Shown: piece by piece, positions 1-36,714 of the stretch
How positions within the stretch are numbered: position 1 is the first letter of the stretch
Layout: the number at the start of each line of letters is the position of its first letter
Source of the DNA: a virus
Taxonomy: Duplodnaviria; Heunggongvirae; Uroviricota; Caudoviricetes
Direction: 5' to 3' (one strand)
Virus record (IMG/VR): IMGVR_UViG_2737471844_000001
Length of the DNA: 36,714 nucleotides
The notes under the pieces: model-generated
What the model saw: only the letters and a program-made list of their open reading frames with translations
What the model was told of the DNA's origin: nothing
Database searches by the model: none
Position numbers and translations under genes: made by a program

Positions 1-318
1 ATGAAAAAGATAGCTGCTATATCATTAATTAGTATTTTTATTATGTCTGGTTGTGCTGTGCATAATGATGAGACAAGTATCGGTAAATTTGGTCTTGCAT
101 ATAAAAGTAATATTCAGCGTAAACTCGATAACCAATACTACACCGAAGCCGAAGCTTCTTTAGCCAGGGGCAGAATATCTGGTGCAGAAAATATAGTAAA
201 AAATGATGCAGCCCATTTCTGTGTTACTCAGGGCAAAAAAATGCAGATAGTTGACCTGAAGACAGAAGGTGCAGGATTACATGGCGTCGCTCGTCTGACA
301 TTCAAATGTGGAGAGTGA
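1..318 (+). CDS. yegR: Host small lipoprotein (YegR-like), outside the prophage
   Basis: 105-aa ORF with signal peptide and lipobox-like MSGC; lies left of attL; assignment from length and from pairing with a yegQ-like gene at the other prophage end. Confidence 0.5.
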   Translation: MKKIAAISLISIFIMSGCAVHNDETSIGKFGLAYKSNIQRKLDNQYYTEAEASLARGRISGAENIVKNDAAHFCVTQGKKMQIVDLKTEGAGLHGVARLTFKCGE

Positions 319-476
319 GAATATTTTTTGGTAAGCGTCAAACATGCGCGTTCTGGTTGTGCTTAGCCGGAACCTGTGCGAGCACGATGCCGTTACGTGA
401 AAGGCATCGTGCTATGAAGGGAGATTCTATCGATGTGGTCAATGGAAGACGGTGACCAGGGATAGGGCTTATGCAT

Positions 477-503
477 AAAAAATAAGCCCGTGTAAGGGAG
501 ATT
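477..503. repeat. attL core, AAAAAATAAGCCCGTGTAAGGGAGATT
   Basis: Exact 27-bp copy of sequence at 35182..35208; integrase gene begins 80 bp to the right. Confidence 0.85.
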
Positions 504-582
504 TAGGGTGTCATCAGTAGGGGCTTTCAACGGTACAATGCGGGTTTGAGCGGCATAAATGACCACTGAAAGCCCTTAAACG

Positions 583-1596
583 TTACTCTACTGTGGACAC
601 TGTGTGGACACTCTCGGCCTCAGTACCACCTCTCAGCGGATTAAGAGAAATGGCGTCCTGAAGGTACTCTGGAGCAAAATGAGCGTAAACCATAGTTTGC
701 TCAATCCGCGTGTGACCTAGTATCCGTTGTAGCGTGATAATACTTCCTCCATTAATCATGAAATGAGTGGCAAAGCTGTGCCTTAGTGCATGTGTGGCTT
801 GCCCCATTGGCAAATCCGGTTTTATTGCTTTCATTGTTCGTCTGAAGCGAGGGTAATCAGCATCAGGGAATAAAAAACCTCGTTTGTTATCCGCGATCAT
901 TTTGGCAACAGCCTCTGAGATCGGGACGGTGCGTGGTTTGTTTGTTTTCGTTTTAACAAACGTGACGCGGTTATGAATGATATTTTCTGCTTTCAAACGA
1001 GCTGCTTCTCCCCAACGTGCTCCAGTACTCAGGCAAAGAATCGCAATCTTTTTGTTGTCGCCGTCAAGAGCTGCGAGCAGTAAGGCAATTTCTTCCTGCG
1101 TGAGATAGCCTGTGTCTGGTTTTTCCTCCTTAAGCCTTTTTGTCCCTCTGATAGGGTGCTCACCAAAGTATAACTCCGCTTCAATCAGGGCTGTAAACAT
1201 GCCGCTAATACATGTTAAATCACGATTGATACTCGAAGGTTTAATACCCTGACTTCTTCGGGTGGCGCAGTATTGGCTGATAAGCGATTTCGTAATTTGA
1301 AATGCGCATGGGTCATTCGTTATTTTTGTGAAGATTTCAATTTTTCCAAGATTAGATTTCCCATGCTCTTCGTGTTTACCCTTTAAATCCCACCAGATCT
1401 GTGTCAGCTCCGACAGACGTCGCTTGTCTGTTGGTTTTGATAGCCATTCTTTATTGTGGTGGTTGTACAACGTGTATTTCTCGAAAGCGACAGCTTCGCT
1501 TTTCTTATCAAACTTCCTACGGATGCGTTTTCCATTACGTCCAGTAGGGCGGATGTCCACTTCATATCGACCATCATCGAGTTTTTTGATTGCCAT
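583..1596 (-). CDS. int: Tyrosine integrase (P2 Int-like, 337 aa)
   Basis: 337 aa as in P2 Int; C-terminal HALRHSFATH box and YAHF tyrosine; adjacent to att core and C repressor. Confidence 0.93.
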   Translation of the reverse strand: MAIKKLDDGRYEVDIRPTGRNGKRIRRKFDKKSEAVAFEKYTLYNHHNKEWLSKPTDKRRLSELTQIWWDLKGKHEEHGKSNLGKIEIFTKITNDPCAFQITKSLISQYCATRRSQGIKPSSINRDLTCISGMFTALIEAELYFGEHPIRGTKRLKEEKPDTGYLTQEEIALLLAALDGDNKKIAILCLSTGARWGEAARLKAENIIHNRVTFVKTKTNKPRTVPISEAVAKMIADNKRGFLFPDADYPRFRRTMKAIKPDLPMGQATHALRHSFATHFMINGGSIITLQRILGHTRIEQTMVYAHFAPEYLQDAISLNPLRGGTEAESVHTVSTVE

Positions 1597-1711
1597 CAGA
1601 AAACCCTCCGAGTGGTGTGTTTTTTTGCGACTACTAATCGTTTTTTTCGTGGTGGCTGAAATTTAGCCACCAATAGTAGGCACTTGTGATGAATATATTC
1701 ACGATAAATTG

Positions 1712-2011
1712 TTAACCAGTCTTTTGACCGGAGTGGGGCGACGTTGTTTCGTTTTGCCCAAAGTGTGCGAGAGCGGGCGCAATTTGCCCGGACTCAGGAG
1801 CGATCTGATTTGTCATGAACCATAAAGTGTATTTGGTGAATTGTGGGGTCTGCAGGATGTTCATCATGACATCTGTTGGAGGTGTTGAACGACCACTTTC
1901 ATAGTAACTCAGCGTGCCATACGGAACCCCTGTTAAATCAGCAAGTTGTTGTCTGCTCAAATACTCTGATTTTCGCATTAAGACTATCTTCTCGCTTATC
2001 GTGTTTGACAT
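1712..2011 (-). CDS. C: Immunity repressor (P2 C-like, 99 aa)
   Basis: 99 aa, N-terminal helix-turn-helix (QQLADLTGVPYGTLSYYE); divergent from cox; P2 synteny. Confidence 0.9.
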   Translation of the reverse strand: MSNTISEKIVLMRKSEYLSRQQLADLTGVPYGTLSYYESGRSTPPTDVMMNILQTPQFTKYTLWFMTNQIAPESGQIAPALAHFGQNETTSPHSGQKTG

Positions 2012-2125
2012 GGTGTTTAGATCTCAATAGTATTTAGTTTAGATGTAGATTGTTTAGTGCTTGGATGTGGGCACTAAAAGGCATTATAAGGCATTAAACG
2101 CAATTCATGAGGGCTGGAGGACGAC
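2012..2125. promoter_or_regulatory. Divergent early/repressor promoter region (Pe/Pc) with candidate C operator direct repeats
   Basis: TTTAGAT at 2016..2022 and 2038..2044, 22 bp apart, between the divergent C and cox starts; additional TTTAG copies at 2033 and 2053. Confidence 0.55.
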
Positions 2126-2401
2126 ATGAGCAAGCAAGTAACACTCATGACTGATGCGATTCCTTATCAGGAGTTCGCAAAACTAATAGGAAAATCGACA
2201 GGAGCGGTTCGTCGGATGATCGATAAAGGAAAGCTGCCTGTAATTGATATGACCGATCCACAATCAGCTTCAGGTCGTGCAGGTGAATATTGGGTATATC
2301 TTCCGGCATGGAATAACGGACTAAAACTGGCTTATGAAAGCCGCCCTAAAGAGATTCGTGACGGCTGGTTGATGTGGTTAGGTCTTGGTGAACCACGTTA
2401 A
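2126..2401 (+). CDS. cox: Cox excisionase / early transcriptional regulator (91 aa)
   Basis: 91 aa as in P2 Cox; first gene of early operon, divergent from C. Confidence 0.9.
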   Translation: MSKQVTLMTDAIPYQEFAKLIGKSTGAVRRMIDKGKLPVIDMTDPQSASGRAGEYWVYLPAWNNGLKLAYESRPKEIRDGWLMWLGLGEPR

Positions 2402-2411
2402 GGAGAACCGT

Positions 2412-2582
2412 ATGAATGAGCCTCGTTGTATTGCTCAGTTATTGCGTAACGAAAGCCCCAGGGCGATTGACTTCACCATCACCCACGGTAAGGGGCGTAA
2501 GGGAATCATTATCCGCACCAAAAAACAGAGTCCGTTAAAAAAGGCTCTGACCTTTCTGAAAATCCGGAGGGTCTGGAAATGA
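2412..2582 (+). CDS. Small early protein at the P2 orf78 position
   Basis: ATG at 2412 preceded by AAGGAG; stop overlaps the B start (ATGA); the ORF-track start at 2385 is inside cox and lacks an RBS. Confidence 0.5.
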   Translation: MNEPRCIAQLLRNESPRAIDFTITHGKGRKGIIIRTKKQSPLKKALTFLKIRRVWK

Positions 2583-3079
2583 CAGTGATGACGCTCAATC
2601 TCGTTGAAAAACAGCCAGCAGCTATGCGCCGGATAATTGGCAAGCATCTTGCCGTCCCTCGCTGGCAGGATACATGTGATTATTATAATCAGATGATGGA
2701 GCGCGAACGGCTAACGGTTTGCTTTCATGCACAGTTAAAACAGCGTCACGCAACGATGCGTTTTGAAGAAATGAACGACGTCGAACGTGAACGACTGGTT
2801 TGTGCAATTGATGAATTGCGCGGGGCATTCTCAAAACGCCGTCAGGTTGGCGCAAGTGAGTATGCATATATTAGTTTTTTAACAGTCAGTCAGCGTCGCA
2901 CTTTATTTATGCACGCACGACTGACAGAAAAAGAATTTAACCAGCCATACTGGCGAATTAATGAAGAGTCATGTTACTGGCGTGATGCTTTATTCCGTGC
3001 ATTACGTGAATTATTCAGCCTGTTTGAGTATGCACCGACAATTCTGACGTCGGTAAAACCAGAGCAATATCTGCATTAA
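2579..3079 (+). CDS. B: Replication protein B (helicase-loader-like, 166 aa)
   Basis: 166 aa as in P2 B; position after cox. Confidence 0.85.
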   Translation: MTVMTLNLVEKQPAAMRRIIGKHLAVPRWQDTCDYYNQMMERERLTVCFHAQLKQRHATMRFEEMNDVERERLVCAIDELRGAFSKRRQVGASEYAYISFLTVSQRRTLFMHARLTEKEFNQPYWRINEESCYWRDALFRALRELFSLFEYAPTILTSVKPEQYLH

Positions 3080-3142
3080 ATAATTAACCAGAGTTTTTAA
3101 CGCACTTAATCGTGCGGGGCTTCTTTTTGCCTGGAGAAAGTC

Positions 3143-3367
3143 ATGCATACAGTTTCTGAAAATCAGTGCGGTAAATACGCATTACTGCTGCAACAGGCCA
3201 GAACCGAAGCACAGGCCGACGCTGCGACGCGCTTTTCTTCTCATCTTGACGCCATGATTCGCCATATCACAAAGGCGGAGTTATCCCGCGTGGAGATAGT
3301 CGAGCTGCTCAGTCAGGAGTCGGAAAAATTTCACAATATCGGATTGTCTCGCGGGGAGGTGCTTTGA
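3143..3367 (+). CDS. Early protein at the P2 orf80 position (74 aa)
   Basis: Position in the B to A early operon; translationally coupled to the next ORF. Confidence 0.65.
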
Positions 3368-3669
3368 TGTCCTGTTCTCATTCAGTTGTATTACTGAATA
3401 ACGCCTTAAAAATCGCCGTTATGGAAAATGGTGATTTATCTCTTATTCAACTTTGTCTTGATAAAGAAAAACGCGACATAACTGAATCTGTTATCGCGAT
3501 TTATCAGAATGAATTAAACCTCCTGTCTGATATGGTCAATTTACTTGTTAAACGCGCTGTGTTCCACAAGCAAATTTCCTCAGTGGATGAACTGACAAAA
3601 TTAACGACAGAACTTGCCAGTTATTGCGCTGATGTATCCAGGAAACTTAACGACAAAAGGAGCTGGTAA
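3364..3669 (+). CDS. Early protein at the P2 orf81 position (101 aa)
   Basis: Overlapping stop/start with both neighbours; early-operon synteny. Confidence 0.65.
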
Positions 3670-3893
3670 TGCCGGACAACGTAGATTTTATTCAGGAACA
3701 ACAGGCTGAATTACTGGAGCGCCAGATTAACGCGGCAAGGATAAAACATTGCGGTGTTTCTGCGCTGGTTTGCGAAGAGTGTGACGCGCCAATACCTGCT
3801 GCCCGTCGTGCAGCTTATCCGTCAGCCACGCGTTGTGTTTCCTGCCAGTCAGTCTTTGAAGCAAAAAACAAGCATTACCGGAGAATGGCATGA
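3669..3893 (+). CDS. TraR/DksA-type C4 zinc-finger protein at the P2 orf82 position (74 aa)
   Basis: CEEC-x17-CVSC four-cysteine motif near the C-terminus; early-operon position. Confidence 0.7.
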   Translation: MPDNVDFIQEQQAELLERQINAARIKHCGVSALVCEECDAPIPAARRAAYPSATRCVSCQSVFEAKNKHYRRMA

Positions 3894-4168
3894 GTATTCG
3901 TATCGAAATTGGCGAACGTTATGTCGTTACCAGTGACAGCTTTCAGTTTATTCTCCACGAGAAAAAGAGAGCGGAAAGCGGTAAAAACGCCGGTCAGGAA
4001 TGGCTGGCGGTGGTTGGTTATTACCCGAAATTAAGCCAGCTCGTTTCCGGCCTGATGCATCACGATATTCTGACCGGAAGCGCAAAGTCTTTTGCTGATT
4101 TAAACGCGCAGGTTGAGCAACTCAGCAAGCGTTGTTCAGAGGCGTTCTCCAGAGGAGCGTCTGAATGA
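3890..4168 (+). CDS. Early protein at the P2 orf83 position (92 aa)
   Basis: Synteny; ATGA overlap with the previous gene. Confidence 0.65.
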   Translation: MSIRIEIGERYVVTSDSFQFILHEKKRAESGKNAGQEWLAVVGYYPKLSQLVSGLMHHDILTGSAKSFADLNAQVEQLSKRCSEAFSRGASE

Positions 4169-5172
4169 TTACTGATGCTCGTTGCCATACTGAAAATACC
4201 ATCAATGTTATTTTTGTTTCAGGTGGAAAGGACAGCCTTGCTCAGTGGCTTGTCGCTATTGAAGAAAATGTACCCATATTGCCGGTTTTTGCTGATACGG
4301 GACATGAACATCCACAGACAATGAAATATCTGGATTATCTGGAAAAACGGCTTGGCCCAATTAAAAGAGTCAGAGCTGATTTTTCCTGCCGGATTGAATC
4401 AAAGCGCAAGTTTATCCAGACCAAATGGCCTGACTTGTTGGTTAACGATTGTGGAATGTCGGAAGAAGAAGCGCACCAGCGCATCAGTTGTGCGCTGGAA
4501 ATTCTCAAACCAACGGGTATCCCGTTTCTTGATTTGTGTCTGTGGAAGGGGCGTTTCCCATCAACCAAAGCCAGATTTTGCACATTTGAACTGAAACATG
4601 AGCCCGTGCGTTCTCAGGTAATATTGCCTTTACTCAATGAATTTGAGGAAGTGATTAGCTGGCAGGGAGTGCGTGCTCAGGAATCGCCATCACGCGCTGC
4701 TTTACCTGTCTGGGAAGAGGATGCAGACAACACCCCCGGATTGCATGTATATCGCCCGATTTTGCACTGGAAGCATGAAGATGTATTTGCAATAGCCAGA
4801 AGACATGACATTAAGCCAAATCCGTTATATCAGCAGGGGTGTGGCCGTGTTGGTTGTATGCCATGTATTCATGTCCGTAAATCTGAACTGGCAGAAATTT
4901 TTCGCCGGTGGCCGGAGGAAATAAAACGGGTTGCTGAATGGGAACGACTGGTTGCGTCGTGCTCCCGTCGGGGAAATTCCACTTTTTTCCCATCCACACA
5001 TGATCCGCTACGCGCAGAACGTCGTATTGAGATTGTAACAGTCGAGGCATACGGAATAGAAACCTACCATGACTGGACAATGACAACGCGTGGGGGTACT
5101 CAGTTTGATTTACTGGCTTCGGCGAATGATAAAGCCGTTTGCAGTAGTGTCTATGCCGGTGTATGTGAATGA
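4165..5172 (+). CDS. PAPS reductase-like (PP-loop ATP pyrophosphatase family) protein, 335 aa
   Basis: N-terminal PP-loop VIFVSGGKDS; C-terminal cysteine cluster GCGRVGCMPC; inserted between orf83 and A, translationally coupled to both. Confidence 0.7.
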   Translation: MITDARCHTENTINVIFVSGGKDSLAQWLVAIEENVPILPVFADTGHEHPQTMKYLDYLEKRLGPIKRVRADFSCRIESKRKFIQTKWPDLLVNDCGMSEEEAHQRISCALEILKPTGIPFLDLCLWKGRFPSTKARFCTFELKHEPVRSQVILPLLNEFEEVISWQGVRAQESPSRAALPVWEEDADNTPGLHVYRPILHWKHEDVFAIARRHDIKPNPLYQQGCGRVGCMPCIHVRKSELAEIFRRWPEEIKRVAEWERLVASCSRRGNSTFFPSTHDPLRAERRIEIVTVEAYGIETYHDWTMTTRGGTQFDLLASANDKAVCSSVYAGVCE

Positions 5173-7439
5173 GTCATTCTTTCCAGGAGCAATACACCTG
5201 CGTAACTACGTCAGCATTTGCTGCAGGCACCGGTAAGACGTTTACCGGTGCTTATGCATGGAACGCGCCACGCGAGGCCGTCGGGCGCGAAAGACCCCTT
5301 ACACGTGACGAGATGCGTCAGGTGCAAGGGGTTTTATCCACGATTAACCGCCTGCCTTACTTTTTGCGCTCGCTGTTTACTTCACGCTATGACTACATCC
5401 GGCGCAATAAAAGCCCGGTACACGGGTTTTATTTCCTCACATCCACTTTTCAGCGTCGTTTATGGCCGCGCATTGAGCGCGTGAATCAGCGCCATGAAAT
5501 GAACACCGACGCGTCGTTGCTGTTTCTGGCTGAGCGTGACCACTATGCGCGTCTGCCGGGGATGAATGACAAGGAGCTGAAAAAGTTTGCCGCCCGTATT
5601 TCATCGCAGCTTTTCATGATGTATGAGGAACTCTGCGATGCCTGGGTGGATGCGCATGGCGAAAAAGAATCACTGTTTACGGATGAGGCGCAGGATCATC
5701 TGTATGGTCATGTTGCTGGCGCTGCACGTGCTTTCAATATTTCCCCGCTCTACTGGAAAAAATACCGTAAAGGACAGATAACCACGAGGCAGGCATATTC
5801 TGCCATTGCCCGCCTGTTTAACGATGAGTGGTGGACTCATCAGCTTAAAGGCCAGCGTATGCGCTGGCATGAAGCGTTACTGATAGCTGTCGGGGAGGTC
5901 AATAAAGACCGTTCTCCTTATGCCAGTAAACATGCCATTCGTGATGTGCGTGCGCGCCGCCAGGCAAATCTGGAATTTCTTAAATCGTGTGACCTTGAAA
6001 ACAGGGAAACCGGCGAGCGCATCGACCTTATCAGTAAGGTGATGGGCAGTATTTCTAATCCTGAAATTCGCCGGATGGAGCTGATGAACACCATTGCCGG
6101 TATTGAGCGTTACGCCGCCGCAGAGGGTGATGTGGGGATGTTTATCACGCTGACCGCGCCGTCAAAGTATCACCCGACACGTCAGGTCGGAAAAGGCGAA
6201 AGTAAAACCGTTCAGCTTAATCACGGCTGGAACGATGAGGCATTTAATCCAAAGGATGCGCAGCGTTATCTCTGCCGTATCTGGAGCCTGATGCGCACGG
6301 CATTCAAGGATAATGATTTACAGGTCTACGGTTTGCGTGTCGTCGAGCCACACCACGACGGAACGCCGCACTGGCATATGATGCTTTTTTGTAATCCATG
6401 CCAGCGTAACCAGATTATCGAAATCATGCGTCGCTATGCGCTCAAAGAGGATAGTGACGAAAGAGGCGCTGCGCGAAACCGTTTTCAGGCAAAGCACCTT
6501 AACCGGGGCGGTGCTGCGGGATATATCGCGAAATACATCTCAAAAAACATCGACGGCTATGCACTGGATGGTCAGCTCGATAACGATACTGGCAGGCCGC
6601 TGAAAGATACTGCTGCGGCTGTTACCGCATGGGCGTCAACGTGGCGCATTCCGCAATTTAAAACGGTTGGCCTGCCGACAATGGGGGCTTACCGTGAACT
6701 ACGCAAATTGCCTCGCGGCGTCAGCATTGCTGATGAGTTTGACGAACGCGTCGAGGCTGCACGCGCCGCCGCAGACAGTGGTGATTTTGCGTTGTATATC
6801 AGCGCGCAGGGTGGGGCAAATGTCCCGCGCGATTGTCAGACTGTCAGGGTCGCCCGTAGCCCGTCGGATGACGTTAACGAGTATGAGGAAGAAGTCGAGA
6901 GAGTGGTCGGCATTTACGCGCCGCATCTCGGCGCGCGTCATATTCATATCACCAGAACGACGGACTGGCGCATTGTGCCGAAAGTTCCGGTCGTTGAGCC
7001 TTTGACTTTAATAAGCGGCATCGCCGCGCCTCGGAGTCCTGTCAATAACTGTGGAAAGCTCACCGGTGGTGATACTTCGTTACCGGCTCCCACACCTTCT
7101 GAGCACGCCGCAGCAGTGCTTAATCTGGTTGATGACGGTGTTATTGAATGGAATGAACCGGAGGTCGTGAGGGCGCTCAGGGGCGCATTAAAATACGACC
7201 TGAGAACGCCAAACCGTCAGCAAAGAAACGGAAGCCCGTTAAAACCGCATGAAATTGCACCATCTGCCAGACTGACCAGGTCTGAACGATTGCAAATCAC
7301 CCGTATCCGCGTTGACCTTGCTCAGAACGGTATCAGGCCGCAGCGATGGGAGCTTGAGGCGCTGGCGCGTGGAGCGACCGTAAATTATGACGGGAAAAAA
7401 TTCACGTATCCGGTCGCTGATGGTTGGGGGGATTCATAG
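5169..7439 (+). CDS. A: Rolling-circle replication initiator endonuclease (P2 A-like, 756 aa)
   Basis: Length close to P2 A; HUH motif EPHHDGTPHWHMM and paired-tyrosine motif GYIAKYISK. Confidence 0.92.
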   Translation: MSHSFQEQYTCVTTSAFAAGTGKTFTGAYAWNAPREAVGRERPLTRDEMRQVQGVLSTINRLPYFLRSLFTSRYDYIRRNKSPVHGFYFLTSTFQRRLWPRIERVNQRHEMNTDASLLFLAERDHYARLPGMNDKELKKFAARISSQLFMMYEELCDAWVDAHGEKESLFTDEAQDHLYGHVAGAARAFNISPLYWKKYRKGQITTRQAYSAIARLFNDEWWTHQLKGQRMRWHEALLIAVGEVNKDRSPYASKHAIRDVRARRQANLEFLKSCDLENRETGERIDLISKVMGSISNPEIRRMELMNTIAGIERYAAAEGDVGMFITLTAPSKYHPTRQVGKGESKTVQLNHGWNDEAFNPKDAQRYLCRIWSLMRTAFKDNDLQVYGLRVVEPHHDGTPHWHMMLFCNPCQRNQIIEIMRRYALKEDSDERGAARNRFQAKHLNRGGAAGYIAKYISKNIDGYALDGQLDNDTGRPLKDTAAAVTAWASTWRIPQFKTVGLPTMGAYRELRKLPRGVSIADEFDERVEAARAAADSGDFALYISAQGGANVPRDCQTVRVARSPSDDVNEYEEEVERVVGIYAPHLGARHIHITRTTDWRIVPKVPVVEPLTLISGIAAPRSPVNNCGKLTGGDTSLPAPTPSEHAAAVLNLVDDGVIEWNEPEVVRALRGALKYDLRTPNRQQRNGSPLKPHEIAPSARLTRSERLQITRIRVDLAQNGIRPQRWELEALARGATVNYDGKKFTYPVADGWGDS

Positions 7440-7640
7440 GGCGCTTTGATTTTTTCTGTGTTTGACATAGAATAGCCCCGTTACCGCTTGGGACATCTAC
7501 TTTGCATTACTCTTGGTATTAGCTTTGTACAAAGGGTATAAAGGCTGCTATTGGCAACAATAGTGCTGGCATGGAGATTGCCTCATGTTAAAGCTAGTGA
7601 ATGTACGCCAGTACAACCGCTACCGCTTTGGGCGTTGGGA

Positions 7641-7660
7641 GACGGTGCGTAAGCACCGTC
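7641..7660. other. Perfect 8-bp stem-loop GACGGTGC-GTAA-GCACCGTC between convergent genes
   Basis: Read directly; no flanking U-tract on either strand, so not a canonical intrinsic terminator. Confidence 0.4.
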
Positions 7661-7688
7661 GTTCTTACCCAAAACGATAATATGCGGC

Positions 7689-9905
7689 CTAAGCGGTAAC
7701 GTTCTCCTCTTCTAGTTCGTCCATCATTTTTAAATAATGCATTTCGTCACCAGTAGCTGAAAATATTGTTCTCAATTGTTTTAGGTATTTATCTGGGTCT
7801 ATGTCGCCCATATCAGTAATATTTACCGCATCAGAGTGAGAACCTCTGTTAATGTATCTGTAGAATGCTTTGAAATCACTGTTGCTATCGTCGCGTGCCA
7901 ACTTTGTTAATTCATCTTGTAGAGCATCTGTTCTATGAACAAATGCAAAATAATATTCTAGTATGTTTCTCATAATATTAGGTATTATGATTTTGTTTGC
8001 TTTGCCATCTTTTGCATCTTTTAATATTTGCCACAAAGATTGATATTCATTCTGTATGCTGTTTTTTTGTATTTCAGTAATTATACTAAAATCATTTTTC
8101 GTTACTCTACCTAGATAATAGTTTTTCTTAAATAGTTTGTCTTCTCTGCTTTTAGGAGATAGCTTAATAAGTTCATGAAAGAAATAAAGATTGTGAGTAA
8201 GGATTAATACCTTCTTTGTTAATTCATTTTTTATAATGTGGTGATGAATAATTGATGCGATGTCGTAGACATAGTTTTGCGATAGACTAGATATTGGATC
8301 GTCAATAACAATAAAAATATCCCTGCTATCGGTATCATTTTTATCGGTTTTACCTTTACAGCACTCTAAAAAATAAAGAAACGTTATTAGTGTTTTTTCA
8401 CCTTCGCTAAGAGATCTATAAACATTTTGGTTTTTTGTATGCCCTGGTCGAGATATAATGTACATATCTTTTCTTTCTGCATGTTTTTCAATACAAAAAC
8501 CAGAGATCCCTAGATTTTTTAAATGGGTGTTTATTGAGTCTATCGTAGAATCAATGTTAGATATTTTATCTCGCAATGCTTTTATTGTGAGATTATTTTC
8601 TTTTCCTTGTTGCTCAATATTATTTAATTCATCATGAACTTTCTTTTTGATATCAAAGAATTTTTCTTTGTGTTTGGATAAATTCTCTAAATCATCGCTG
8701 CAAAAAGCATGGAGAGCCCCCCAAACTTGTTTTCCGATTTTATTCTCATACTCTTTGAGTTTTTTAACCTTATCATTTATGTCTCTTATTTTTTTGTTAA
8801 CAGCGTCTATGCTTTCCTGAACATGATTTTCTAGTTCTTTATCAATTTCTAATGTAACGCATGTTGATGGATTGTTGATCTTATCAATAATGTTTATTAA
8901 ATTTTTTTCTGCAATGTTTTGCAATATTTTAATATTGGAAATAATGATCTCTTTATCTTTCTCATTGATTAGTGCACATGATGATATATTGTTTTGTATT
9001 TCGTTAAAATGATATATGGTATTTTTCTCATAAACTGACTTTATATCTGAGAGCTGTTTTACTTTCTTTGAATAACTTTCGTCAAATATTGATTTAAGGG
9101 CATTTAAAAATTCGCGACTAATAGTTTTTTCCTGACAAAACGGGCATGTAGAACCGTCTAAATAATGTTCTTTACCTTTTTTTACCCAGTCAAGATTATG
9201 AAGTTTATTAATGGTTTCTGATAAATAGCTATTGCTTGTATCTATTATAGGTGTTGCTAATGTATTTACATCATCAATTGATGGGGTATATGGGTGTAAA
9301 GGAGTTATTAATGCGGTTTCATTGTTTCTATTTTCTAATAGTATAGAGTATTCTTTTGCTATATCATTTAAATTAATAAAGGTGATTGGTGAGGATGATT
9401 TTATCATCTCAAAAAAAGGTCTTTTATAGCCAACTTTACCTTTCATTAAGGTTTTTAGTACAGAGTTTCTGATTGGTTCTGTTTTTTTCCAGATCGATTC
9501 GATGTATTCATTTTCTTTTTTTTCCATTTCTGCTTCTAATTTCAATAACACTCCTTTTTTTTGTCTATATTGCTCTGTAAGTTGCTGTTTAATTGCTTCT
9601 TTTTTAATTAATTGTTTTTCAATATCTGCATTTTCTTTACTTAATGTAAAAACACCTTTTTGTTCCTGTGCATTGTAGAAATTATCTTCAATAAATTTAG
9701 TGTTGTAAACAAGAGGTTTGTAATTGTCAAGAAGGGTACATTCACACTCGTTATAATCTGTGTGTGTAGAGTCGTAGAAATAATTTGAAATGGTAGATTT
9801 GCCACAACCATTTTGGCCGTATAGTATGTTTACTCTTTTTTCAAGATTCAGTATTGTGAAGGCGTCTTTCTTATAACTGGTAACATTTTTTAATCTAAGT
9901 TCCAT
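7689..9905 (-). CDS. Cargo ABC-type ATPase (738 aa) with CxxC insertion and possible RloC/PrrC-like anticodon-nuclease C-terminal region; candidate anti-phage defence protein
   Basis: Walker A GQNGCGKST (res 30-38), ABC signature LSEGEK, Walker B IFIVIDDP, H-loop LTHN; CPFC at res 254-257 plus ECEC at 54-56; C-terminal R-x3-E then H at +40; AT-rich island at the P2 tin/old position; GAGG RBS before the ATG. Confidence 0.6.
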   Translation of the reverse strand: MELRLKNVTSYKKDAFTILNLEKRVNILYGQNGCGKSTISNYFYDSTHTDYNECECTLLDNYKPLVYNTKFIEDNFYNAQEQKGVFTLSKENADIEKQLIKKEAIKQQLTEQYRQKKGVLLKLEAEMEKKENEYIESIWKKTEPIRNSVLKTLMKGKVGYKRPFFEMIKSSSPITFINLNDIAKEYSILLENRNNETALITPLHPYTPSIDDVNTLATPIIDTSNSYLSETINKLHNLDWVKKGKEHYLDGSTCPFCQEKTISREFLNALKSIFDESYSKKVKQLSDIKSVYEKNTIYHFNEIQNNISSCALINEKDKEIIISNIKILQNIAEKNLINIIDKINNPSTCVTLEIDKELENHVQESIDAVNKKIRDINDKVKKLKEYENKIGKQVWGALHAFCSDDLENLSKHKEKFFDIKKKVHDELNNIEQQGKENNLTIKALRDKISNIDSTIDSINTHLKNLGISGFCIEKHAERKDMYIISRPGHTKNQNVYRSLSEGEKTLITFLYFLECCKGKTDKNDTDSRDIFIVIDDPISSLSQNYVYDIASIIHHHIIKNELTKKVLILTHNLYFFHELIKLSPKSREDKLFKKNYYLGRVTKNDFSIITEIQKNSIQNEYQSLWQILKDAKDGKANKIIIPNIMRNILEYYFAFVHRTDALQDELTKLARDDSNSDFKAFYRYINRGSHSDAVNITDMGDIDPDKYLKQLRTIFSATGDEMHYLKMMDELEEENVTA

Positions 9906-10220
9906 TTTTATGCCTCATACGATAAAGCTTTTATTGTATGTAAAAAAGCAGCTTAATATAGCCACTTAGTGGTAAAGATCTACCTTAAGACTTTGATATG
10001 TGCAAGAGGCATATAACGTAAGTGTTCGTTGAGCCAAATATGTTTACGCTATGACGAGTTGGTCGTTTTTTGACAATCCTGTAGGAGCTATAGATAGGCG
10101 TATATTAAGTGCGTGTTTTTGCATGTGTCAGATACTATTCTTTTTGTCAGTTTCGGTCAGTGCTGATGTGATTTCAGTTTCATCATGCAACTGCATTAAA
10201 ACCGCCCCATGAAGCGGGCG

Positions 10221-10239
10221 GGCGAGGCGGGGAAAGCAC
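10221..10239. other. cos cohesive-end site, GGCGAGGCGGGGAAAGCAC
   Basis: 19-nt sequence matching the P2 cohesive end as I recall it, immediately upstream of the portal/terminase genes. Confidence 0.8.
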
Positions 10240-10408
10240 TGCGCGCTGGCGGTGGTGCTGATTTTATTTTTTCAGCGTCTGAGCGCGTCGTGATGGCGTT
10301 TAGATTGTTCGCCGGGGCGTTGGTGTGTCTGCGGGATGTTTTGTGCGGTGGTGAGCGTGTGAGGGCGTGATGACAGGGTGTAAAAAAGCCGCCCGCAGGC
10401 GGCGATGT

Positions 10409-11443
10409 TCAGCCGTTGTCAGGGTCCAGTGAGTAGTTTTTAAAGCGGATGACCTCCTGACCGAGCCAGCCGTTTATCTCGCGGATCCTGTCCTGTAACG
10501 GGATAAGTTCATTGCGGACAAAGACCTTTGCCACTTTCTCAATATCACCCAGCGACCCGACGTTCTCCGGCTTGCCACCCATCAACTGAAAGGGGATGCG
10601 GTGCGCGTCCAGCAGGTCAGCGGCGCTGGCTTTTTTGATATTAAAAAAATCGTCCTTCGTCGCCACTTCACTGAGGGGGATAATTTTAATGCCGTCGGCT
10701 TTCCCCTGTGGGGCATAGAGAAACAGGTTTTTAAAGTTGTTGCGGCCTTTCGACTTGACCATGTTTTCGCGAAGCATTTCGATATCGTTGCGGTCCTGCA
10801 CGGCATCGGTGACGTACATGATGTATCCGGCATGTGCGCCGTTTTCGTAATACTTGCGGCGGAACAGCGTGGCCGACTCATTCAGCCAGGCAGAGTTAAG
10901 GGCGCTGAGATATTCCGGCAGACCGTACAGCTCCTGATTAATATCCGGCTCCAGCAGGTGAAACACGGAGCCGGGCGCGAAAGGTGTCGGCTCGTTGAAG
11001 GACGGCACCCACCAGTAAACATCCTCTTCCACACCACGGCGGGTATATTTTGCCGGTGAGGTTTCCAGTCTGATGACCTTACCGGTGGTGCTGTATCGCT
11101 TTTCCAGAAACGCATTACCGAACACCAGAAAGTCCAGCACAAAGCGGCTGAAATTCTGCTGTGAAAGCCACGGATGCGGGATAAATGTCGAGGCCAGAAT
11201 ATTGCGTTTAACGTAAATCGGTGAGCTGTGATGCACGGCAGCACGCAGGCTTTTTGCCAGACCGGTAAAGCTGACCGGTGGCTCATACCATCTGCCGTTA
11301 CTGATGCACTCGACGTAATCCAGAATGTCACGGCGGTCGAGTACCGGCACCGGCTCACCAAAGGTGAATGCCTCCATTTTCGGGGCGCTGGCGGTCATTT
11401 TTTTTGCCGCAGGTTGCGGTGTTTTCCCTTTTTTCTTGCTCAT
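10409..11443 (-). CDS. Q: Portal protein (P2 Q-like, 344 aa)
   Basis: Exact P2 Q length; next to cos and terminase; stop/start overlap with P. Confidence 0.92.
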   Translation of the reverse strand: MSKKKGKTPQPAAKKMTASAPKMEAFTFGEPVPVLDRRDILDYVECISNGRWYEPPVSFTGLAKSLRAAVHHSSPIYVKRNILASTFIPHPWLSQQNFSRFVLDFLVFGNAFLEKRYSTTGKVIRLETSPAKYTRRGVEEDVYWWVPSFNEPTPFAPGSVFHLLEPDINQELYGLPEYLSALNSAWLNESATLFRRKYYENGAHAGYIMYVTDAVQDRNDIEMLRENMVKSKGRNNFKNLFLYAPQGKADGIKIIPLSEVATKDDFFNIKKASAADLLDAHRIPFQLMGGKPENVGSLGDIEKVAKVFVRNELIPLQDRIREINGWLGQEVIRFKNYSLDPDNG

Positions 11444-13215
11444 CAGTAAAACTCCAGAATGGTGGATGTCAGCGGGGTGCTGATACCGGCGGTGAGTGGC
11501 TCATTTAACAGAGCGTGCATGGTCGCCCATGCGAGGTCGGCGTGGCTGGCTTCCTCGCTGCGGCTGGCCTCATAGGTGGCGCTGCGTCCGCTGCTGGTCA
11601 TGGTCTTGCGGATAGCCATGAACGAGCTGGTGATGTCGGTGGCGCTGACGTCATATTCCAGACAGCCACGGCGAATAACGTCTTTTGCCTTGAGCACCAT
11701 TGCGGTTTTCATTTCCGGCGTGTAGCGGATATCGCGCGCGGCGGGATAGAACGAACGCACGAGCTGGAACACGCCGACACCGAGGCCGGTGGCATCAATA
11801 CCGATGTATTCGACGTTGTATTTTTCGGTGAGTTTGCGGATGGATTCCGCCTGAGTGGCAAAATCCATGCCTTTCCACTGGTGACGCTCAAGTATTCTGA
11901 ATTTGCCACCGGCCACCACCGGCGGTGCCAGCACCACGCATCCGGCGCTGTCGCCACGGTGTGACGGGTCGTAACCAATCCATACCGGGCGGGAGCCGAA
12001 CGGATTGGCGGCAAACGGCGCATAGTCTTCCCATTCTTCCAGCGTGTCGACCATGCAGCGTTGCAGCTCCTCGAACGGGAACACTGACGCCTTGTCGTCA
12101 ACAAATTCACACATGAACAGGTTTTTAAAATCGTCGGCGCTGTTTTCGCGTTTGAGCTGCTCAATGTCGAACAGCGTGCAGCCACCTTTCAGGGCGTCCT
12201 CAATGGTGACAATCTGCCGCCACTGGCCGTCCGCACAGAGAAGACCTCCGGCAAGGGCGTTATGACTGACGTCGATTTCCACGCGTTCGGCGGCGCTGGC
12301 GCGTCCCCGGTTGAACAGTTCACCCGACCAGAACGGGTAGGCGTCGTGCGCCAGCGTGGACGGGGTGGAGAAATAGGTCGAGCGCAGGTGACTCTGTGAG
12401 GCCATACCTGATGCCACCTTACGCAGTACCTGAAAATTCGGGATCCAGAAAATCTCATCGACGTACAGGTCGCCGTTATGGCTCTGTGCGGTGTTGGAGT
12501 TGGTGCCGAGAAAAATCAGTTTTGCGCCGTTATTGCCCAGGACAATCGGGTCACCGGTCAGGTCAACGTCAACCAGCCGGGCAAAGGCGATGATGTATTC
12601 ACGGAACACATACGCCTGCGTTTTACTGGCCGACAGAAAAATCTGGTTATGGCCGGTTTTCAGGGCGCGCAGCAGCGCCTCGCGGGAAAAATAAAACGTT
12701 GCGCCAATCTGACGGGATTTCAGGATATCGCGGATGCGGTGCTCAAGCCCGGCGCGATACCAGTGCAACTGATAGTCGAAAGACTGCTCAAAGAAAATCT
12801 GCTCCAGCTTTTCGATGGCCTCGTCACTGAAAAAATTCTTTTTCGGTTTGCGACGCCCGTCTTTGTTGCGGTTAGCGACGTTCGGATTAAGGTCTGCCTC
12901 GTTGCCGGTCTGACTGTAGCGGTTTACCCGTGCCAGTCGTTCAATCTGGCGTCCGAGCAGGTCAATTTCCTTGAAGTCACCGCCGGTTTTCTGCGGTTTG
13001 ATGATGAGCTGGGTCAGCCGCGCTTCCAGACTCATTTCGACACGGCTGATGGGGGCAACGCTGTCCCAGCCGTCGCGCTGTTTCCAGCTCTGCACCGTCG
13101 GGCGTTTCATCTGCAACATGGCGGCAATCTGCGGCACGGAAAATCCCTGCCAGTACAGCAGCGCCGCCTGACGACGCGGGTCGTGTAAAAGAGTGGTGTC
13201 TGTGGTGATGGTCAT
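11443..13215 (-). CDS. P: Terminase large subunit / ATPase (P2 P-like, 590 aa)
   Basis: Start placed at second ATG (13215), which has a GAGG RBS and gives the P2 P length of 590 aa; ORF track starts 10 codons earlier. Confidence 0.9.
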   Translation of the reverse strand: MTITTDTTLLHDPRRQAALLYWQGFSVPQIAAMLQMKRPTVQSWKQRDGWDSVAPISRVEMSLEARLTQLIIKPQKTGGDFKEIDLLGRQIERLARVNRYSQTGNEADLNPNVANRNKDGRRKPKKNFFSDEAIEKLEQIFFEQSFDYQLHWYRAGLEHRIRDILKSRQIGATFYFSREALLRALKTGHNQIFLSASKTQAYVFREYIIAFARLVDVDLTGDPIVLGNNGAKLIFLGTNSNTAQSHNGDLYVDEIFWIPNFQVLRKVASGMASQSHLRSTYFSTPSTLAHDAYPFWSGELFNRGRASAAERVEIDVSHNALAGGLLCADGQWRQIVTIEDALKGGCTLFDIEQLKRENSADDFKNLFMCEFVDDKASVFPFEELQRCMVDTLEEWEDYAPFAANPFGSRPVWIGYDPSHRGDSAGCVVLAPPVVAGGKFRILERHQWKGMDFATQAESIRKLTEKYNVEYIGIDATGLGVGVFQLVRSFYPAARDIRYTPEMKTAMVLKAKDVIRRGCLEYDVSATDITSSFMAIRKTMTSSGRSATYEASRSEEASHADLAWATMHALLNEPLTAGISTPLTSTILEFY

Positions 13216-13387
13216 GAATACCTCGCCGTGATGAATACACGGCAAGGCTACTGAGTCGCGCCCCGCGATTCGCTAAGGTGCTGTTGTGTCAGTGATAAGC
13301 CATCCGGGACTGATGGCGGAGGATGCGCATCGTCGGGAAACTGATGCCGACATGTGACTCCTCTAATCACTATCAGGACTCCTGACA

Positions 13388-14242
13388 ATGGCAAAAAAAG
13401 TCTCAAAATTCTTTCGTATCGGCGTTGAGGGTGACACCTGTGACGGGCGTGTCATCAGTGCGCAGGATATTCAGGAAATGGCCGAAACCTTTGACCCGCG
13501 TGTCTATGGTTGCCGCATTAACCTGGAACATCTGCGCGGCATCCTGCCTGACGGTATTTTTAAACGTTATGGCGATGTGGCCGAACTTAAGGCCGAAAAG
13601 ATTGACGATGATTCGGCGCTGAAAGGCAAATGGGCGCTGTTTGCGAAAATCACCCCGACCGATGACCTTATCGCGATGAACAAGGCCGCGCAGAAGGTCT
13701 ATACCTCAATGGAAATTCAGCCGAACTTTGCCAATACAGGCAAATGTTATCTGGTGGGTCTGGCCGTCACCGATGACCCGGCAAGCCTCGGTACGGAATA
13801 CCTGGAATTCTGCCGCACGGCAAAACACAACCCTCTGAACCGCTTCAAATTAAGCCCTGAAAACCTGATTTCAGTGGCAACGCCTGTTGAGCTGGAATTT
13901 GAAGACCTGCCTGAAACCGTGTTCACCGCCCTGACCGAAAAGGTGAAATCCATTTTTGGCCGCAAACAGGCCAGCGATGACGCCCGTCTGAATGACGTGC
14001 ATGAAGCGGTGACCGCTGTTGCTGAACATGTGCAGGAAAAACTGAGCACCACTGAGCAGCGCCTCGCTGAGATGGAAAACACATTTTCCGCACTTAAGCA
14101 GGAGGTGACTGACAGGGCGGATGAAACCAGCCAGGCATTCACCCGCCTGAAAAACAGTCTCGACCACACCGAAAGTCTGACCCAGCAGCGCCGCAGCAAG
14201 GCCACCGGCGGTGGCGGTGACGCCCTGATGACGAACTGCTGA
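13388..14242 (+). CDS. O: Capsid scaffolding protein (P2 O-like, 284 aa)
   Basis: Length and position; divergent from Q/P. Confidence 0.9.
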   Translation: MAKKVSKFFRIGVEGDTCDGRVISAQDIQEMAETFDPRVYGCRINLEHLRGILPDGIFKRYGDVAELKAEKIDDDSALKGKWALFAKITPTDDLIAMNKAAQKVYTSMEIQPNFANTGKCYLVGLAVTDDPASLGTEYLEFCRTAKHNPLNRFKLSPENLISVATPVELEFEDLPETVFTALTEKVKSIFGRKQASDDARLNDVHEAVTAVAEHVQEKLSTTEQRLAEMENTFSALKQEVTDRADETSQAFTRLKNSLDHTESLTQQRRSKATGGGGDALMTNC

Positions 14243-14300
14243 CCGTCGTCAGTCAGTCCGGGAAAACCTTCACGATTAACCCTTAATTTCAGGAAAAACT

Positions 14301-15374
14301 ATGCGCCAGGAAACCCGCTTTAAATTTAATGCCTACCTGTCCCGTGTTGCCGAACTGAACGGCATCGACGCCGGTGATGTGTCGAAAAAATTCACCGTTG
14401 AACCGTCGGTCACCCAGACCCTGATGAACACCATGCAGGAGTCCTCTGATTTTCTGACCCGCATCAACATTGTGCCGGTCAGCGAAATGAAAGGGGAAAA
14501 AATTGGTATTGGTGTCACCGGCTCCATCGCCAGCACCACCGACACCGCCGGTGGCACCGAGCGTCAGCCGAAGGACTTCTCGAAGCTGGTGTCAAACAAG
14601 TACGAATGCGACCAGATTAACTTCGATTTTTATATCCGCTACAAAACGCTGGACCTGTGGGCGCGTTATCAGGATTTCCAGCTCCGTATCCGTAACGCCA
14701 TTATCAAACGCCAGTCCCTTGATTTCATCATGGCCGGTTTTAACGGCGTGAAGCGTGCCGAAACCTCTGACCGCAGCAGCAATCCGATGCTGCAGGATGT
14801 GGCGGTCGGCTGGCTGCAGAAATACCGCAATGAAGCCCCGGCGCGCGTGATGAGCAAGGTCACTGACGAGGAAGGCCGCACCACCTCTGAGGTCATCCGC
14901 GTGGGTAAGGGCGGTGATTATGTAAGCCTCGATGCACTGGTGATGGATGCGACCAACAACCTGATTGAACCTTGGTATCAGGAAGACCCTGACCTTGTGG
15001 TGATTGTGGGGCGTCAGCTACTGGCGGACAAGTATTTCCCTATCGTCAACAAGGAGCAGGATAACAGCGAGATGCTGGCCGCTGACGTCATCATCAGCCA
15101 GAAACGCATCGGTAACCTGCCGGCGGTACGCGTCCCGTACTTCCCGGCGGATGCGATGCTCATCACGAAGCTGGAAAACCTGTCCATCTACTACATGGAT
15201 GACAGCCATCGCCGCGTGATTGAGGAAAACCCGAAACTCGACCGCGTGGAGAACTACGAGTCAATGAACATTGATTACGTGGTGGAAGACTACGCCGCCG
15301 GTTGTCTGGTGGAAAAAATTAAGGTCGGTGATTTCTCCACACAGGCCAGGGCAACCGCAGAGCCGGGAGCGTAA
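14301..15374 (+). CDS. N: Major capsid protein (P2 N-like, 357 aa)
   Basis: Length and synteny. Confidence 0.92.
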   Translation: MRQETRFKFNAYLSRVAELNGIDAGDVSKKFTVEPSVTQTLMNTMQESSDFLTRINIVPVSEMKGEKIGIGVTGSIASTTDTAGGTERQPKDFSKLVSNKYECDQINFDFYIRYKTLDLWARYQDFQLRIRNAIIKRQSLDFIMAGFNGVKRAETSDRSSNPMLQDVAVGWLQKYRNEAPARVMSKVTDEEGRTTSEVIRVGKGGDYVSLDALVMDATNNLIEPWYQEDPDLVVIVGRQLLADKYFPIVNKEQDNSEMLAADVIISQKRIGNLPAVRVPYFPADAMLITKLENLSIYYMDDSHRRVIEENPKLDRVENYESMNIDYVVEDYAAGCLVEKIKVGDFSTQARATAEPGA

Positions 15375-15377
15375 CCG

Positions 15378-16121
15378 ATGACGAGTCCCGCACAGCGCCA
15401 CATGATGCGGGTCTCGGCAGCGATGACCGCGCAGCGGGAAGCCGCCCCGCTGCGACATGCAACTGTCTATGAGCAGATGCTGGTCAAGCTGGCCGCAGAC
15501 CAGCGCACACTGAAAGCGATTTATTCAAAAGAGCTGAAGGCCGCGAAAAAGCGCGAACTGCTGCCGTTCTGGTTGCCGTGGGTGAACGGCGTGCTGGAGC
15601 AGGGCAAAGGTGCACAGGATGACATTCTGATGACGGTCATGCTGTGGCGTCTGGACACCGGCGATATTGCCGGTGCGCTGGAGATTGCCCGTTATGCCCT
15701 GAAGTACGGTCTGACCATGCCGGGTAAACACCGCCGCACCCCGCCGTACATGTTCACCGAGGAGGTCGCGCTCGCGGCCATGCGCGCCCATGCTGCCGGT
15801 GAGTCTGTGGATCCCCGCCTGCTGACGGACACCCTCGAACTGACCGCCACGGCTGACATGCCTGATGAAGTGCGCGCAAAGCTGCACAAAATCACCGGTC
15901 TGTTTCTGCGTGACGGTGGTGATGCCGCCGGTGCGCTGGCGCACCTGCAACGTGCGACACAGCTCGACTGTCAGGCAGGTGTCAAAAAAGAGATTGAACG
16001 ACTGGAGCGGGAGCTGAAACCGAAGCAGGAGCCGCAGCCCAAAGCGGCCACCCGTACCCCGCGTAAGACCCGGAGCGTGACACCGGCAAAACGTGGACGC
16101 CCGAAAAAGAAAGCCAGTTAA
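15378..16121 (+). CDS. M: Terminase small (endonuclease) subunit (P2 M-like, 247 aa)
   Basis: Length and synteny; basic C-terminal tail. Confidence 0.88.
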   Translation: MTSPAQRHMMRVSAAMTAQREAAPLRHATVYEQMLVKLAADQRTLKAIYSKELKAAKKRELLPFWLPWVNGVLEQGKGAQDDILMTVMLWRLDTGDIAGALEIARYALKYGLTMPGKHRRTPPYMFTEEVALAAMRAHAAGESVDPRLLTDTLELTATADMPDEVRAKLHKITGLFLRDGGDAAGALAHLQRATQLDCQAGVKKEIERLERELKPKQEPQPKAATRTPRKTRSVTPAKRGRPKKKAS

Positions 16122-16220
16122 CAACCGAATGCGCCCCGCGCCAGGGCGGCACGCCGGTCAGTGAGGGTGAATCACCTGACACTGCACCGGCGTCCACCGC
16201 CCGACTTTTCAGAGGTAGTC

Positions 16221-16730
16221 ATGATGACGCTGATTATTCCGCGAAAGGAGGCTCCCGTGTCCGGTGAGGGTACGGTGGTCATCCCGCAACCGGCAGGCGA
16301 CGAGCCGGTGATTAAAAACACGTTCTTTTTTCCCGATATCGACCCGAAGCGCGTCCGGGAACGTATGCGCCTTGAGCAGACCGTCGCCCCCGCCCGTCTG
16401 CGAGAGGCCATCAAGTCAGGCATGGCGGAGACGAATGCGGAGCTGTACGAGTACCGCGAACAGAAAATTGCCGCCGGTTTTACGCGTCTGGCGGACGTCC
16501 CGGCGGACGACATCGACGGTGAAAGCATCAAGGTTTTTTACTACGAGCGCGCCGTGTGTGCGATGGCGACCGCGTCGCTTTATGAGCGTTATCGCGGCGT
16601 GGATGCCAGTGCGAAAGGCGACAAAAAGGCCGACAGCATAGACAGCACCATTGATGAGTTGTGGCGGGATATGCGCTGGGCGGTGGCGCGTATCCAGGAC
16701 AAGCCGCGCTGCATCGTGAGTCAAATCTGA
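16221..16730 (+). CDS. L: Head completion/stabilisation protein (P2 L-like, 169 aa)
   Basis: Start at ATG 16221 (AGAGG RBS 5 nt upstream) gives the P2 L length; ORF track begins at 16161. Confidence 0.85.
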   Translation: MMTLIIPRKEAPVSGEGTVVIPQPAGDEPVIKNTFFFPDIDPKRVRERMRLEQTVAPARLREAIKSGMAETNAELYEYREQKIAAGFTRLADVPADDIDGESIKVFYYERAVCAMATASLYERYRGVDASAKGDKKADSIDSTIDELWRDMRWAVARIQDKPRCIVSQI

Positions 16731-16933
16731 TGAAGACCTTTGCGCTACAGGGCGACACGCTCGACGCCATTTGTGTCCGGTATTACGGGCGCACTGAGGG
16801 CGTGGTTGAGACCGTGCTCGCCGCAAATCCGGGACTGTCTGAACTGGGTGCGGTGCTGCCACACGGCACCGCCGTCGAACTGCCCGACGTTCAGACCGCG
16901 CCCGTGGCTGAAACTGTCAATCTGTGGGAGTAG
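16730..16933 (+). CDS. X: Tail protein X (67 aa)
   Basis: ATG at 16730 overlaps the L stop (TGATG); 67 aa as in P2 X. Confidence 0.8.
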   Translation: MKTFALQGDTLDAICVRYYGRTEGVVETVLAANPGLSELGAVLPHGTAVELPDVQTAPVAETVNLWE

Positions 16934-16936
16934 CGC

Positions 16937-17218
16937 ATGACAGCAGAAGAAAAAAGCGTCCTGTCGCTTTTCATGATTGGGGTGCTGATTGTTGTCGGCA
17001 AGGTGCTTGCCGGTGGTGAACCCATCACCCCGCGTCTGTTTATCGGACGCATGTTGCTCGGTGGTTTTGTCTCGATGGTTGCCGGTGTTGTTCTGGTGCA
17101 GTTTCCTGACCTGTCACTGCCTGCGGTGTGCGGTATCGGCTCCATGCTGGGTATCGCCGGTTATCAGGTGATTGAGATTGCCATTCAGCGCCGCTTTAAG
17201 GGCAGGGGGAAACAGTAA
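16937..17218 (+). CDS. Y: Holin (P2 Y-like, 93 aa)
   Basis: 93 aa, hydrophobic transmembrane segments, first gene of the lysis cassette. Confidence 0.88.
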   Translation: MTAEEKSVLSLFMIGVLIVVGKVLAGGEPITPRLFIGRMLLGGFVSMVAGVVLVQFPDLSLPAVCGIGSMLGIAGYQVIEIAIQRRFKGRGKQ

Positions 17219-17715
17219 TGCCGGTAATTAACACGCATCAGAATATCGCCGCCTTTCTCGACATGCTGGCGGTATCCGAAGGGACGGCGAATCATCCGCT
17301 GACGAAAAACCGGGGCTATGACGTGATAGTCACCGGACTGGACGGGAAGCCGGAAATTTTCACCGACTACAGTGACCACCCGTTCGCGCATGGCCGACCG
17401 GCGAAGGTGTTTAACCGTCGCGGTGAAAAATCCACGGCCTCCGGTCGCTATCAGCAGCTTTACCTGTTCTGGCCGCACTACCGCAAACAGCTTGCCCTGC
17501 CGGATTTCAGTCCGTTGTCACAGGACAGACTCGCCATTCAGTTGATCCGCGAACGCGGTGCACTGGATGACATCCGGGCGGGACGCATTGAGCGCGCCAT
17601 TTCACGCTGTCGCAATATCTGGGCGTCCCTGCCGGGTGCCGGTTACGGTCAGCGTGAGCATTCACTGGAAAAACTGGTCACCGTCTGGCGTACCGCTGGC
17701 GGCGTACCGGCTTAA
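17218..17715 (+). CDS. K: Endolysin / lysozyme (P2 K-like, 165 aa)
   Basis: Length and position after the holin. Confidence 0.88.
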   Translation: MPVINTHQNIAAFLDMLAVSEGTANHPLTKNRGYDVIVTGLDGKPEIFTDYSDHPFAHGRPAKVFNRRGEKSTASGRYQQLYLFWPHYRKQLALPDFSPLSQDRLAIQLIRERGALDDIRAGRIERAISRCRNIWASLPGAGYGQREHSLEKLVTVWRTAGGVPA

Positions 17716-17729
17716 ACGGAGTAAACACC

Positions 17730-18155
17730 ATGAAGAAATTATCCCTTTCACTGATGCTGAACGTGTCGCTGGCGCTGATGCTGGCACTGTCCCTGATTTA
17801 CCCGCAGAGCGTGGCCGTCAGTTTTGTCGCCACCTGGGCGATTCTGGCGACGGTTATCTGTGTGGTTGCCGGTGGTGTCGGCGTGTATGCCACGGAGTAT
17901 GTACTTGAACGCTACGGGCGGGAGCTGCCACCGGAATCGCTGGCCGTGAAGATTGTCACGTCGCTGTTTTTGCAGCCGGTGCCGTGGCGCAGACGGGCGG
18001 CGGCTCTGGTGGTGATGGTGGCGACATTTATCTCGCTGGTCGCTGCCGGGTGGATTTTTACCGCGCTGATTTATCTCGTGGCGTCGGTGTTCTTCCGGCT
18101 GATACGTACGGCCTGCCGTCAGCGTTTTGAGGGGAGGGAACCATGTCAAAGCTGA
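17730..18155 (+). CDS. lysA: Lysis timing membrane protein (P2 LysA-like, 141 aa)
   Basis: 141 aa, multiple transmembrane segments; synteny. Confidence 0.82.
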   Translation: MKKLSLSLMLNVSLALMLALSLIYPQSVAVSFVATWAILATVICVVAGGVGVYATEYVLERYGRELPPESLAVKIVTSLFLQPVPWRRRAAALVVMVATFISLVAAGWIFTALIYLVASVFFRLIRTACRQRFEGREPCQS

Positions 18156-18586
18156 TGATTGTGCTGGTCGTGTTGTTATCGCTGGCGGTGGCGGGGCTGT
18201 TTCTGGCGAAGCATGAAAACGCCAGCCTGCGCGCCTCGCTGGACAGGGTGAACAACGTCGCCAGCGGGCAGCAGACGACCATCACCATGCTGAAAAATCA
18301 GCTTCATGTTGCCCTCACCAGGGCAGACAAAAACGAGATGGCGCAGGTGGCACTGCGTCAGGAACTGGAGAACGCCGCGAAGCGTGAAGCACAGCGCGAG
18401 AAAACCATCACGAGGTTACTTAATGAAAACGAGGATTTCCGCCGCTGGTATGGCGCTGACCTGCCTGATGCTGTGCGCCGGTTGCACCAGCGCCCCGCCT
18501 GCACCGACGCCAGTGATTGTCCACAACGCCTGCCCGAAAGTGAGTCTTTGCCCGATGCCGGGCAGCGACCCGGAGACGAACGGTGA
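18143..18586 (+). CDS. lysB: Rz-like inner-membrane spanin (P2 LysB-like)
   Basis: N-terminal TM helix then charged coiled-coil-like region; synteny. Confidence 0.82.
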   Translation: MSKLMIVLVVLLSLAVAGLFLAKHENASLRASLDRVNNVASGQQTTITMLKNQLHVALTRADKNEMAQVALRQELENAAKREAQREKTITRLLNENEDFRRWYGADLPDAVRRLHQRPACTDASDCPQRLPESESLPDAGQRPGDER

Positions 18587-18713
18587 TTTAAGTGCCGATA
18601 TCCGGCAGCTTGAGAACGCGCTGGCGCGCTGTGCCAGCCAGGTAAAAATGATTAAACACTGTCAGGACGAAAACGATGCTCAAACCCGACAGCCTGCGCA
18701 GGGCGCTGACTGA
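18423..18713 (+). CDS. lysC: Rz1-like outer-membrane lipoprotein spanin (P2 LysC-like, 96 aa), embedded out of frame in lysB and running into R
   Basis: ATG at 18423 with GAGG upstream; signal peptide with Cys-containing lipobox-like LCAGC, Pro-rich; 96 aa as in P2 LysC. Confidence 0.7.
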   Translation: MKTRISAAGMALTCLMLCAGCTSAPPAPTPVIVHNACPKVSLCPMPGSDPETNGDLSADIRQLENALARCASQVKMIKHCQDENDAQTRQPAQGAD

Positions 18714-19143
18714 TGCCGTCACGGTGCTGAAAACTAACCCCGATATGCTGCGGATATTCGTGGATCACGGGAGTATTGCCTCCACGCTGGCGGCGTCGTT
18801 GTCATTCGAAAAGCGTTACACGCTCAATGTCATTGTGACCGACTTTACCGGTGATTTTGACCTGCTCATCGTGCCGGTGCTGGCGTGGCTGCGGGTAAAT
18901 CAGCCCGACATCATGACCACCGACGCAGGTCAGAAAAAGGGCTTCACGTTTTATGCAGACATCAACAATGACAGCAGCTTTGATATCAGCATCAGCCTGA
19001 TGCTGACCGAGCGAACGCTGGTCAGTGAGGTGGACGGCGCACTGCATGTGAAGAATATCCCGGAACCTCCGCCGCCGGAGCCGGTCACCCGCCCGGTGGA
19101 GCTTTATATCAATGGCGAACTGGTGAGCAAGTGGGATGAATGA
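18676..19143 (+). CDS. R: Tail completion protein (P2 R-like, 155 aa)
   Basis: Length and synteny. Confidence 0.85.
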   Translation: MLKPDSLRRALTDAVTVLKTNPDMLRIFVDHGSIASTLAASLSFEKRYTLNVIVTDFTGDFDLLIVPVLAWLRVNQPDIMTTDAGQKKGFTFYADINNDSSFDISISLMLTERTLVSEVDGALHVKNIPEPPPPEPVTRPVELYINGELVSKWDE

Positions 19144-19588
19144 GTTTAAGCGTTTTGAAGACCGGCTGACCGGACTTATTGAATCGCTGTCACCGTCAGG
19201 GCGTCGGCGACTGAGCGCCGAACTGGCGAAACGTCTGCGGCAGAGTCAGCAGCGCCGGGTGATGGCACAGAAAGCCCCGGACGGCACACCCTACGCACCA
19301 CGCCAGCAGCAGAGCGCCAGAAAAAAGACCGGTCGCGTTAAGCGAAAAATGTTTGCGAAACTTATCACCAGTCGTTTTTTGCATATCCGCGCCAGCCCTG
19401 AACAGGCATCAATGGAGTTTTACGGCGGGAAGTCACCGAAAATAGCCAGTGTGCATCAGTTCGGTCTGTCGGAAGAAACCCGGAAAGACGGTAAGAAAAT
19501 TGATTATCCGGCGCGTCCTCTGCTCGGCTTTACCGGTGAGGATGTGCAGATGATTGAAGAGATTATCCTGGCTCACCTCGACCGTTAG
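19136..19588 (+). CDS. S: Tail completion protein (P2 S-like, 150 aa)
   Basis: Length and synteny. Confidence 0.85.
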   Translation: MNEFKRFEDRLTGLIESLSPSGRRRLSAELAKRLRQSQQRRVMAQKAPDGTPYAPRQQQSARKKTGRVKRKMFAKLITSRFLHIRASPEQASMEFYGGKSPKIASVHQFGLSEETRKDGKKIDYPARPLLGFTGEDVQMIEEIILAHLDR

Positions 19589-19654
19589 TTGTGCCATTCC
19601 CGACACCTCATCGTTACATTGCCGCCGGTATGACCCGGCGGCATCCTTCCCGTT

Positions 19655-20290
19655 ATGAACACTCTCGCAAATATCCAGGAACTCGCGCGCGCACTGCGCA
19701 ACATGATCCGCACCGGCCTTGTCGTCGAAACCAACCTTAAAGCCGGTCGCTGCCGTGTGCAGACCGGCGGCATGTGCACCGACTGGCTTCAGTGGCTGAC
19801 ACATCGTGCCGGGCGTTCGCGCACATGGTGGGCACCTTCCGTGGGGGAGCAGGTGCTGATTCTGGCCGTGGGCGGTGAACTTGACACGGCGTTCGTTCTG
19901 CCGGGGATTTATTCCGGCGATAACCCCGCGCCGTCTGCGTCGTCTGATGCCCTGCATATCCGTTTCCCTGACGGGGCGGTGATTGAATATGAACCTGAAA
20001 CCAGTGCACTCACGGTAAGCGGAATTAAAACGGCCAGCGTGACGGCTTCTGATTCTGTTACTGCCACGGTGCCGGTGGTCATGGTGAAAGCATCAACCCG
20101 CGTCACCCTGGACACACCGGAGGTGGTTTGCACCAACAGGCTGATTACCGGCACGCTGGAAGTGCAGAAGGGCGGGACGATGCGCGGCAACATTGAACAC
20201 ACCAGCGGTGAACTCTCATCAAACGGTAAGGTACTGCATACCCATAAACACCCCGGCGACAGCGGCGGCACAACCGGGAGCCCTCTATGA
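19655..20290 (+). CDS. V: Baseplate spike / assembly protein (P2 V-like, 211 aa)
   Basis: Length and synteny. Confidence 0.88.
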   Translation: MNTLANIQELARALRNMIRTGLVVETNLKAGRCRVQTGGMCTDWLQWLTHRAGRSRTWWAPSVGEQVLILAVGGELDTAFVLPGIYSGDNPAPSASSDALHIRFPDGAVIEYEPETSALTVSGIKTASVTASDSVTATVPVVMVKASTRVTLDTPEVVCTNRLITGTLEVQKGGTMRGNIEHTSGELSSNGKVLHTHKHPGDSGGTTGSPL

Positions 20291-20634
20291 CAGCGCGTTA
20301 TCTCGGAATGAATCGCAGTGATGGCCTGACGGTCACTGACCTTGAGCATATCAGCCAGAGTATCGGCGATATCCTGCGCACACCGGTCGGCTCACGGGTG
20401 ATGCGTCGTGATTACGGCTCGTTGCTGGCGTCAATGATTGACCAGCCGCAGACCCCGGCGCTTGAGTTGCAGATTAAGGTCGCCTGTTACATGGCGGTGC
20501 TGAAATGGGAACCCCGCGTCACGCTGTCATCTGTCACCACGGCGCGCAGTTTTGACGGGCGAATGACGGTCACGTTAACCGGCCAGCACAACGACACCGG
20601 CCAGCCACTTTCATTAACCATACCTGTGAGTTGA
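20287..20634 (+). CDS. W: Baseplate protein (P2 W-like, 115 aa)
   Basis: Length and synteny; ATGA overlap with V. Confidence 0.88.
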   Translation: MTARYLGMNRSDGLTVTDLEHISQSIGDILRTPVGSRVMRRDYGSLLASMIDQPQTPALELQIKVACYMAVLKWEPRVTLSSVTTARSFDGRMTVTLTGQHNDTGQPLSLTIPVS

Positions 20635-20638
20635 AACC

Positions 20639-21547
20639 ATGCCGATTATCGACCTGAACCAGCTACCCGCACCAGATGTGGTCGAGGAGCTGGACTTTGA
20701 AAGCATTCTCGCTGAACGCAAGGCGACACTGATTTCCCTTTACCCGGAAGATCAGCAGGAGGCGGTCGCCCGTACCCTGACACTGGAATCTGAGCCTCTC
20801 GTCAAACTGCTGGAAGAAAATGCTTATCGTGAGCTTATCTGGCGTCAGCGTGTGAATGAGGCCGCACGGGCGGTGATGCTGGCCTGTGCCGCCGGTAATG
20901 ACCTTGATGTGATTGGTGCCAATTACAACACCACGCGCCTGACTATCACCCCGGCAGATGATTCGACCATTCCGCCGACACCGGCAGTGATGGAATCTGA
21001 CACCGATTATCGTCTGCGTATTCAGCAGGCTTTTGAGGGCTTAAGCGTCGCCGGGTCAGTGGGAGCCTATCAGTATCATGGTCGCAGTGCTGACGGGCGT
21101 GTCGCGGATATTTCTGTCACCAGTCCGTCTCCTGCCTGTGTCACCATCTCTGTGCTGTCACGTGAAAATAACGGCGTCGCATCCGAAGACCTGCTGGCTG
21201 TGGTGCGTAACGCCCTTAATGGCGAGGACGTCAGGCCGGTGGCCGACCGCGTGACCGTGCAGTCTGCCGCCATCGTTGAATACCAGATAAACGCCACGCT
21301 TTACCTTTACCCTGGTCCCGAAAGCGAACCCATCCGCGCTGCCGCTGTGAAAAAGCTGGAAGCGTATATCACGGCACAGCACCGGCTGGGGCGCGACATC
21401 CGTCTGTCTGCCATTTATGCCGCTTTGCATGTGGAAGGTGTGCAGCGTGTCGAACTGGCTGCACCACTGGCCGACATCGTGCTCAACAGTACGCAGGCGT
21501 CTTTCTGTACCGAATACCGCGTCGTGACCGGAGGCTCGGATGAGTGA
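20639..21547 (+). CDS. J: Baseplate protein (P2 J-like, 302 aa)
   Basis: Length and synteny. Confidence 0.88.
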   Translation: MPIIDLNQLPAPDVVEELDFESILAERKATLISLYPEDQQEAVARTLTLESEPLVKLLEENAYRELIWRQRVNEAARAVMLACAAGNDLDVIGANYNTTRLTITPADDSTIPPTPAVMESDTDYRLRIQQAFEGLSVAGSVGAYQYHGRSADGRVADISVTSPSPACVTISVLSRENNGVASEDLLAVVRNALNGEDVRPVADRVTVQSAAIVEYQINATLYLYPGPESEPIRAAAVKKLEAYITAQHRLGRDIRLSAIYAALHVEGVQRVELAAPLADIVLNSTQASFCTEYRVVTGGSDE

Positions 21548-22070
21548 TTCGCGACTGCTGCCGACCGGCTCATCACCGCTTGAGGTCGCCGCCGCAAAAG
21601 CCTGTGCGGAAATTGAAAAAACGCCGGTCAGTATTCGTGAGCTGTGGAACCCGGACACCTGTCCGGCAAATCTGCTGCCGTGGCTGGCGTGGGCGTTTTC
21701 GGTCGACAGGTGGGATGAAAAGTGGCCGGAAGCGACAAAACGCGCCGTTATCCGCGATGCGTATTTCATCCACTGTCATAAGGGCACTATCGGTGCAATC
21801 CGGCGTGTGGTGGAGCCGCTCGGCTATCTCATCAACGTGACGGAGTGGTGGGAAAACAGTGACCCGCCAGGCACCTTCCGGCTTGATATTGGTGTTCTGG
21901 AAAGTGGCATCACAGAGGCAATGTATCAGGAAATGGAACGGCTGATTGCTGATGCCAAACCTGCAAGCCGTCACCTTATTGGCCTGAACATTACCCGGGA
22001 CATTCCCGGCTACCTGTTCGCCGGTGGTGTGGCTTACGACGGCGATGTAATTACGGTTTACCCCGGATAA
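21540..22070 (+). CDS. I: Baseplate protein (P2 I-like, 176 aa)
   Basis: Length and synteny. Confidence 0.88.
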   Translation: MSDSRLLPTGSSPLEVAAAKACAEIEKTPVSIRELWNPDTCPANLLPWLAWAFSVDRWDEKWPEATKRAVIRDAYFIHCHKGTIGAIRRVVEPLGYLINVTEWWENSDPPGTFRLDIGVLESGITEAMYQEMERLIADAKPASRHLIGLNITRDIPGYLFAGGVAYDGDVITVYPG

Positions 22071-22080
22071 GTGAGGAATA

Positions 22081-24399
22081 ATGAGCACAAAATTCAGAAC
22101 CGTTATCACCACTGCCGGTGCAGCAAAGCTGGCAGCGGCAACCGCGCCGGGAGGGCGGAAGGTCAACATTACCACGATGGCCGTCGGGGATGGCGGTGGT
22201 AAATTGCCTGTCCCGGATGCCGGACAGACCGGGCTTATCCATGAAGTCTGGCGACATGCGCTGAACAAAATCAGCCAGGACAAACGAAACAGTAATTATA
22301 TTATCGCAGAGCTGGTTATTCCGCCGGAGGTGGGCGGTTTCTGGATGCGTGAGCTTGGCCTGTACGATGATGCGGGAACATTAATTGCCGTGGCGAACAT
22401 GGCCGAAAGTTATAAGCCAGCTCTTGCCGAAGGCTCAGGGCGTTCGCAGACCTGTCGCATGGTCATCATCGTCAGCAGTGTGGCCTCAGTGGCGCTGACC
22501 ATTGACACCACAACGGTGATGGCGACGCAGGATTACGTTGATGACAAAATTGCAGAGCATGAACAGTCACGACGTCACCCGGACGCCTCGCTGACCGCAA
22601 AAGGTTTTACTCAGTTAAGCAATGCGACCAACAGCACGTCTGAAACACTGGCCGCAACGCCGAAAGCGGTAAAGGCCGCGTATGATCTTGCTAACGGGAA
22701 ATACACTGCGCAGGATGCCACCACAGCGCGAAAAGGCCTTGTCCAGCTCAGTAGCGCCACCAACAGCACGTCTGAAACGCTCGCCGCAACACCAAAAGCG
22801 GTAAAGGCAGCATATGACCTTGCTAACGGGAAATACACTGCACAGGACGCCACCACAGCGCGAAAAGGTCTTGTCCAGCTCAGTAGCGCCACCAACAGCG
22901 ATTCTGAAACGCTTGCGGCAACGCCAAAGGCGGTTAAGACAGCGTATGACCTTGCTAACGGGAAATACACTGCACAGGACGCCACCACGGCGCGGAAAGG
23001 TCTTGTTCAGCTCAGTAGCGCCACCAACAGTGATTCTGAAACGCTGGCCGCAACATCAAAAGCGGTGAAGTCTGCCTATGACAATGCTGAAAAACGTCTT
23101 CAGAAAGATCAGAACGGTGCGGATATTCCGGGAAAGGATACCTTCACGAAAAATATCGGTGCCTGTCGTGCTTATAGCGGCGCTTTGAGCACTGAAGCCG
23201 GAAACTGGACAACCGCTCAGTTTATTGAATGGCTGGATTCCCGTGGTGCATTTAATCATCCGTACTGGATGTGCAAAGGCTCCTGGTCATATGCAAATAA
23301 CAAAATCATTACGGATACCGGATGTGGTGATATCCACCTGGCTGGTTGTGTCGTCGAGGTCATGGGAACTAAATCTGCAATCACTATCCGAGTGACCACG
23401 CCGACAACATCAAGTGGTGGCGGTACAACCAGCGCGCAATTCACTTACATTAATCATGGGGACGGCTACTCCCCCGGCTGGCGTCGTGACTGGAATCGTC
23501 AGGGCGACTCAATGACCGGAACGATTAATCAGGATGGCGGAAGCCAGAATGCCTATATGTCTACGGCCTTATGTTCAGGCACCAGAGGCGGCAAAAAATA
23601 TCTCAGAAAGTTTCGTGGTGGAGAAGGAGACACTATCTGGCATGAAACAGTACAGGGCGGGGTAGTTCGCTGGGCGACTGGTAATACTGATGCTCAGGAA
23701 GAATTATCACTCAGCTCCGCTTATGGTCTCCGTTCAAGAGGTGAGATTACATCACTCAGTGCTAATGGTCTGCGCATTGCTTATGGCAATTATGGTTTCT
23801 TTATCAGGAATGATGGCAGCAGCACTTATTTTATGTTGACTAAATCAGGTGACAGATTAGGCAGTTATAATAATTTAAGACCGCTGATTATAAATGATGC
23901 CACGGGTGCTGTATCAATGGGGCATGGCCTGAATGTTACTGGTGATATTGTCTCAAGTACCAAAGTACGTGCCGGTAGCGGGAAAAAATTCACGGTCAGC
24001 AGCAGTAATACATCCACGAAGGAAGCCGCATTCAATTTGTGGGGAAACTCAAGTCGTCCGGTGGTGGCTGAATTAGGTGATGATGCAGGCTGGCATTTTT
24101 ACAGTCAGAGAAATACAGATAACAGCATCACTTTTGCTGTTAACGGGCAGGTATCACCATCTAACTATGGCAACTTTGATTCACGCTATGTCCGGGATAT
24201 CCGGCTTGGTGGTGCTGCCACATACAAACCTGCGAACAATGGCATGACATGGACACATCAGGCACCGTCCGGGTGTGTATATTCCGGCATTATTGTTCAG
24301 GATACCGGCTCAAACTCTGCCGATAACATTGGTGGCATATATTACAGACCGGTGCAGAAATACATTAACGGGACATGGTATAACGTGGCGCAGGTATAA
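22081..24399 (+). CDS. H: Tail fibre protein (P2 H-like, 772 aa) with internal tandem repeats
   Basis: Position between I and G; about 100 aa longer than the P2 H length I recall (669 aa), accounted for by the in-frame repeats. Confidence 0.88.
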   Translation: MSTKFRTVITTAGAAKLAAATAPGGRKVNITTMAVGDGGGKLPVPDAGQTGLIHEVWRHALNKISQDKRNSNYIIAELVIPPEVGGFWMRELGLYDDAGTLIAVANMAESYKPALAEGSGRSQTCRMVIIVSSVASVALTIDTTTVMATQDYVDDKIAEHEQSRRHPDASLTAKGFTQLSNATNSTSETLAATPKAVKAAYDLANGKYTAQDATTARKGLVQLSSATNSTSETLAATPKAVKAAYDLANGKYTAQDATTARKGLVQLSSATNSDSETLAATPKAVKTAYDLANGKYTAQDATTARKGLVQLSSATNSDSETLAATSKAVKSAYDNAEKRLQKDQNGADIPGKDTFTKNIGACRAYSGALSTEAGNWTTAQFIEWLDSRGAFNHPYWMCKGSWSYANNKIITDTGCGDIHLAGCVVEVMGTKSAITIRVTTPTTSSGGGTTSAQFTYINHGDGYSPGWRRDWNRQGDSMTGTINQDGGSQNAYMSTALCSGTRGGKKYLRKFRGGEGDTIWHETVQGGVVRWATGNTDAQEELSLSSAYGLRSRGEITSLSANGLRIAYGNYGFFIRNDGSSTYFMLTKSGDRLGSYNNLRPLIINDATGAVSMGHGLNVTGDIVSSTKVRAGSGKKFTVSSSNTSTKEAAFNLWGNSSRPVVAELGDDAGWHFYSQRNTDNSITFAVNGQVSPSNYGNFDSRYVRDIRLGGAATYKPANNGMTWTHQAPSGCVYSGIIVQDTGSNSADNIGGIYYRPVQKYINGTWYNVAQV
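22600..23095 (+). repeat. About 3.75 tandem copies of a 132-bp (44-aa) in-frame repeat inside H
   Basis: Repeat units begin at 22600, 22732, 22864 and 22996, each encoding K-G-x-x-Q-L-S-x-ATNSxSETLAATPKAVKxAYDLANGKYTAQDATTAR; the last copy is partial. Confidence 0.9.
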
Positions 24400-24402
24400 T
24401 TT

Positions 24403-24930
24403 ATGCAGCATTTGATAAATATAACGGTGGGTAATCCAAAAACGGTTGAACAATATCAATTGACAAAGGACTTTGATGTTGTCTGGTTTTTTTCAGAAGA
24501 TGGTAAGAACTGGTACGAAGAACAAAAGTATTTTGCTGATGACACGATAAAAATAGCGTACGACAAAGATAATATTATCCGCTATGTGGAAAAGGATGTG
24601 ACAGCTATCAGACCAGATGGATTAAGTGTGGTTGAAGTGGCGGATATTACTGCTAACCGACGGGCGGACATTTCAGGGAACTGGATGTTTAAGGACGGCA
24701 AAGTGATTAAACGCATTTATACGGCAGAGGAATTGCAGCAGCAGGCAGAAAACCGGAAAGCCAGACTTCTTGCAGATGCTGAATCCGTGATTTTGCCACT
24801 GGAGCGCGCTGTCAGGCTGAACATGGCAACAGATGAGGAGCGTAGCCGACTGGAAGCATGGGAACGCTACAGTGTTCTGGTCAGCCGTGTGGATCCTGCA
24901 AATCCTGAATGGCCGGAAATGCCGCAATAA
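24403..24930 (+). CDS. G: Tail fibre assembly chaperone (P2 G-like, 175 aa)
   Basis: Length and position after H. Confidence 0.88.
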
Positions 24931-25405
24931 GTTGTATAAGCTCTGGTGTGAGATTACATATCTATGGCACAGAGTAAAGCCTAATCTGACAGTCCGCTCT
25001 GTGCCAAGAGCGGACGTTACTACTACTCGACCTAAAGTAAAGCAATTGTACTCATTAAATAGTGGTAATTGGGTCTGGTGCTTAATCGAACGAAATCTCA
25101 TGTTAGGCGAAAAAAACGTCTGAAAAATCGATTAACACATACACCTGTGTACTATGGCCGTTATTCAATTTAAAAGGAACCATTTCCGATATGATTCACT
25201 GTCCATAATGTTTTGATTTATTAAAAAAGAGCCTTAGAGTGTGAAACCATTACGTTGAGTGGCGAACACCATTAATAAATTCTGCTTATACTTACAGCAT
25301 ATATTATGTTCACGTCATATAACCATGGCAAATAAGATATTGCACATCAAGCATGATTATGATAGTGATTACAAAAATGAAGAATCTTAGATAAAGGATT
25401 AGTAA

Positions 25406-26341
25406 GTGGTTACATATAATTCAATGTTGTTACCCCCCCCTAAATCTTGGGACGAATTTGAGGATATGTGCAAAAGTTCATTCCAACTGCGATGGTCCAA
25501 TCCTAATCTGAACAGACATGGACGGTCAGGGCAGCGGCAGGATGGAGTTGATGTATATGGTGATGACTCTCTTGGGCGTTTCGTTGGAATTCAGTGTAAA
25601 AATACAGTATCAGGAATCAGTACGGCGACAATCGATGATGAATTACTCAAGGCTGAAAAATTTCGCCCAAAAATTACGGTTCTTTACATCGCTACGACAG
25701 CGCCCAGGGATGTTAGCATTCAGCGCTATGTAAGAACACTCAATGATGCCAGACAATTAAAAGGCCTGTTTCCTGTCGATGTGGTTTTCTGGGAGGATAT
25801 TAGCTTTGATTTAAGCAAAGACCCAGCTGTACTCAAAATGTACTACCCGCAAATGTTCGAACGACACCAACCGACGAGGGAAGAATTTTTGCGCAAGAGA
25901 GATATCTCAAATTTGTCGACATTGTTGAATGTTATTGATTTTCATTCAACAATAGAACATTTGCAGTGGGGCGCAAAATACATTCATTCATTAATTATTG
26001 AAGAATACGATAATATTTTGAACATTTTAAACTCACCTGTTTTTCAACTGAATGATACAGCTTTAAAGAATGTTACAATTGATTTTGCAACGGCCTGGCG
26101 TGATCTAATTATCTTGTTTAGAAAAGCTCCATATAATTATTCAGCACCAAATGATACTTTTAGTTTTATAAATCCCGGTGACCACTGTCGAAATCAGGAG
26201 GAAAGCGATTTATACGACGAAATCACGCATAGCATGAGTAATCTCAAAGATAAAATTAGTACTTTTTGTGACTTTATAAATAATCACTACCATGAAATAA
26301 ACTTAACCGAAACGAGCGCGCAAGCCAGGAAATATTATTAA
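25406..26341 (+). CDS. Cargo protein with Mrr-like PD-(D/E)xK restriction-endonuclease-fold N-domain and uncharacterised C-domain (311 aa); candidate defence nuclease
   Basis: EFE...GRSGQRQDGVDVYGDD...RFVGIQCK...ITVLYIATT resembles the Mrr catalytic-domain pattern (D, D, QxK); GTG start with AAGGA RBS; AT-rich island at the P2 Z/fun position. Confidence 0.6.
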   Translation: MVTYNSMLLPPPKSWDEFEDMCKSSFQLRWSNPNLNRHGRSGQRQDGVDVYGDDSLGRFVGIQCKNTVSGISTATIDDELLKAEKFRPKITVLYIATTAPRDVSIQRYVRTLNDARQLKGLFPVDVVFWEDISFDLSKDPAVLKMYYPQMFERHQPTREEFLRKRDISNLSTLLNVIDFHSTIEHLQWGAKYIHSLIIEEYDNILNILNSPVFQLNDTALKNVTIDFATAWRDLIILFRKAPYNYSAPNDTFSFINPGDHCRNQEESDLYDEITHSMSNLKDKISTFCDFINNHYHEINLTETSAQARKYY

Positions 26342-26618
26342 TACTTTTTTCTTAAGGGCTGCACTCATGGCCCTTAACACCGTTAGACTGTCATATTTTG
26401 CAATCGATACGCAGTTAGGTACTTTCTTGAAGTCCGTTCCTCGCTCATAGCTGACATTCAGCTCAATTAACTCGTCCACTTCGCTCCAACAGAAGGCGTA
26501 GCTAATCATACTGTGTATTAAAGAAAGGAGAAACGATCATGTTGAGTACAAAAAACACGAAAGACCATGATAAGGAAAATATGCGTAGAGTGACTTAGTT
26601 TATTGATTTAAATAATAT

Positions 26619-26924
26619 TTATGGGGGTAAGTGCTTTGAATAAAAAAACAAAAATTGAGAAGATTTAGCTAGTGCCAAAATAATTTGGACACCGCCCGTC
26701 ATCAGACCCGCTACTACACTTATCACCCCAGCCCAAAAAGTTTCAATGAAACAAGATACATATAGTAGTACTACATGGCGGAATAATTTACTCATAGGCT
26801 TCTCCTTACTGACGTAATCGTTAAGTAACACGTTGAGGTAACGGATAAATGCGACTATTGGGAGAGCTGTGATGAGAATTGTAGGCATAGGAATCGAACC
26901 TATGGATGCACTAGCTAAATTCAC
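26619..26924 (-). CDS. Possible small membrane protein (101 aa, GTG start), antisense between the two cargo genes; may be spurious
   Basis: Two or three hydrophobic segments; no clear RBS; reads through a tRNA T-arm-like motif on the same strand. Confidence 0.25.
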   Translation of the reverse strand: MNLASASIGSIPMPTILITALPIVAFIRYLNVLLNDYVSKEKPMSKLFRHVVLLYVSCFIETFWAGVISVVAGLMTGGVQIILALAKSSQFLFFYSKHLPP

Positions 26925-27125
26925 TCTTCACGAATTATACAGCATTGTAGTGAGTTTGTAAATACACGCCCCAAAAGTCAATCAGTCCGCTCCATGAATG
27001 TTGTGTCAGTACTACTAAAGTTAAACATGCTAAAATAGGTTCCCAATATTCGTGGGTACAATCACTATCTGTGTAACTGGCGGAAGCGCTGGCATAACGA
27101 CGATGCCTATTCGGGGGGCTTTAAT

Positions 27126-27992
27126 ATGGTCCGTTTTAACTTACTAGAAAATGCGTTGGATTCAGTGGAAACCGGGCTGGACTACTTTAACAAAGCGCTA
27201 GAAGGGCATGATCGACGTGACTACAAACAGTGCCTGCTTAACCTCTTTCAGGCCGCTGAGCTATTGTTGAAGGCCGTAGTTTCGCGCAATGGGTCTGGAG
27301 CGATTTTTAATCCAGCATCGCTTCAAGAAAAATGTGTGGATCCGGCGCATCCAACCGAGTCAGAATTACACCAGTGTAAATCTGTCAACGTCAACCAGCT
27401 TTGTAAGCTGTTAAAGACATATTACCCAGCCGAATTTTCTGAATCTGCATTACAAATGATGAAAACGGTGGGTCAGTTGCGTAATAACCTTCAGCATTTT
27501 GCCCTTGAGGTTCGTCCGCAAGAACTGGCAATGCAACTGAGTGAACTGTACCAACAAATTTTTCGTCCCGCATTCGTCATAATTCAGTCAGATGAGACCG
27601 AAAATTCATGGAACTCTGATTTACGTCAAGACATCATCGCTCTTGAGCAACAATTCCTTGATATAACTGTTAACCAGGAATACACCCTTGCACTTTGTCC
27701 CGTTTGTGAGAGTTTTTCACATTTTATCCTTTACCAAAGTGAAAGCTTTCCGGCACGGACTCACTGTATCTGTTGTGGTTTCAGCCTGAATAATCTGCAA
27801 ACTTGGGATTTTCAGGAATGTCCTGAATGTAGTGTCCCATCCGTAATTTATTTACCGGAACAAAGGGTCGGTGTCTGTCTCTGGTATAAATGTGAATACA
27901 GCAAGATGGATGGTTTTGTTCCTATGGAGCCTTGTGAATGTGGTGCATTCCGGATGGAAGGTCATTGCAGTAACTGCGATCTTGAGGAATAG
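27126..27992 (+). CDS. Cargo HEPN-domain protein with Cys-rich putative zinc-ribbon C-terminus (288 aa); candidate RNase-type defence effector
   Basis: Rx4H motif in TVGQLRNNLQHF after an alpha-helical N-region; C-terminal 90 aa with repeated CxxC/CxC pairs (CPVC, CICC, CPEC, CEC, CSNC). Confidence 0.6.
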   Translation: MVRFNLLENALDSVETGLDYFNKALEGHDRRDYKQCLLNLFQAAELLLKAVVSRNGSGAIFNPASLQEKCVDPAHPTESELHQCKSVNVNQLCKLLKTYYPAEFSESALQMMKTVGQLRNNLQHFALEVRPQELAMQLSELYQQIFRPAFVIIQSDETENSWNSDLRQDIIALEQQFLDITVNQEYTLALCPVCESFSHFILYQSESFPARTHCICCGFSLNNLQTWDFQECPECSVPSVIYLPEQRVGVCLWYKCEYSKMDGFVPMEPCECGAFRMEGHCSNCDLEE

Positions 27993-28355
27993 TAAAATCG
28001 TCCGATGAGAATGTACAGCAGCCTGGTCGATGATTTCTTGATGAATCGCTGAATTATCCGGTATTACTTGACAACTAAATCGCACATTTCTGTTTCTGGC
28101 AATTTGAAAGGTTTACTCTATGCCCCAGAATTCAGCACATACATAAAAACACCATTTCAGAACGCGTCTTGATCCAAAGAACGACTGTATGATAGATAGG
28201 CGTCGTCGTGAGGACAGGAATGATCTACCCCCCGTTATTCATACAGAATGCTGTTAGTAATGTCCGCAGATCGCTCAAAGCAGACTGTCAGATTTGATAG
28301 CGTTTGGGCTATGTAAGTAGCCAGTTGGAGAATGAGTGAGTGCAAATCAGGACTG

Positions 28356-28381
28356 GCGGGCGAATTGCCCGCATTTTCTTT
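28356..28381 (+). terminator. Candidate rho-independent terminator separating the cargo island from the late tail operon
   Basis: GCGGGC-GAATT-GCCCGC hairpin followed by ATTTTCTTTAT. Confidence 0.6.
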
Positions 28382-28477
28382 ATCTGTTGTTTCATCCACT
28401 GACCAGCCAGGTCAAATAGCGTCTCATGCACTGCCCAACAGAAAATAGTTGCACCCATTAACCACGGAGTTAAACGG

Positions 28478-29668
28478 ATGAGTGACTATCATCACGGCGT
28501 GCAGGTGCTGGAGATTAACGACGGCACCCGCGTCATTTCCACTGTATCCACTGCCATTGTCGGCATGGTCTGCACGGCCAGCGATGCGGATGCGGAAACC
28601 TTCCCCCTCAATAAACCTGTGCTGATTACCAATGTGCAGAGCGCAATTGCAAAGGCCGGTAAAAAAGGCACGCTGGCGGCATCGTTGCAGGCCATCGCTG
28701 ACCAGTCAAAACCGGTCACCGTTGTCGTGCGCGTGGAAGACGGCACCGGCGACGACGAAGAAACGAAACTCGCGCAGACTGTTTCCAATATCATCGGCAC
28801 CACCGACGAAAACGGTCAGTACACCGGACTGAAAGCCCTGCTGGCGGCGGAGTCGGTAACCGGTGTTAAACCGCGTATTCTCGGTGTGCCGGGACTGGAT
28901 ACCAAAGAGGTGGCTGTTGCACTGGCATCCGTCTGTCAGAAGCTGCGTGCTTTCGGATATATCAGCGCATGGGGCTGTAAGACCATTTCCGAGGTGAAAG
29001 CCTACCGCCAGAATTTCAGCCAGCGTGAGCTGATGGTCATCTGGCCGGATTTCCTCGCATGGGATACGGTCACCAGTACCACCGCCACCGCGTATGCCAC
29101 CGCCCGTGCGCTGGGGCTGCGCGCTAAAATCGACCAGGAGCAGGGCTGGCATAAAACGCTGTCCAATGTCGGGGTGAACGGTGTTACCGGCATCAGCGCA
29201 TCTGTATTCTGGGATTTGCAGGAGTCCGGCACCGATGCTGACCTGCTTAACGAGTCAGGCGTCACTACGCTGATTCGCCGCGACGGTTTCCGATTCTGGG
29301 GTAACCGTACCTGCTCTGATGACCCGCTGTTCCTCTTTGAAAACTACACCCGCACCGCGCAGGTGCTGGCCGACACGATGGCTGAGGCGCACATGTGGGC
29401 GGTGGACAAGCCCATCACCGCAACGCTGATTCGCGACATCGTTGACGGCATCAATGCCAAATTCCGTGAGCTGAAAACAAACGGCTATATCGTGGATGCG
29501 ACCTGCTGGTTCAGCGAAGAATCCAACGATGCGGAAACCCTCAAGGCCGGAAAACTGTATATCGACTACGACTATACCCCGGTGCCTCCTCTTGAAAACC
29601 TGACCCTGCGCCAGCGTATTACCGATAAATACCTGGCAAATCTGGTCACTTCGGTTAACAGCAATTAA
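28478..29668 (+). CDS. FI: Tail sheath protein (P2 FI-like, 396 aa)
   Basis: Exact P2 FI length; synteny. Confidence 0.92.
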   Translation: MSDYHHGVQVLEINDGTRVISTVSTAIVGMVCTASDADAETFPLNKPVLITNVQSAIAKAGKKGTLAASLQAIADQSKPVTVVVRVEDGTGDDEETKLAQTVSNIIGTTDENGQYTGLKALLAAESVTGVKPRILGVPGLDTKEVAVALASVCQKLRAFGYISAWGCKTISEVKAYRQNFSQRELMVIWPDFLAWDTVTSTTATAYATARALGLRAKIDQEQGWHKTLSNVGVNGVTGISASVFWDLQESGTDADLLNESGVTTLIRRDGFRFWGNRTCSDDPLFLFENYTRTAQVLADTMAEAHMWAVDKPITATLIRDIVDGINAKFRELKTNGYIVDATCWFSEESNDAETLKAGKLYIDYDYTPVPPLENLTLRQRITDKYLANLVTSVNSN

Positions 29669-29680
29669 GGAGCCTGACCG

Positions 29681-30199
29681 ATGGCAATGCCGCGCAAACT
29701 CAAGTTAATGAACGTCTTTCTGAACGGCTACAGCTATCAGGGCGTTGCAAAGTCCGTCACGCTGCCAAAACTGACCCGTAAGCTCGAAAACTATCGCGGT
29801 GCGGGGATGAACGGCAGCGCACCGGTAGACCTCGGCCTTGATGACGATGCGCTGTCAATGGAGTGGTCGCTCGGTGGCTTCCCGGATTCGGTTATCTGGG
29901 AGCTTTACGCCGCAACCGGCGTGGATGCCGTCCCGATTCGTTTTGCAGGCTCTTACCAGCGTGACGATACCGGCGAAACGGTGGCCGTCGAGGTGGTCAT
30001 GCGTGGACGTCAGAAAGAAATCGACACCGGCGAGGGTAAACAGGGAGAAGACACCGAGTCGAAAATCTCCGTGGTCTGCACCTATTTCTGGCTGACGATG
30101 GACGGTAAGGAGCTGGTCGAAATCGACACCATCAACATGATTGAGAAGGTGAACGGCGTCGACCGGCTGGAGCAACACCGCCGCAATATCGGCCTGTGA
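29681..30199 (+). CDS. FII: Tail tube protein (P2 FII-like, 172 aa)
   Basis: Exact P2 FII length; synteny. Confidence 0.92.
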   Translation: MAMPRKLKLMNVFLNGYSYQGVAKSVTLPKLTRKLENYRGAGMNGSAPVDLGLDDDALSMEWSLGGFPDSVIWELYAATGVDAVPIRFAGSYQRDDTGETVAVEVVMRGRQKEIDTGEGKQGEDTESKISVVCTYFWLTMDGKELVEIDTINMIEKVNGVDRLEQHRRNIGL

Positions 30200-30255
30200 T
30201 TTTCATCCGGTCAGCCTGGCTGACCGGTTAACCCCGATTCATAAGTGAGAAAACC

Positions 30256-30531
30256 ATGAACAAAGAAAATGTGATTACCCTGGACAATCCGGTCAAACGT
30301 GGTGAGCAGGTTATCGAACAGGTCACGCTGATGAAACCCAGTGCCGGGACGCTGCGCGGTGTCAGTCTGGCAGCGGTCGCAAACTCCGAAGTCGATGCAC
30401 TGATTAAGGTGTTGCCGCGCATGACGGCACCGATGCTGACCGAGCAGGAAGTCGCCGCACTGGAACTGCCTGACCTTGTGGCGCTGGCCGGTAAGGTGGT
30501 CGGTTTTTTGTCGCCGAACTCGGTGCAGTGA
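30256..30531 (+). CDS. E: Tail assembly chaperone E (91 aa)
   Basis: Length and position upstream of the tape measure gene. Confidence 0.88.
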   Translation: MNKENVITLDNPVKRGEQVIEQVTLMKPSAGTLRGVSLAAVANSEVDALIKVLPRMTAPMLTEQEVAALELPDLVALAGKVVGFLSPNSVQ

Positions 30532-30683
30532 CGTTTCCGAAAAATCTCTCGGTCGATGACCTGATGGCGGATGTGGCAGTGATATTTCACTGGCCGCCAT
30601 CAGAACTGTATCCCATGAGCCTGACCGAACTCATCACATGGCGCGAAAAGGCGCTCCGGCGAAGCGGAAACACGAATGAGTAA
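30256..30683 (+). CDS. E': E+E' extended tail chaperone made by programmed -1 frameshift at TTTTTTG (30504..30510)
   Basis: T6G slippery heptamer near the 3' end of E; the -1 frame stays open to a TAA at 30681..30683 that overlaps the T start, as in P2 E/E'. Confidence 0.7.
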
Positions 30684-33123
30684 CAATGTAAAATTACAGG
30701 TATTGCTCAGGGCTGTTGACCAGGCATCCCGCCCGTTTAAATCCATCCGCACAGCGAGCAAATCGCTGTCGGGGGATATCCGGGAAACACAAAAATCACT
30801 GCGCGAGCTGAACGGTCACGCATCCCGTATTGAGGGATTTCGCAAGACCAGTGCACAGCTCGCCGTGACTGGTCATGCACTTGAAAAGGCACGGCAGGAG
30901 GCCGAAGCCCTTGCCACACAGTTTAAAAACACCGAACGTCCGACACGTGCTCAGGCGAAAGTGCTGGAATCCGCGAAGCGTGCGGCGGAGGACTTACAGG
31001 CGAAATATAACCGCCTGACGGATTCCGTTAAACGCCAGCAGCGGGAACTGGCCGTTGTGGGAATTAATACCCGCAATCTTGCACATGATGAGCAGGGACT
31101 GAAAAACCGTATCAGTGAAACCACCGCCCAGCTTAACCGGCAGCGTGACGCGCTGGCGCGTGTCAGTGCGCAACAGGCAAAACTTAACGCAGTCAAACAG
31201 CGTTATCAGGCCGGAAAGGAACTGGCCGGAAATATGGCCTCAGTGGGCGCTGCCGGTGTGGGGATTGCTGCTGCGGGAACGATGGCCGGAGTTAAGTTGC
31301 TGATGCCCGGTTATGAGTTTGCGCAGAAAAACTCAGAATTGCAGGCCGTGCTCGGTGTGGCAAAAGACTCCGCCGAAATGGCCGCGCTCCGCAAGCAGGC
31401 GCGCCAGCTCGGCGACAATACCGCAGCCTCGGCAGATGATGCAGCCGGTGCTCAGATTATTATTGCGAAAGCCGGTGGGGATGTTGATGCCATTCAGGCG
31501 GCAACGCCGGTCACGTTGAATATGGCGCTGGCGAACCGTCGCACGATGGAAGAAAACGCCGCCCTGCTGATGGAGATGAAATCCGCCTTTCAGCTTTCAA
31601 ACGATAAGGTCGCTCATATCGGGGATGTTCTCTCCATGACGATGAACAAAACCGCCGCCGATTTTGACGGTATGAGCGATGCGCTGACCTATGCCGCACC
31701 TGTGGCAAAAAATGCCGGTGTCAGCATTGAAGAAACCGCCGCAATGGTCGGGGCGCTGCATGATGCAAAAATTACCGGTTCAATGGCGGGGACGGGAAGC
31801 CGTGCCGTGTTAAGCCGCCTGCAGGCACCGACGGGAAAAGCATGGGATGCACTGAAAGAGCTTGGTGTGAAAACCTCAGACAGTAAGGGAAACACCCGAC
31901 CAGTATTTACCATTCTGAAAGAAATGCAGGCCAGTTTTGAGAAAAACCGGCTCGGTACTGCCCAGCAGGCTGAATATATGAAAACCATTTTCGGGGAGGA
32001 GGCCAGTTCAGCCGCCGCCGTGCTGATGACTGCCGCCTCAACCGGAAAGCTGGACAAACTGACCGCTGCGTTTAAAGCCTCAGACGGAAAGACCGCAGAG
32101 CTGGTTAAAATCATGCAGGACAACCTCGGCGGTGACTTTAAGGAGTTTCAGTCCGCTTATGAGGCGGTGGGGACAGACCTGTTTGACCAGCAGGAAGGCG
32201 CACTGCGTAAGCTCACGCAGACGGCCACAAAGTATGTGTTAAAACTCGACGGCTGGATCCAGAAAAACAAATCACTGGCGTCAACCATCGGCCTCATTGT
32301 CGGTGGCGCGCTGGCGCTTATTGGCATCATCGGTGCCATTGGTCTTGTAGCCTGGCCGGTTATCACTGGCATCAATGCCATCATCGCGGCAGCAGGCGCA
32401 ATGGGGGCAGTCTTCACGACGGTTGGCAGTGCTGTTATGACCGCCATCGGGGCGATTAGCTGGCCGGTTGTGGCCGTGGTGGCCGCCATTGTCGCCGGGG
32501 CGTTGCTTATCCGTAAATACTGGGAGCCTGTCAGCGCATTCTTTGGCGGTGTGGTGGAAGGGCTGAAAGCGGCATTTGCGCCGGTGGGGGAACTATTCAC
32601 GCCACTTAAGCTGGTGTTCGACTGGCTGGGCGAAAAGTTACAGGCCGCGTGGCAGTGGTTTAAAAACCTGATTGCCCCGGTCAAAGCCACCCAGGACACC
32701 CTGAACCGTTGCCGTGACACGGGCGTCATGTTCGGGCAGGCACTGGCTGACGCGCTGATGCTGCCGCTTAATGCGTTCAACAAACTGCGCGGCGGTATTG
32801 ACTGGGTACTGGAAAAACTCGGCGTCATCAACAAAGAGTCAGGCACGCTTGACCAGACCGCCGCCAGAACTCATGCCGCCACGTATGGCACCGGTGGTTA
32901 TATTCCGGCGGCCAGCTCTTATGCAGGTTATCAGGCTTATCAGCCGGTCACGGCACCGGCTGGCCGCTCTTATGTGGACCAGAGTAAAAACGAATATCAC
33001 ATCAACCTGACGGGCGGTACTACGCCGGGGATACAGCTCGACCGCCAGTTACAGGATGCACTCGAAAAATACGAGCGGGATAAACGTGCGCGCGCCCGTG
33101 CCAGCATGATGCATGACGGTTAA
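30676..33123 (+). CDS. T: Tail tape measure protein (P2 T-like, 815 aa)
   Basis: Exact P2 T length; Ala/Gly-rich hydrophobic segments; synteny. Confidence 0.92.
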   Translation: MSNNVKLQVLLRAVDQASRPFKSIRTASKSLSGDIRETQKSLRELNGHASRIEGFRKTSAQLAVTGHALEKARQEAEALATQFKNTERPTRAQAKVLESAKRAAEDLQAKYNRLTDSVKRQQRELAVVGINTRNLAHDEQGLKNRISETTAQLNRQRDALARVSAQQAKLNAVKQRYQAGKELAGNMASVGAAGVGIAAAGTMAGVKLLMPGYEFAQKNSELQAVLGVAKDSAEMAALRKQARQLGDNTAASADDAAGAQIIIAKAGGDVDAIQAATPVTLNMALANRRTMEENAALLMEMKSAFQLSNDKVAHIGDVLSMTMNKTAADFDGMSDALTYAAPVAKNAGVSIEETAAMVGALHDAKITGSMAGTGSRAVLSRLQAPTGKAWDALKELGVKTSDSKGNTRPVFTILKEMQASFEKNRLGTAQQAEYMKTIFGEEASSAAAVLMTAASTGKLDKLTAAFKASDGKTAELVKIMQDNLGGDFKEFQSAYEAVGTDLFDQQEGALRKLTQTATKYVLKLDGWIQKNKSLASTIGLIVGGALALIGIIGAIGLVAWPVITGINAIIAAAGAMGAVFTTVGSAVMTAIGAISWPVVAVVAAIVAGALLIRKYWEPVSAFFGGVVEGLKAAFAPVGELFTPLKLVFDWLGEKLQAAWQWFKNLIAPVKATQDTLNRCRDTGVMFGQALADALMLPLNAFNKLRGGIDWVLEKLGVINKESGTLDQTAARTHAATYGTGGYIPAASSYAGYQAYQPVTAPAGRSYVDQSKNEYHINLTGGTTPGIQLDRQLQDALEKYERDKRARARASMMHDG

Positions 33124-33137
33124 GGAGGTGACGAAAA

Positions 33138-33617
33138 ATGATGCTCGCGTTAGGTATGTTTGTTTTTATGCGCCAGACGCTGCCACACCAGACCATGCAG
33201 CGTGAATCAGATTATCGCTGGCCGTCAAATTCCCGTATCGGTAAACGGGATGCCTTTCAGTTTCTCGGTGTTGGCGAGGAAAACATCACGCTTGCCGGTG
33301 TGCTTTATCCCGAGCTGACCGGCGGAAAGCTGACGATGACCACGCTCAGGCTGATGGCAGAGGAAGGCCGGGCGTGGCCGTTGCTGGATGGCACCGGCAT
33401 GATTTACGGCATGTATGTCATCAGCAGGGTGAGTGAAGCAGGGAGTATTTTCTTTGCAGACGGCACACCCCGAAAAATTGATTTTACGCTGTCGCTCACC
33501 CGCGTTGATGAATCACTGGCCGCGCTTTATGGCGATATCGGTAAACAGGCGGAATCGCTCATCGGTAAGGCTGGCAGTATGGCGACTAAATTCACGGGTA
33601 TGACGGGGGCGGGATAA
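33138..33617 (+). CDS. U: Tail protein (P2 U-like, 159 aa)
   Basis: Length and synteny. Confidence 0.88.
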   Translation: MMLALGMFVFMRQTLPHQTMQRESDYRWPSNSRIGKRDAFQFLGVGEENITLAGVLYPELTGGKLTMTTLRLMAEEGRAWPLLDGTGMIYGMYVISRVSEAGSIFFADGTPRKIDFTLSLTRVDESLAALYGDIGKQAESLIGKAGSMATKFTGMTGAG

Positions 33618-34780
33618 TGCTGGATGCACTGACATTTGATGCAGGCAGTACGCTGACGCCGGATTACATGCTGATGCTCGACAGCAGGGATATTACCGGC
33701 AATATCAGCGACCGTCTGATGAGCATGACCCTGACGGATAACCGGGGCTTTGAGGCTGACCAGCTTGATATTGAACTGAACGATGCCGACGGGCAGGTCG
33801 GGCTGCCGATTCGTGGCGCTGTCCTGACGGTGTATATCGGCTGGAAAGGTTTTGCCCTGGTATGCAAAGGGAAATTTACCGTTGATGAGGTTGAACACCG
33901 GGGCGCGCCGGATGTGGTTACCATCCGCGCCCGGAGTGCAGATTTTCGCGGGACGCTCAATTCCCGCCGGGAAGGCTCCTGGCATGACACCACACTCGGT
34001 GCGATTGTTGAGGCGATAGCCTGTCGTAACAAGCTGGAAGCCAGTGTCGCTCCGTCACTGGCCGGAATTAAAATCCCGCACATCGACCAGTCGCAGGAGT
34101 CCGATGCGAAATTCCTGACCCGTCTTGCTGAACGCAACGGCGGTGAGGTGTCGGTAAAAATGGGAAAATTGTTGTTTCTCAAAGCGGGGCAGGGGGTGAC
34201 GGCCAGTGGTAAAAAAATCCCGCAGGTCACCATAACCCGCAGCGACGGCGACCGCCATCATTTTGCGATTGCTGACCGTGGAGCCTATACCGGCGTAACG
34301 GCAAAGTGGTTACACACCAAAGACCCGAAGCCACAAAAGCAGAAGGTAAAACTGAAACGCAAAAAGAAAGAGAAACACCTGCGCGCACTGGAGCACCCGA
34401 AAGCGAAACCGGTCAGGCAGAAGAAAGCGCCAAAAGTACCGGAAGCGCGCGAAGGTGAATACATGGCAGGTGAGGCTGACAACGTTTTTGCCCTGACCAC
34501 GGTATATGCCACGAAAGCGCAGGCCATGCGCGCCGCTCAGGCGAAGTGGGATAAGCTGCAACGGGGCGTTGCGGAGTTCTCCATCAGTCTGGCTACTGGT
34601 CGGGCAGATATTTACACGGAAACGCCGGTCAAAGTATCAGGCTTTAAGCGCGTCATAGACGAGCAGGACTGGACAATCACTAAGGTGACACATTTTCTGA
34701 ATAATAGCGGCTTCACGACGTCCCTGGAGCTTGAGGTCAGGCTTTCTGATGTGGAGTACGAAACAGAAGATGATGAGTGA
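33617..34780 (+). CDS. D: Late tail gene product (P2 D-like, 387 aa)
   Basis: Length and synteny; ATGA overlap with U. Confidence 0.88.
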   Translation: MLDALTFDAGSTLTPDYMLMLDSRDITGNISDRLMSMTLTDNRGFEADQLDIELNDADGQVGLPIRGAVLTVYIGWKGFALVCKGKFTVDEVEHRGAPDVVTIRARSADFRGTLNSRREGSWHDTTLGAIVEAIACRNKLEASVAPSLAGIKIPHIDQSQESDAKFLTRLAERNGGEVSVKMGKLLFLKAGQGVTASGKKIPQVTITRSDGDRHHFAIADRGAYTGVTAKWLHTKDPKPQKQKVKLKRKKKEKHLRALEHPKAKPVRQKKAPKVPEAREGEYMAGEADNVFALTTVYATKAQAMRAAQAKWDKLQRGVAEFSISLATGRADIYTETPVKVSGFKRVIDEQDWTITKVTHFLNNSGFTTSLELEVRLSDVEYETEDDE

Positions 34781-34861
34781 TGTTTTTATTTTATCTGTTT
34801 GTTTTATAAGGTTAAATTAACTAAAATGGCACCATCAACAAAACCGGAAGAGGTGCTCGCG

Positions 34862-35080
34862 ATGTTTCATTGTCCTTTATGCCAGCATGCCGCACATGCG
34901 CGTACAAGTCGCTATATCACTGACACGACAAAAGAGCGTTATCACCAGTGCCAGAACGTGAATTGCAGCGCCACGTTCATCACTTATGAGTCGGTACAGC
35001 GATACATCGTGAAGCCGGGAGAAGTCCACGCCGTAAGGCCGCACCCGTTGCCGTCAGGGCAGCAAATTATGTGGATGTAA
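34862..35080 (+). CDS. ogr: Late-gene transcription activator Ogr (zinc-finger, 72 aa)
   Basis: 72 aa from MFHCPLCQH with CPLC...CQNVNC zinc-binding cysteines; the ORF-track start at 34799 is 21 codons upstream. Confidence 0.9.
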   Translation: MFHCPLCQHAAHARTSRYITDTTKERYHQCQNVNCSATFITYESVQRYIVKPGEVHAVRPHPLPSGQQIMWM

Positions 35081-35091
35081 TTACAAACAGG

Positions 35092-35118
35092 AAGCCCCTC
35101 AGTCGAGGGGCTTTTTTG
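35092..35118 (+). terminator. Rho-independent terminator after ogr
   Basis: AAGCCCCTC-AGTC-GAGGGGCTT hairpin followed by TTTTT. Confidence 0.75.
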
Positions 35119-35181
35119 TCGATGTGGTCAATATATGGACGTGACCAGAAATAAATCCTTTTATTTCAATTTGTTGTACGT

Positions 35182-35208
35182 AAAAAATAAGCCCGTGTAA
35201 GGGAGATT
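35182..35208. repeat. attR core, AAAAAATAAGCCCGTGTAAGGGAGATT
   Basis: Exact copy of 477..503. Confidence 0.85.
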
Positions 35209-35352
35209 ACACAGGCTAAGGAGGTGGTTCCTGGTACAGCTAGCATTTTATGGGTTATGTTTTTCAGCGAAACGGATGATAACCTTAATAAATGCAGCTG
35301 TATGTGATCGGTTTCTAAGAATTTTCCATCCGGGAAAAATAATCGAAATTAA

Positions 35353-36714
35353 TCACTTACCGTGGGGATTACGCGTGGTTTCCCCGGAGAAATTACGCAT
35401 CAGCAGCGCGTAATTGAGCTCAAGATCCTGCGGGACCGGGAGCCACACAGTATAACCATCGCCTGGTGCTATCGGCATAGCTTCGCCTTTGGCGTTTTCC
35501 ATGTGCTCAAGGGTAAAATTAATGTTGCCTTGCGGCGTCATCAGCTCAAGGCTGTCGCCAACGGAGAATTTATTTTTCACCGCTACCGCCGCGAGGTCCC
35601 CCTTGCGCTCACCGGTAAACTCACCAACAAACTGCTGGCGGTCAGAAACTGAATAACCGTATTCGTAGTTCTGATAATCGTCGTGAGTATGACGACGCAG
35701 GAAACCTTCGGTATAGCCACGATGCGCCAGACCTTCCAGAGTTTCCAGCAGGCTGGTATCGAACGGTTTTCCCGCAGCGGCGTCATCGATAGCTTTGCGG
35801 TAAACCTGTGCGGTGCGTGCACAATAGTAGAAAGATTTGGTACGACCTTCGATTTTCAGCGAATGCACGCCCATTTTGGTCAGGCGTTCTACATGGGCGA
35901 TGGCGCGCAGATCTTTCGAGTTCATGATGTAAGTGCCGTGCTCATCTTCAAACGCGGTCATATACTCGCCCGGACGCTGGGCCTCTTCGATCATAAACAC
36001 TTTGTCGGTTGGTGCGCCGATACCCAGCGTCGGCTCAACATTTTGCACCGGAATCGGCTCGTACTTGTGTACGATGTTGCCAACATCATCTTCTTTCCCT
36101 TCCTGGACGTTGTACTCCCAGCGGCAGGCGTTGGTGCAGGTGCCCTGGTTCGGGTCGCGCTTGTTGATATAGCCAGAGAGCAGGCAGCGACCGGAGTAGG
36201 CCATGCACAGCGCGCCGTGAACGAAGATCTCGATCTCCATATCCGGCACCTGATTGCGGATCTCTTCAATCTCTTCCAGCGACAGCTCGCGAGAGAGGAT
36301 CACGCGGGTCAGGCCCATTTGCTGCCAGAATTTCACCGTCGCCCAGTTCACGGCGTTAGCCTGCACCGAAAGGTGGATCGGCATTTCAGGGAAGTGCTCA
36401 CGCACCAGCATAATCAGCCCTGGATCGGACATAATCAGCGCATCCGGCCCCATTTCCACCACCGGTTTCAGGTCACGGATAAAGGTTTTCAGCTTGGCGT
36501 TGTGCGGTGCAATGTTGACCACGACATAAAACTTTTTCCCCAGCGCGTGGGCTTCATTGATGCCGAGCTGAAGATTTTCGTGGTTGAATTCGTTGTTGCG
36601 CACACGCAGGGAATAACGCGGCTGGCCCGCATAAACAGCATCTGCGCCATAAGCGAAAGCGTAACGCATATTTTTCAGCGTTCCCGCCGGGGAAAGGAGT
36701 TCCGGTTTAAACAT
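35353..36714 (-). CDS. yegQ: Host peptidase U32-family protein (YegQ-like, 453 aa)
   Basis: N-terminus MFKPELLSPAGTLKNMRYAFAYGADAVYAGQPRYSLR matches my recollection of E. coli YegQ; lies outside attR. Confidence 0.75.
   Translation of the reverse strand: MFKPELLSPAGTLKNMRYAFAYGADAVYAGQPRYSLRVRNNEFNHENLQLGINEAHALGKKFYVVVNIAPHNAKLKTFIRDLKPVVEMGPDALIMSDPGLIMLVREHFPEMPIHLSVQANAVNWATVKFWQQMGLTRVILSRELSLEEIEEIRNQVPDMEIEIFVHGALCMAYSGRCLLSGYINKRDPNQGTCTNACRWEYNVQEGKEDDVGNIVHKYEPIPVQNVEPTLGIGAPTDKVFMIEEAQRPGEYMTAFEDEHGTYIMNSKDLRAIAHVERLTKMGVHSLKIEGRTKSFYYCARTAQVYRKAIDDAAAGKPFDTSLLETLEGLAHRGYTEGFLRRHTHDDYQNYEYGYSVSDRQQFVGEFTGERKGDLAAVAVKNKFSVGDSLELMTPQGNINFTLEHMENAKGEAMPIAPGDGYTVWLPVPQDLELNYALLMRNFSGETTRNPHGK

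Follow-up and report, generated by a model that had tools for sequence, protein, structure and literature searches.

The gene between the orf83-like gene and replication gene A in the prophage analyzed here is the orthologue of orf84 of coliphage 186. Our best explanation, to which we give about an even chance, is that it encodes a PP-loop/Fe-S enzyme, made early and dispensable, whose role is in DNA modification or counter-defence rather than in sulfate assimilation. The gene is already known and annotated, and the window gene in itself holds nothing new.

The window, by which we mean the whole stretch of 36,714 nucleotides that was analyzed, contains a P2-like prophage that is flanked by the two copies of a direct repeat of 28 bp (476-503 and 35181-35208). 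The early operon of this prophage runs rightward from cox, and the 335-aa gene, being a member of that operon, should be expressed only during lytic growth. A scan of positions 1600-7700 for promoters and terminators gave no convincing internal signal, with promoter matches no more frequent than expected from shuffled sequence. The prophage also bears candidate defence cargo elsewhere, and those cargo genes are low in GC.

An earlier note on this DNA, made from the sequence alone, had described a 335-aa reading frame with an SGGKDS PP-loop, a C-terminal cysteine cluster and overlapping stop and start codons on both sides. The ORF list and the sequence confirm the reading frame and its PP-loop, and five cysteines (C139, C231, C234, C326 and C334) are conserved in an alignment of 55 homologues. 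Both junctions have the form ATGA (4165-4168 and 5169-5172): upstream, the ATG of the PAPS-like gene (4165-4167) overlaps the TGA of the orf83-like gene (4166-4168), and downstream its own TGA (5170-5172) overlaps the ATG of gene A (5169-5171). The placement of this PAPS-superfamily gene between the orf83-like gene and A supports the further proposal that it is coupled into the early replication operon. What the note missed is the orthology to 186 orf84, which the curated 186 record describes as non-essential, with translation to the end of orf84 apparently needed for translation of the A protein. The 186 product (CP84, NP_052288.1) is 76% identical in amino acid sequence to the window protein (tblastn against annotated phages) and is 334 aa long instead of 335. 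It is encoded, as here, between a DUF5405 gene and A, shares the stop/start overlap with A, and has an identical C-terminal sequence, ...CSSVYAGVCE. The features of the locus are collected in Table 1.

Table 1. Coordinates in the window of the PAPS-like gene, its junctions and its motifs
Feature	Position	Strand	Basis
PAPS-reductase-superfamily gene, 335 aa, 186 orf84 orthologue	4165..5172	+	ORF list, PF01507, phrog_424, synteny, dN/dS
Upstream orf83-like gene, DUF5405, 92 aa	3890..4168	+	PF17399, E=5e-14
Downstream replication gene A, Phage_GPA, rolling-circle initiator, 756 aa	5169..7439	+	PF05840, E=2.5e-122
ATGA overlap, orf83-like stop/PAPS-like start	4165..4168	+	Sequence
ATGA overlap, PAPS-like stop/gene A start, translational coupling	5169..5172	+	Sequence; 186 record
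Putative Shine-Dalgarno GAGGAG, 7 nt before the PAPS-like ATG, in the swapped orf83 3' end	4152..4157	+	Sequence; function inferred
Cassette relative to the empty P2-type orf83/A junction, 1,059 bp replacing 39 bp	4147..5205	+	blastn and alignment
PP-loop S19-G-G-K-D-S24, ATP pyrophosphatase signature	4219..4236	+	Sequence, 55-homologue alignment
D44-T-G-H-E48 nucleotide-binding motif, common to CysH (TDTGYLFPET)	4294..4308	+	Alignments
C139...K144-H-E-P147, Cys at K-5 and KxEP	4579..4605	+	Alignments
C231-M-P-C234, aligns with APS-reductase [4Fe-4S] CxxC	4855..4866	+	Alignments
C-terminal tail C326-x7-C334-E335-COOH	5140..5169	+	55-homologue alignment; tail low-confidence in model

The gene is a presence/absence character among closely related prophages. 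A 2-kb query across the orf83/A junction found matches in 1,615 of 5,426 complete E. coli genomes, and the whole cassette, including the PAPS-like gene, was present in 44 of those 1,615. In the listed records the gene is flanked by a "DUF5405 family protein" and a "replication endonuclease", and RefSeq copies at 99.9% identity carry the label "phosphoadenosine phosphosulfate reductase family protein". The sampled rows among the remaining matches almost all had the empty orf83/A junction of P2, so that the premise of the earlier note, that in canonical P2 gene A comes straight after orf83, holds. When one E. coli locus with an empty junction (L002) was compared with the window by blastn, homology stopped at 4146 and returned at 5206. 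The block that takes the place of the 39 bp thus brings with it the last 22 nt of orf83, in which the GAGGAG element lies, as well as 37 nt from the start of A. With a GC content of 46.5%, against 44-48% across the early region, the cassette matches its surroundings, and the idea that it is compositionally foreign was rejected.

The backbone around the cassette appears to be of a different derivation. Gene A of the window is 96-97% identical to P2-type A and only 36% identical to 186 A, the flanks are P2-type, and 186 differs further in having an extra RNase_T exonuclease gene upstream. The locus therefore looks like a 186-type cassette within a P2-type backbone. Yersinia phage P37 and a record under the name Peduovirus P2 have a copy that is 82% identical. 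The orf83/A slot of another E. coli prophage is filled by a protein of 272 aa with a match to phrog_887, "queuine tRNA-ribosyltransferase" (E=9e-87), and we infer that this TGT-like protein is DpdA-like, that is, of the DNA 7-deazaguanine transglycosylase type.

The suggestion that such an insertion "may not be rare" proved right, since phage 186 itself carries the gene, and so do many P2-like phages and other temperate ones. The window protein belongs with phrog_424 and 186 orf84 by full-length similarity that includes the C-terminal cysteine tail (phrog_424 match, E=7e-86). One database held 5,826 homologues at E<=1e-5, and another yielded 2,445 representatives of 50%-identity clusters, 308 of them at E<=1e-30 and aligned to the last residue. 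Annotated homologues occur in 69 phage records from Burkholderia, Acinetobacter, Bacteroides, Pseudomonas, Vibrio and others. Gene A follows the homologue directly in 16 viral loci and lies within two genes of it in 22, and many phages with a homologue have no gene A.

This distribution bears on one explanation of a non-essential gene whose translation appears to be needed for A to be made, namely that the reading frame is no more than a spacer, translated so as to bring ribosomes to gene A in cis, and that the protein is irrelevant. The 186 record and the ATGA overlaps on both sides fit such a role. Comparison with 186 orf84, however, gave dN=0.165 with synonymous sites saturated and dN/dS of about 0.08, and comparison with a 99%-identical copy gave dN/dS of 0.115. 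Values near 0.1 imply strong purifying selection and maintenance of the protein itself, beyond mere translation. Residues of catalytic type are invariant over hundreds of diverged lineages, the family occurs in many phages that lack gene A, and P2 couples A straight to orf83. A role purely in cis is thus barely credible.

The question is then what the protein does. Its match to the Pfam family PAPS_reduct (PF01507; E=5.4e-35; 121.4 bits against a cutoff of 22.5) covers model positions 3-174 of 175, and longer homologues had PF01507 only, with no fused methyltransferase, ParB or HTH domain. The more specific NCBIfam models, matched mainly over the C-terminal half, all score far below their cutoffs. 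This is true of CysH (PRK02090, 67 versus 154; TIGR00434, 47 versus 165; TIGR02057, 40 versus 254), of APS reductase (TIGR02055, 53 bits versus 235), of DndC (TIGR03183, 21.3 bits versus 290.4) and of the IbrA-like family (NF005316, PRK06850; 25.6 bits versus 536). All four equivalog assignments are excluded on these scores. The "DndC-like" of the earlier note accordingly fails as a statement of family membership (21 bits against 290). The same note had regarded a match to a housekeeping CysH with no phage association as fatal to its proposal; the CysH scores are in fact below cutoff and the family is phage-borne. The best PADLOC match is a partial one to SspD (E=2.7e-21); BrxP and DndC come next. 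An identity as SspD was rejected because coverage is partial and the partners are missing. Overall, the sequence is nearer to SspD, CysH and BrxP than to TtcA or TtuA.

The conserved residues give a more detailed picture. In the alignment of 55 diverse homologues, where we call a residue conserved if it is invariant or present in at least 90%, the invariant positions are G21, S24, D44, C139, K144, C231 and C334, and those at 90% or more include S19, G20, K22, D23, the rest of DTG, C234, C326 and E335. Further conserved positions are E48, R170, E173-S174, N219PLY222, R228-V-G-C231-x-P-C234 and K239, and, toward the C-terminus, W259-E260 and W304/T307/G310-G311. The window protein has 12 cysteines in all. 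Their positions were compared with those of known enzymes by anchoring the alignment on KxEP, which is KVEP in E. coli CysH and KVVP or KIEP in APS reductases. C139, at K-5, occupies the position of the first cysteine in the Cys-Cys pair of APS reductases (CCRLRKVVP in a fragment of the M. tuberculosis enzyme), and the second cysteine is replaced by threonine. Three of the four positions of APS-reductase Fe-S cysteines thus appear to be kept (C139, C231 and C234). E. coli CysH, which binds no cluster and lacks the cysteines corresponding to these three, has SSFGIQA in the place of the PP-loop, VGDTHT in the place of the CxxC, and a RECGLHEG sequence; the window protein ends in ...YAGVCE and lacks the ECGLH motif. 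Judged from these alignments, the phage family would combine an ATP-type PP-loop, a C-terminal cysteine pair and cysteines at three of the four sites that bind the Fe-S cluster in APS reductase. CysH has a mobile, cysteine-bearing tail, of which the conserved C-terminal tail of the phage proteins is reminiscent.

Among the closest known enzymes is the assimilatory APS reductase, the [4Fe-4S] form of CysH found in P. aeruginosa and M. tuberculosis, which shares with the phage protein the fold, KxEP, DTG, a cysteine at K-5, a CxxC in the same place and a cysteine on a C-terminal tail. The phage protein differs in having a true PP-loop, a single cysteine in place of Cys-Cys and no ECGLH, and it adds a helical insert of about 50 aa and a C-terminal extension of about 100 aa. 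A second alternative reads the gene as a CysH-type sulfonucleotide reductase, an auxiliary metabolic gene with which infected cells or lysogens would assimilate more sulfate into cysteine. The PAPS_reduct match, the CysH and APS reductases as best solved structures, and the shared KxEP and DTG motifs all speak for it. So do the PHROG category of phrog_424 ("auxiliary metabolic gene"), the usual annotation, and some papers that read phage PAPS-reductase homologues as sulfur-metabolism genes. Nevertheless we consider this reading very unlikely. The NCBIfam scores are below cutoff, SGGKDS is kept where CysH has SSFGIQA, and ECGLH is absent; moreover, the gene lies in a repressed early lytic operon, with replication and DNA-methylase genes for company, no cysIJ-type gene was found beside homologues among the scanned neighbours, and E. 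coli already has cysH.

The AlphaFold model of the protein (pLDDT 75) has high confidence over residues 1-270, and the last 65 residues are poorly modelled. Foldseek against the PDB placed PAPS/APS reductases first, with nothing nearer, and then the [4Fe-4S] sulfurtransferase TtuA and FAD synthase. Sequence and profile searches of solved structures returned only CysH/APS reductases, QueC, Cap9 and a weak match to PDB 21fy, "PptA". This entry has the CxxC-helix region in common with the phage protein; we found no paper on it, and it gave no functional lead. The appearance of TtuA among the fold matches raises the possibility of a PP-loop/Fe-S thiolase that acts on RNA (a tRNA, in the manner of TtcA or TtuA) or on a small molecule, in a role unrelated to DNA. 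A PP-loop for adenylation combined with a three-cysteine sulfur-handling cluster is indeed the TtuA/TtcA design, and a DNA-binding domain is not recognisable in the phage protein. On the other hand, identity to these enzymes is only 11-16%, the cysteine spacing is different, the TtuA/TtcA substrate is tRNA, and the phage protein has no THUMP, PUA or other RNA-binding module. Its sequence affinities, as noted, lie elsewhere, and the family is found beside genes for DNA methylases, Mom, recombination and replication, not beside genes for tRNA or tRNA repair. We regard this alternative as distinctly improbable.

The evidence from neighbouring genes comes from 80 related viral-contig loci together with annotated phage loci, in which ORFs were called and of which 82 were usable; 181 neighbour ORFs were scanned against Pfam in two batches. 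In both batches the commonest family was the DNA methyltransferases (D12, 13 times; C5, 8; N6_N4, 4; MT-A70, 1), and Mom was found twice. Methyltransferases made up 26 of 204 ORFs at most two genes away and 7 of 317 beyond that (odds ratio 6.5, Fisher P=3e-6), a comparison that is uncorrected for kinship and is to be read against the general richness of temperate-phage early regions in methyltransferases. Among ORFs of at least 100 aa the methyltransferase share falls from 25% at position -1 to 12% at -2, and is 0% from the fifth gene outward. A methyltransferase lies within two genes at 25 of the 82 loci, including 13 of the 24 that contain gene A, and in the latter most are D12 Dam genes immediately upstream, so that the order is Dam-PAPS-A. 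With Dam plus PAPS genes or a TGT-like gene before A, there seems to be a slot for cargo of the DNA-modification type just before A. Individual phages show related arrangements: the order in phiE125 is DNA methyltransferase, PAPS-like gene ("similar to Phage 186 Orf84"), ParB-like gene and replication genes; in Agrobacterium phage Rivra a methyltransferase, the PAPS-like gene and a DNA methyltransferase follow one another; and in Parlo and S1 the PAPS-like gene has a methylase gene at a distance of one or two genes. The window itself has no methyltransferase anywhere, which makes any methyltransferase partnership optional.

The ParB-like neighbours in phiE125 (gp58) and in Riah, with two HTH_ParB neighbours in the Pfam scan and one lambdoid homologue labelled "transcriptional regulator", would be expected if the protein were an IbrA-like co-regulator that switches on prophage genes with a ParB-like partner. 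Such adjacency is rare, being seen at few of the 82 loci, and the ORF list and Pfam show no ParB-like ORF in the early operon of the window. Together with the NF005316 score and the strict conservation of catalytic-type residues, which favours an enzyme, this leaves the co-regulator explanation with a very slight chance of being correct.

The partner genes of known phosphorothioate (PT) systems were also sought. No cysteine desulfurase, DndA, DndD or DndE, SspB or SspC, or other NTPase partner was found by Pfam among the 181 neighbour ORFs of the 82 loci, and neither a P-loop NTPase (DndD/SspC/BrxC) nor a DNA-binding or nicking partner was found in the window (ORF list, Pfam). The partial PADLOC matches to SspD, BrxP and DndC, and the candidate defence cargo elsewhere in the prophage, might suggest that the gene is a defence component that protects the lysogen, like other P2 hotspot cargo. 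This is highly unlikely: the partner genes are absent, the gene lies in an early lytic operon, downstream of cox, that is shut by the C repressor in the lysogen, and its GC content fits the early region, unlike that of the low-GC cargo genes. Each of the five alternatives considered above is less likely than the reading with which we began, an early enzyme for DNA modification or counter-defence.

A model of such an enzyme can be drawn from its relatives. The intact SGGKDS loop is predicted to bind ATP, which would be followed by adenylation of the substrate. C139, C231 and C234 may hold a putative [4Fe-4S] cluster, as in APS reductase and in enzymes of the DndC/TtuA type, and the flexible C-terminal pair C326/C334 could serve as nucleophile or persulfide carrier. 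The enzyme would then work early in the lytic cycle, either on the replicating phage DNA itself or for its benefit, and the most plausible target would be restriction that depends on sulfur (phosphorothioate) marks, of the Dnd, Ssp or BREX-4 type. DndC, SspD and BrxP, PAPS-reductase-domain proteins that insert sulfur in phosphorothioate systems, share with the phage protein a PP-loop ATP pyrophosphatase domain, cysteines suited to an Fe-S cluster and a link to DNA modification, but the phage gene is solitary, with no desulfurase, no NTPase (DndD/SspC/BrxC) and no DndE, SspB or DUF4007 protein nearby.

A precedent for a counter-defence role comes from the work of Piel et al. on Vibrio phages, in which a two-gene block moved into a related phage allowed infection of a Dnd-carrying host, one of the two genes being a fusion of a PAPS domain with Dam (10.1101/2021.05.05.442762). 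The fusion, p0018 of Vibrio podovirus 44E38.1, resembles the Dam-PAPS gene pairs seen in a majority of the P2/186-like loci. It differs in being a fusion with a short PAPS domain of about 170 aa, which was tested along with a second gene, and the window has no Dam. Furthermore, a 2026 NAR paper predicts that Aca-regulated phage PAPS reductases are likely anti-defence genes (PMC13551039), and another paper states that phage PAPS reductases "deserve further investigation" (PMC11437467).

Other observations weigh against a role in DNA modification. Phage 186 is viable when orf84 function is lost, and we know of no report of unusual 186 DNA. All known phosphorothioate writers also need a DNA-recognition or nicking protein, and no such partner stands beside the homologues at the 82 loci. 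Known PT systems require both a PAPS-domain protein and a P-loop NTPase, and no PT was seen in isolates that have a PAPS-reductase gene on its own (PMC12914056). The guess in the earlier note at a DNA-modification or anti-restriction function has thus gained circumstantial support from the methyltransferase enrichment, from the Dam plus PAPS or TGT-like genes before A and from the Vibrio anti-Dnd block, and is weakened by the absence of DndC-type partners.

A more specific proposal, which we offer tentatively and think unlikely as it stands, is that a solitary PP-loop/[4Fe-4S] enzyme, co-expressed with the nicking initiator, could mark phage DNA with sulfur during replication, as a phosphorothioate or a thio-base, and need no partner of the DndD/E or SspB/C type, or could divert the host sulfur relay, so that the phage evades PT-sensing or other restriction. 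The function should be directly testable, since the gene comes as a clean 1-kb presence/absence cassette in near-identical P2-type prophages and phage 186 is tractable.

Phage genomes contain thousands of "PAPS reductase" genes, and these are often tallied in viromes as auxiliary genes of sulfur metabolism. We argue that this label is misleading at least for the 186-orf84 subfamily, because of its ATP-type PP-loop, its Fe-S-type cysteines and the company that it keeps with DNA methylases in early operons. If the proposal of a solitary sulfur-marking or sulfur-diverting enzyme is true, the family would represent a new, minimal form of DNA thiolation or of counter-defence against PT-dependent restriction, widespread in temperate phages and mislabelled as sulfur metabolism.

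In an E. coli SY038 locus (L003), the orf83-A junction carries another cargo gene in place of the PAPS-reductase-like gene (see the table below). The 272-aa product of this gene gave a strong match to phrog_887, annotated as "queuine tRNA-ribosyltransferase" (E=9e-87), and no match in a search against Pfam; it is possibly a DpdA-like DNA transglycosylase. The PAPS-like gene, for its part, is probably present also in phages that are not P2-like. Copies about 77-78% identical to the window protein occur in eight enterobacterial phage contigs (L011, L012, L014, L016, L017 and L019-L021), and the argument for a non-P2-like setting is that gene A was not found near these copies in the stretches examined, some of which end less than 1 kb downstream. 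Among solved structures, residues 168-228 of chain C of PDB 21fy ("PptA") align with the family over its CxxC motif and the helix after it (profile E=9e-5); a literature search yielded no paper on this PDB entry.

Features located in the window and in L003
Feature	Position	Strand	Match or context
Exact 28-bp direct repeat, TAAAAAATAAGCCCGTGTAAGGGAGATT	window 476-503 and 35181-35208		next to integrase gene and at far end of phage genes
AAA_13 ATPase gene, 738 aa	window 7689-9905	-	Pfam, E=2e-111
Low-GC cargo block, 35-44% GC	window 24931-28477		between tail-fibre genes and tail sheath gene
Cargo-block ORF1	window 25406-26341	+	phrog_8991
Cargo-block ORF2	window 27126-27992	+	phrog_20819
Other cargo gene in orf83-A junction, 272 aa	L003 2015-2833		E. 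coli SY038, NZ_CM185151.1

Two further regions of the window carry cargo. The AAA_13 gene is situated between gene A and the genes for portal and terminase, a position that in P2 is the old/tin cargo hotspot, and has a GC content of 29.6%, compared to about 52% in the adjoining phage genes. For its product, PADLOC gives a match to the candidate defence family PDC-S06 (E=2e-254), and the C-terminal part gives a PrrC-like match. The low-GC block near the tail genes is probably a second hotspot for defence cargo; the N-terminal part of the ORF2 product matches PADLOC PDC-S64 (E=4e-21), and weak HEC-08/HEPN-type matches of ORF2 are seen as well. The two copies of the 28-bp repeat are most likely the attL/attR core, which would give a prophage of about 34.7 kb.

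Many complete E. coli RefSeq records (H67-H78) start about 30 nt 5' of that portion of P2 gene A which lies beyond the cassette boundary, with all of the gene A matches on the + strand (e.g. positions 32-524 of NZ_CP123325.1), and this suggests that assembly start-fixing software takes P2 gene A as the record origin. Upstream of that boundary, codons 1 to about 13 of gene A are wholly unlike in the cassette-bearing window (5169-5213) and in L002, an E. coli locus with an empty junction (1987-2025); the gene begins MSHSFQEQYTCVTT... in the former and MAVKASGRFVPP... in the latter. Judging from this comparison, the cargo brings with it a different N-terminus for the replication initiator, and the initiator seems to tolerate this exchange.

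Follow-up and report, generated by a model that had tools for sequence, protein, structure and literature searches.

RloC proteins are defined by a C-proximal Arg-x3-Glu-x36-52-His arrangement, often with a serine before the histidine (PMC2610378, PMC3458546); in the protein of Geobacillus kaustophilus the landmarks are K44, C291 (of the defining CxxC), D572 and R692-E696-H737. As published, RloC is regulated by a switch of its own and needs no partner, its natural trigger and its phage-defence role are stated to be unresolved (PMC3458546), and it is listed as a defence system mainly on the strength of biochemistry with one thermophile protein. A second point of reference is Old of phage P2, found at the same hotspot position as the cargo described here, for which an abortive tRNase activity, set off by aberrant DNA, has been reported (bioRxiv 10.64898/2026.07.10.737580).

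The window analysed here is a P2-type prophage, the whole 36,714-nucleotide stretch of the viral record IMGVR_UViG_2737471844_000001, in which the gene order A, island, cos, Q, P was found. The island abuts P2 gene A (5169..7439) exactly on its left, and when the window was compared with P2-like prophages holding other cargo, homology stopped at about 7436 and restarted at about 10183-10193; retrons, or HEPN, HNH or DUF7380 genes, occupy the same position in other prophages. Together with the exact cos match (Table 1), these comparisons place the locus at the tin/old position, as a sequence-only reading of the same DNA had proposed. That reading had also held the 738-aa open reading frame to be foreign in base composition and the island to be AT-rich; the first claim was borne out, with a GC fraction of 0.296 against 0.53 in the flanking A and Q, and the second held for this frame but not for the 249 bp from the stop codon of A to that of the ATPase gene, which at 0.47 GC are not AT-rich. 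The ATPase gene was present in about 1.4% of complete E. coli genomes, with known defence systems in its place in sister prophages. P2-like prophages of several genera hold diverged alleles at this position, and the gene was also found outside prophages and at non-P2 sites, including those in Serratia marcescens and Neptuniibacter. It goes unmentioned in the main text of Rousset 2022, Vassallo 2022 and the 2026 P2/P4 preprint.

Table 1. Features of the cargo island and its cos landmark (positions are those of the window; protein residues are those of the 738-aa product).
Feature	Position	Strand	Basis or remark
Variable cargo island, P2 A-cos (old/tin) hotspot	~7440..10185		Comparison with other P2-like prophages
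Promoter-like site TTGATT-16-TAGAAT for the micro-gene RNA	7446..7473	+	Consensus and conservation
Structured RNA of ~220 nt enclosing the micro-gene	7480..7700	+	Folding and covariation
Gene for a 31-aa basic micro-protein (MLKLVNVRQYNRYRFGRWETVRKHRRSYPKR, pI 11.8)	7585..7680	+	Runs towards the ATPase gene; the stop codons are 8 bp apart
738-aa RloC-like protein: Rad50-type ABC ATPase, coiled-coil/CxxC insert, predicted C-terminal PrrC/RloC-type (HEPN) nuclease domain	7689..9905	-	Profiles, AF2, Foldseek
Predicted C-terminal nuclease domain, residues 612-738 (N643, R646, E650, N686, S689, H690, H723)	7692..8072	-	Profiles and conservation
ABC signature LSEGE (499-503) to Walker B/D-loop FIVIDDPISSLS (531-542)	8298..8411	-	Motif reading and 82 homologues
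Helical insert splitting the ABC head, residues 89-470	8496..9641	-	AF2: long helices 90-141 and 276-447
CPFC, C254-C257, putative zinc hook	9135..9146	-	C254, P255 and C257 invariant (82 homologues)
Walker A GQNGCGKS, G30-S37 (K36)	9795..9818	-	G30, G33, G35 and K36 invariant (82 homologues)
Promoter-like site CTGACA-18-TAATAT upstream of the ATPase gene	10102..10131	-	Consensus match only; weak evidence
P2 cos cohesive-end sequence GGCGAGGCGGGGAAAGCAC	10221..10239	+	Exact 19/19 match, 0.01 expected by chance; backbone landmark outside the cargo

The minus-strand frame reported earlier was confirmed as a gene that starts with ATG, 8 nt downstream of a GAGG, and its promoter-like site falls in the sole block of the 5' region that is conserved among alleles. 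Its product carries the motifs of a split ABC ATPase, all of which are invariant in 82 homologues: Walker B (FIVIDD, 531-536) follows Walker A at a distance of about 500 residues, the Walker B/D-loop stretch IVIDDPISSLS spans 532-542, the H-loop is T570-H571, and E501, G502, E503, D535, D536, P537 and S540 are each unchanged across the set. The wide separation of the Walker motifs with CPFC between them, noted from the sequence at the outset, therefore stands. The insert evolves fastest, at 52% identity against 76-84% for the head and the C-domain, and in the AF2 model the loop linking helices 238-248 and 264-273 holds CPFC; the motif CP[VF]C resembles the hook of Rad50. A further motif proposed near the N-terminus, ECEC, did not survive comparison of the homologues, in which C54 alone is kept, and the idea that it forms a zinc site was rejected. 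In the C-domain, the R-x3-E followed by H 40 residues on that had been likened to PrrC and RloC resolves into R646-x3-E650-x39-S689-H690, which fits the published RloC spacing; R646 is invariant and E650, S689 and H690 are each present in at least 90% of the 82 homologues. An additional pair, H723-Y724, is invariant in the same set and is without counterpart in the published RloC triad.

Profile searches gave a consistent assignment. Pfam AAA_13 covers residues 17-716 (E=1.8e-111), and the C-domain searched by itself again returned AAA_13 (E=8e-19) and no other Pfam family. In PADLOC, the PDC-S06 model PDLC04886 matched residues 2-730 of 738 (E=2.4e-254) and the PrrC model matched residues 490-730 (E=9.7e-13); homologues at 28-32% identity are named 'wobble nucleotide-excising tRNase' (COG4694-type) by their sources, and the protein belongs to phrog_2801, a family of unknown function. 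The AF2 model had a pLDDT of 83, with low confidence in the S689-H690 loop, and its best Foldseek matches in the PDB were Rad50, SMC and LmuB, in a full-length search dominated by the ABC head. Searches of NCBIfam yielded nothing meaningful for the ATPase, a PDB sequence search gave no match, and no characterised non-defence ATPase family was matched beyond the generic Rad50/SMC fold. Neither Pfam nor PADLOC gave a TOPRIM, OLD or GajA match, and the only relatives of that class were AriA and LmuB, through weak ABC-level matches; since a TOPRIM domain is absent, the protein is not an Old homologue, in agreement with the sequence-only reading. For PDC-S06 we found no publication of an experimental test, and the PADLOC label is a prediction. 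The sequence, profile and structure comparisons that were run all support the protein as a probable member of the known RloC-like family, with a complete RloC layout and a predicted nuclease domain.

Between A and cos the ATPase gene had been described as standing alone, a description that has to be revised: a conserved gene of 31 codons, with its own promoter-like site and a GGAG ribosome-binding site, lies on the plus strand beside it, and it adjoins the ATPase gene in every related locus that was examined. It is intact in four E. coli alleles, among which its codons differ by 45 synonymous and 22 non-synonymous changes in frame, as against 10 synonymous and 56 non-synonymous changes, with stops, in the +1 frame. 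Length, start, stop and ribosome-binding site are all kept from E. coli to Neptuniibacter, and positions 1, 2 and 6 of the -10 hexamer (7468, 7469 and 7473) do not vary across 9 loci representing 6 genera. The micro-protein is strongly hydrophilic (GRAVY -1.56) and matches phrog_21154 (E=1e-9); Pfam holds no family for it. Some genomes label the gene 'hypothetical protein', and PGAP missed it in loci L001-L004. Relatives were sought by tblastn, by a back-translated scan of viral contigs and by exact-sequence look-up, and a wider family emerged with the motif 'VRxYxRxRxGxxExVxxHxRSxP', a conserved core behind variable N-terminal extensions, and members in phage immunity regions. The distant relatives that lack the ATPase lie between cI and N in Stx phages, or beside SRAP or Peptidase_M78 genes.

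The micro-gene lies inside a predicted structured RNA composed of a closing helix (7480-7492 paired with 7688-7700), a GNRA hairpin, a helix over the ribosome-binding site and AUG, and a hairpin within the reading frame. The closing helix begins 7 nt 3' of the promoter-like site, and the 3' arm of the RNA overlaps the stop codon of the ATPase gene. The minimum free energy was -89 kcal/mol (z = -5.85) and RNAalifold recovered the closing helix. When the structure was scored over 11 sequences, 83% of cells were paired, versus 32-47% when the pairing was slid, and 28 pairs were changed on both sides, versus 14 in shuffles (0/500); the corresponding values for the closing helix were 96% and 5 pairs. 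With both strands of 7300-10500 searched at E<=1, Rfam 15 returned no family. A mimic of an anticodon loop was sought in the RNA by eye, was unconvincing and was dropped. Around most 'solo' micro-protein genes the closing helix is not clearly detectable, and we therefore do not claim this architecture for the whole micro-protein family.

The module of micro-gene and RNA is closely associated with the ATPase gene. Among 77 E. coli genomes with the module flank, 76 carry the ATPase gene, and in E. coli hotspots the module was never found without it. With ATPases as little as about 32% identical, the pair also occurs in Enterobacter, Serratia, Yersinia, Providencia and Neptuniibacter; the module was adjacent in all 13 of the loci whose ATPase is at least 40% identical, among them the Serratia marcescens and Neptuniibacter loci at non-P2 sites. 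Viral loci with a close micro-protein had the ATPase in 19/19 cases, as did locus L065, whose ATPase is 32% identical; in locus L062 (ATPase 35% identical) the pair is present in a different gene order, module and ATPase gene pointing the same way. At 57-66% identity between ATPases, the micro-proteins are 84-97% identical. The association fades with distance: ATPase relatives at 32% identity or less are mostly without the micro-protein, and 57 of 79 viral loci with distant micro-protein relatives have no such ATPase nearby, so the micro-protein family is not obligately tied to the ATPase. Because a conserved 31-codon gene within a structured RNA accompanies the ATPase gene at this locus, the defence candidate looks like a two-part module rather than a single gene.

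We consider it rather probable that the island is defence cargo built around an RloC-type anticodon nuclease, with the peptide, the RNA or both guessed to be its regulatory partner. By homology with the G. kaustophilus protein (PMC2610378, PMC3458546), the ATPase and zinc-hook region would hold the nuclease silent; DNA together with ATP hydrolysis would release it, an infecting phage possibly supplying the trigger as DNA ends or aberrant DNA; and the released nuclease would cut tRNA anticodon loops, stopping translation and aborting the infection. The peptide and/or RNA would then keep the tRNase silent in the lysogen, either as a brake of antitoxin type or by sensing infection. For the micro-gene module, regulation of the nuclease is the most likely role that we infer. 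The broader proposal, that the RloC-like clade is a two-component system in which the end-paired RNA and the 31-aa peptide form the brake or infection sensor of the tRNase, is put forward tentatively, as a possible reading and no stronger. Such a partner might be a labile antitoxin, lost once the phage shuts off host transcription, or the RNA or peptide might occupy the nuclease or its tRNA site. Against a partner role, the peptide is far more conserved than its presumed protein partner, which is unusual for an antitoxin, and the published RloC manages with its internal switch.

The same internal switch is part of the case for the alternative that fares best, which we think unlikely to be right and yet give appreciable weight: that the RloC-like nuclease acts alone and the micro-gene and RNA are an independent moron or selfish element, such as a repressed toxin-type mRNA, that hitch-hikes beside it. 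The distant micro-protein relatives of Stx cI-N regions and of SRAP and Peptidase_M78 neighbourhoods do without the ATPase in many phages, and the module has a promoter-like site of its own and a GC fraction of 0.47 versus 0.30. A 5'-3' closing helix with a sequestered ribosome-binding site is, moreover, the architecture of type I toxin mRNAs such as hok, which the RNA layout here resembles. Against an independent element, adjacency is kept in six genera, at non-P2 chromosomal sites and to about 32% ATPase identity, it survives the change of gene order in L062, and E. coli hotspots never hold the module without the ATPase gene; the peptide, hydrophilic and basic, is also unlike typical type I toxins.

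That the effector is a HEPN-type RNase with another target (mRNA, rRNA or another tRNA site), or one with a non-DNA trigger, strikes us as improbable. HEPN domains cut many classes of RNA (PMC3710099), identity to RloC-named proteins is just 28-32%, the invariant H723-Y724 lies outside the published triad, and Anantharaman et al. place prophage ABC-HEPN proteins (the APECO1_4465 group) beside, not within, PrrC/RloC. The C-domain nevertheless matches the AAA_13 and PrrC profiles specifically, its triad has the spacing defined for RloC, and the two members of that family with a characterised activity are anticodon nucleases.

Very little probability attaches to the suggestion that the 31-codon frame is no gene, and that the 249 bp serve the ATPase gene only as its 3' UTR or terminator or represent a scar left by recombination. 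The stretch does lie directly 3' of the ATPase stop codon, its minus strand folds well too (z = -5.1), and an intrinsic terminator was found there for neither gene. Yet every wobble pair of the structure is G.U when read on the plus strand, where the ATPase strand would have an A.C mismatch, and the module of L062 runs in the direction of the ATPase gene; the frame is conserved in length, start, stop and ribosome-binding site from E. coli to Neptuniibacter with a synonymous excess, and its micro-protein family exists elsewhere with a conserved core. On the polarity of the wobble pairs, the conservation of the frame and the gene order in L062, a reading as ATPase 3' UTR only was rejected. Least credible of all is that the protein, instead of serving defence, maintains the prophage's own DNA in the manner of Rad50/SbcC, for instance near cos: the gene adjoins cos and its best solved-structure matches are Rad50 and SMC heads, but no Mre11/SbcD-type gene lies within the island, the conserved RNase-type C-domain is absent from Rad50, and the gene is variable cargo, present in some 1.4% of complete E. 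coli genomes, swapped for known defence systems and found outside prophages as well.

The ATPase family is already known; what is new here is the proposed micro-gene/RNA partner, which the single-gene PADLOC label omits. An RloC-like gene that occupies the slot of Old, at a hotspot of E. coli prophages amenable to experiment, offers a native system for asking what activates such nucleases. If the module controls the nuclease, the way in which RloC-type genes are cloned and tested would change, as constructs without the 3' flank might be toxic or inert, and abortive-infection biology would gain a new class of RNA/micro-protein regulator; if the two-component reading is true, the wider micro-protein family would be a general regulator of prophage-borne effectors. 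Should the module be independent, it would still be a structured small-ORF RNA that is widespread in phages and lacks annotation.

The locus can be set against several described systems. Old of P2 shares its genomic position and the fusion of an ABC ATPase sensor to a nuclease, whereas its effector is TOPRIM rather than HEPN-type, as predicted here, and the ATPase of the island is Rad50-like with a long insert; the two are homologous at the ABC fold only. Rad50/SbcC and LmuB of Lamassu, the best structural matches, have the same split ABC head, coiled-coil insert and CxxC, but act with a separate nuclease (Mre11/SbcD or LmuA) in place of the RNase-type domain fused here. With the type I toxin mRNAs hok and aapA1 and the type III RNA antitoxin ToxI the likeness is one of analogy: long-range 5'-3' pairing, a sequestered ribosome-binding site and a neighbouring toxic effector, together with a convergent overlap with the 3' end of the neighbouring gene that would allow antisense pairing. 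The micro-protein, however, is hydrophilic and basic and no membrane toxin, no separate antisense sRNA gene was seen, and the RNA is without the repeat array of ToxI.

Closer comparisons are found among the ABC ATPases with RNase domains. The APECO1_4465 group (Anantharaman et al. 2013), prophage ABC-HEPN proteins for which phage exclusion was proposed, is likened here by description; a 99.4% identical copy of the ATPase was found in an APEC O1:K1:H7 strain. PDC-S06 matches over its full length through PDLC04886, under a computational label for a single gene with no partner. PrrC of E. coli CT196 has a homologous ABC C-lobe and nuclease domain with a common triad, and a phage-exclusion role would be expected for both; PrrC, however, has about 400 aa and no coiled-coil/CxxC insert, as against 738 aa and a 380-residue insert, and is always found within its silencing type Ic hsd locus (EcoprrI), whereas the neighbours here are A, the micro-gene, cos and Q. 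From RloC of Geobacillus kaustophilus and Acinetobacter baylyi (Davidov & Kaufmann 2008; Klaiman et al. 2012, 2014) the island protein differs in being hotspot cargo of a prophage, only 28-32% identical to RloC-annotated proteins, with the extra H723-Y724 and with a micro-gene/structured RNA as candidate partner, which is undescribed for RloC. The two nonetheless have the AAA_13 family in common from end to end, as well as a similar size, a usual lack of linkage to an R-M locus, and the order Walker A, coiled-coil CxxC insert, signature, Walker B, H-loop and R-x3-E-x39-(S)H domain, in which the spacing is similar and the landmarks are offset by 8-47 residues.

The window is a P2-type prophage in which the integrase and early genes are followed by A, the ATPase island, cos, Q and P (see the table). 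When compared by megablast with 5,426 complete E. coli genomes, the shared P2-like sequence ended at the A stop (~7436) and restarted at ~10183-10193, and between these borders sister prophages held retrons, HEPN, HNH or DUF7380 genes, or other cargo; this homology break and varied content mark the region as an island of cargo in the old/tin hotspot, the slot between A and cos described previously (Rousset et al. 2022, PMC9122126; Vassallo et al. 2022, PMC9519451). The sequence-only reading had taken the island for a single AT-rich gene of foreign composition. The 738-aa ATPase ORF does have a GC of 0.296 versus 0.53 in A and Q, but the 249 bp from the A stop to the ATPase stop (7440-7688) are not AT-rich (GC 0.47), and they contain a second, plus-strand ORF of 31 codons, the micro-gene. 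At least 99% identical copies of the ATPase gene, labelled only 'AAA family ATPase', were present in 42-44 complete E. coli genomes, and three more alleles (68-70% DNA identity) fill the same slot in other strains. Separately, a terminator-like hairpin with a T-run (9946..9967, minus strand) lies between a promoter-like site (10131..10102) and the ATPase start codon and might be a leader or attenuator; it is not conserved among the alleles.

Features of the prophage, the ATPase and comparison loci (motif residues are invariant or nearly so in the 82-sequence alignment; domains are from the AlphaFold2 model)
Feature	Position	Strand	Remarks
Integrase	583..1596		
PAPS-reductase-family gene	4165..5172	+	335 aa; Pfam PAPS_reduct E=5e-35
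Replication gene A	5169..7439	+	directly left of island
Promoter-like site	7446-7473	+	TTGATT-16-TAGAAT; upstream of micro-gene RNA
Closing helix, 5' arm	7480-7492	+	GTTACCGCTTGGG; 13 nt; starts seven nucleotides downstream of promoter-like site
Micro-gene	7585..7680	+	31-aa product MLKLVNVRQYNRYRFGRWETVRKHRRSYPKR, pI 11.8
Closing helix, 3' arm	7688-7700		CCTAAGCGGTAAC; complementary to 7480-7492; covers ATPase stop and last three codons
ATPase ORF	7689..9905	-	738 aa
cos, P2 cohesive-end 19-mer	10221..10239		exact match
Portal Q	10409..11443	-	
Terminase P	11443..13245	-	
Tail-fibre gene	22081..24399		before second low-GC block
Fibre-assembly gene	24403..24930		before second low-GC block
Second low-GC block	25000..28400		GC 0.35-0.45; after fibre genes, P2 Z/fun-type hotspot
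ORF in second block	25406..26341		311 aa; no family
ORF in second block	27126..27992		288 aa; PADLOC PDC-S64 E=4e-21 on N-terminal half; weak HEC-08, DUF3644 matches
Walker A	G30, G33, G35, K36		
CxxC	C254-P-x-C257		
ABC signature	E501-G-E503		
Walker B/D-loop	D535-D536-P537, S540		
H-loop	T570-H571		
C-terminal domain motifs	N643, R646, E650, N686, S689, H690, H723, Y724		
ABC N-lobe	residues 1-88		
Helical insert	residues 90-464		CPFC in a loop
ABC C-lobe	residues 471-611		
C-domain	residues 620-727		all-helical
Solo micro-protein neighbour, L066	2682..3419		
Solo micro-protein neighbour, L067	2838..3320		
Solo micro-protein neighbour, L063	2251..2952		
Solo micro-protein neighbour, L064	3724..4407		

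Sequence evidence places the ATPase, as a new candidate member, in an already known family, RloC/AAA_13 and the PADLOC candidate single-gene system PDC-S06 (E=2.4e-254), and is possibly covered by the APECO1_4465 group as well. Pfam AAA_13 matched over the full length of the protein (residues 17-716, E=1.8e-111) and the PADLOC PrrC model aligned to residues 490-730 (E=9.7e-13); no TOPRIM, OLD or Gabija model of Pfam or PADLOC matched, and searches of NCBIfam and, by sequence, of the PDB returned nothing. Several of the 116 homologues found, 28-32% identical, carry the source name 'wobble nucleotide-excising tRNase', and those of Streptococcus prophages are annotated 'translation-disabling ACNase'. 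These matches support the RloC/PrrC-like, non-Old assignment of the sequence-only reading. Conservation, scored in an 82-sequence alignment, bore out its CPFC and its C-terminal R-x3-E and His; its N-terminal ECEC was not conserved, C54 alone being so. A model built from this alignment (AlphaFold2, pLDDT 83) retrieved Rad50 and SMC heads, Lamassu LmuB and PtuA from the PDB with Foldseek, and the insert was the fastest-evolving part (52% identity versus 76-84% in the head and C-domain). A literature search for an experimental test of the ATPase found none.

Within this clade the micro-gene and its RNA are an obligate neighbour of the ATPase. In E. coli the 249-bp flank was confined to genomes with an ATPase allele (flank in 77, gene in 76), and it was 86-88% identical across alleles whose ATPase genes share only 68-70%. 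The micro-gene has a conserved GGAG ribosome-binding site, and its stop codon and that of the convergent ATPase gene are 8 bp apart; in the four E. coli alleles its length was constant, and its codon differences were 45 synonymous and 22 non-synonymous in frame, versus 10 and 56 (stops included) in the next-frame control. The two genes were likewise adjacent in Enterobacter phage ENT4, in P2-like prophages of Yersinia ruckeri, Serratia fonticola and Providencia, in Serratia marcescens at a chromosomal site outside any prophage, at a non-P2 locus in Neptuniibacter and in three IMG/VR contigs. Adjacency held in 13 of 13 loci with an ATPase at least 40% identical, and when viral contigs were searched the other way round, starting from the peptide, all 19 close-peptide loci had a convergent ATPase. 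Among more distant viral contigs, the convergent arrangement was retained in L065 (ATPase 32% identical), and in L062 (35%) the ATPase gene lay upstream of the micro-gene in the same direction; ATPase relatives at most 32% identical were mostly without it. The peptide was 84-97% identical where the ATPases were 57-66% identical, and it matched phrog_21154 (function unknown) and no Pfam family; its gene, where annotated at all, is a 'hypothetical protein'. At the Neptuniibacter marinus locus (L008 1..6193), the ATPase homologue is third in an apparent operon, after a 1482-aa ORF (cut by the locus end) and a 706-aa ORF, neither with a Pfam match, and the micro-gene keeps its convergent position downstream; the pair may here form the core of a larger system.

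The 221-nt plus-strand RNA that carries the micro-gene had a predicted fold of -89 kcal/mol (z = -5.85), and RNAalifold independently found the closing helix, a helix that spans the ribosome-binding site and AUG, and two hairpins, one of GNRA type and one inside the ORF; Rfam gave no match. Positions 1, 2 and 6 of the upstream -10 hexamer were invariant across nine loci from six genera. The closing helix was 98% paired in 9 sequences, with both sides changed in 4 of 13 pairs, and 96% paired in 11 sequences, a set that takes in L062 and L065 with their differing arm sequences. Over these 11 the whole fold was 83% paired versus 32-47% in slid controls, and 28 pairs (six in the in-ORF hairpin) had changed on both sides versus 14 in shuffles, none of 500 shuffles reaching 28. 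All wobble pairs were G.U on the plus strand, which assigns the fold to the RNA of the micro-gene rather than to the mRNA of the ATPase. Coding and structure both appear constrained, since some substitutions preserve amino acid and base pair alike (e.g. Arg CGU to AGA in Providencia). Nearly all ATPases of the E. coli-type clade end in (V/A)-T-A (alignment A6); the closing helix takes its 3' arm from these codons plus the stop, so that protein C-terminus and RNA structure constrain each other.

We speculate that the peptide or RNA is a regulatory partner of the nuclease, either a brake or a sensor. This is favoured over a hitch-hiking element beside the ATPase gene because the adjacency outlasts changes of host, of context and, once, of gene order; the extreme conservation of the peptide and the existence of solo relatives nevertheless urge caution. 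Distant relatives, with the common core V-R-x-Y-x-R-x-R-x-G-x-x-E-x-V-x-x-H-x-R-S-x-P, occur without the ATPase at 57 viral loci, in contexts that include the cI operon end before N in Stx phages, SRAP genes, a weak DUF4145 (HEPN-clan) match and Peptidase_M78. In Stx-converting phages (Escherichia phage SH2026Stx1, L012 3956..4090; L072-L091), a 44-aa relative ends a cI-DUF3024-177aa operon just before N, a rexAB-equivalent position, and no AAA_13 gene was found near it. The tabulated solo neighbours include the DUF4145 match and two SRAP (YedK-like) genes; another, which had no Pfam match, shows on visual inspection alone a HEPN-like motif, RRAxSxAYYAxFH. Four viral contigs (L092-L095, ~3489..3584) have an in-frame stop in the relative (…VRSY*RFRFG…), which may mark a pseudogene or a recoded site.

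The prophage carries further cargo. The PAPS-reductase-family gene, whose product has domain-level PADLOC matches to SspD, BrxP and DndC, lies directly upstream of A and overlaps its start; its absence from the otherwise near-identical prophage of E. coli 120899 marks it as extra cargo in the early operon. The second low-GC block is probably another defence candidate.

As far as literature and database searches show, the conserved micro-gene/structured RNA partner is undescribed. RloC itself combines ABC motifs, a coiled-coil/CxxC insert and R-x3-E-x36-52-H, often with Ser before the His (Davidov & Kaufmann, PMC2610378), and K36, C254, D535/D536 and R646/E650/S689-H690 of the ATPase keep the order and similar spacing of K44, C291, D572 and R692/E696/H737 in G. 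kaustophilus RloC (PMC2610378, PMC3458546). RloC is activated most by linear DNA, and by extension from its biochemistry the zinc-hook/ATPase region would keep the nuclease silent until DNA and ATP hydrolysis release it (PMC2610378, PMC3458546), whereupon it would cut tRNA anticodon loops and arrest translation. P2 Old, from the same hotspot, is reportedly an abortive tRNase with DNA as its trigger (10.64898/2026.07.10.737580), which makes it plausible that a functionally equivalent but unrelated effector here occupies Old's slot.

Follow-up and report, generated by a model that had tools for sequence, protein, structure and literature searches.

A candidate single-protein sensor-effector defence gene in the Z/fun slot of a P2-like prophage combines an Mrr-like nuclease domain with an uncurated C-terminal domain family

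Single-gene systems in which a sensor is joined to an effector, and in which the effector "warhead" can be swapped, are a well-known kind of system. Effectors of the Mrr/Cap4-type nuclease, TIR, caspase-like protease, PNP and kinase kinds are activated by proximity or oligomerization, as is known for Avs, Cap4, Lamassu, TIR and caspase proteins. Among the known systems closest to the protein analyzed here are the NACHT/NLR-like Avs (AVAST) proteins, e.g. Avs4 (PDB 8dgf), with an N-terminal Mrr-like nuclease domain; Cap4 (PDB 6vm6), the nuclease-SAVED effector of CBASS; and LmuA of Lamassu (ABC-3C), in which a variable N-terminal effector, often a Cap4/Mrr-type nuclease, precedes a C-terminal helical domain. 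CapRel(SJ46)-type fused toxin-antitoxin sensors, which are prophage-borne, combine a toxic enzyme at the N-terminus with a small domain at the C-terminus that serves both as its inhibitor and as a sensor of a phage protein. In phage P2, whose gene order is established, Z/fun is the T5-exclusion gene and belongs to the lysogenic-conversion cargo; the old/tin slot of the same phage is better studied than the Z/fun slot.

The window analyzed here is the whole 36,714-nucleotide stretch of a caudoviricete record (IMG/VR IMGVR_UViG_2737471844_000001), and its relevant features are collected in Table 1. Our analysis revealed that the G+C content drops to 35-44% across positions 25001-28500, versus 55-59% in the tail and sheath genes. 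P2-type phage records align to the two flanks of this island and not to its interior, and the deposited "proviral Z-region" records also match the flanks only; since both kinds of records are confined to the flanks, the island corresponds to the Z/fun slot, which bears out the initial annotation of an AT-rich island at this locus of P2. The nuclease gene thus lies between G and FI of a P2-like prophage, with Z-region inverted repeats on both sides. The left arm coincides with a feature annotated as "left inverted repeat" in AJ512676, and it also marks the start of nucleotide similarity to the copies of the nuclease cassette in Serratia and in a lambdoid prophage.

Table 1. Positions of the features of the Z/fun island and its flanks (window coordinates)
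Feature	Position	Strand	Remarks
H	22081-24399		P2-type tail-fibre region
G	24403-24930		Tail-fibre assembly gene
Inverted repeat, left arm	24983-25022		40 nt; brackets the whole Z-region island
Shine-Dalgarno-like AAAGGA	25393-25398	+	AGGA core ends 7 nt before GTG; read from sequence
Nuclease gene, complete CDS	25406-26341	+	311 aa, GTG start; WP_001399106.1, phrog_8991
N-domain	25406-25855	+	aa 1-150; Mrr-like PD-(D/E)xK nuclease fold
E19 codon	25460-25462	+	Helix-1 acidic residue of the predicted active site
D49 codon	25550-25552	+	Predicted catalytic Asp
Q63-C64-K65 codons	25592-25600	+	QxK variant of (D/E)xK, third strand
C-domain	25853-26338	+	aa 150-311; four-helix bundle with a small beta-hairpin insert; AF2 model
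Third copy of the repeat core, AATATGACAGTC	26386-26397	-	1 mismatch; 45 nt after the nuclease stop codon
HEPN/zinc-ribbon gene	27126-27992		PADLOC candidate PDC-S64 at 4e-21; phrog_20819
Inverted repeat, right arm	28255-28294		Island end
FI	28478-29668		Sheath gene

The island is composite. The nuclease cassette (approximately from 24985 to 26430/26459) has counterparts with 84-87% identity at the nucleotide level in Serratia silvae (L006) and in the cargo slot of a lambdoid prophage (L090). This similarity stops at 26429-26459, and the HEPN block found elsewhere begins at 26430; the two cassettes meet where the third copy of the repeat core lies. The core is not kept at the cassette ends in the Serratia loci L006 and L090. 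At other E. coli loci, the HEPN block (26430-28284) is present with 98.9% identity and the nuclease gene is missing, for instance at a prophage end adjoining paoD (L002). Thus, the HEPN gene is a cassette separate from the nuclease gene. Altogether, the prophage carries three defence candidates, namely PDC-S06, the nuclease gene and the PDC-S64-like HEPN gene, and it appears that the Z/fun slot, like the old/tin slot, stacks independent defence cassettes.

The RefSeq entry for the identical coding sequence (936 bp) is annotated as "hypothetical protein", and the function of its phage orthologous group is given as unknown. We identified 173 homologs of the protein at E-values of at most 1e-3, and full-length relatives with 35-88% identity are present in Enterobacterales, Vibrio, Pseudomonas, Halomonadaceae and Desulfonema, hence we regard the reading frame as a real gene rather than a chance ORF. 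The MVT/MPT N-terminus is kept in the homologs. Analysis of complete E. coli genomes revealed the gene in only 13 of 5,426, mostly ETEC strains, and in the Z/fun slot in every case; tblastn searches of 50,697 phage records, P2-like genomes included, revealed no homolog. The query protein has no match in Pfam, NCBIfam or PADLOC at an E-value of 1 or better, and searches against sequences from the PDB, both with phmmer and with a profile, returned only noise. Neither the protein nor its C-terminal domain was found in Pfam-A (2025), NCBIfam 20, PADLOC-DB v2.0.0 or the PDB, nor are they described in the literature on P2 hotspots, on single-gene systems with Mrr_cat, on PF10137 and on ABC-3C systems. 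The initial suggestion that this is a factor of an uncharacterized type agrees with the absence of a match for the query in PADLOC-DB v2.0.0.

The N-terminal domain (N-domain) is a member of the Mrr-like PD-(D/E)xK superfamily by its fold and its motifs. The predicted model comprises a helix (aa 15-30), two strands (50-53 and 59-65), a helix (73-83), a strand (92-97), a helix (103-118) and a strand (124-127), i.e. the core alpha-beta-beta-beta-alpha-beta arrangement of the restriction endonuclease fold is present. The motifs from which the initial annotation derived an Mrr-like catalytic domain are all found in the translation (EFE at 17-19, DGVDVYGDD at 46-54, GIQCK at 61-65 and VLYIATTA at 92-99). 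D49 closes a signature that is characteristic of the clade (GRxGQxQxGVD, aa 39-49), and the QxK variant of the (D/E)xK motif is the one found in MspJI-type Mrr nucleases. The conservation expected of an active site was observed: none of the 31 full-length homologs deviates at E19, D49, Q63, C64 or K65. D49 and Q63 also remain unchanged in a more diverse set of 58 N-domains (from Proteobacteria, Bacteroidota, Cyanobacteria, Chloroflexota, Firmicutes and Archaea), in which E19, C64 and K65 are each conserved in at least 90%. The positions of E19, D49, Q63 and K65 agree with the secondary structure of the predicted model.

Profile comparisons gave a mixed outcome for the Mrr_cat relationship anticipated in the initial annotation: the query itself has no match to this profile at an E-value of 1 or better, which by the letter is the outcome that the initial annotation named as refuting, but its relatives do match. 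Ten of the 31 full-length homologs show sub-threshold matches to Mrr_cat (best E-value 0.0067), and homologs of the N-domain with 36-44% identity (E-values of 1e-26 to 1e-33) pass the curated Pfam cut-offs, among them L063 (Mrr_cat_2 score 29.8 vs. cut-off 22; Mrr_cat score 25.6 vs. cut-off 21) and L085 (Mrr_cat score 22.8 vs. cut-off 21). A search of PDB sequences with the N-domain profile found no relative; the best structural matches of the N-domain include the modification-dependent enzymes AspBHI and MspJI. The assignment to the Mrr-like nucleases hence rests on three independent lines of evidence, among them the conserved catalytic residues and the transitive homology to relatives that pass the Pfam thresholds.

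In a survey of 80 loci from GTDB species genomes, the N-domain was N-terminal in every protein, and these proteins are of four kinds: short proteins that fall into three classes differing in their C-domain; NACHT/STAND NTPases with HEAT repeats (L048, L055, L063); SAVED proteins, i.e. with the Cap4 architecture (L051, L083); and giant proteins with the composition TPR-GreAB-C-PIN (L052, L060). The N-domain is thus a promiscuous immune effector warhead. In its characterized relatives, the activity of this domain is controlled by whatever domain follows. Besides class A, to which the query belongs, the short forms comprise class B (~297 aa) and class C (~350-360 aa). Comparison of their C-domains with hhalign revealed no significant similarity between classes A and B (P=0.024 over 120 collinear columns), and nothing at all between A and C or between B and C.

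The C-terminal half had initially been described as 180 residues without a recognizable motif; the lack of a recognizable family stands, whereas the domain spans only ~160 residues (aa 150-311). AlphaFold2 models it as a confident four-helix bundle (pLDDT 95.3, pTM 0.88), and the structural comparison, like the sequence searches, yielded no informative relative in Pfam, PADLOC or the PDB. More was gained from a profile search that covered 1.84 billion representative proteins (clusters at 50% identity) exhaustively: the C-domain was found in 560 representatives at E-values of at most 1e-3, including 274 at 1e-10 or better. Among the best 150 of these 560 it is C-terminal in nearly all (P0196 is the one exception). 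An N-terminal region of at least 90 aa is present in 113 C-domain proteins: in 14 of them this region is the Mrr domain, and in 84 it belongs to a single other cluster. Scans of three proteins from the 84-member cluster revealed the CAP12/Pycsar-type TIR domain (PF10137) above the Pfam cut-off in each, and precomputed annotations assign PF10137 to most of a further 490 relatives. Other partners include TIR_2, Pkinase (3.7e-23), CHAT (caspase-like) and PNP_UDP_1 (1.3e-24). When these relatives were compared with PADLOC, only the effector halves found matches (TIR, PD-T4-6 kinase, CHAT, PNP), never the C-domain. Stand-alone TIR proteins were explicitly left aside in a systematic survey of TIR systems of bacteria from 2025.

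The alignment of the C-domain is collinear across the effector classes, and the residues conserved throughout the family are R163, D166, F213, D217, W231, Y243, F254, D259, Y295 and E297. Irrespective of the effector, D166, F213 and Y243 never vary, and D217, W231, F254, Y295 and E297 hardly do. The conservation of the polar and aromatic residues R163, D166, D217, W231, Y243, D259, Y295 and E297 across effectors points to a functional site that the family has in common. With a pI of 5.4 (family median 5.6), the domain is acidic. The C-domain therefore defines an uncurated family common to effector proteins of the Mrr, TIR, CHAT, kinase and PNP types, and the effectors exchanged on it share one property only, namely their activation by induced proximity, as known from the literature. 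Somewhat short of an even chance, in our estimate, is the broader proposal that the C-domain is a new, widespread and effector-agnostic module for infection sensing and assembly, found across bacteria, and that the proteins built on it are unnamed minimal (300-370 aa) one-protein immune systems among which warheads are exchanged.

The nuclease gene is a stand-alone gene with no conserved partner. Clustering of all ORFs within 4 kb of the gene in 76 loci revealed no neighbor conserved among the short forms, in line with the single-gene factor initially suggested. A 43-aa ORF upstream of the nuclease gene is conserved within the near-identical cassettes and not beyond, and PADLOC returned nothing for the two unannotated genes located upstream of the copy in Vibrio. 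Relatives occupy cargo or defence positions. Those of the Mrr type adjoin Kiwa in Serratia and were also found in a cargo slot of a lambdoid prophage, at one end of a P2/186-like prophage (in Pantoea) and at an island end in Vibrio. Relatives of the TIR type were found beside type I RM, HEPN-MNT and DUF4238 genes, on a Tn7-like element that also carries a retron-type RT and Gabija, beside a complete Lamassu system (L100), in an island with a KAP NTPase and, in one case, as a lone insertion among sugar-metabolism genes.

Based on these results, we propose that the nuclease gene encodes a single-polypeptide sensor-effector defence protein carried as exchangeable cargo by a P2-like prophage, a reading to which we assign a probability of about one half and which is in agreement with the nuclease-based defence or exclusion factor considered in the initial annotation. 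It is supported by the occurrence of both domains in immune-type architectures, by the proximity-activated nature of the partners of the C-domain, and by the fact that no partner gene is needed. We infer nuclease activity, activation by oligomerization, the nature of the cue and the anti-phage phenotype alike. The N-terminal Mrr-like domain would be the effector, a DNA endonuclease with a predicted active site formed by E19, D49, Q63 and K65, and the C-terminal four-helix bundle would be a module for regulation or sensing that works irrespective of the effector. As long as the lysogen is not infected, the C-domain could keep the nuclease silent, through autoinhibition or in a monomeric state. 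Infection would supply the cue, most probably a protein of the incoming phage, on which the C-domain would drive self-association, and the nuclease domains brought together in this way would cut DNA, so that the infection is aborted or excluded.

Other explanations have to be weighed against this one. The protein could be an orphan effector whose C-domain is a second-messenger receptor, functionally similar to SAVED, CARF or cNMP-binding domains, with the signal made elsewhere by a CBASS-, Pycsar-, Thoeris- or type III CRISPR-like synthase or derived from a phage metabolite. The effector repertoire indeed mirrors that of CBASS and Pycsar, and the conserved polar residues of the C-domain could line a pocket. 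However, effectors of signalling systems normally share an operon with their synthase, and we found no CD-NTase, nucleotide cyclase or TIR-synthase neighbor in ~11 related contexts, and no cyclase in the island itself; there is no conserved neighbor, one relative is the lone insertion in a sugar operon, and the C-domain exhibits no similarity in sequence or structure to known cyclic-nucleotide sensors, all of which makes this reading rather unlikely. Improbable, in our view, is a type IV or otherwise DNA-directed restriction endonuclease that cuts incoming modified phage DNA directly, with a C-domain that reads DNA or its modification as in Mrr, MspJI and AspBHI. The presence of AspBHI and MspJI among the best structural matches, the QxK motif typical of them, and the ability of P2's own lysogenic-conversion genes to exclude specific phages would all fit such an enzyme; against it, TIR is a far more frequent partner of the C-domain than the nuclease, and kinase, CHAT and PNP domains are partners too, none of which act on DNA, and the C-domain is an acidic helical bundle that shows no similarity to SRA, winged-helix or other DNA-reader domains. 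The order of domains also differs: in type IV enzymes known from this clade, a C-terminal Mrr domain follows an N-terminal reader, whereas here the order is reversed, as in the Avs and Cap4 effectors.

The genomic context bears on two further possibilities. The HEPN cassette follows the nuclease gene within the same island in 13 of 13 complete E. coli carriers and, given the similarity of the HEPN protein to PDC-S64, the nuclease might be one half of a two-gene system with the HEPN/zinc-ribbon gene or with some other gene, for example as a toxin whose regulator or antitoxin is encoded separately. This is highly improbable in view of the nearly identical HEPN blocks without the nuclease gene at other E. 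coli loci, the repeat-core copy that lies between the two cassettes, the lack of a neighbor conserved across loci, and the absence of HEPN homologs from the 94 other loci with relatives of the nuclease or the C-domain, for which positive controls worked. A two-gene toxin-antitoxin module was likewise rejected as an identity for the locus, since no neighbor cluster is shared, the 43-aa ORF is confined to near-identical cassettes and HEPN is absent elsewhere. The gene could also have no immune role at all, and be either a selfish addiction or stabilization module (a fused toxin-antitoxin without a phage trigger) or a nuclease that serves the life cycle of the prophage, for example in the breakdown of host DNA or in interference with P4-type satellites. 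The location on a mobile element, the resemblance of an effector joined to an inhibitory domain to fused toxin-antitoxins, and the rarity of the gene (the 13 E. coli genomes mentioned above) are in agreement with this; but the gene is absent from deposited P2-like genomes and from all other phage records, and is therefore not a core phage function, its relatives have Kiwa, Gabija, Lamassu and RM systems as neighbors in defence islands of the chromosome, and both of its domains otherwise occur in immune-type proteins. We thus consider a non-immune role to be quite improbable as well.

If the sensor-effector reading is correct, the gene offers convenient access, in E. coli, to a large and unnamed family of minimal immune systems that consist of one protein each. 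One domain of 160 residues would control five chemically unrelated effectors, hence identification of its cue and switch would explain hundreds of proteins of defence islands that are now annotated as "hypothetical" or "TIR domain-containing". The C-domain would then be a compact sensor module added to the repertoire of STAND, SAVED, CARF and CapRel-type sensors. Under the broader proposal given above for the C-domain, its family would be a stripped-down, NTPase-free counterpart of NLR/Avs immunity, with the P2 copy in E. coli as an easy entry to the trigger.

Relationships to ABC-3C systems were considered in particular. The only lead towards a C-terminal domain (CTD) of ABC-3C/Lamassu was a single trace of CTD11 (E-value 0.1) among 31 proteins, and none of 40 C-domains matched a CTD family, so this assignment was rejected. 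The protein is not LmuA itself either: there is no PADLOC match to LmuA, no adjacent LmuB or LmuC, and no ABC ATPase in the island. At the locus L100, the complete Lamassu system has its own CTD7 effector and is a unit separate from, and divergent to, the neighboring TIR-type relative.

In its way of working, the nuclease protein would come closest, among known systems, to the effector part of Avs, Cap4 or LmuA, and it is a member of none of them. With Avs it shares solely the N-terminal Mrr-like nuclease: it lacks the STAND NTPase and the repeat sensor, its control part is a four-helix bundle of 160 aa, and its 311 aa compare with 1,000-1,500 aa in Avs. From Cap4 it differs by the absence of a SAVED domain and of an operon with a CD-NTase. 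The likeness to LmuA extends to the order of effector and helical domain and to the swapping of effectors on a constant C-domain. With the type IV enzymes Mrr, MspJI and AspBHI it has in common the catalytic fold and the D...QxK motif, whereas its domain order is reversed, a modification-reader domain is missing, and the domain joined to the nuclease also occurs with effectors whose substrates are not DNA. The resemblance to CapRel(SJ46) would be one of concept, as sequence, fold and enzyme chemistry all differ. P2 Z/fun occupies the same position between G and FI, and P2-type records contain no homolog of the query. What is new here is the compact, NTPase-free control domain and the family that it defines.

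The low-GC island that occupies the P2 Z/fun position between G and FI, and that carries the nuclease cassette followed by the HEPN cassette, is enclosed entirely by the two arms of a 40-nt inverted repeat (see table). A further copy of the repeat core, AATCTGACAGTC, is placed exactly at the junction of the two cassettes. The window contains five core matches against 2.4 expected, a count that is not significant on its own, while their positions are striking. This layout suggests that recombination at the repeat stacks cassettes in this island. In the Serratia loci L006 and L090, the core is not conserved where the cassette begins and ends. The hairpin just downstream of the nuclease gene does not qualify as a canonical intrinsic terminator for either strand, since its T-run precedes the stem instead of following it.

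Features of the prophage window and of related loci
Feature	Location	Strand	Details
P2 A-like replication gene	window 5169-7439		flanks island of 738-aa ORF
738-aa ORF	window 7689-9905	-	PADLOC PDC-S06, 2.4e-254
Portal Q-like gene	window 10409-11443	-	flanks same island, other side
Inverted repeat, 40 nt, two arms	window 24983-25022 and 28255-28294		arms 80% complementary
Hairpin TTAAGGGC...GCCCTTAA	window 26352-26377		8-bp GC-containing stem, 10-nt loop; 11 nt past nuclease-gene stop codon
Third repeat-core copy	window 26386-26397		1 mismatch
HEPN-bearing block	window 26430-28284		mobile cassette
HEPN-like gene, 288 aa	window 27126-27992	+	PADLOC PDC-S64, 4e-21; phrog_20819
Burkholderiales copy of nuclease gene	L009 4819-5760		tblastn match to residues 1-311
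Overlapping pair of unannotated genes (247 aa, 448 aa)	L003 5675-7751		Vibrio splendidus, immediately upstream of nuclease homologue

The HEPN-bearing block recurs elsewhere in E. coli with 98.9% identity, for example at a prophage end adjoining paoD (L002), where it has other neighbours (S1 peptidase, DUF4236, DUF2971). Its 288-aa protein combines an N-terminal HEPN-like domain, identified by the PDC-S64 match and by weak Pfam matches to HEPN and DUF3644, with a Cys-rich, zinc-ribbon-like tail.

Two more classes of short stand-alone proteins share the Mrr-like N-domain of the nuclease and differ in their C-domains, which bear no annotation (P0054-P0120; loci L019-L041): class B comprises 54 clusters (~297 aa), class C 12 clusters (~350-360 aa). 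According to hhalign, the C-domains of class B and of class A, to which the nuclease belongs, are collinear across 120 columns, with a non-significant P-value of 0.024. The N-domain is also N-terminal in proteins of 1,300-1,400 aa (L052, L058, L061, L067, L060); the two scanned against Pfam, from L052 and L060, are TPR-GreAB-C-PIN proteins. Downstream of the giant in L052, L058, L061 and L067 lies a gene of ~630-650 aa, the sole conserved neighbour seen across the set. Among individual relatives of the nuclease, the Burkholderiales copy appears disrupted, perhaps as a pseudogene or through a sequencing error: its longest ORF begins only at residue 76, though the tblastn match is full-length. 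In Vibrio splendidus the homologue and the gene pair upstream of it lie where an AlpA/RadC/DUF2787 island ends; PADLOC gave no match for either gene of the pair.

A separate island (GC 28-29%) surrounds the 738-aa ORF, in the gap between the P2 A-like and portal Q-like genes, which is the classical old/tin hotspot. Its match to PDC-S06, an ABC-ATPase/PrrC-like family, marks this ORF as a second candidate defence cargo of the prophage.

Follow-up and report, generated by a model that had tools for sequence, protein, structure and literature searches.

Two stacked single-gene cassettes with predicted nucleases, candidates for anti-phage defence, in the Z/fun hotspot of a P2-like Escherichia coli prophage

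The interval between genes G and FI of P2-like phages is a known hotspot for cargo genes (PMC9122126; bioRxiv 10.64898/2026.02.27.708500; GenBank AJ512676, AJ512683). P2 Z/fun and the other Z-region cargo (AJ512676, AJ512683) occupy this slot between annotated left and right inverted repeats, and the island described here has the same slot and the same repeats. Two groups of nucleases are among the closest known systems to what the island carries. Avs4, Avs2, Lamassu LmuA, Cap4 and Can2/Card1 each combine a PD-(D/E)xK effector with a sensing module in anti-phage immunity. HEC-08, together with the PADLOC candidates PDC-S64 and PDC-S19, is a single gene with an N-terminal DUF3644-type HEPN domain, bearing the Rx4-6H motif, and C-terminal zinc-ribbon-like domains. 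HEC-08 alone cuts the plaquing of several coliphages, and its defence is lost when the motif histidine is mutated (Payne et al., bioRxiv 10.1101/2024.01.29.577857). A full-text literature search for PDC-S64 and for the RefSeq proteins WP_001399106, WP_000251361 and WP_034169311 found no paper.

Here we analyse a low-GC insert of 3.25 kb that a P2-like E. coli prophage carries in its Z/fun hotspot, between gpG and gpFI, in the context of its window (the whole stretch of DNA studied, 36,714 nucleotides). The insert probably consists of two single-gene cargo cassettes, unrelated and separately mobile, that are stacked at a shared boundary motif and each encode a candidate sensor-nuclease defence.

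The island between G and FI

The insert has a GC content of 0.35–0.44, compared with 0.55–0.59 in the tail genes on either side. Its landmarks are as follows.

24903..25017, no strand: P2 'Z-region' hotspot, left inverted repeat (94% identity with the feature of that name in AJ512676)
24983-24994, within the left inverted repeat: inverted-repeat (IR) core AATCTGACAGTC
24992-25000/25007-25015: stem of the hairpin after G (−32.6 kcal/mol; fold z = −2.7)
25406..26341, + strand: ORF1, 311 aa
27126..27992, + strand: ORF2, 288 aa
28255..28294, no strand: Z-region, right inverted repeat (IR core AGACTGTCAGATT at 28282-28294)
28356..28372, + strand: terminator-like hairpin GCGGGCGAATTGCCCGC followed by the T-run ATTTTCTTTA, upstream of FI

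The repeat names are those of the GenBank annotation (AJ512676), and the repeats form the inverted pair I1 (24983-25022 with 28255-28294). The preliminary description had placed two co-oriented genes about 780 bp apart, bounded by a hairpin after G and a terminator before FI, in an island whose content departs from the canonical P2 Z/fun genes, and each of these points holds: the gap measures 784 bp, a hairpin (24992-25015) and a terminator-like hairpin bound the island, and in nucleotide comparison reference P2-like phages align to the flanks only (~10% of the query). Its cargo has no sequence similarity to that of AJ512676/AJ512683-type phages and, unlike Z/fun-type Z-regions, the island holds two stacked cassettes and an additional internal repeat copy.

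Both ORFs are real genes with many homologues each, called hypothetical proteins in RefSeq. A promoter scan yielded no convincing sigma-70 promoter upstream of ORF1 or near ORF2; because the scan was no richer than shuffled sequence (7 promoter-like sites in the region, 9.8 expected), no promoter is assigned to either gene.

Two predicted nucleases and their C-terminal domains

ORF1 consists of an Mrr-type PD-(D/E)xK nuclease domain (residues 1 to ~150) followed by a helical bundle (~158 to 311). The structure model and its fold matches contain the restriction-endonuclease-like alpha/beta core, residues E19, D49, Q63 and K65 are invariant in an alignment of 65 ORF1-family sequences, and the catalytic stretch D49...Q63-C-K65 is encoded at 25550-25600. 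The N-terminus is thus predicted to be a DNA nuclease of this fold, in agreement with the DNA-nuclease-like character first given to the gene. ORF1 itself has no match among the Pfam (E <= 1), NCBIfam and PADLOC models, and the Mrr_cat models are reached by just 3–4 of its 65 relatives (E ~1e-3, best 4e-4), so it is filed within the same fold and superfamily rather than as a Pfam Mrr_cat member. A PDB profile search returned only insignificant coiled-coil-like matches; the gene does match PHROG 8991 (unknown function), and its dN/dS of 0.12–0.41 indicates purifying selection. The C-terminal domain is specific to the ORF1 family and resembles generic helical bundles only. Genes for HerA/DUF4297, Dsr1, MzaA, PDC-S06, AriA, LmuB, AbiLi and MADS lie near ORF1 homologues.

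The best structural matches of ORF1 include MspJI and AspBHI, modification-dependent enzymes with the same D...QxK catalytic variant, and some ORF1 relatives bear the UniRef name 'Restriction endonuclease type IV Mrr domain-containing protein'. Both fit a Type IV modification-dependent restriction endonuclease, which would recognize modified phage DNA through its C-terminal domain and cut it with the Mrr-type domain, in place of an abortive-infection sensor-nuclease. This identity is unlikely for ORF1, since its helical domain has no similarity to SRA, YTH, winged-helix or other modified-base readers, no Pfam Mrr_cat match is found for the protein itself, and the same nuclease fold serves as effector in Avs4, Cap4, Can2/Card1 and Lamassu LmuA, none of which is Type IV. 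ORF1 also differs from the Mrr/MspJI-type nucleases (Pfam Mrr_cat, Mrr_cat_2) in its layout, with an N-terminal nuclease and then a helical domain lacking DNA-reader similarity. It is like Avs4, Avs2, LmuA, Cap4 and Can2/Card1 in joining a predicted PD-(D/E)xK effector to a putative sensing module, but stands alone at 311 aa without their STAND ATPase, SMC partner, SAVED or CARF.

ORF2 is predicted to combine a HEPN RNase (R119-x4-H124) with three C-terminal Cys4 zinc ribbons, consistent with the RNase-like character in the preliminary description. The DUF3644-type HEPN domain spans residues 1 to ~181, with its R119-NNLQ-H124 motif (Rx4-6H; RNNLQH, encoded at 27480-27497) invariant in 29 homologues. 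The zinc ribbons (residues 185-288; 27678-27989) lie in a C-terminal part that is beta-rich in the structure model and contain 12 conserved cysteines in six pairs, all of them invariant in 15 homologues; in the larger alignment (29 homologues) eight are invariant and the other four conserved at >= 90%. The TFIIB zinc ribbon 1pft, matched by residues 228-269 (E = 0.001), is the sole result of the PDB profile search, and a dN/dS of 0.20 indicates purifying selection.

The best match of ORF2 is to PDC-S64, at E = 4.3e-21 over the N-terminal HEPN half only. The match to the HEC-08 model is weak (E = 4.2e-6, 24 bits) and extends over the full length (residues 14-285); distant relatives of ORF2 match HEC-08 at 1e-17 to 1e-27 and PDC-S64 strongly too. 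ORF2 has the domain order of HEC-08, PDC-S64 and PDC-S19, but is shorter (288 aa, against HEC-08 and PDC model lengths of 339–358) and, in contrast to HEC-08, is located in the P2 Z/fun hotspot rather than inside another defence system. HepS of the Salmonella Gifsy-1 prophage, unlike ORF2, is without a zinc-ribbon domain; it matches ORF2 distantly in structure, with no detectable sequence relation (Sargen et al., Nature 2026, PMC13043305).

Independent distribution on separate cassettes

The preliminary description had left two readings side by side, independently expressed single-gene systems or a two-component module in which one gene acts as sensor or antitoxin-like partner of the other. 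Several observations favor the module: the genes are co-oriented neighbors in one island, ORF2 is present in 13/13 complete E. coli genomes with ORF1, and the pair is retained in P2 variants with different G and H genes. In the locus L087, for example, which has other tail-fibre and G modules, G is 77% and the island 98% identical. The pair is kept across differing P2 backgrounds, and co-selection or synergy of ORF1 and ORF2 in E. coli may therefore occur.

The wider distribution argues for separate genes. Across 5,426 complete E. coli genomes, ORF1 occurs in 13 and ORF2 in 28, 15 of which lack ORF1; L002, the one ORF1-less genome inspected, has an S1 peptidase gene at the position of ORF1. 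No ORF2 relative was found within 10 kb at any of 80 ORF1-relative loci in a one-genome-per-species scan, and 17 full-length ORF1 homologues (39–83% identity) have no conserved neighbor. ORF2 homologues from Dickeya, Serratia, Raoultella and elsewhere, 52–76% identical, likewise lack ORF1 and share no neighbor across contexts, which would fit an ORF2 that acts alone. The pair is limited to near-identical P2-type prophage islands of E. coli; beyond these, no ORF2-homologue locus carried ORF1.

Four other candidate partners were also rejected. Directly upstream of ORF2 homologues, an RHH-domain gene is present in L088 and L105 only and is absent here; a 521-aa ABC-type ATPase with a 313–328-aa partner, found close to the ORF2 homologues of Dickeya and Serratia (and as a remnant in L088), varies in position and orientation and is also absent here. 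Two 259-aa neighbors in L118 and L124 are unrelated, and a PDC-S06 gene adjoins one ORF1 homologue only (L004).

Each gene travels in a block of its own, delimited by the following features.

24985..26460, + strand: cassette A, one mobile block of ORF1 with ~410 bp upstream and ~120 bp downstream
26385..26397, + strand: third IR core copy AGACTGTCATATT, just past ORF1, at the right end of cassette A
26432..26451, + strand: 20-nt boundary motif GTCCGTTCCTCGCTCATAGC, common to the two cassette ends that adjoin here, the right one of A and the left one of B (junction alignment)
26432..28298, + strand: cassette B, one mobile block of a small-ORF element and the HEPN gene

Cassette A occurs without ORF2 at 84–87% DNA identity in Serratia silvae (L003) and S. 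marcescens (L121, L124), and cassette B without ORF1 at 95–97% in S. marcescens (L118) and Phytobacter (L119). In S. marcescens the two cassettes each fill, in different strains, the same slot between LysR/beta-lactamase and LacI/aldolase genes. Cassette B is also 98.9% identical in the listed ORF1-less E. coli genomes (L002 inspected), where the matches stop at 28284-28285, within the right IR core. The IR core occurs three times in the whole window at <= 1 mismatch, compared with 0.025 copies expected by chance. An inverted copy of the 20-nt motif lies at 24996-25015 (3 mismatches; 0 expected by chance) and a 15/20 copy, read from the sequence, at 28262-28281.

The cassette boundaries and the independent distribution of the genes are established, and the island is an ordinary case of hotspot stacking of single-gene defence candidates rather than a two-part system. 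Of the earlier interpretation, the single-gene alternative stands, each gene occurring without the other, on its own cassette and with no conserved partner. The sensor or antitoxin pair falls: it is highly improbable given the ORF1-relative and ORF2-homologue loci that lack the other gene, the 15 E. coli genomes with ORF2 only, the cassettes found singly in Serratia (and cassette B in Phytobacter too), the divergent small gene with its own strong promoter-like site that separates ORF1 from ORF2, and the HEC-08 architecture, which functions as a single gene (bioRxiv 10.1101/2024.01.29.577857).

The small gene lies in the 784-bp gap, whose contents the preliminary description had passed over, with two features on the minus strand.

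26619..26795, − strand: small hydrophobic ORF, 58 aa, RefSeq WP_231360267, with the Shine-Dalgarno sequence (SD) AAGGAG and a leader of ~130 nt
26934..26962, − strand: promoter-like site TTTACA-17-TATAAT (11/12 matches) for the small-ORF transcript, kept in L118, L119, L120, L002 and L087

This element may act as protein or as RNA. The leader is better conserved than the ORF, for which dN/dS is 0.58–0.63, and a perfect 13-bp pairing of the 5' end with the 3' end of the ORF is present in the minimum-free-energy fold, with a z of only −2.1. On the + strand, transcription from a promoter-like site at 26655-26684 would produce an antisense RNA that continues into the HEPN gene. The small ORF has no Pfam match, and an Rfam search (E <= 1) over 24900-28500 gave a single chance snoRNA match. 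ARAGORN finds no tRNA at a T-arm-like hairpin (26886-26904), and a 19-aa ORF with a good SD (26539-26598) was discounted, its start codon being lost in L120.

Cassette B could itself have two parts, either the HEPN protein with the divergent hydrophobic protein as membrane effector or co-factor, or a hok-like type I toxin encoded by the small ORF, with the HEPN 5' leader as antisense RNA, that stabilizes the cassette. The small ORF and the HEPN gene do co-travel at 95–99% identity in E. coli, S. marcescens and Phytobacter, and the strong promoter-like site, SD, leader, fold-back and possible antisense RNA would suit such a role; but HEPN homologues at <= 76% identity have no small ORF, Dickeya chrysanthemi (L120) has the element without the HEPN gene, and the dN/dS near 0.6, the modest fold score, the missing Rfam and Pfam matches and the lack of covariation (the sequences are too alike) also argue against it. 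A two-part cassette B is consequently rather unlikely, and cassette B, like cassette A, is treated here as a single-gene cassette.

Candidate defence roles and cassette movement

We infer an anti-phage role for both cassettes; the folds and conserved catalytic residues are established, and activity, triggers and substrates are candidates. ORF1 and ORF2, expressed from the prophage, would each work alone as a sensor-effector fusion, in which the C-terminal domain (the helical bundle of ORF1, the zinc ribbons of ORF2) would sense a protein or nucleic acid of the infecting phage and thereby free the N-terminal nuclease. ORF1 would then cut DNA, and ORF2, as a HEPN dimer, would cut RNA, leading to growth arrest or abortive infection.

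Both proteins are annotated as hypothetical in all records and ORF1 matches no defence model, as might be expected if the genes were addiction modules, other morons or decaying cargo without benefit to the lysogen. Such a non-defence role is quite improbable, because the catalytic residues of both genes are intact and invariant, both are under purifying selection, the cassettes have spread between genera at 84–97% identity, both genes lie in defence-rich neighborhoods and in a defence hotspot, and HEC-08, a relative with the architecture of ORF2, has been validated.

The cassettes are bounded by an element of ~35 nt with the consensus aaNGTCCGCTCCTCGCTCAAAGCnGACnnTCAGnTT, whose inverted copy folds into a hairpin. 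The island has three copies, one at each end and one where A meets B, and the breakpoints of cassette B in other genomes fall inside the element; its 20-nt core is found in >120 IMG/VR contigs, the majority of which have no P2-type genes close by. As a tentative and on balance doubtful proposal, the element could be a recombination site at which single-gene defence cassettes are swapped and stacked, integron-like, between P2 Z/fun and the chromosomal hotspots of other genera.

For P2 cargo islands, the locus illustrates that two adjacent nuclease genes in a hotspot do not make a system and that cassette boundaries and distribution decide. ORF2 brings the HEC-08/PDC-S64 type of predicted HEPN-plus-zinc-ribbon protein into P2-like prophages of enterotoxigenic E. 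coli. The family that ORF1 defines (PHROG 8991) is widespread and consists of predicted Mrr-type nucleases in which the N-terminal domain is conserved and the C-terminal domains are swappable; with no Pfam, NCBIfam or PADLOC model and with members in defence islands, it is a candidate for a new single-gene defence that could be tested cheaply. A concrete lead on cassette movement comes from the boundary element that the cassettes share; if it is a recombination site, it would supply a mechanism by which prophage defence loci undergo the rapid 'swapping and mixing' reported without explanation in recent surveys.

The Z-region island

The DNA under study, a P2-like prophage, carries ORF1 (an Mrr-type PD-(D/E)xK nuclease gene) and ORF2 (a gene for a HEPN RNase with zinc ribbons) on an island between the tail genes G and FI. 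In P2-like coliphages this site is the 'Z-region' cargo slot, a known cargo and defence hotspot (PMC9122126; bioRxiv 10.64898/2026.02.27.708500). Left and right inverted repeats are annotated around this slot in GenBank AJ512676 and AJ512683. The layout given in the preliminary description was borne out: both ORFs are present on the same strand, the separation put at about 780 bp measures 784 bp, a hairpin folds 3' of G (−32.6 kcal/mol, z = −2.7), and the terminator proposed before FI was found as a GC-rich hairpin with a T-run. The features are as follows.

24403-24930, tail-fibre assembly gene G, the island's neighbour on one side
~24903-25017, left inverted repeat of the Z-region, mapped from the AJ512676/AJ512683 annotation
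24983 (inverted), 26385 and 28282, inverted-repeat core AGACTGTCAGATT, at most one mismatch
24983-25022, 26385-26451 and 28255-28294, boundary element of ~35 nt, GTCCGCTCCTCGCTCAAAGCnGACnnTCAGnTT, at both island ends and the junction of cassettes A and B (comparison loci in other genomes, L126-L203)
25406-26341, + strand, ORF1, 311 aa, GTG start with AAGGA ahead of it
26795 down to 26619, − strand, small hydrophobic ORF, 58 aa (RefSeq), inside the ORF1-ORF2 gap, Shine-Dalgarno AAGGAG
26962-26934, − strand, strong promoter-like site TTTACA-17-TATAAT, 11/12 matches
27126-27992, + strand, ORF2, 288 aa
~28262-28352, right inverted repeat of the Z-region, mapped from the same annotation
28356-28372, GC-rich hairpin and T-run ahead of FI
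28478-29668, tail sheath gene FI, the island's neighbour on the other side

The insert has a GC content of 0.35-0.44, versus 0.55-0.59 in the tail genes, and is unmatched by reference P2-type phages, whose matches cover the flanks only; seven complete E. coli genomes, most of them from human enterotoxigenic isolates (e.g., NZ_CP025916), match window 24900-28500 at 100% identity. Elsewhere on the prophage, the tail fibre gene H (22081-24399) encodes four tandem copies of a ~42-aa segment (window 22600-23000; pattern ..GFTQLS.ATNS.SETLAATPKAVK.AYDLANGKYTAQDATT..). The second P2 cargo hotspot, the old/tin slot (7689-9905, minus strand, GC 0.28-0.29), holds a gene for a 738-aa AAA_13 ABC-type ATPase that matches the PADLOC candidate PDC-S06 (2e-254) and is PrrC-like in its C-terminal part; this brings the prophage's candidate defence genes to at least three.

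Distribution of ORF1 and ORF2

The two genes had been proposed as a possible two-component module or, equally, as independent single-gene systems. ORF1 occurs in 13 and ORF2 in 28 of 5,426 complete E. coli genomes, so that ORF2 is found without ORF1 in 15; twelve further E. coli genomes, among the matches listed, retain window 26430-28284 alone (98.9% identity). When one genome per species was scanned, 80 loci with ORF1 relatives were recovered, none with an ORF2 relative within 10 kb (tblastn), and no neighbour was conserved across 17 full-length ORF1 homologues. ORF1 never stands beside ORF2 homologues of 52-76% identity (from Dickeya, Serratia, Raoultella, an NCBI assembly and an IMG/VR contig), which have no neighbour common across their contexts, and the two genes occur together only in near-identical E. 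coli P2-type islands. Co-transcription is disfavoured as well, because the gap holds an opposite-strand small ORF with its own promoter. To judge from sequence distribution, ORF1 and ORF2 are not one system; the module lacks support, and the single-gene alternative gains it, each gene being found without the other on a separate cassette.

Serratia silvae, S. marcescens and one further genome have cassette A alone (window 24985-26460, with ORF1), at 84-87% DNA identity; cassette B alone (26432-28298, with the small ORF and ORF2) is present in Phytobacter and S. marcescens, at 95-97%. In different S. marcescens strains the same slot, flanked by LysR/beta-lactamase genes on one side and LacI/aldolase genes on the other, holds either cassette A (loci L121-L123, about 5400-7200) or cassette B (locus L118, 2800-7700, together with two unannotated genes, of 259 and 178 aa, and one of the YaaC family). 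ORF1 and ORF2 are alternative occupants of one S. marcescens hotspot, which looks like a chromosomal defence hotspot sharing cargo with E. coli P2 prophages.

In the one ORF1-less E. coli inspected (L002, NZ_CP053723), a trypsin-like S1 peptidase gene lies upstream where ORF1 would be. This decayed P2 Z-region (1400-13100), marked by a tail-fibre-assembly pseudogene, holds DUF2971, DUF4236, the peptidase and cassette B, and adjoins the remnant of a P4-like satellite that includes psu and a reverse transcriptase gene; the peptidase has weak matches to the defence-system protease modules RT-Protease_XI, LmuA and HamA.

ORF1 and ORF2 as candidate defence genes

Both genes are annotated as hypothetical in RefSeq, and each has numerous homologues. 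ORF2 is under purifying selection (dN/dS 0.20; dS is saturated in distant pairs) and carries an Rx4-6H motif, R119-N-N-L-Q-H124, invariant in homologues. Residues 185-288 contain twelve conserved cysteines in six pairs, which would suffice for three Cys4 zinc ribbons, and residues 228-269 match a TFIIB zinc ribbon (E = 0.001). In PADLOC, ORF2 matches PDC-S64 (4e-21, HEPN half), HEC-08 (4e-6, residues 14-285) and PDC-S19. An exhaustive HMMER search yielded 638 cluster representatives (E ≤ 1e-3), many of ~300 aa and matching end to end. Ten of these were scanned with PADLOC: six distant relatives matched PDC-S64 (to 9e-29) and HEC-08 (1e-17 to 9e-27), three closer ones PDC-S64, alone or with a weak HEC-08 match, and one had no match. 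HEC-08 lowers coliphage plaquing, an activity lost on mutating the motif histidine (bioRxiv 10.1101/2024.01.29.577857). ORF2 is classed as HEC-08/PDC-S64-like, a candidate defence gene of an already known type.

Genes beside ORF2 homologues include ABC-ATPase systems, RES, CRISPR and toxin-antitoxin genes. ORF2 homologues in Dickeya and Serratia adjoin genes for a 521-aa SMC_N/AAA_15-type ATPase and a 313-328-aa partner of unknown function (L106 6935-9750; L108 2012-4702); because their position and orientation vary, these probably form a two-gene defence system of their own, housed in the same islands. A C-terminal remnant adjoins the homologue in L088 (10930-11175). In L088 (9804-9998) and L105 (4915-5916) the homologue is closely preceded by the end of a gene whose N-terminus is ribbon-helix-helix-like (LxLRFPxKLIxxLKSRxSxExTxVNAL). 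This gene might serve some members of the family as regulator or antitoxin; the window lacks it.

ORF1 is also under purifying selection (dN/dS 0.12-0.41). It matched no model in Pfam, NCBIfam or PADLOC, its sole family match being PHROG 8991, of unknown function; a few relatives match Pfam Mrr_cat or Mrr_cat_2 and PADLOC LmuA or Avs2 (E ~1e-3 to 1e-4). An AlphaFold2 model built with 65 homologues is confident (pLDDT 90) and has two domains of uncertain relative orientation (pTM 0.53). The residues E19, D49, Q63 and K65 do not vary across 65 sequences, and D49-x13-Q63-C-K65 forms a D...QxK variant. A Foldseek search of the whole PDB ranked MspJI first, followed by EcoO109I, Avs4, Card1, Can2 and Cap4; it gave no hit at E ≤ 0.001 and found the two-domain architecture in no solved structure. 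For the helical C-terminal domain (residues ~158 to 311), the only resemblance is to generic four-helix bundles. Many relatives share ~50% identity in the N-terminal half and differ in the C-terminal half (typical query coverage 48%), which is the pattern of a constant putative effector with swappable sensor domains. The Mrr-type family to which ORF1 belongs is unmodelled and makes a reasonable new single-gene defence candidate. Genes near its homologues include HerA/DUF4297, Dsr1, MzaA, PDC-S06, AriA, LmuB, AbiLi and MADS.

The hotspot slot and these neighbours give indirect support to a defence role for both genes. Most likely, the lysogen would make each protein as a sensor-effector fusion that works on its own. 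By analogy with HEC-08 and the Salmonella Gifsy-1 prophage protein HepS (PMC13043305), the ORF2 HEPN dimer would stay inactive until a phage protein or nucleic acid docks on its zinc-ribbon part; growth would then stop through cleavage of tRNA or mRNA. In ORF1, detection of a trigger would fall to the helical domain and DNA cleavage to the Mrr-type domain; Type IV restriction, in which modified phage DNA would be cut directly, is a live alternative.

The boundary and small-ORF elements

The hotspot inverted-repeat core AGACTGTCAGATT has three copies in the window (0.025 expected by chance in the whole window), the middle one just 3' of ORF1. Thirty-five bases beyond it lies a 20-nt motif, GTCCGTTCCTCGCTCATAGC (26432-26451), which closes cassette A in Serratia and opens cassette B in Serratia and E. 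coli. An inverted copy of this motif forms the hairpin of the left repeat, the right repeat contains a 15/20 copy (read from the sequence), and cassette B matches in ORF1-less E. coli end at 28284-28285, within the repeat core. These features make the island a stack of two cassettes that meet at a common boundary element.

More than 120 IMG/VR contigs among the matches listed carry a degenerate version of the 20-nt core, with flanks unconserved outside the ~35-nt consensus and P2-type proteins nearby in 37/118 loci among those matches. In E. coli, 1,105 genomes have sequence like the right repeat (window 28250-28300), at 1-4 places each, all intergenic among 30 records listed. Cassette exchange may use the boundary element as a recombination site.

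The small ORF has a predicted transcript with a leader of ~130 nt, whose 5' end pairs with the ORF 3' end over a perfect 13 bp, a closure present in the minimum-free-energy fold (z = −2.1); the leader also holds a T-arm-like hairpin, CATAGGTTCGATTCCTATG. E. coli, Serratia and Phytobacter conserve this element (window 26600-26962, minus strand) together with the HEPN gene; a Dickeya chrysanthemi contig (L120) has the element, at 83% identity, and lacks the HEPN gene. The ORF has a dN/dS of 0.6 and is less conserved than the leader, and the element matched no Rfam family, tRNA or Pfam family; its layout resembles that of a hok-type type I toxin locus, which it may be. Overall, the island is a case of ordinary hotspot stacking; of its features, the small-ORF and boundary elements offer the more unusual leads.

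Follow-up and report, generated by a model that had tools for sequence, protein, structure and literature searches.

A HEPN and zinc-ribbon protein encoded among the tail genes of a P2-like prophage is a candidate anti-phage ribonuclease

What might a prophage of E. coli gain from a gene, lodged among its tail genes, for a protein with a helical N-terminus and a cysteine-rich C-terminus? The window, by which we mean the whole stretch of DNA that was analyzed, spans 36,714 nucleotides and corresponds to a P2-like (Peduovirus) prophage from E. coli. The gene sits at the G/FI (Z/fun) tail-gene accessory locus, which in P2 has been described in the literature as a secondary defense hotspot. The gene and its surroundings are arranged as follows:

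22081-24399, tail fiber gene
24403-24930, tail-fiber assembly gene
27126..27992, plus strand, coding sequence (stop codon included) of the 288-amino-acid HEPN-zinc-ribbon protein, identical to RefSeq WP_000251361.1 ("hypothetical protein")
28356..28372, plus strand, terminator-like hairpin followed by a T-run, 3′ of the HEPN gene and 5′ of FI, a pattern match only
28478-29668, tail sheath gene FI, with the tail tube (FII) and tape measure genes also nearby

The cargo at this locus has a GC content of 40%, compared with 50.5% for the window, and its flanks share ~96% identity with phage P2 and related phages, in which other genes lie between G and FI. From 25300 to 28200, the sequence matches the chromosomes of several enterotoxigenic E. 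coli (ETEC) strains at 100% identity, where all three ORFs are labeled "hypothetical protein". When 50,697 deposited phage genomes were searched with megablast and tblastn, neither the cargo nor the protein had a match and the flanking P2 tail genes alone were found. An Rfam scan of 24900-28500 gave no credible match. The 288-amino-acid ORF begins with an ATG that has a G-rich Shine-Dalgarno-like run 7 nt upstream, and this start is supported by its homologs, since they share an MV(K/R)F N-terminus. No sigma-70-like promoter was found directly upstream of the gene on the plus strand.

Is the protein a HEPN ribonuclease? The original prediction had pointed to an Rx4H motif following a helical N-terminus, and this motif, RNNLQH (residues 119-124), is the sole Rx4-6H match in the protein. 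As ~0.8 chance matches are expected for a protein of such composition, the motif is uninformative by itself. A database search recovered 36 clusters of homologs (31%-99% identity, mainly from Enterobacterales and Aeromonas), and in an alignment of 20 homologs (A1), R119, N120, Q123, and H124 are invariant down to 32% identity. R119, N120, and H124 are still invariant in relatives that share 20%-25% identity, in an alignment of 18 sequences (A2) that reaches down to 20%. In the AF2 monomer model, helices make up the N-terminal half and short beta-hairpins the C-terminal part; the protein has the all-alpha, up-and-down helical bundle of the HEPN fold and, within it, a conserved Rx4-6H motif. Because both the motif residues and twelve cysteines are invariant in the homolog alignment, we consider the underlying observation confirmed. 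The parts of the protein are:

27126..27590, plus strand, HEPN domain (residues 1-155), a DUF3644-type helical bundle
27480..27497, plus strand, Rx4H catalytic motif RNNLQH (R119-H124), with R119, N120, and H124 invariant, aligning with R123-H128 of HEC-08 (described below)
27696..27776, plus strand, putative zinc ribbon 1, C191-x2-C194...C214-x-C216-C217, with cysteines invariant among close homologs and beta-hairpins at pLDDT ~90
27819..27893, plus strand, putative zinc ribbon 2, C232-P-E-C235...C251-x4-C256, TFIIB-like, invariant at 20%-25% identity
27933..27977, plus strand, putative zinc ribbon 3, C270-x-C272...C281-x2-C284, invariant at 20%-25% identity

The HEPN domain could instead be a non-catalytic ligand- or protein-binding domain, with the protein serving as a regulator or in the phage life cycle. 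We regard this as very unlikely, as every protein in the superfamily sample has the R, N, and H of the RNx3H motif, the gene is a rare accessory one (28 of 5,426 complete E. coli genomes) that is missing from deposited phage genomes, and P2-like phages with different cargo have the same conserved flanks.

The C-terminal 100 residues are predicted to hold three conserved Cys4 zinc ribbons. The protein contains 17 cysteines, 13 of them within residues 191-284. Although ~14 C-terminal cysteines had been counted in the original prediction, their proposed arrangement in zinc ribbons held up: twelve of the 13 are invariant in the 20-homolog alignment and fall into three CxxC/CxC...CxxC Cys4 sets. 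Distant relatives (20%-25% identity) keep each of the eight cysteines in ribbons 2 and 3, and most of these relatives, not all, keep ribbon 1 as well. In a search of PDB sequences with the family profile, ribbon 2 matched the TFIIB zinc ribbon (1pft, E = 8e-4); this was the only match, and no solved full-length relative was found. A viral fold search of BFVD returned nothing at E ≤ 0.001.

Is this architecture new? The original prediction did not recognize it as a named defense system, a view that has to be revised: the HEPN-zinc-ribbon architecture is known and named, since both the HEC-08 and PDC-S64 models and a 2013 census of HEPN proteins already cover it. The Pfam matches of the window protein are under the gathering thresholds (DUF3644, 15.7 bits with a cut-off of 27.6; HEPN, 14.9 bits with a cut-off of 22), but matches to PADLOC defense models say more about its family. 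PDC-S64, a single-gene system in PADLOC-DB v2, is the top-scoring defense model, with partial coverage; its model PDLC05059 matches at E = 4.3e-21 (73.3 bits) in two stretches, and the top stretch covers positions 1-129 of 339, corresponding to the HEPN part. The PADLOC HEC-08 HMM gives a low score of only 24.1 bits (E = 4.2e-6), although it aligns residues 14-285 with its positions 20-300 of 358, and weaker matches in the scan were to PDC-S19, DUF3644, and Csm6/Csx1. PDC systems are "phage defence candidates" that were predicted by "guilt by embedding" and put into PADLOC by Payne et al. No papers that mention the RefSeq accessions or "PDC-S64" were found in a search of the literature.

Relatives of the protein fall into the same models. 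When 1.84 billion representatives were searched exhaustively with the profile, 647 proteins matched at E ≤ 1e-3; many were 280-330 amino acids long and matched over their full length. When ten of these were scanned, eight matched HEC-08 (top E = 2.5e-29), PDC-S64, and DUF3644, one matched all three more weakly, and one matched PDC-S64 only. Distant relatives found with the family profile match the PADLOC copy of DUF3644 at E ~1e-25, and full-length ones span up to 305 of the 339 positions of the PDC-S64 model. The census described an EC042_2821-like HEPN family that is catalytically active, overlaps DUF3644, is fused to ZnR (and also to wHTH and REase) domains, and occurs in restriction-modification (R-M) operons (Anantharaman et al., 2013). 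This family was described by comparative genomics, and the window protein may belong to it.

The closest experimentally tested relative is HEC-08, or Hma-embedded candidate 8, of E. coli ECOR52, in which a DUF3644 HEPN domain is followed by C-terminal zinc fingers. HEC-08 reduced plaquing in E. coli, and its H128 mutant lost defense (Payne et al., bioRxiv 10.1101/2024.01.29.577857). We took the tested sequence (WP_001313577, 366 amino acids) from Table S2 of that study. In a pairwise comparison, the 288-amino-acid protein and HEC-08 are 21% identical over the HEPN domain alone (E = 6e-4). With hhalign, the close-family profile A1 also aligned with HEC-08 in the HEPN domain only (probability 92.3%, E = 5.5e-7), and the broader profile A2 aligned over 240 columns that comprise the HEPN domain and the first two ribbons (99.35%, E = 5.4e-21). 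R119 and H124 align with HEC-08 R123 and H128. Both proteins are products of single genes, and in both a helical linker connects an N-terminal DUF3644-type HEPN domain containing RNx3H to several Cys4 ribbons arrayed at the C-terminus. They differ in that HEC-08 has four ribbons and the window protein three, in that only the window protein has a cysteine-containing insert in the HEPN domain, and in their location, since HEC-08 lies inside an Hma system whereas the window gene occupies a P2 prophage tail-gene locus. By its profile matches, the window protein is a divergent branch, or distant relative, of the HEC-08/PDC-S64 HEPN-zinc-ribbon family. The dependence of defense on the motif histidine is known for HEC-08 H128, and H124 is predicted to be the equivalent residue.

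The insert is specific to the clade, ~30 residues long (about residues 56-88), and missing in distant relatives including HEC-08. It contains two cysteines, C70 and C84 (27333-27377), that are invariant among close homologs and might pair in a disulfide or bind an additional metal.

How might such a protein act? The reading that we favor, and hold to be probable, is that the gene encodes a stand-alone, prophage-carried anti-phage ribonuclease of the abortive-infection type that belongs to the DUF3644-HEPN and zinc-ribbon family (HEC-08/PDC-S64). Two HEPN domains would dimerize to create a composite Rx4H active site, and this site would cleave RNA and stop translation, aborting the infection. 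In the lysogen, the enzyme would be inactive until the zinc-ribbon array binds an infection-specific ligand, which could be a phage protein or a nucleic acid. The prophage would benefit because competing phages would be excluded. For the window protein, ribonuclease activity, dimerization, zinc binding, and trigger sensing are predictions.

Gating by a ligand is proposed following the example of RAZR (PD-T7-4), a single-gene abortive infection system whose HEPN RNase, of the DUF4145 family, has catalytic R and H residues and is joined to a zinc-finger domain (Zhang et al., Nature 2026, PMC13017515). On its own, RAZR is not toxic; when its zinc-finger domain binds phage proteins that form rings, a 24-mer assembles and cleaves single-stranded RNA non-specifically, and exchanging this domain changes the specificity accordingly (PMC13017515). 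In both RAZR and the window protein, a Cys4 zinc-ribbon is joined to a HEPN domain in a single gene. However, the zinc finger of RAZR is N-terminal, whereas the HEPN domain precedes the ribbons in the window protein; RAZR has a DUF4145 HEPN domain and one zinc-finger domain, whereas the window protein is DUF3644-type with three ribbons; and the sensor domain of RAZR is hypervariable, whereas the ribbon region is, within the close family, as variable as the HEPN domain (0.55 versus 0.55 identity outside the cysteines). No PD-T7-4 model match was found for the window protein at E ≤ 1 among the PADLOC models. Thus, although RAZR is the best available model for how the window protein may work, the analogy is a guide to experiments and not a statement of membership, because the PD-T7-4 match is lacking, the domain order is inverted, the HEPN family is another one, and the ribbons are not hypervariable.

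A bolder version of this idea, which we consider tentative and somewhat unlikely, is that the three-ribbon array directly senses a phage structural or replication protein or a nucleic-acid structure and activates the DUF3644 HEPN domain by induced oligomerization. This would be an independent RAZR-like solution with inverted order and another HEPN family, in which the C70/C84 pair could add a redox or metal switch and to which some lineages may have added a coupled 367-amino-acid regulator (see below).

If a ribonuclease is carried silently in a lysogen, could a partner gene be what restrains it? The protein could act as a toxin in a toxin-antitoxin or addiction module and so stabilize the prophage or island, with the partner being a neighboring gene or a small divergent ORF, instead of being an immune protein that senses infection. 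HEPN-MNT toxins (SO_3166, PDB 5yep; 7ae2) are ~130-amino-acid single-domain proteins that are neutralized by an adjacent MNT nucleotidyltransferase, whereas the window protein has an additional 130-residue linker and zinc-ribbon extension. Neither an MNT/nucleotidyltransferase match nor another recognizable antitoxin gene was found in the window, where the neighbors are a 311-amino-acid Mrr-like protein and a small hydrophobic ORF, and no plausible small plus-strand partner ORF lies between 26342 and 27125. Moreover, the upstream genes vary by lineage and are missing from E. coli, Mixta, Deefgea, and a metagenomic locus (L007).

The small hydrophobic ORF (26619-26924, minus strand) is divergent from the HEPN gene and would encode 101 amino acids from a GTG, or 58 in the RefSeq annotation; an 11 of 12 match to the sigma-70 consensus lies just upstream of it at 26962..26934. 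It always accompanies the HEPN gene in the 26430-28200 cassette, both in E. coli and in Mixta theicola. The copies of the cassette that contain this ORF are all nearly identical, so its conservation is uninformative, and it may or may not be a real gene.

The surroundings of the relatives bear on the same question. No neighbor was common to all 12 loci in an all-against-all ORF comparison. A metagenomic homolog lies between a group of type I R-M, MazG, and SLFN-helicase genes and Gabija-like OLD-TOPRIM and UvrD genes, and Serratia copies are beside a HEC-04-like ATPase-TOPRIM, near cas1. These contexts are defense islands. In one subclade (a Klebsiella plasmid contig, an Enterobacter MAG, Superficieibacter, and Dickeya), a 367-amino-acid ORF ends 1-2 nt before the start of the HEPN gene, to which it is translationally coupled, and a convergent HEC-04-like ATPase-TOPRIM lies 3′ of the HEPN gene. 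This three-gene block is conserved in the subclade and missing from the window. The ORFs that flank the HEPN gene in these loci are:

L015 3911-4999, L018 1252-2355, and L019 and L020 4896-5999, upstream 367-amino-acid ORFs
L015 5929-7500 and L019 6928-8493, minus strand, downstream ATPase ORFs

The upstream ORFs of this type are 78%-84% identical to each other, and the one ATPase pair compared, a Klebsiella and a Serratia copy, is 84% identical; Serratia has a different upstream ORF. The 367-amino-acid ORF is unannotated, with a weak, sub-threshold N-terminal match to DUF6364 (E = 0.004-0.02). A ribbon-helix-helix start for this protein was considered and set aside, its sole support being that sub-threshold match. 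A Panacea-domain antitoxin was likewise considered for the 240-amino-acid gene upstream of a Sphingobacteriaceae homolog (L024), and Pfam gave no support.

Because the 367-amino-acid gene is coupled in one subclade, "single-gene" may not hold for every member of the family, and such lineage-specific coupled partners keep a toxin-antitoxin-like reading alive for parts of it. For the window gene, we consider a toxin-antitoxin module unlikely. Toxin-antitoxin and abortive-infection roles are not mutually exclusive.

Could the stand-alone ribonuclease that we favor be directed against elements other than phages? It could be an immune RNase that acts on other mobile elements, such as conjugative plasmids, as modeled on Ishtar. 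Ishtar proteins are monogenic anti-plasmid HEPN proteins that cause loss of plasmid RP4; they combine a HEPN domain (DUF4145 or DUF3644) at the N-terminus with a C-terminal domain of unknown function, and their genes are located in hotspots and P4 satellites. This precedent, and the presence of one homolog (P0015) on a Rep3 plasmid contig, are consistent with an anti-plasmid role. However, Ishtar is ~212 amino acids long, its C-terminal beta/alpha domain is not Cys-rich, and the example sequences are without a cysteine array, whereas the window protein carries its ribbons; the accessions of both the window protein and HEC-08 are missing from the table of Ishtar homologs (Table S3); and HEC-08 acted against phages. 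We regard an anti-plasmid function as improbable.

Does the gene work with the 311-amino-acid gene upstream of it, as the original prediction had suggested might be examined? The upstream gene encodes a separate Mrr-like nuclease, and the two could form a system in which a DNase is paired with a HEPN RNase. They are adjacent, on the same strand, and both low in GC, and they share the hotspot in 13 E. coli genomes. The distribution of the HEPN cassette speaks against such a pairing:

26430..28200, strand not assigned, 1.8-kb mobile cassette carrying the HEPN gene, 98%-100% identical in 28 complete E. coli genomes

Although 13 of the 28 genomes have the 311-amino-acid gene upstream, the other 15 share 26430-28200 only. 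Further, 785 bp separate the two genes, with the divergent ORF and a promoter-like site in between; homologs of the 311-amino-acid protein occur in Serratia and Vibrio without a HEPN-zinc-ribbon neighbor; and among the loci compared, none was found near a HEPN-zinc-ribbon gene beyond the E. coli cassette. Pairing with the 311-amino-acid gene is largely refuted by genomics, and we give a two-gene system hardly any weight.

In E. coli strain CP66-6, the cassette is preceded by genes for an S1 peptidase, a DUF4236 protein, and a DUF2971 protein (PDC-S31-like). The surrounding segment of this locus (L002, 1438-7561) is a degraded P2 remnant with an IS3 element, a P4-like integrase fragment, and a reverse transcriptase after the cassette, and the S1-family peptidase matches the protease part of RT-Protease/LmuA-like models. 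The locus looks like a composite defense island.

The window also contains other genes of possible defensive function. A 738-amino-acid protein (7689-9905, minus strand) is encoded in the main P2 hotspot, which lies between gpA (5169-7439) and the portal gene. It matches PADLOC PDC-S06 (E = 2e-254), and its C-terminal region is PrrC-like, making it an ABC-ATPase/anticodon-nuclease-like candidate by sequence. Given this match and the PrrC-like region, the prophage would carry at least two or three defense candidates. Just 5′ of gpA, a 335-amino-acid ORF (4165-5172, plus strand) has SspD/DndC/BrxP-like (PAPS-reductase family) matches, the SspD match at E = 3e-21.

If the stand-alone anti-phage reading is confirmed, the gene would extend the set of defenses known from P2-like prophages, in enterotoxigenic as well as other E. 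coli, by a compact (867-nt), single-gene RNase. A second experimentally tractable representative would then be available for the DUF3644-HEPN and zinc-ribbon family, which is large (647 representative clusters at 50% identity) and barely studied. The RefSeq "hypothetical protein" could be re-annotated as a HEC-08/PDC-S64-like defense candidate. As the precedent of RAZR illustrates, asking how a constitutively present HEPN RNase stays silent can reveal unexpected mechanisms of activation, and the potentially interesting part of this protein is what its ribbons sense.
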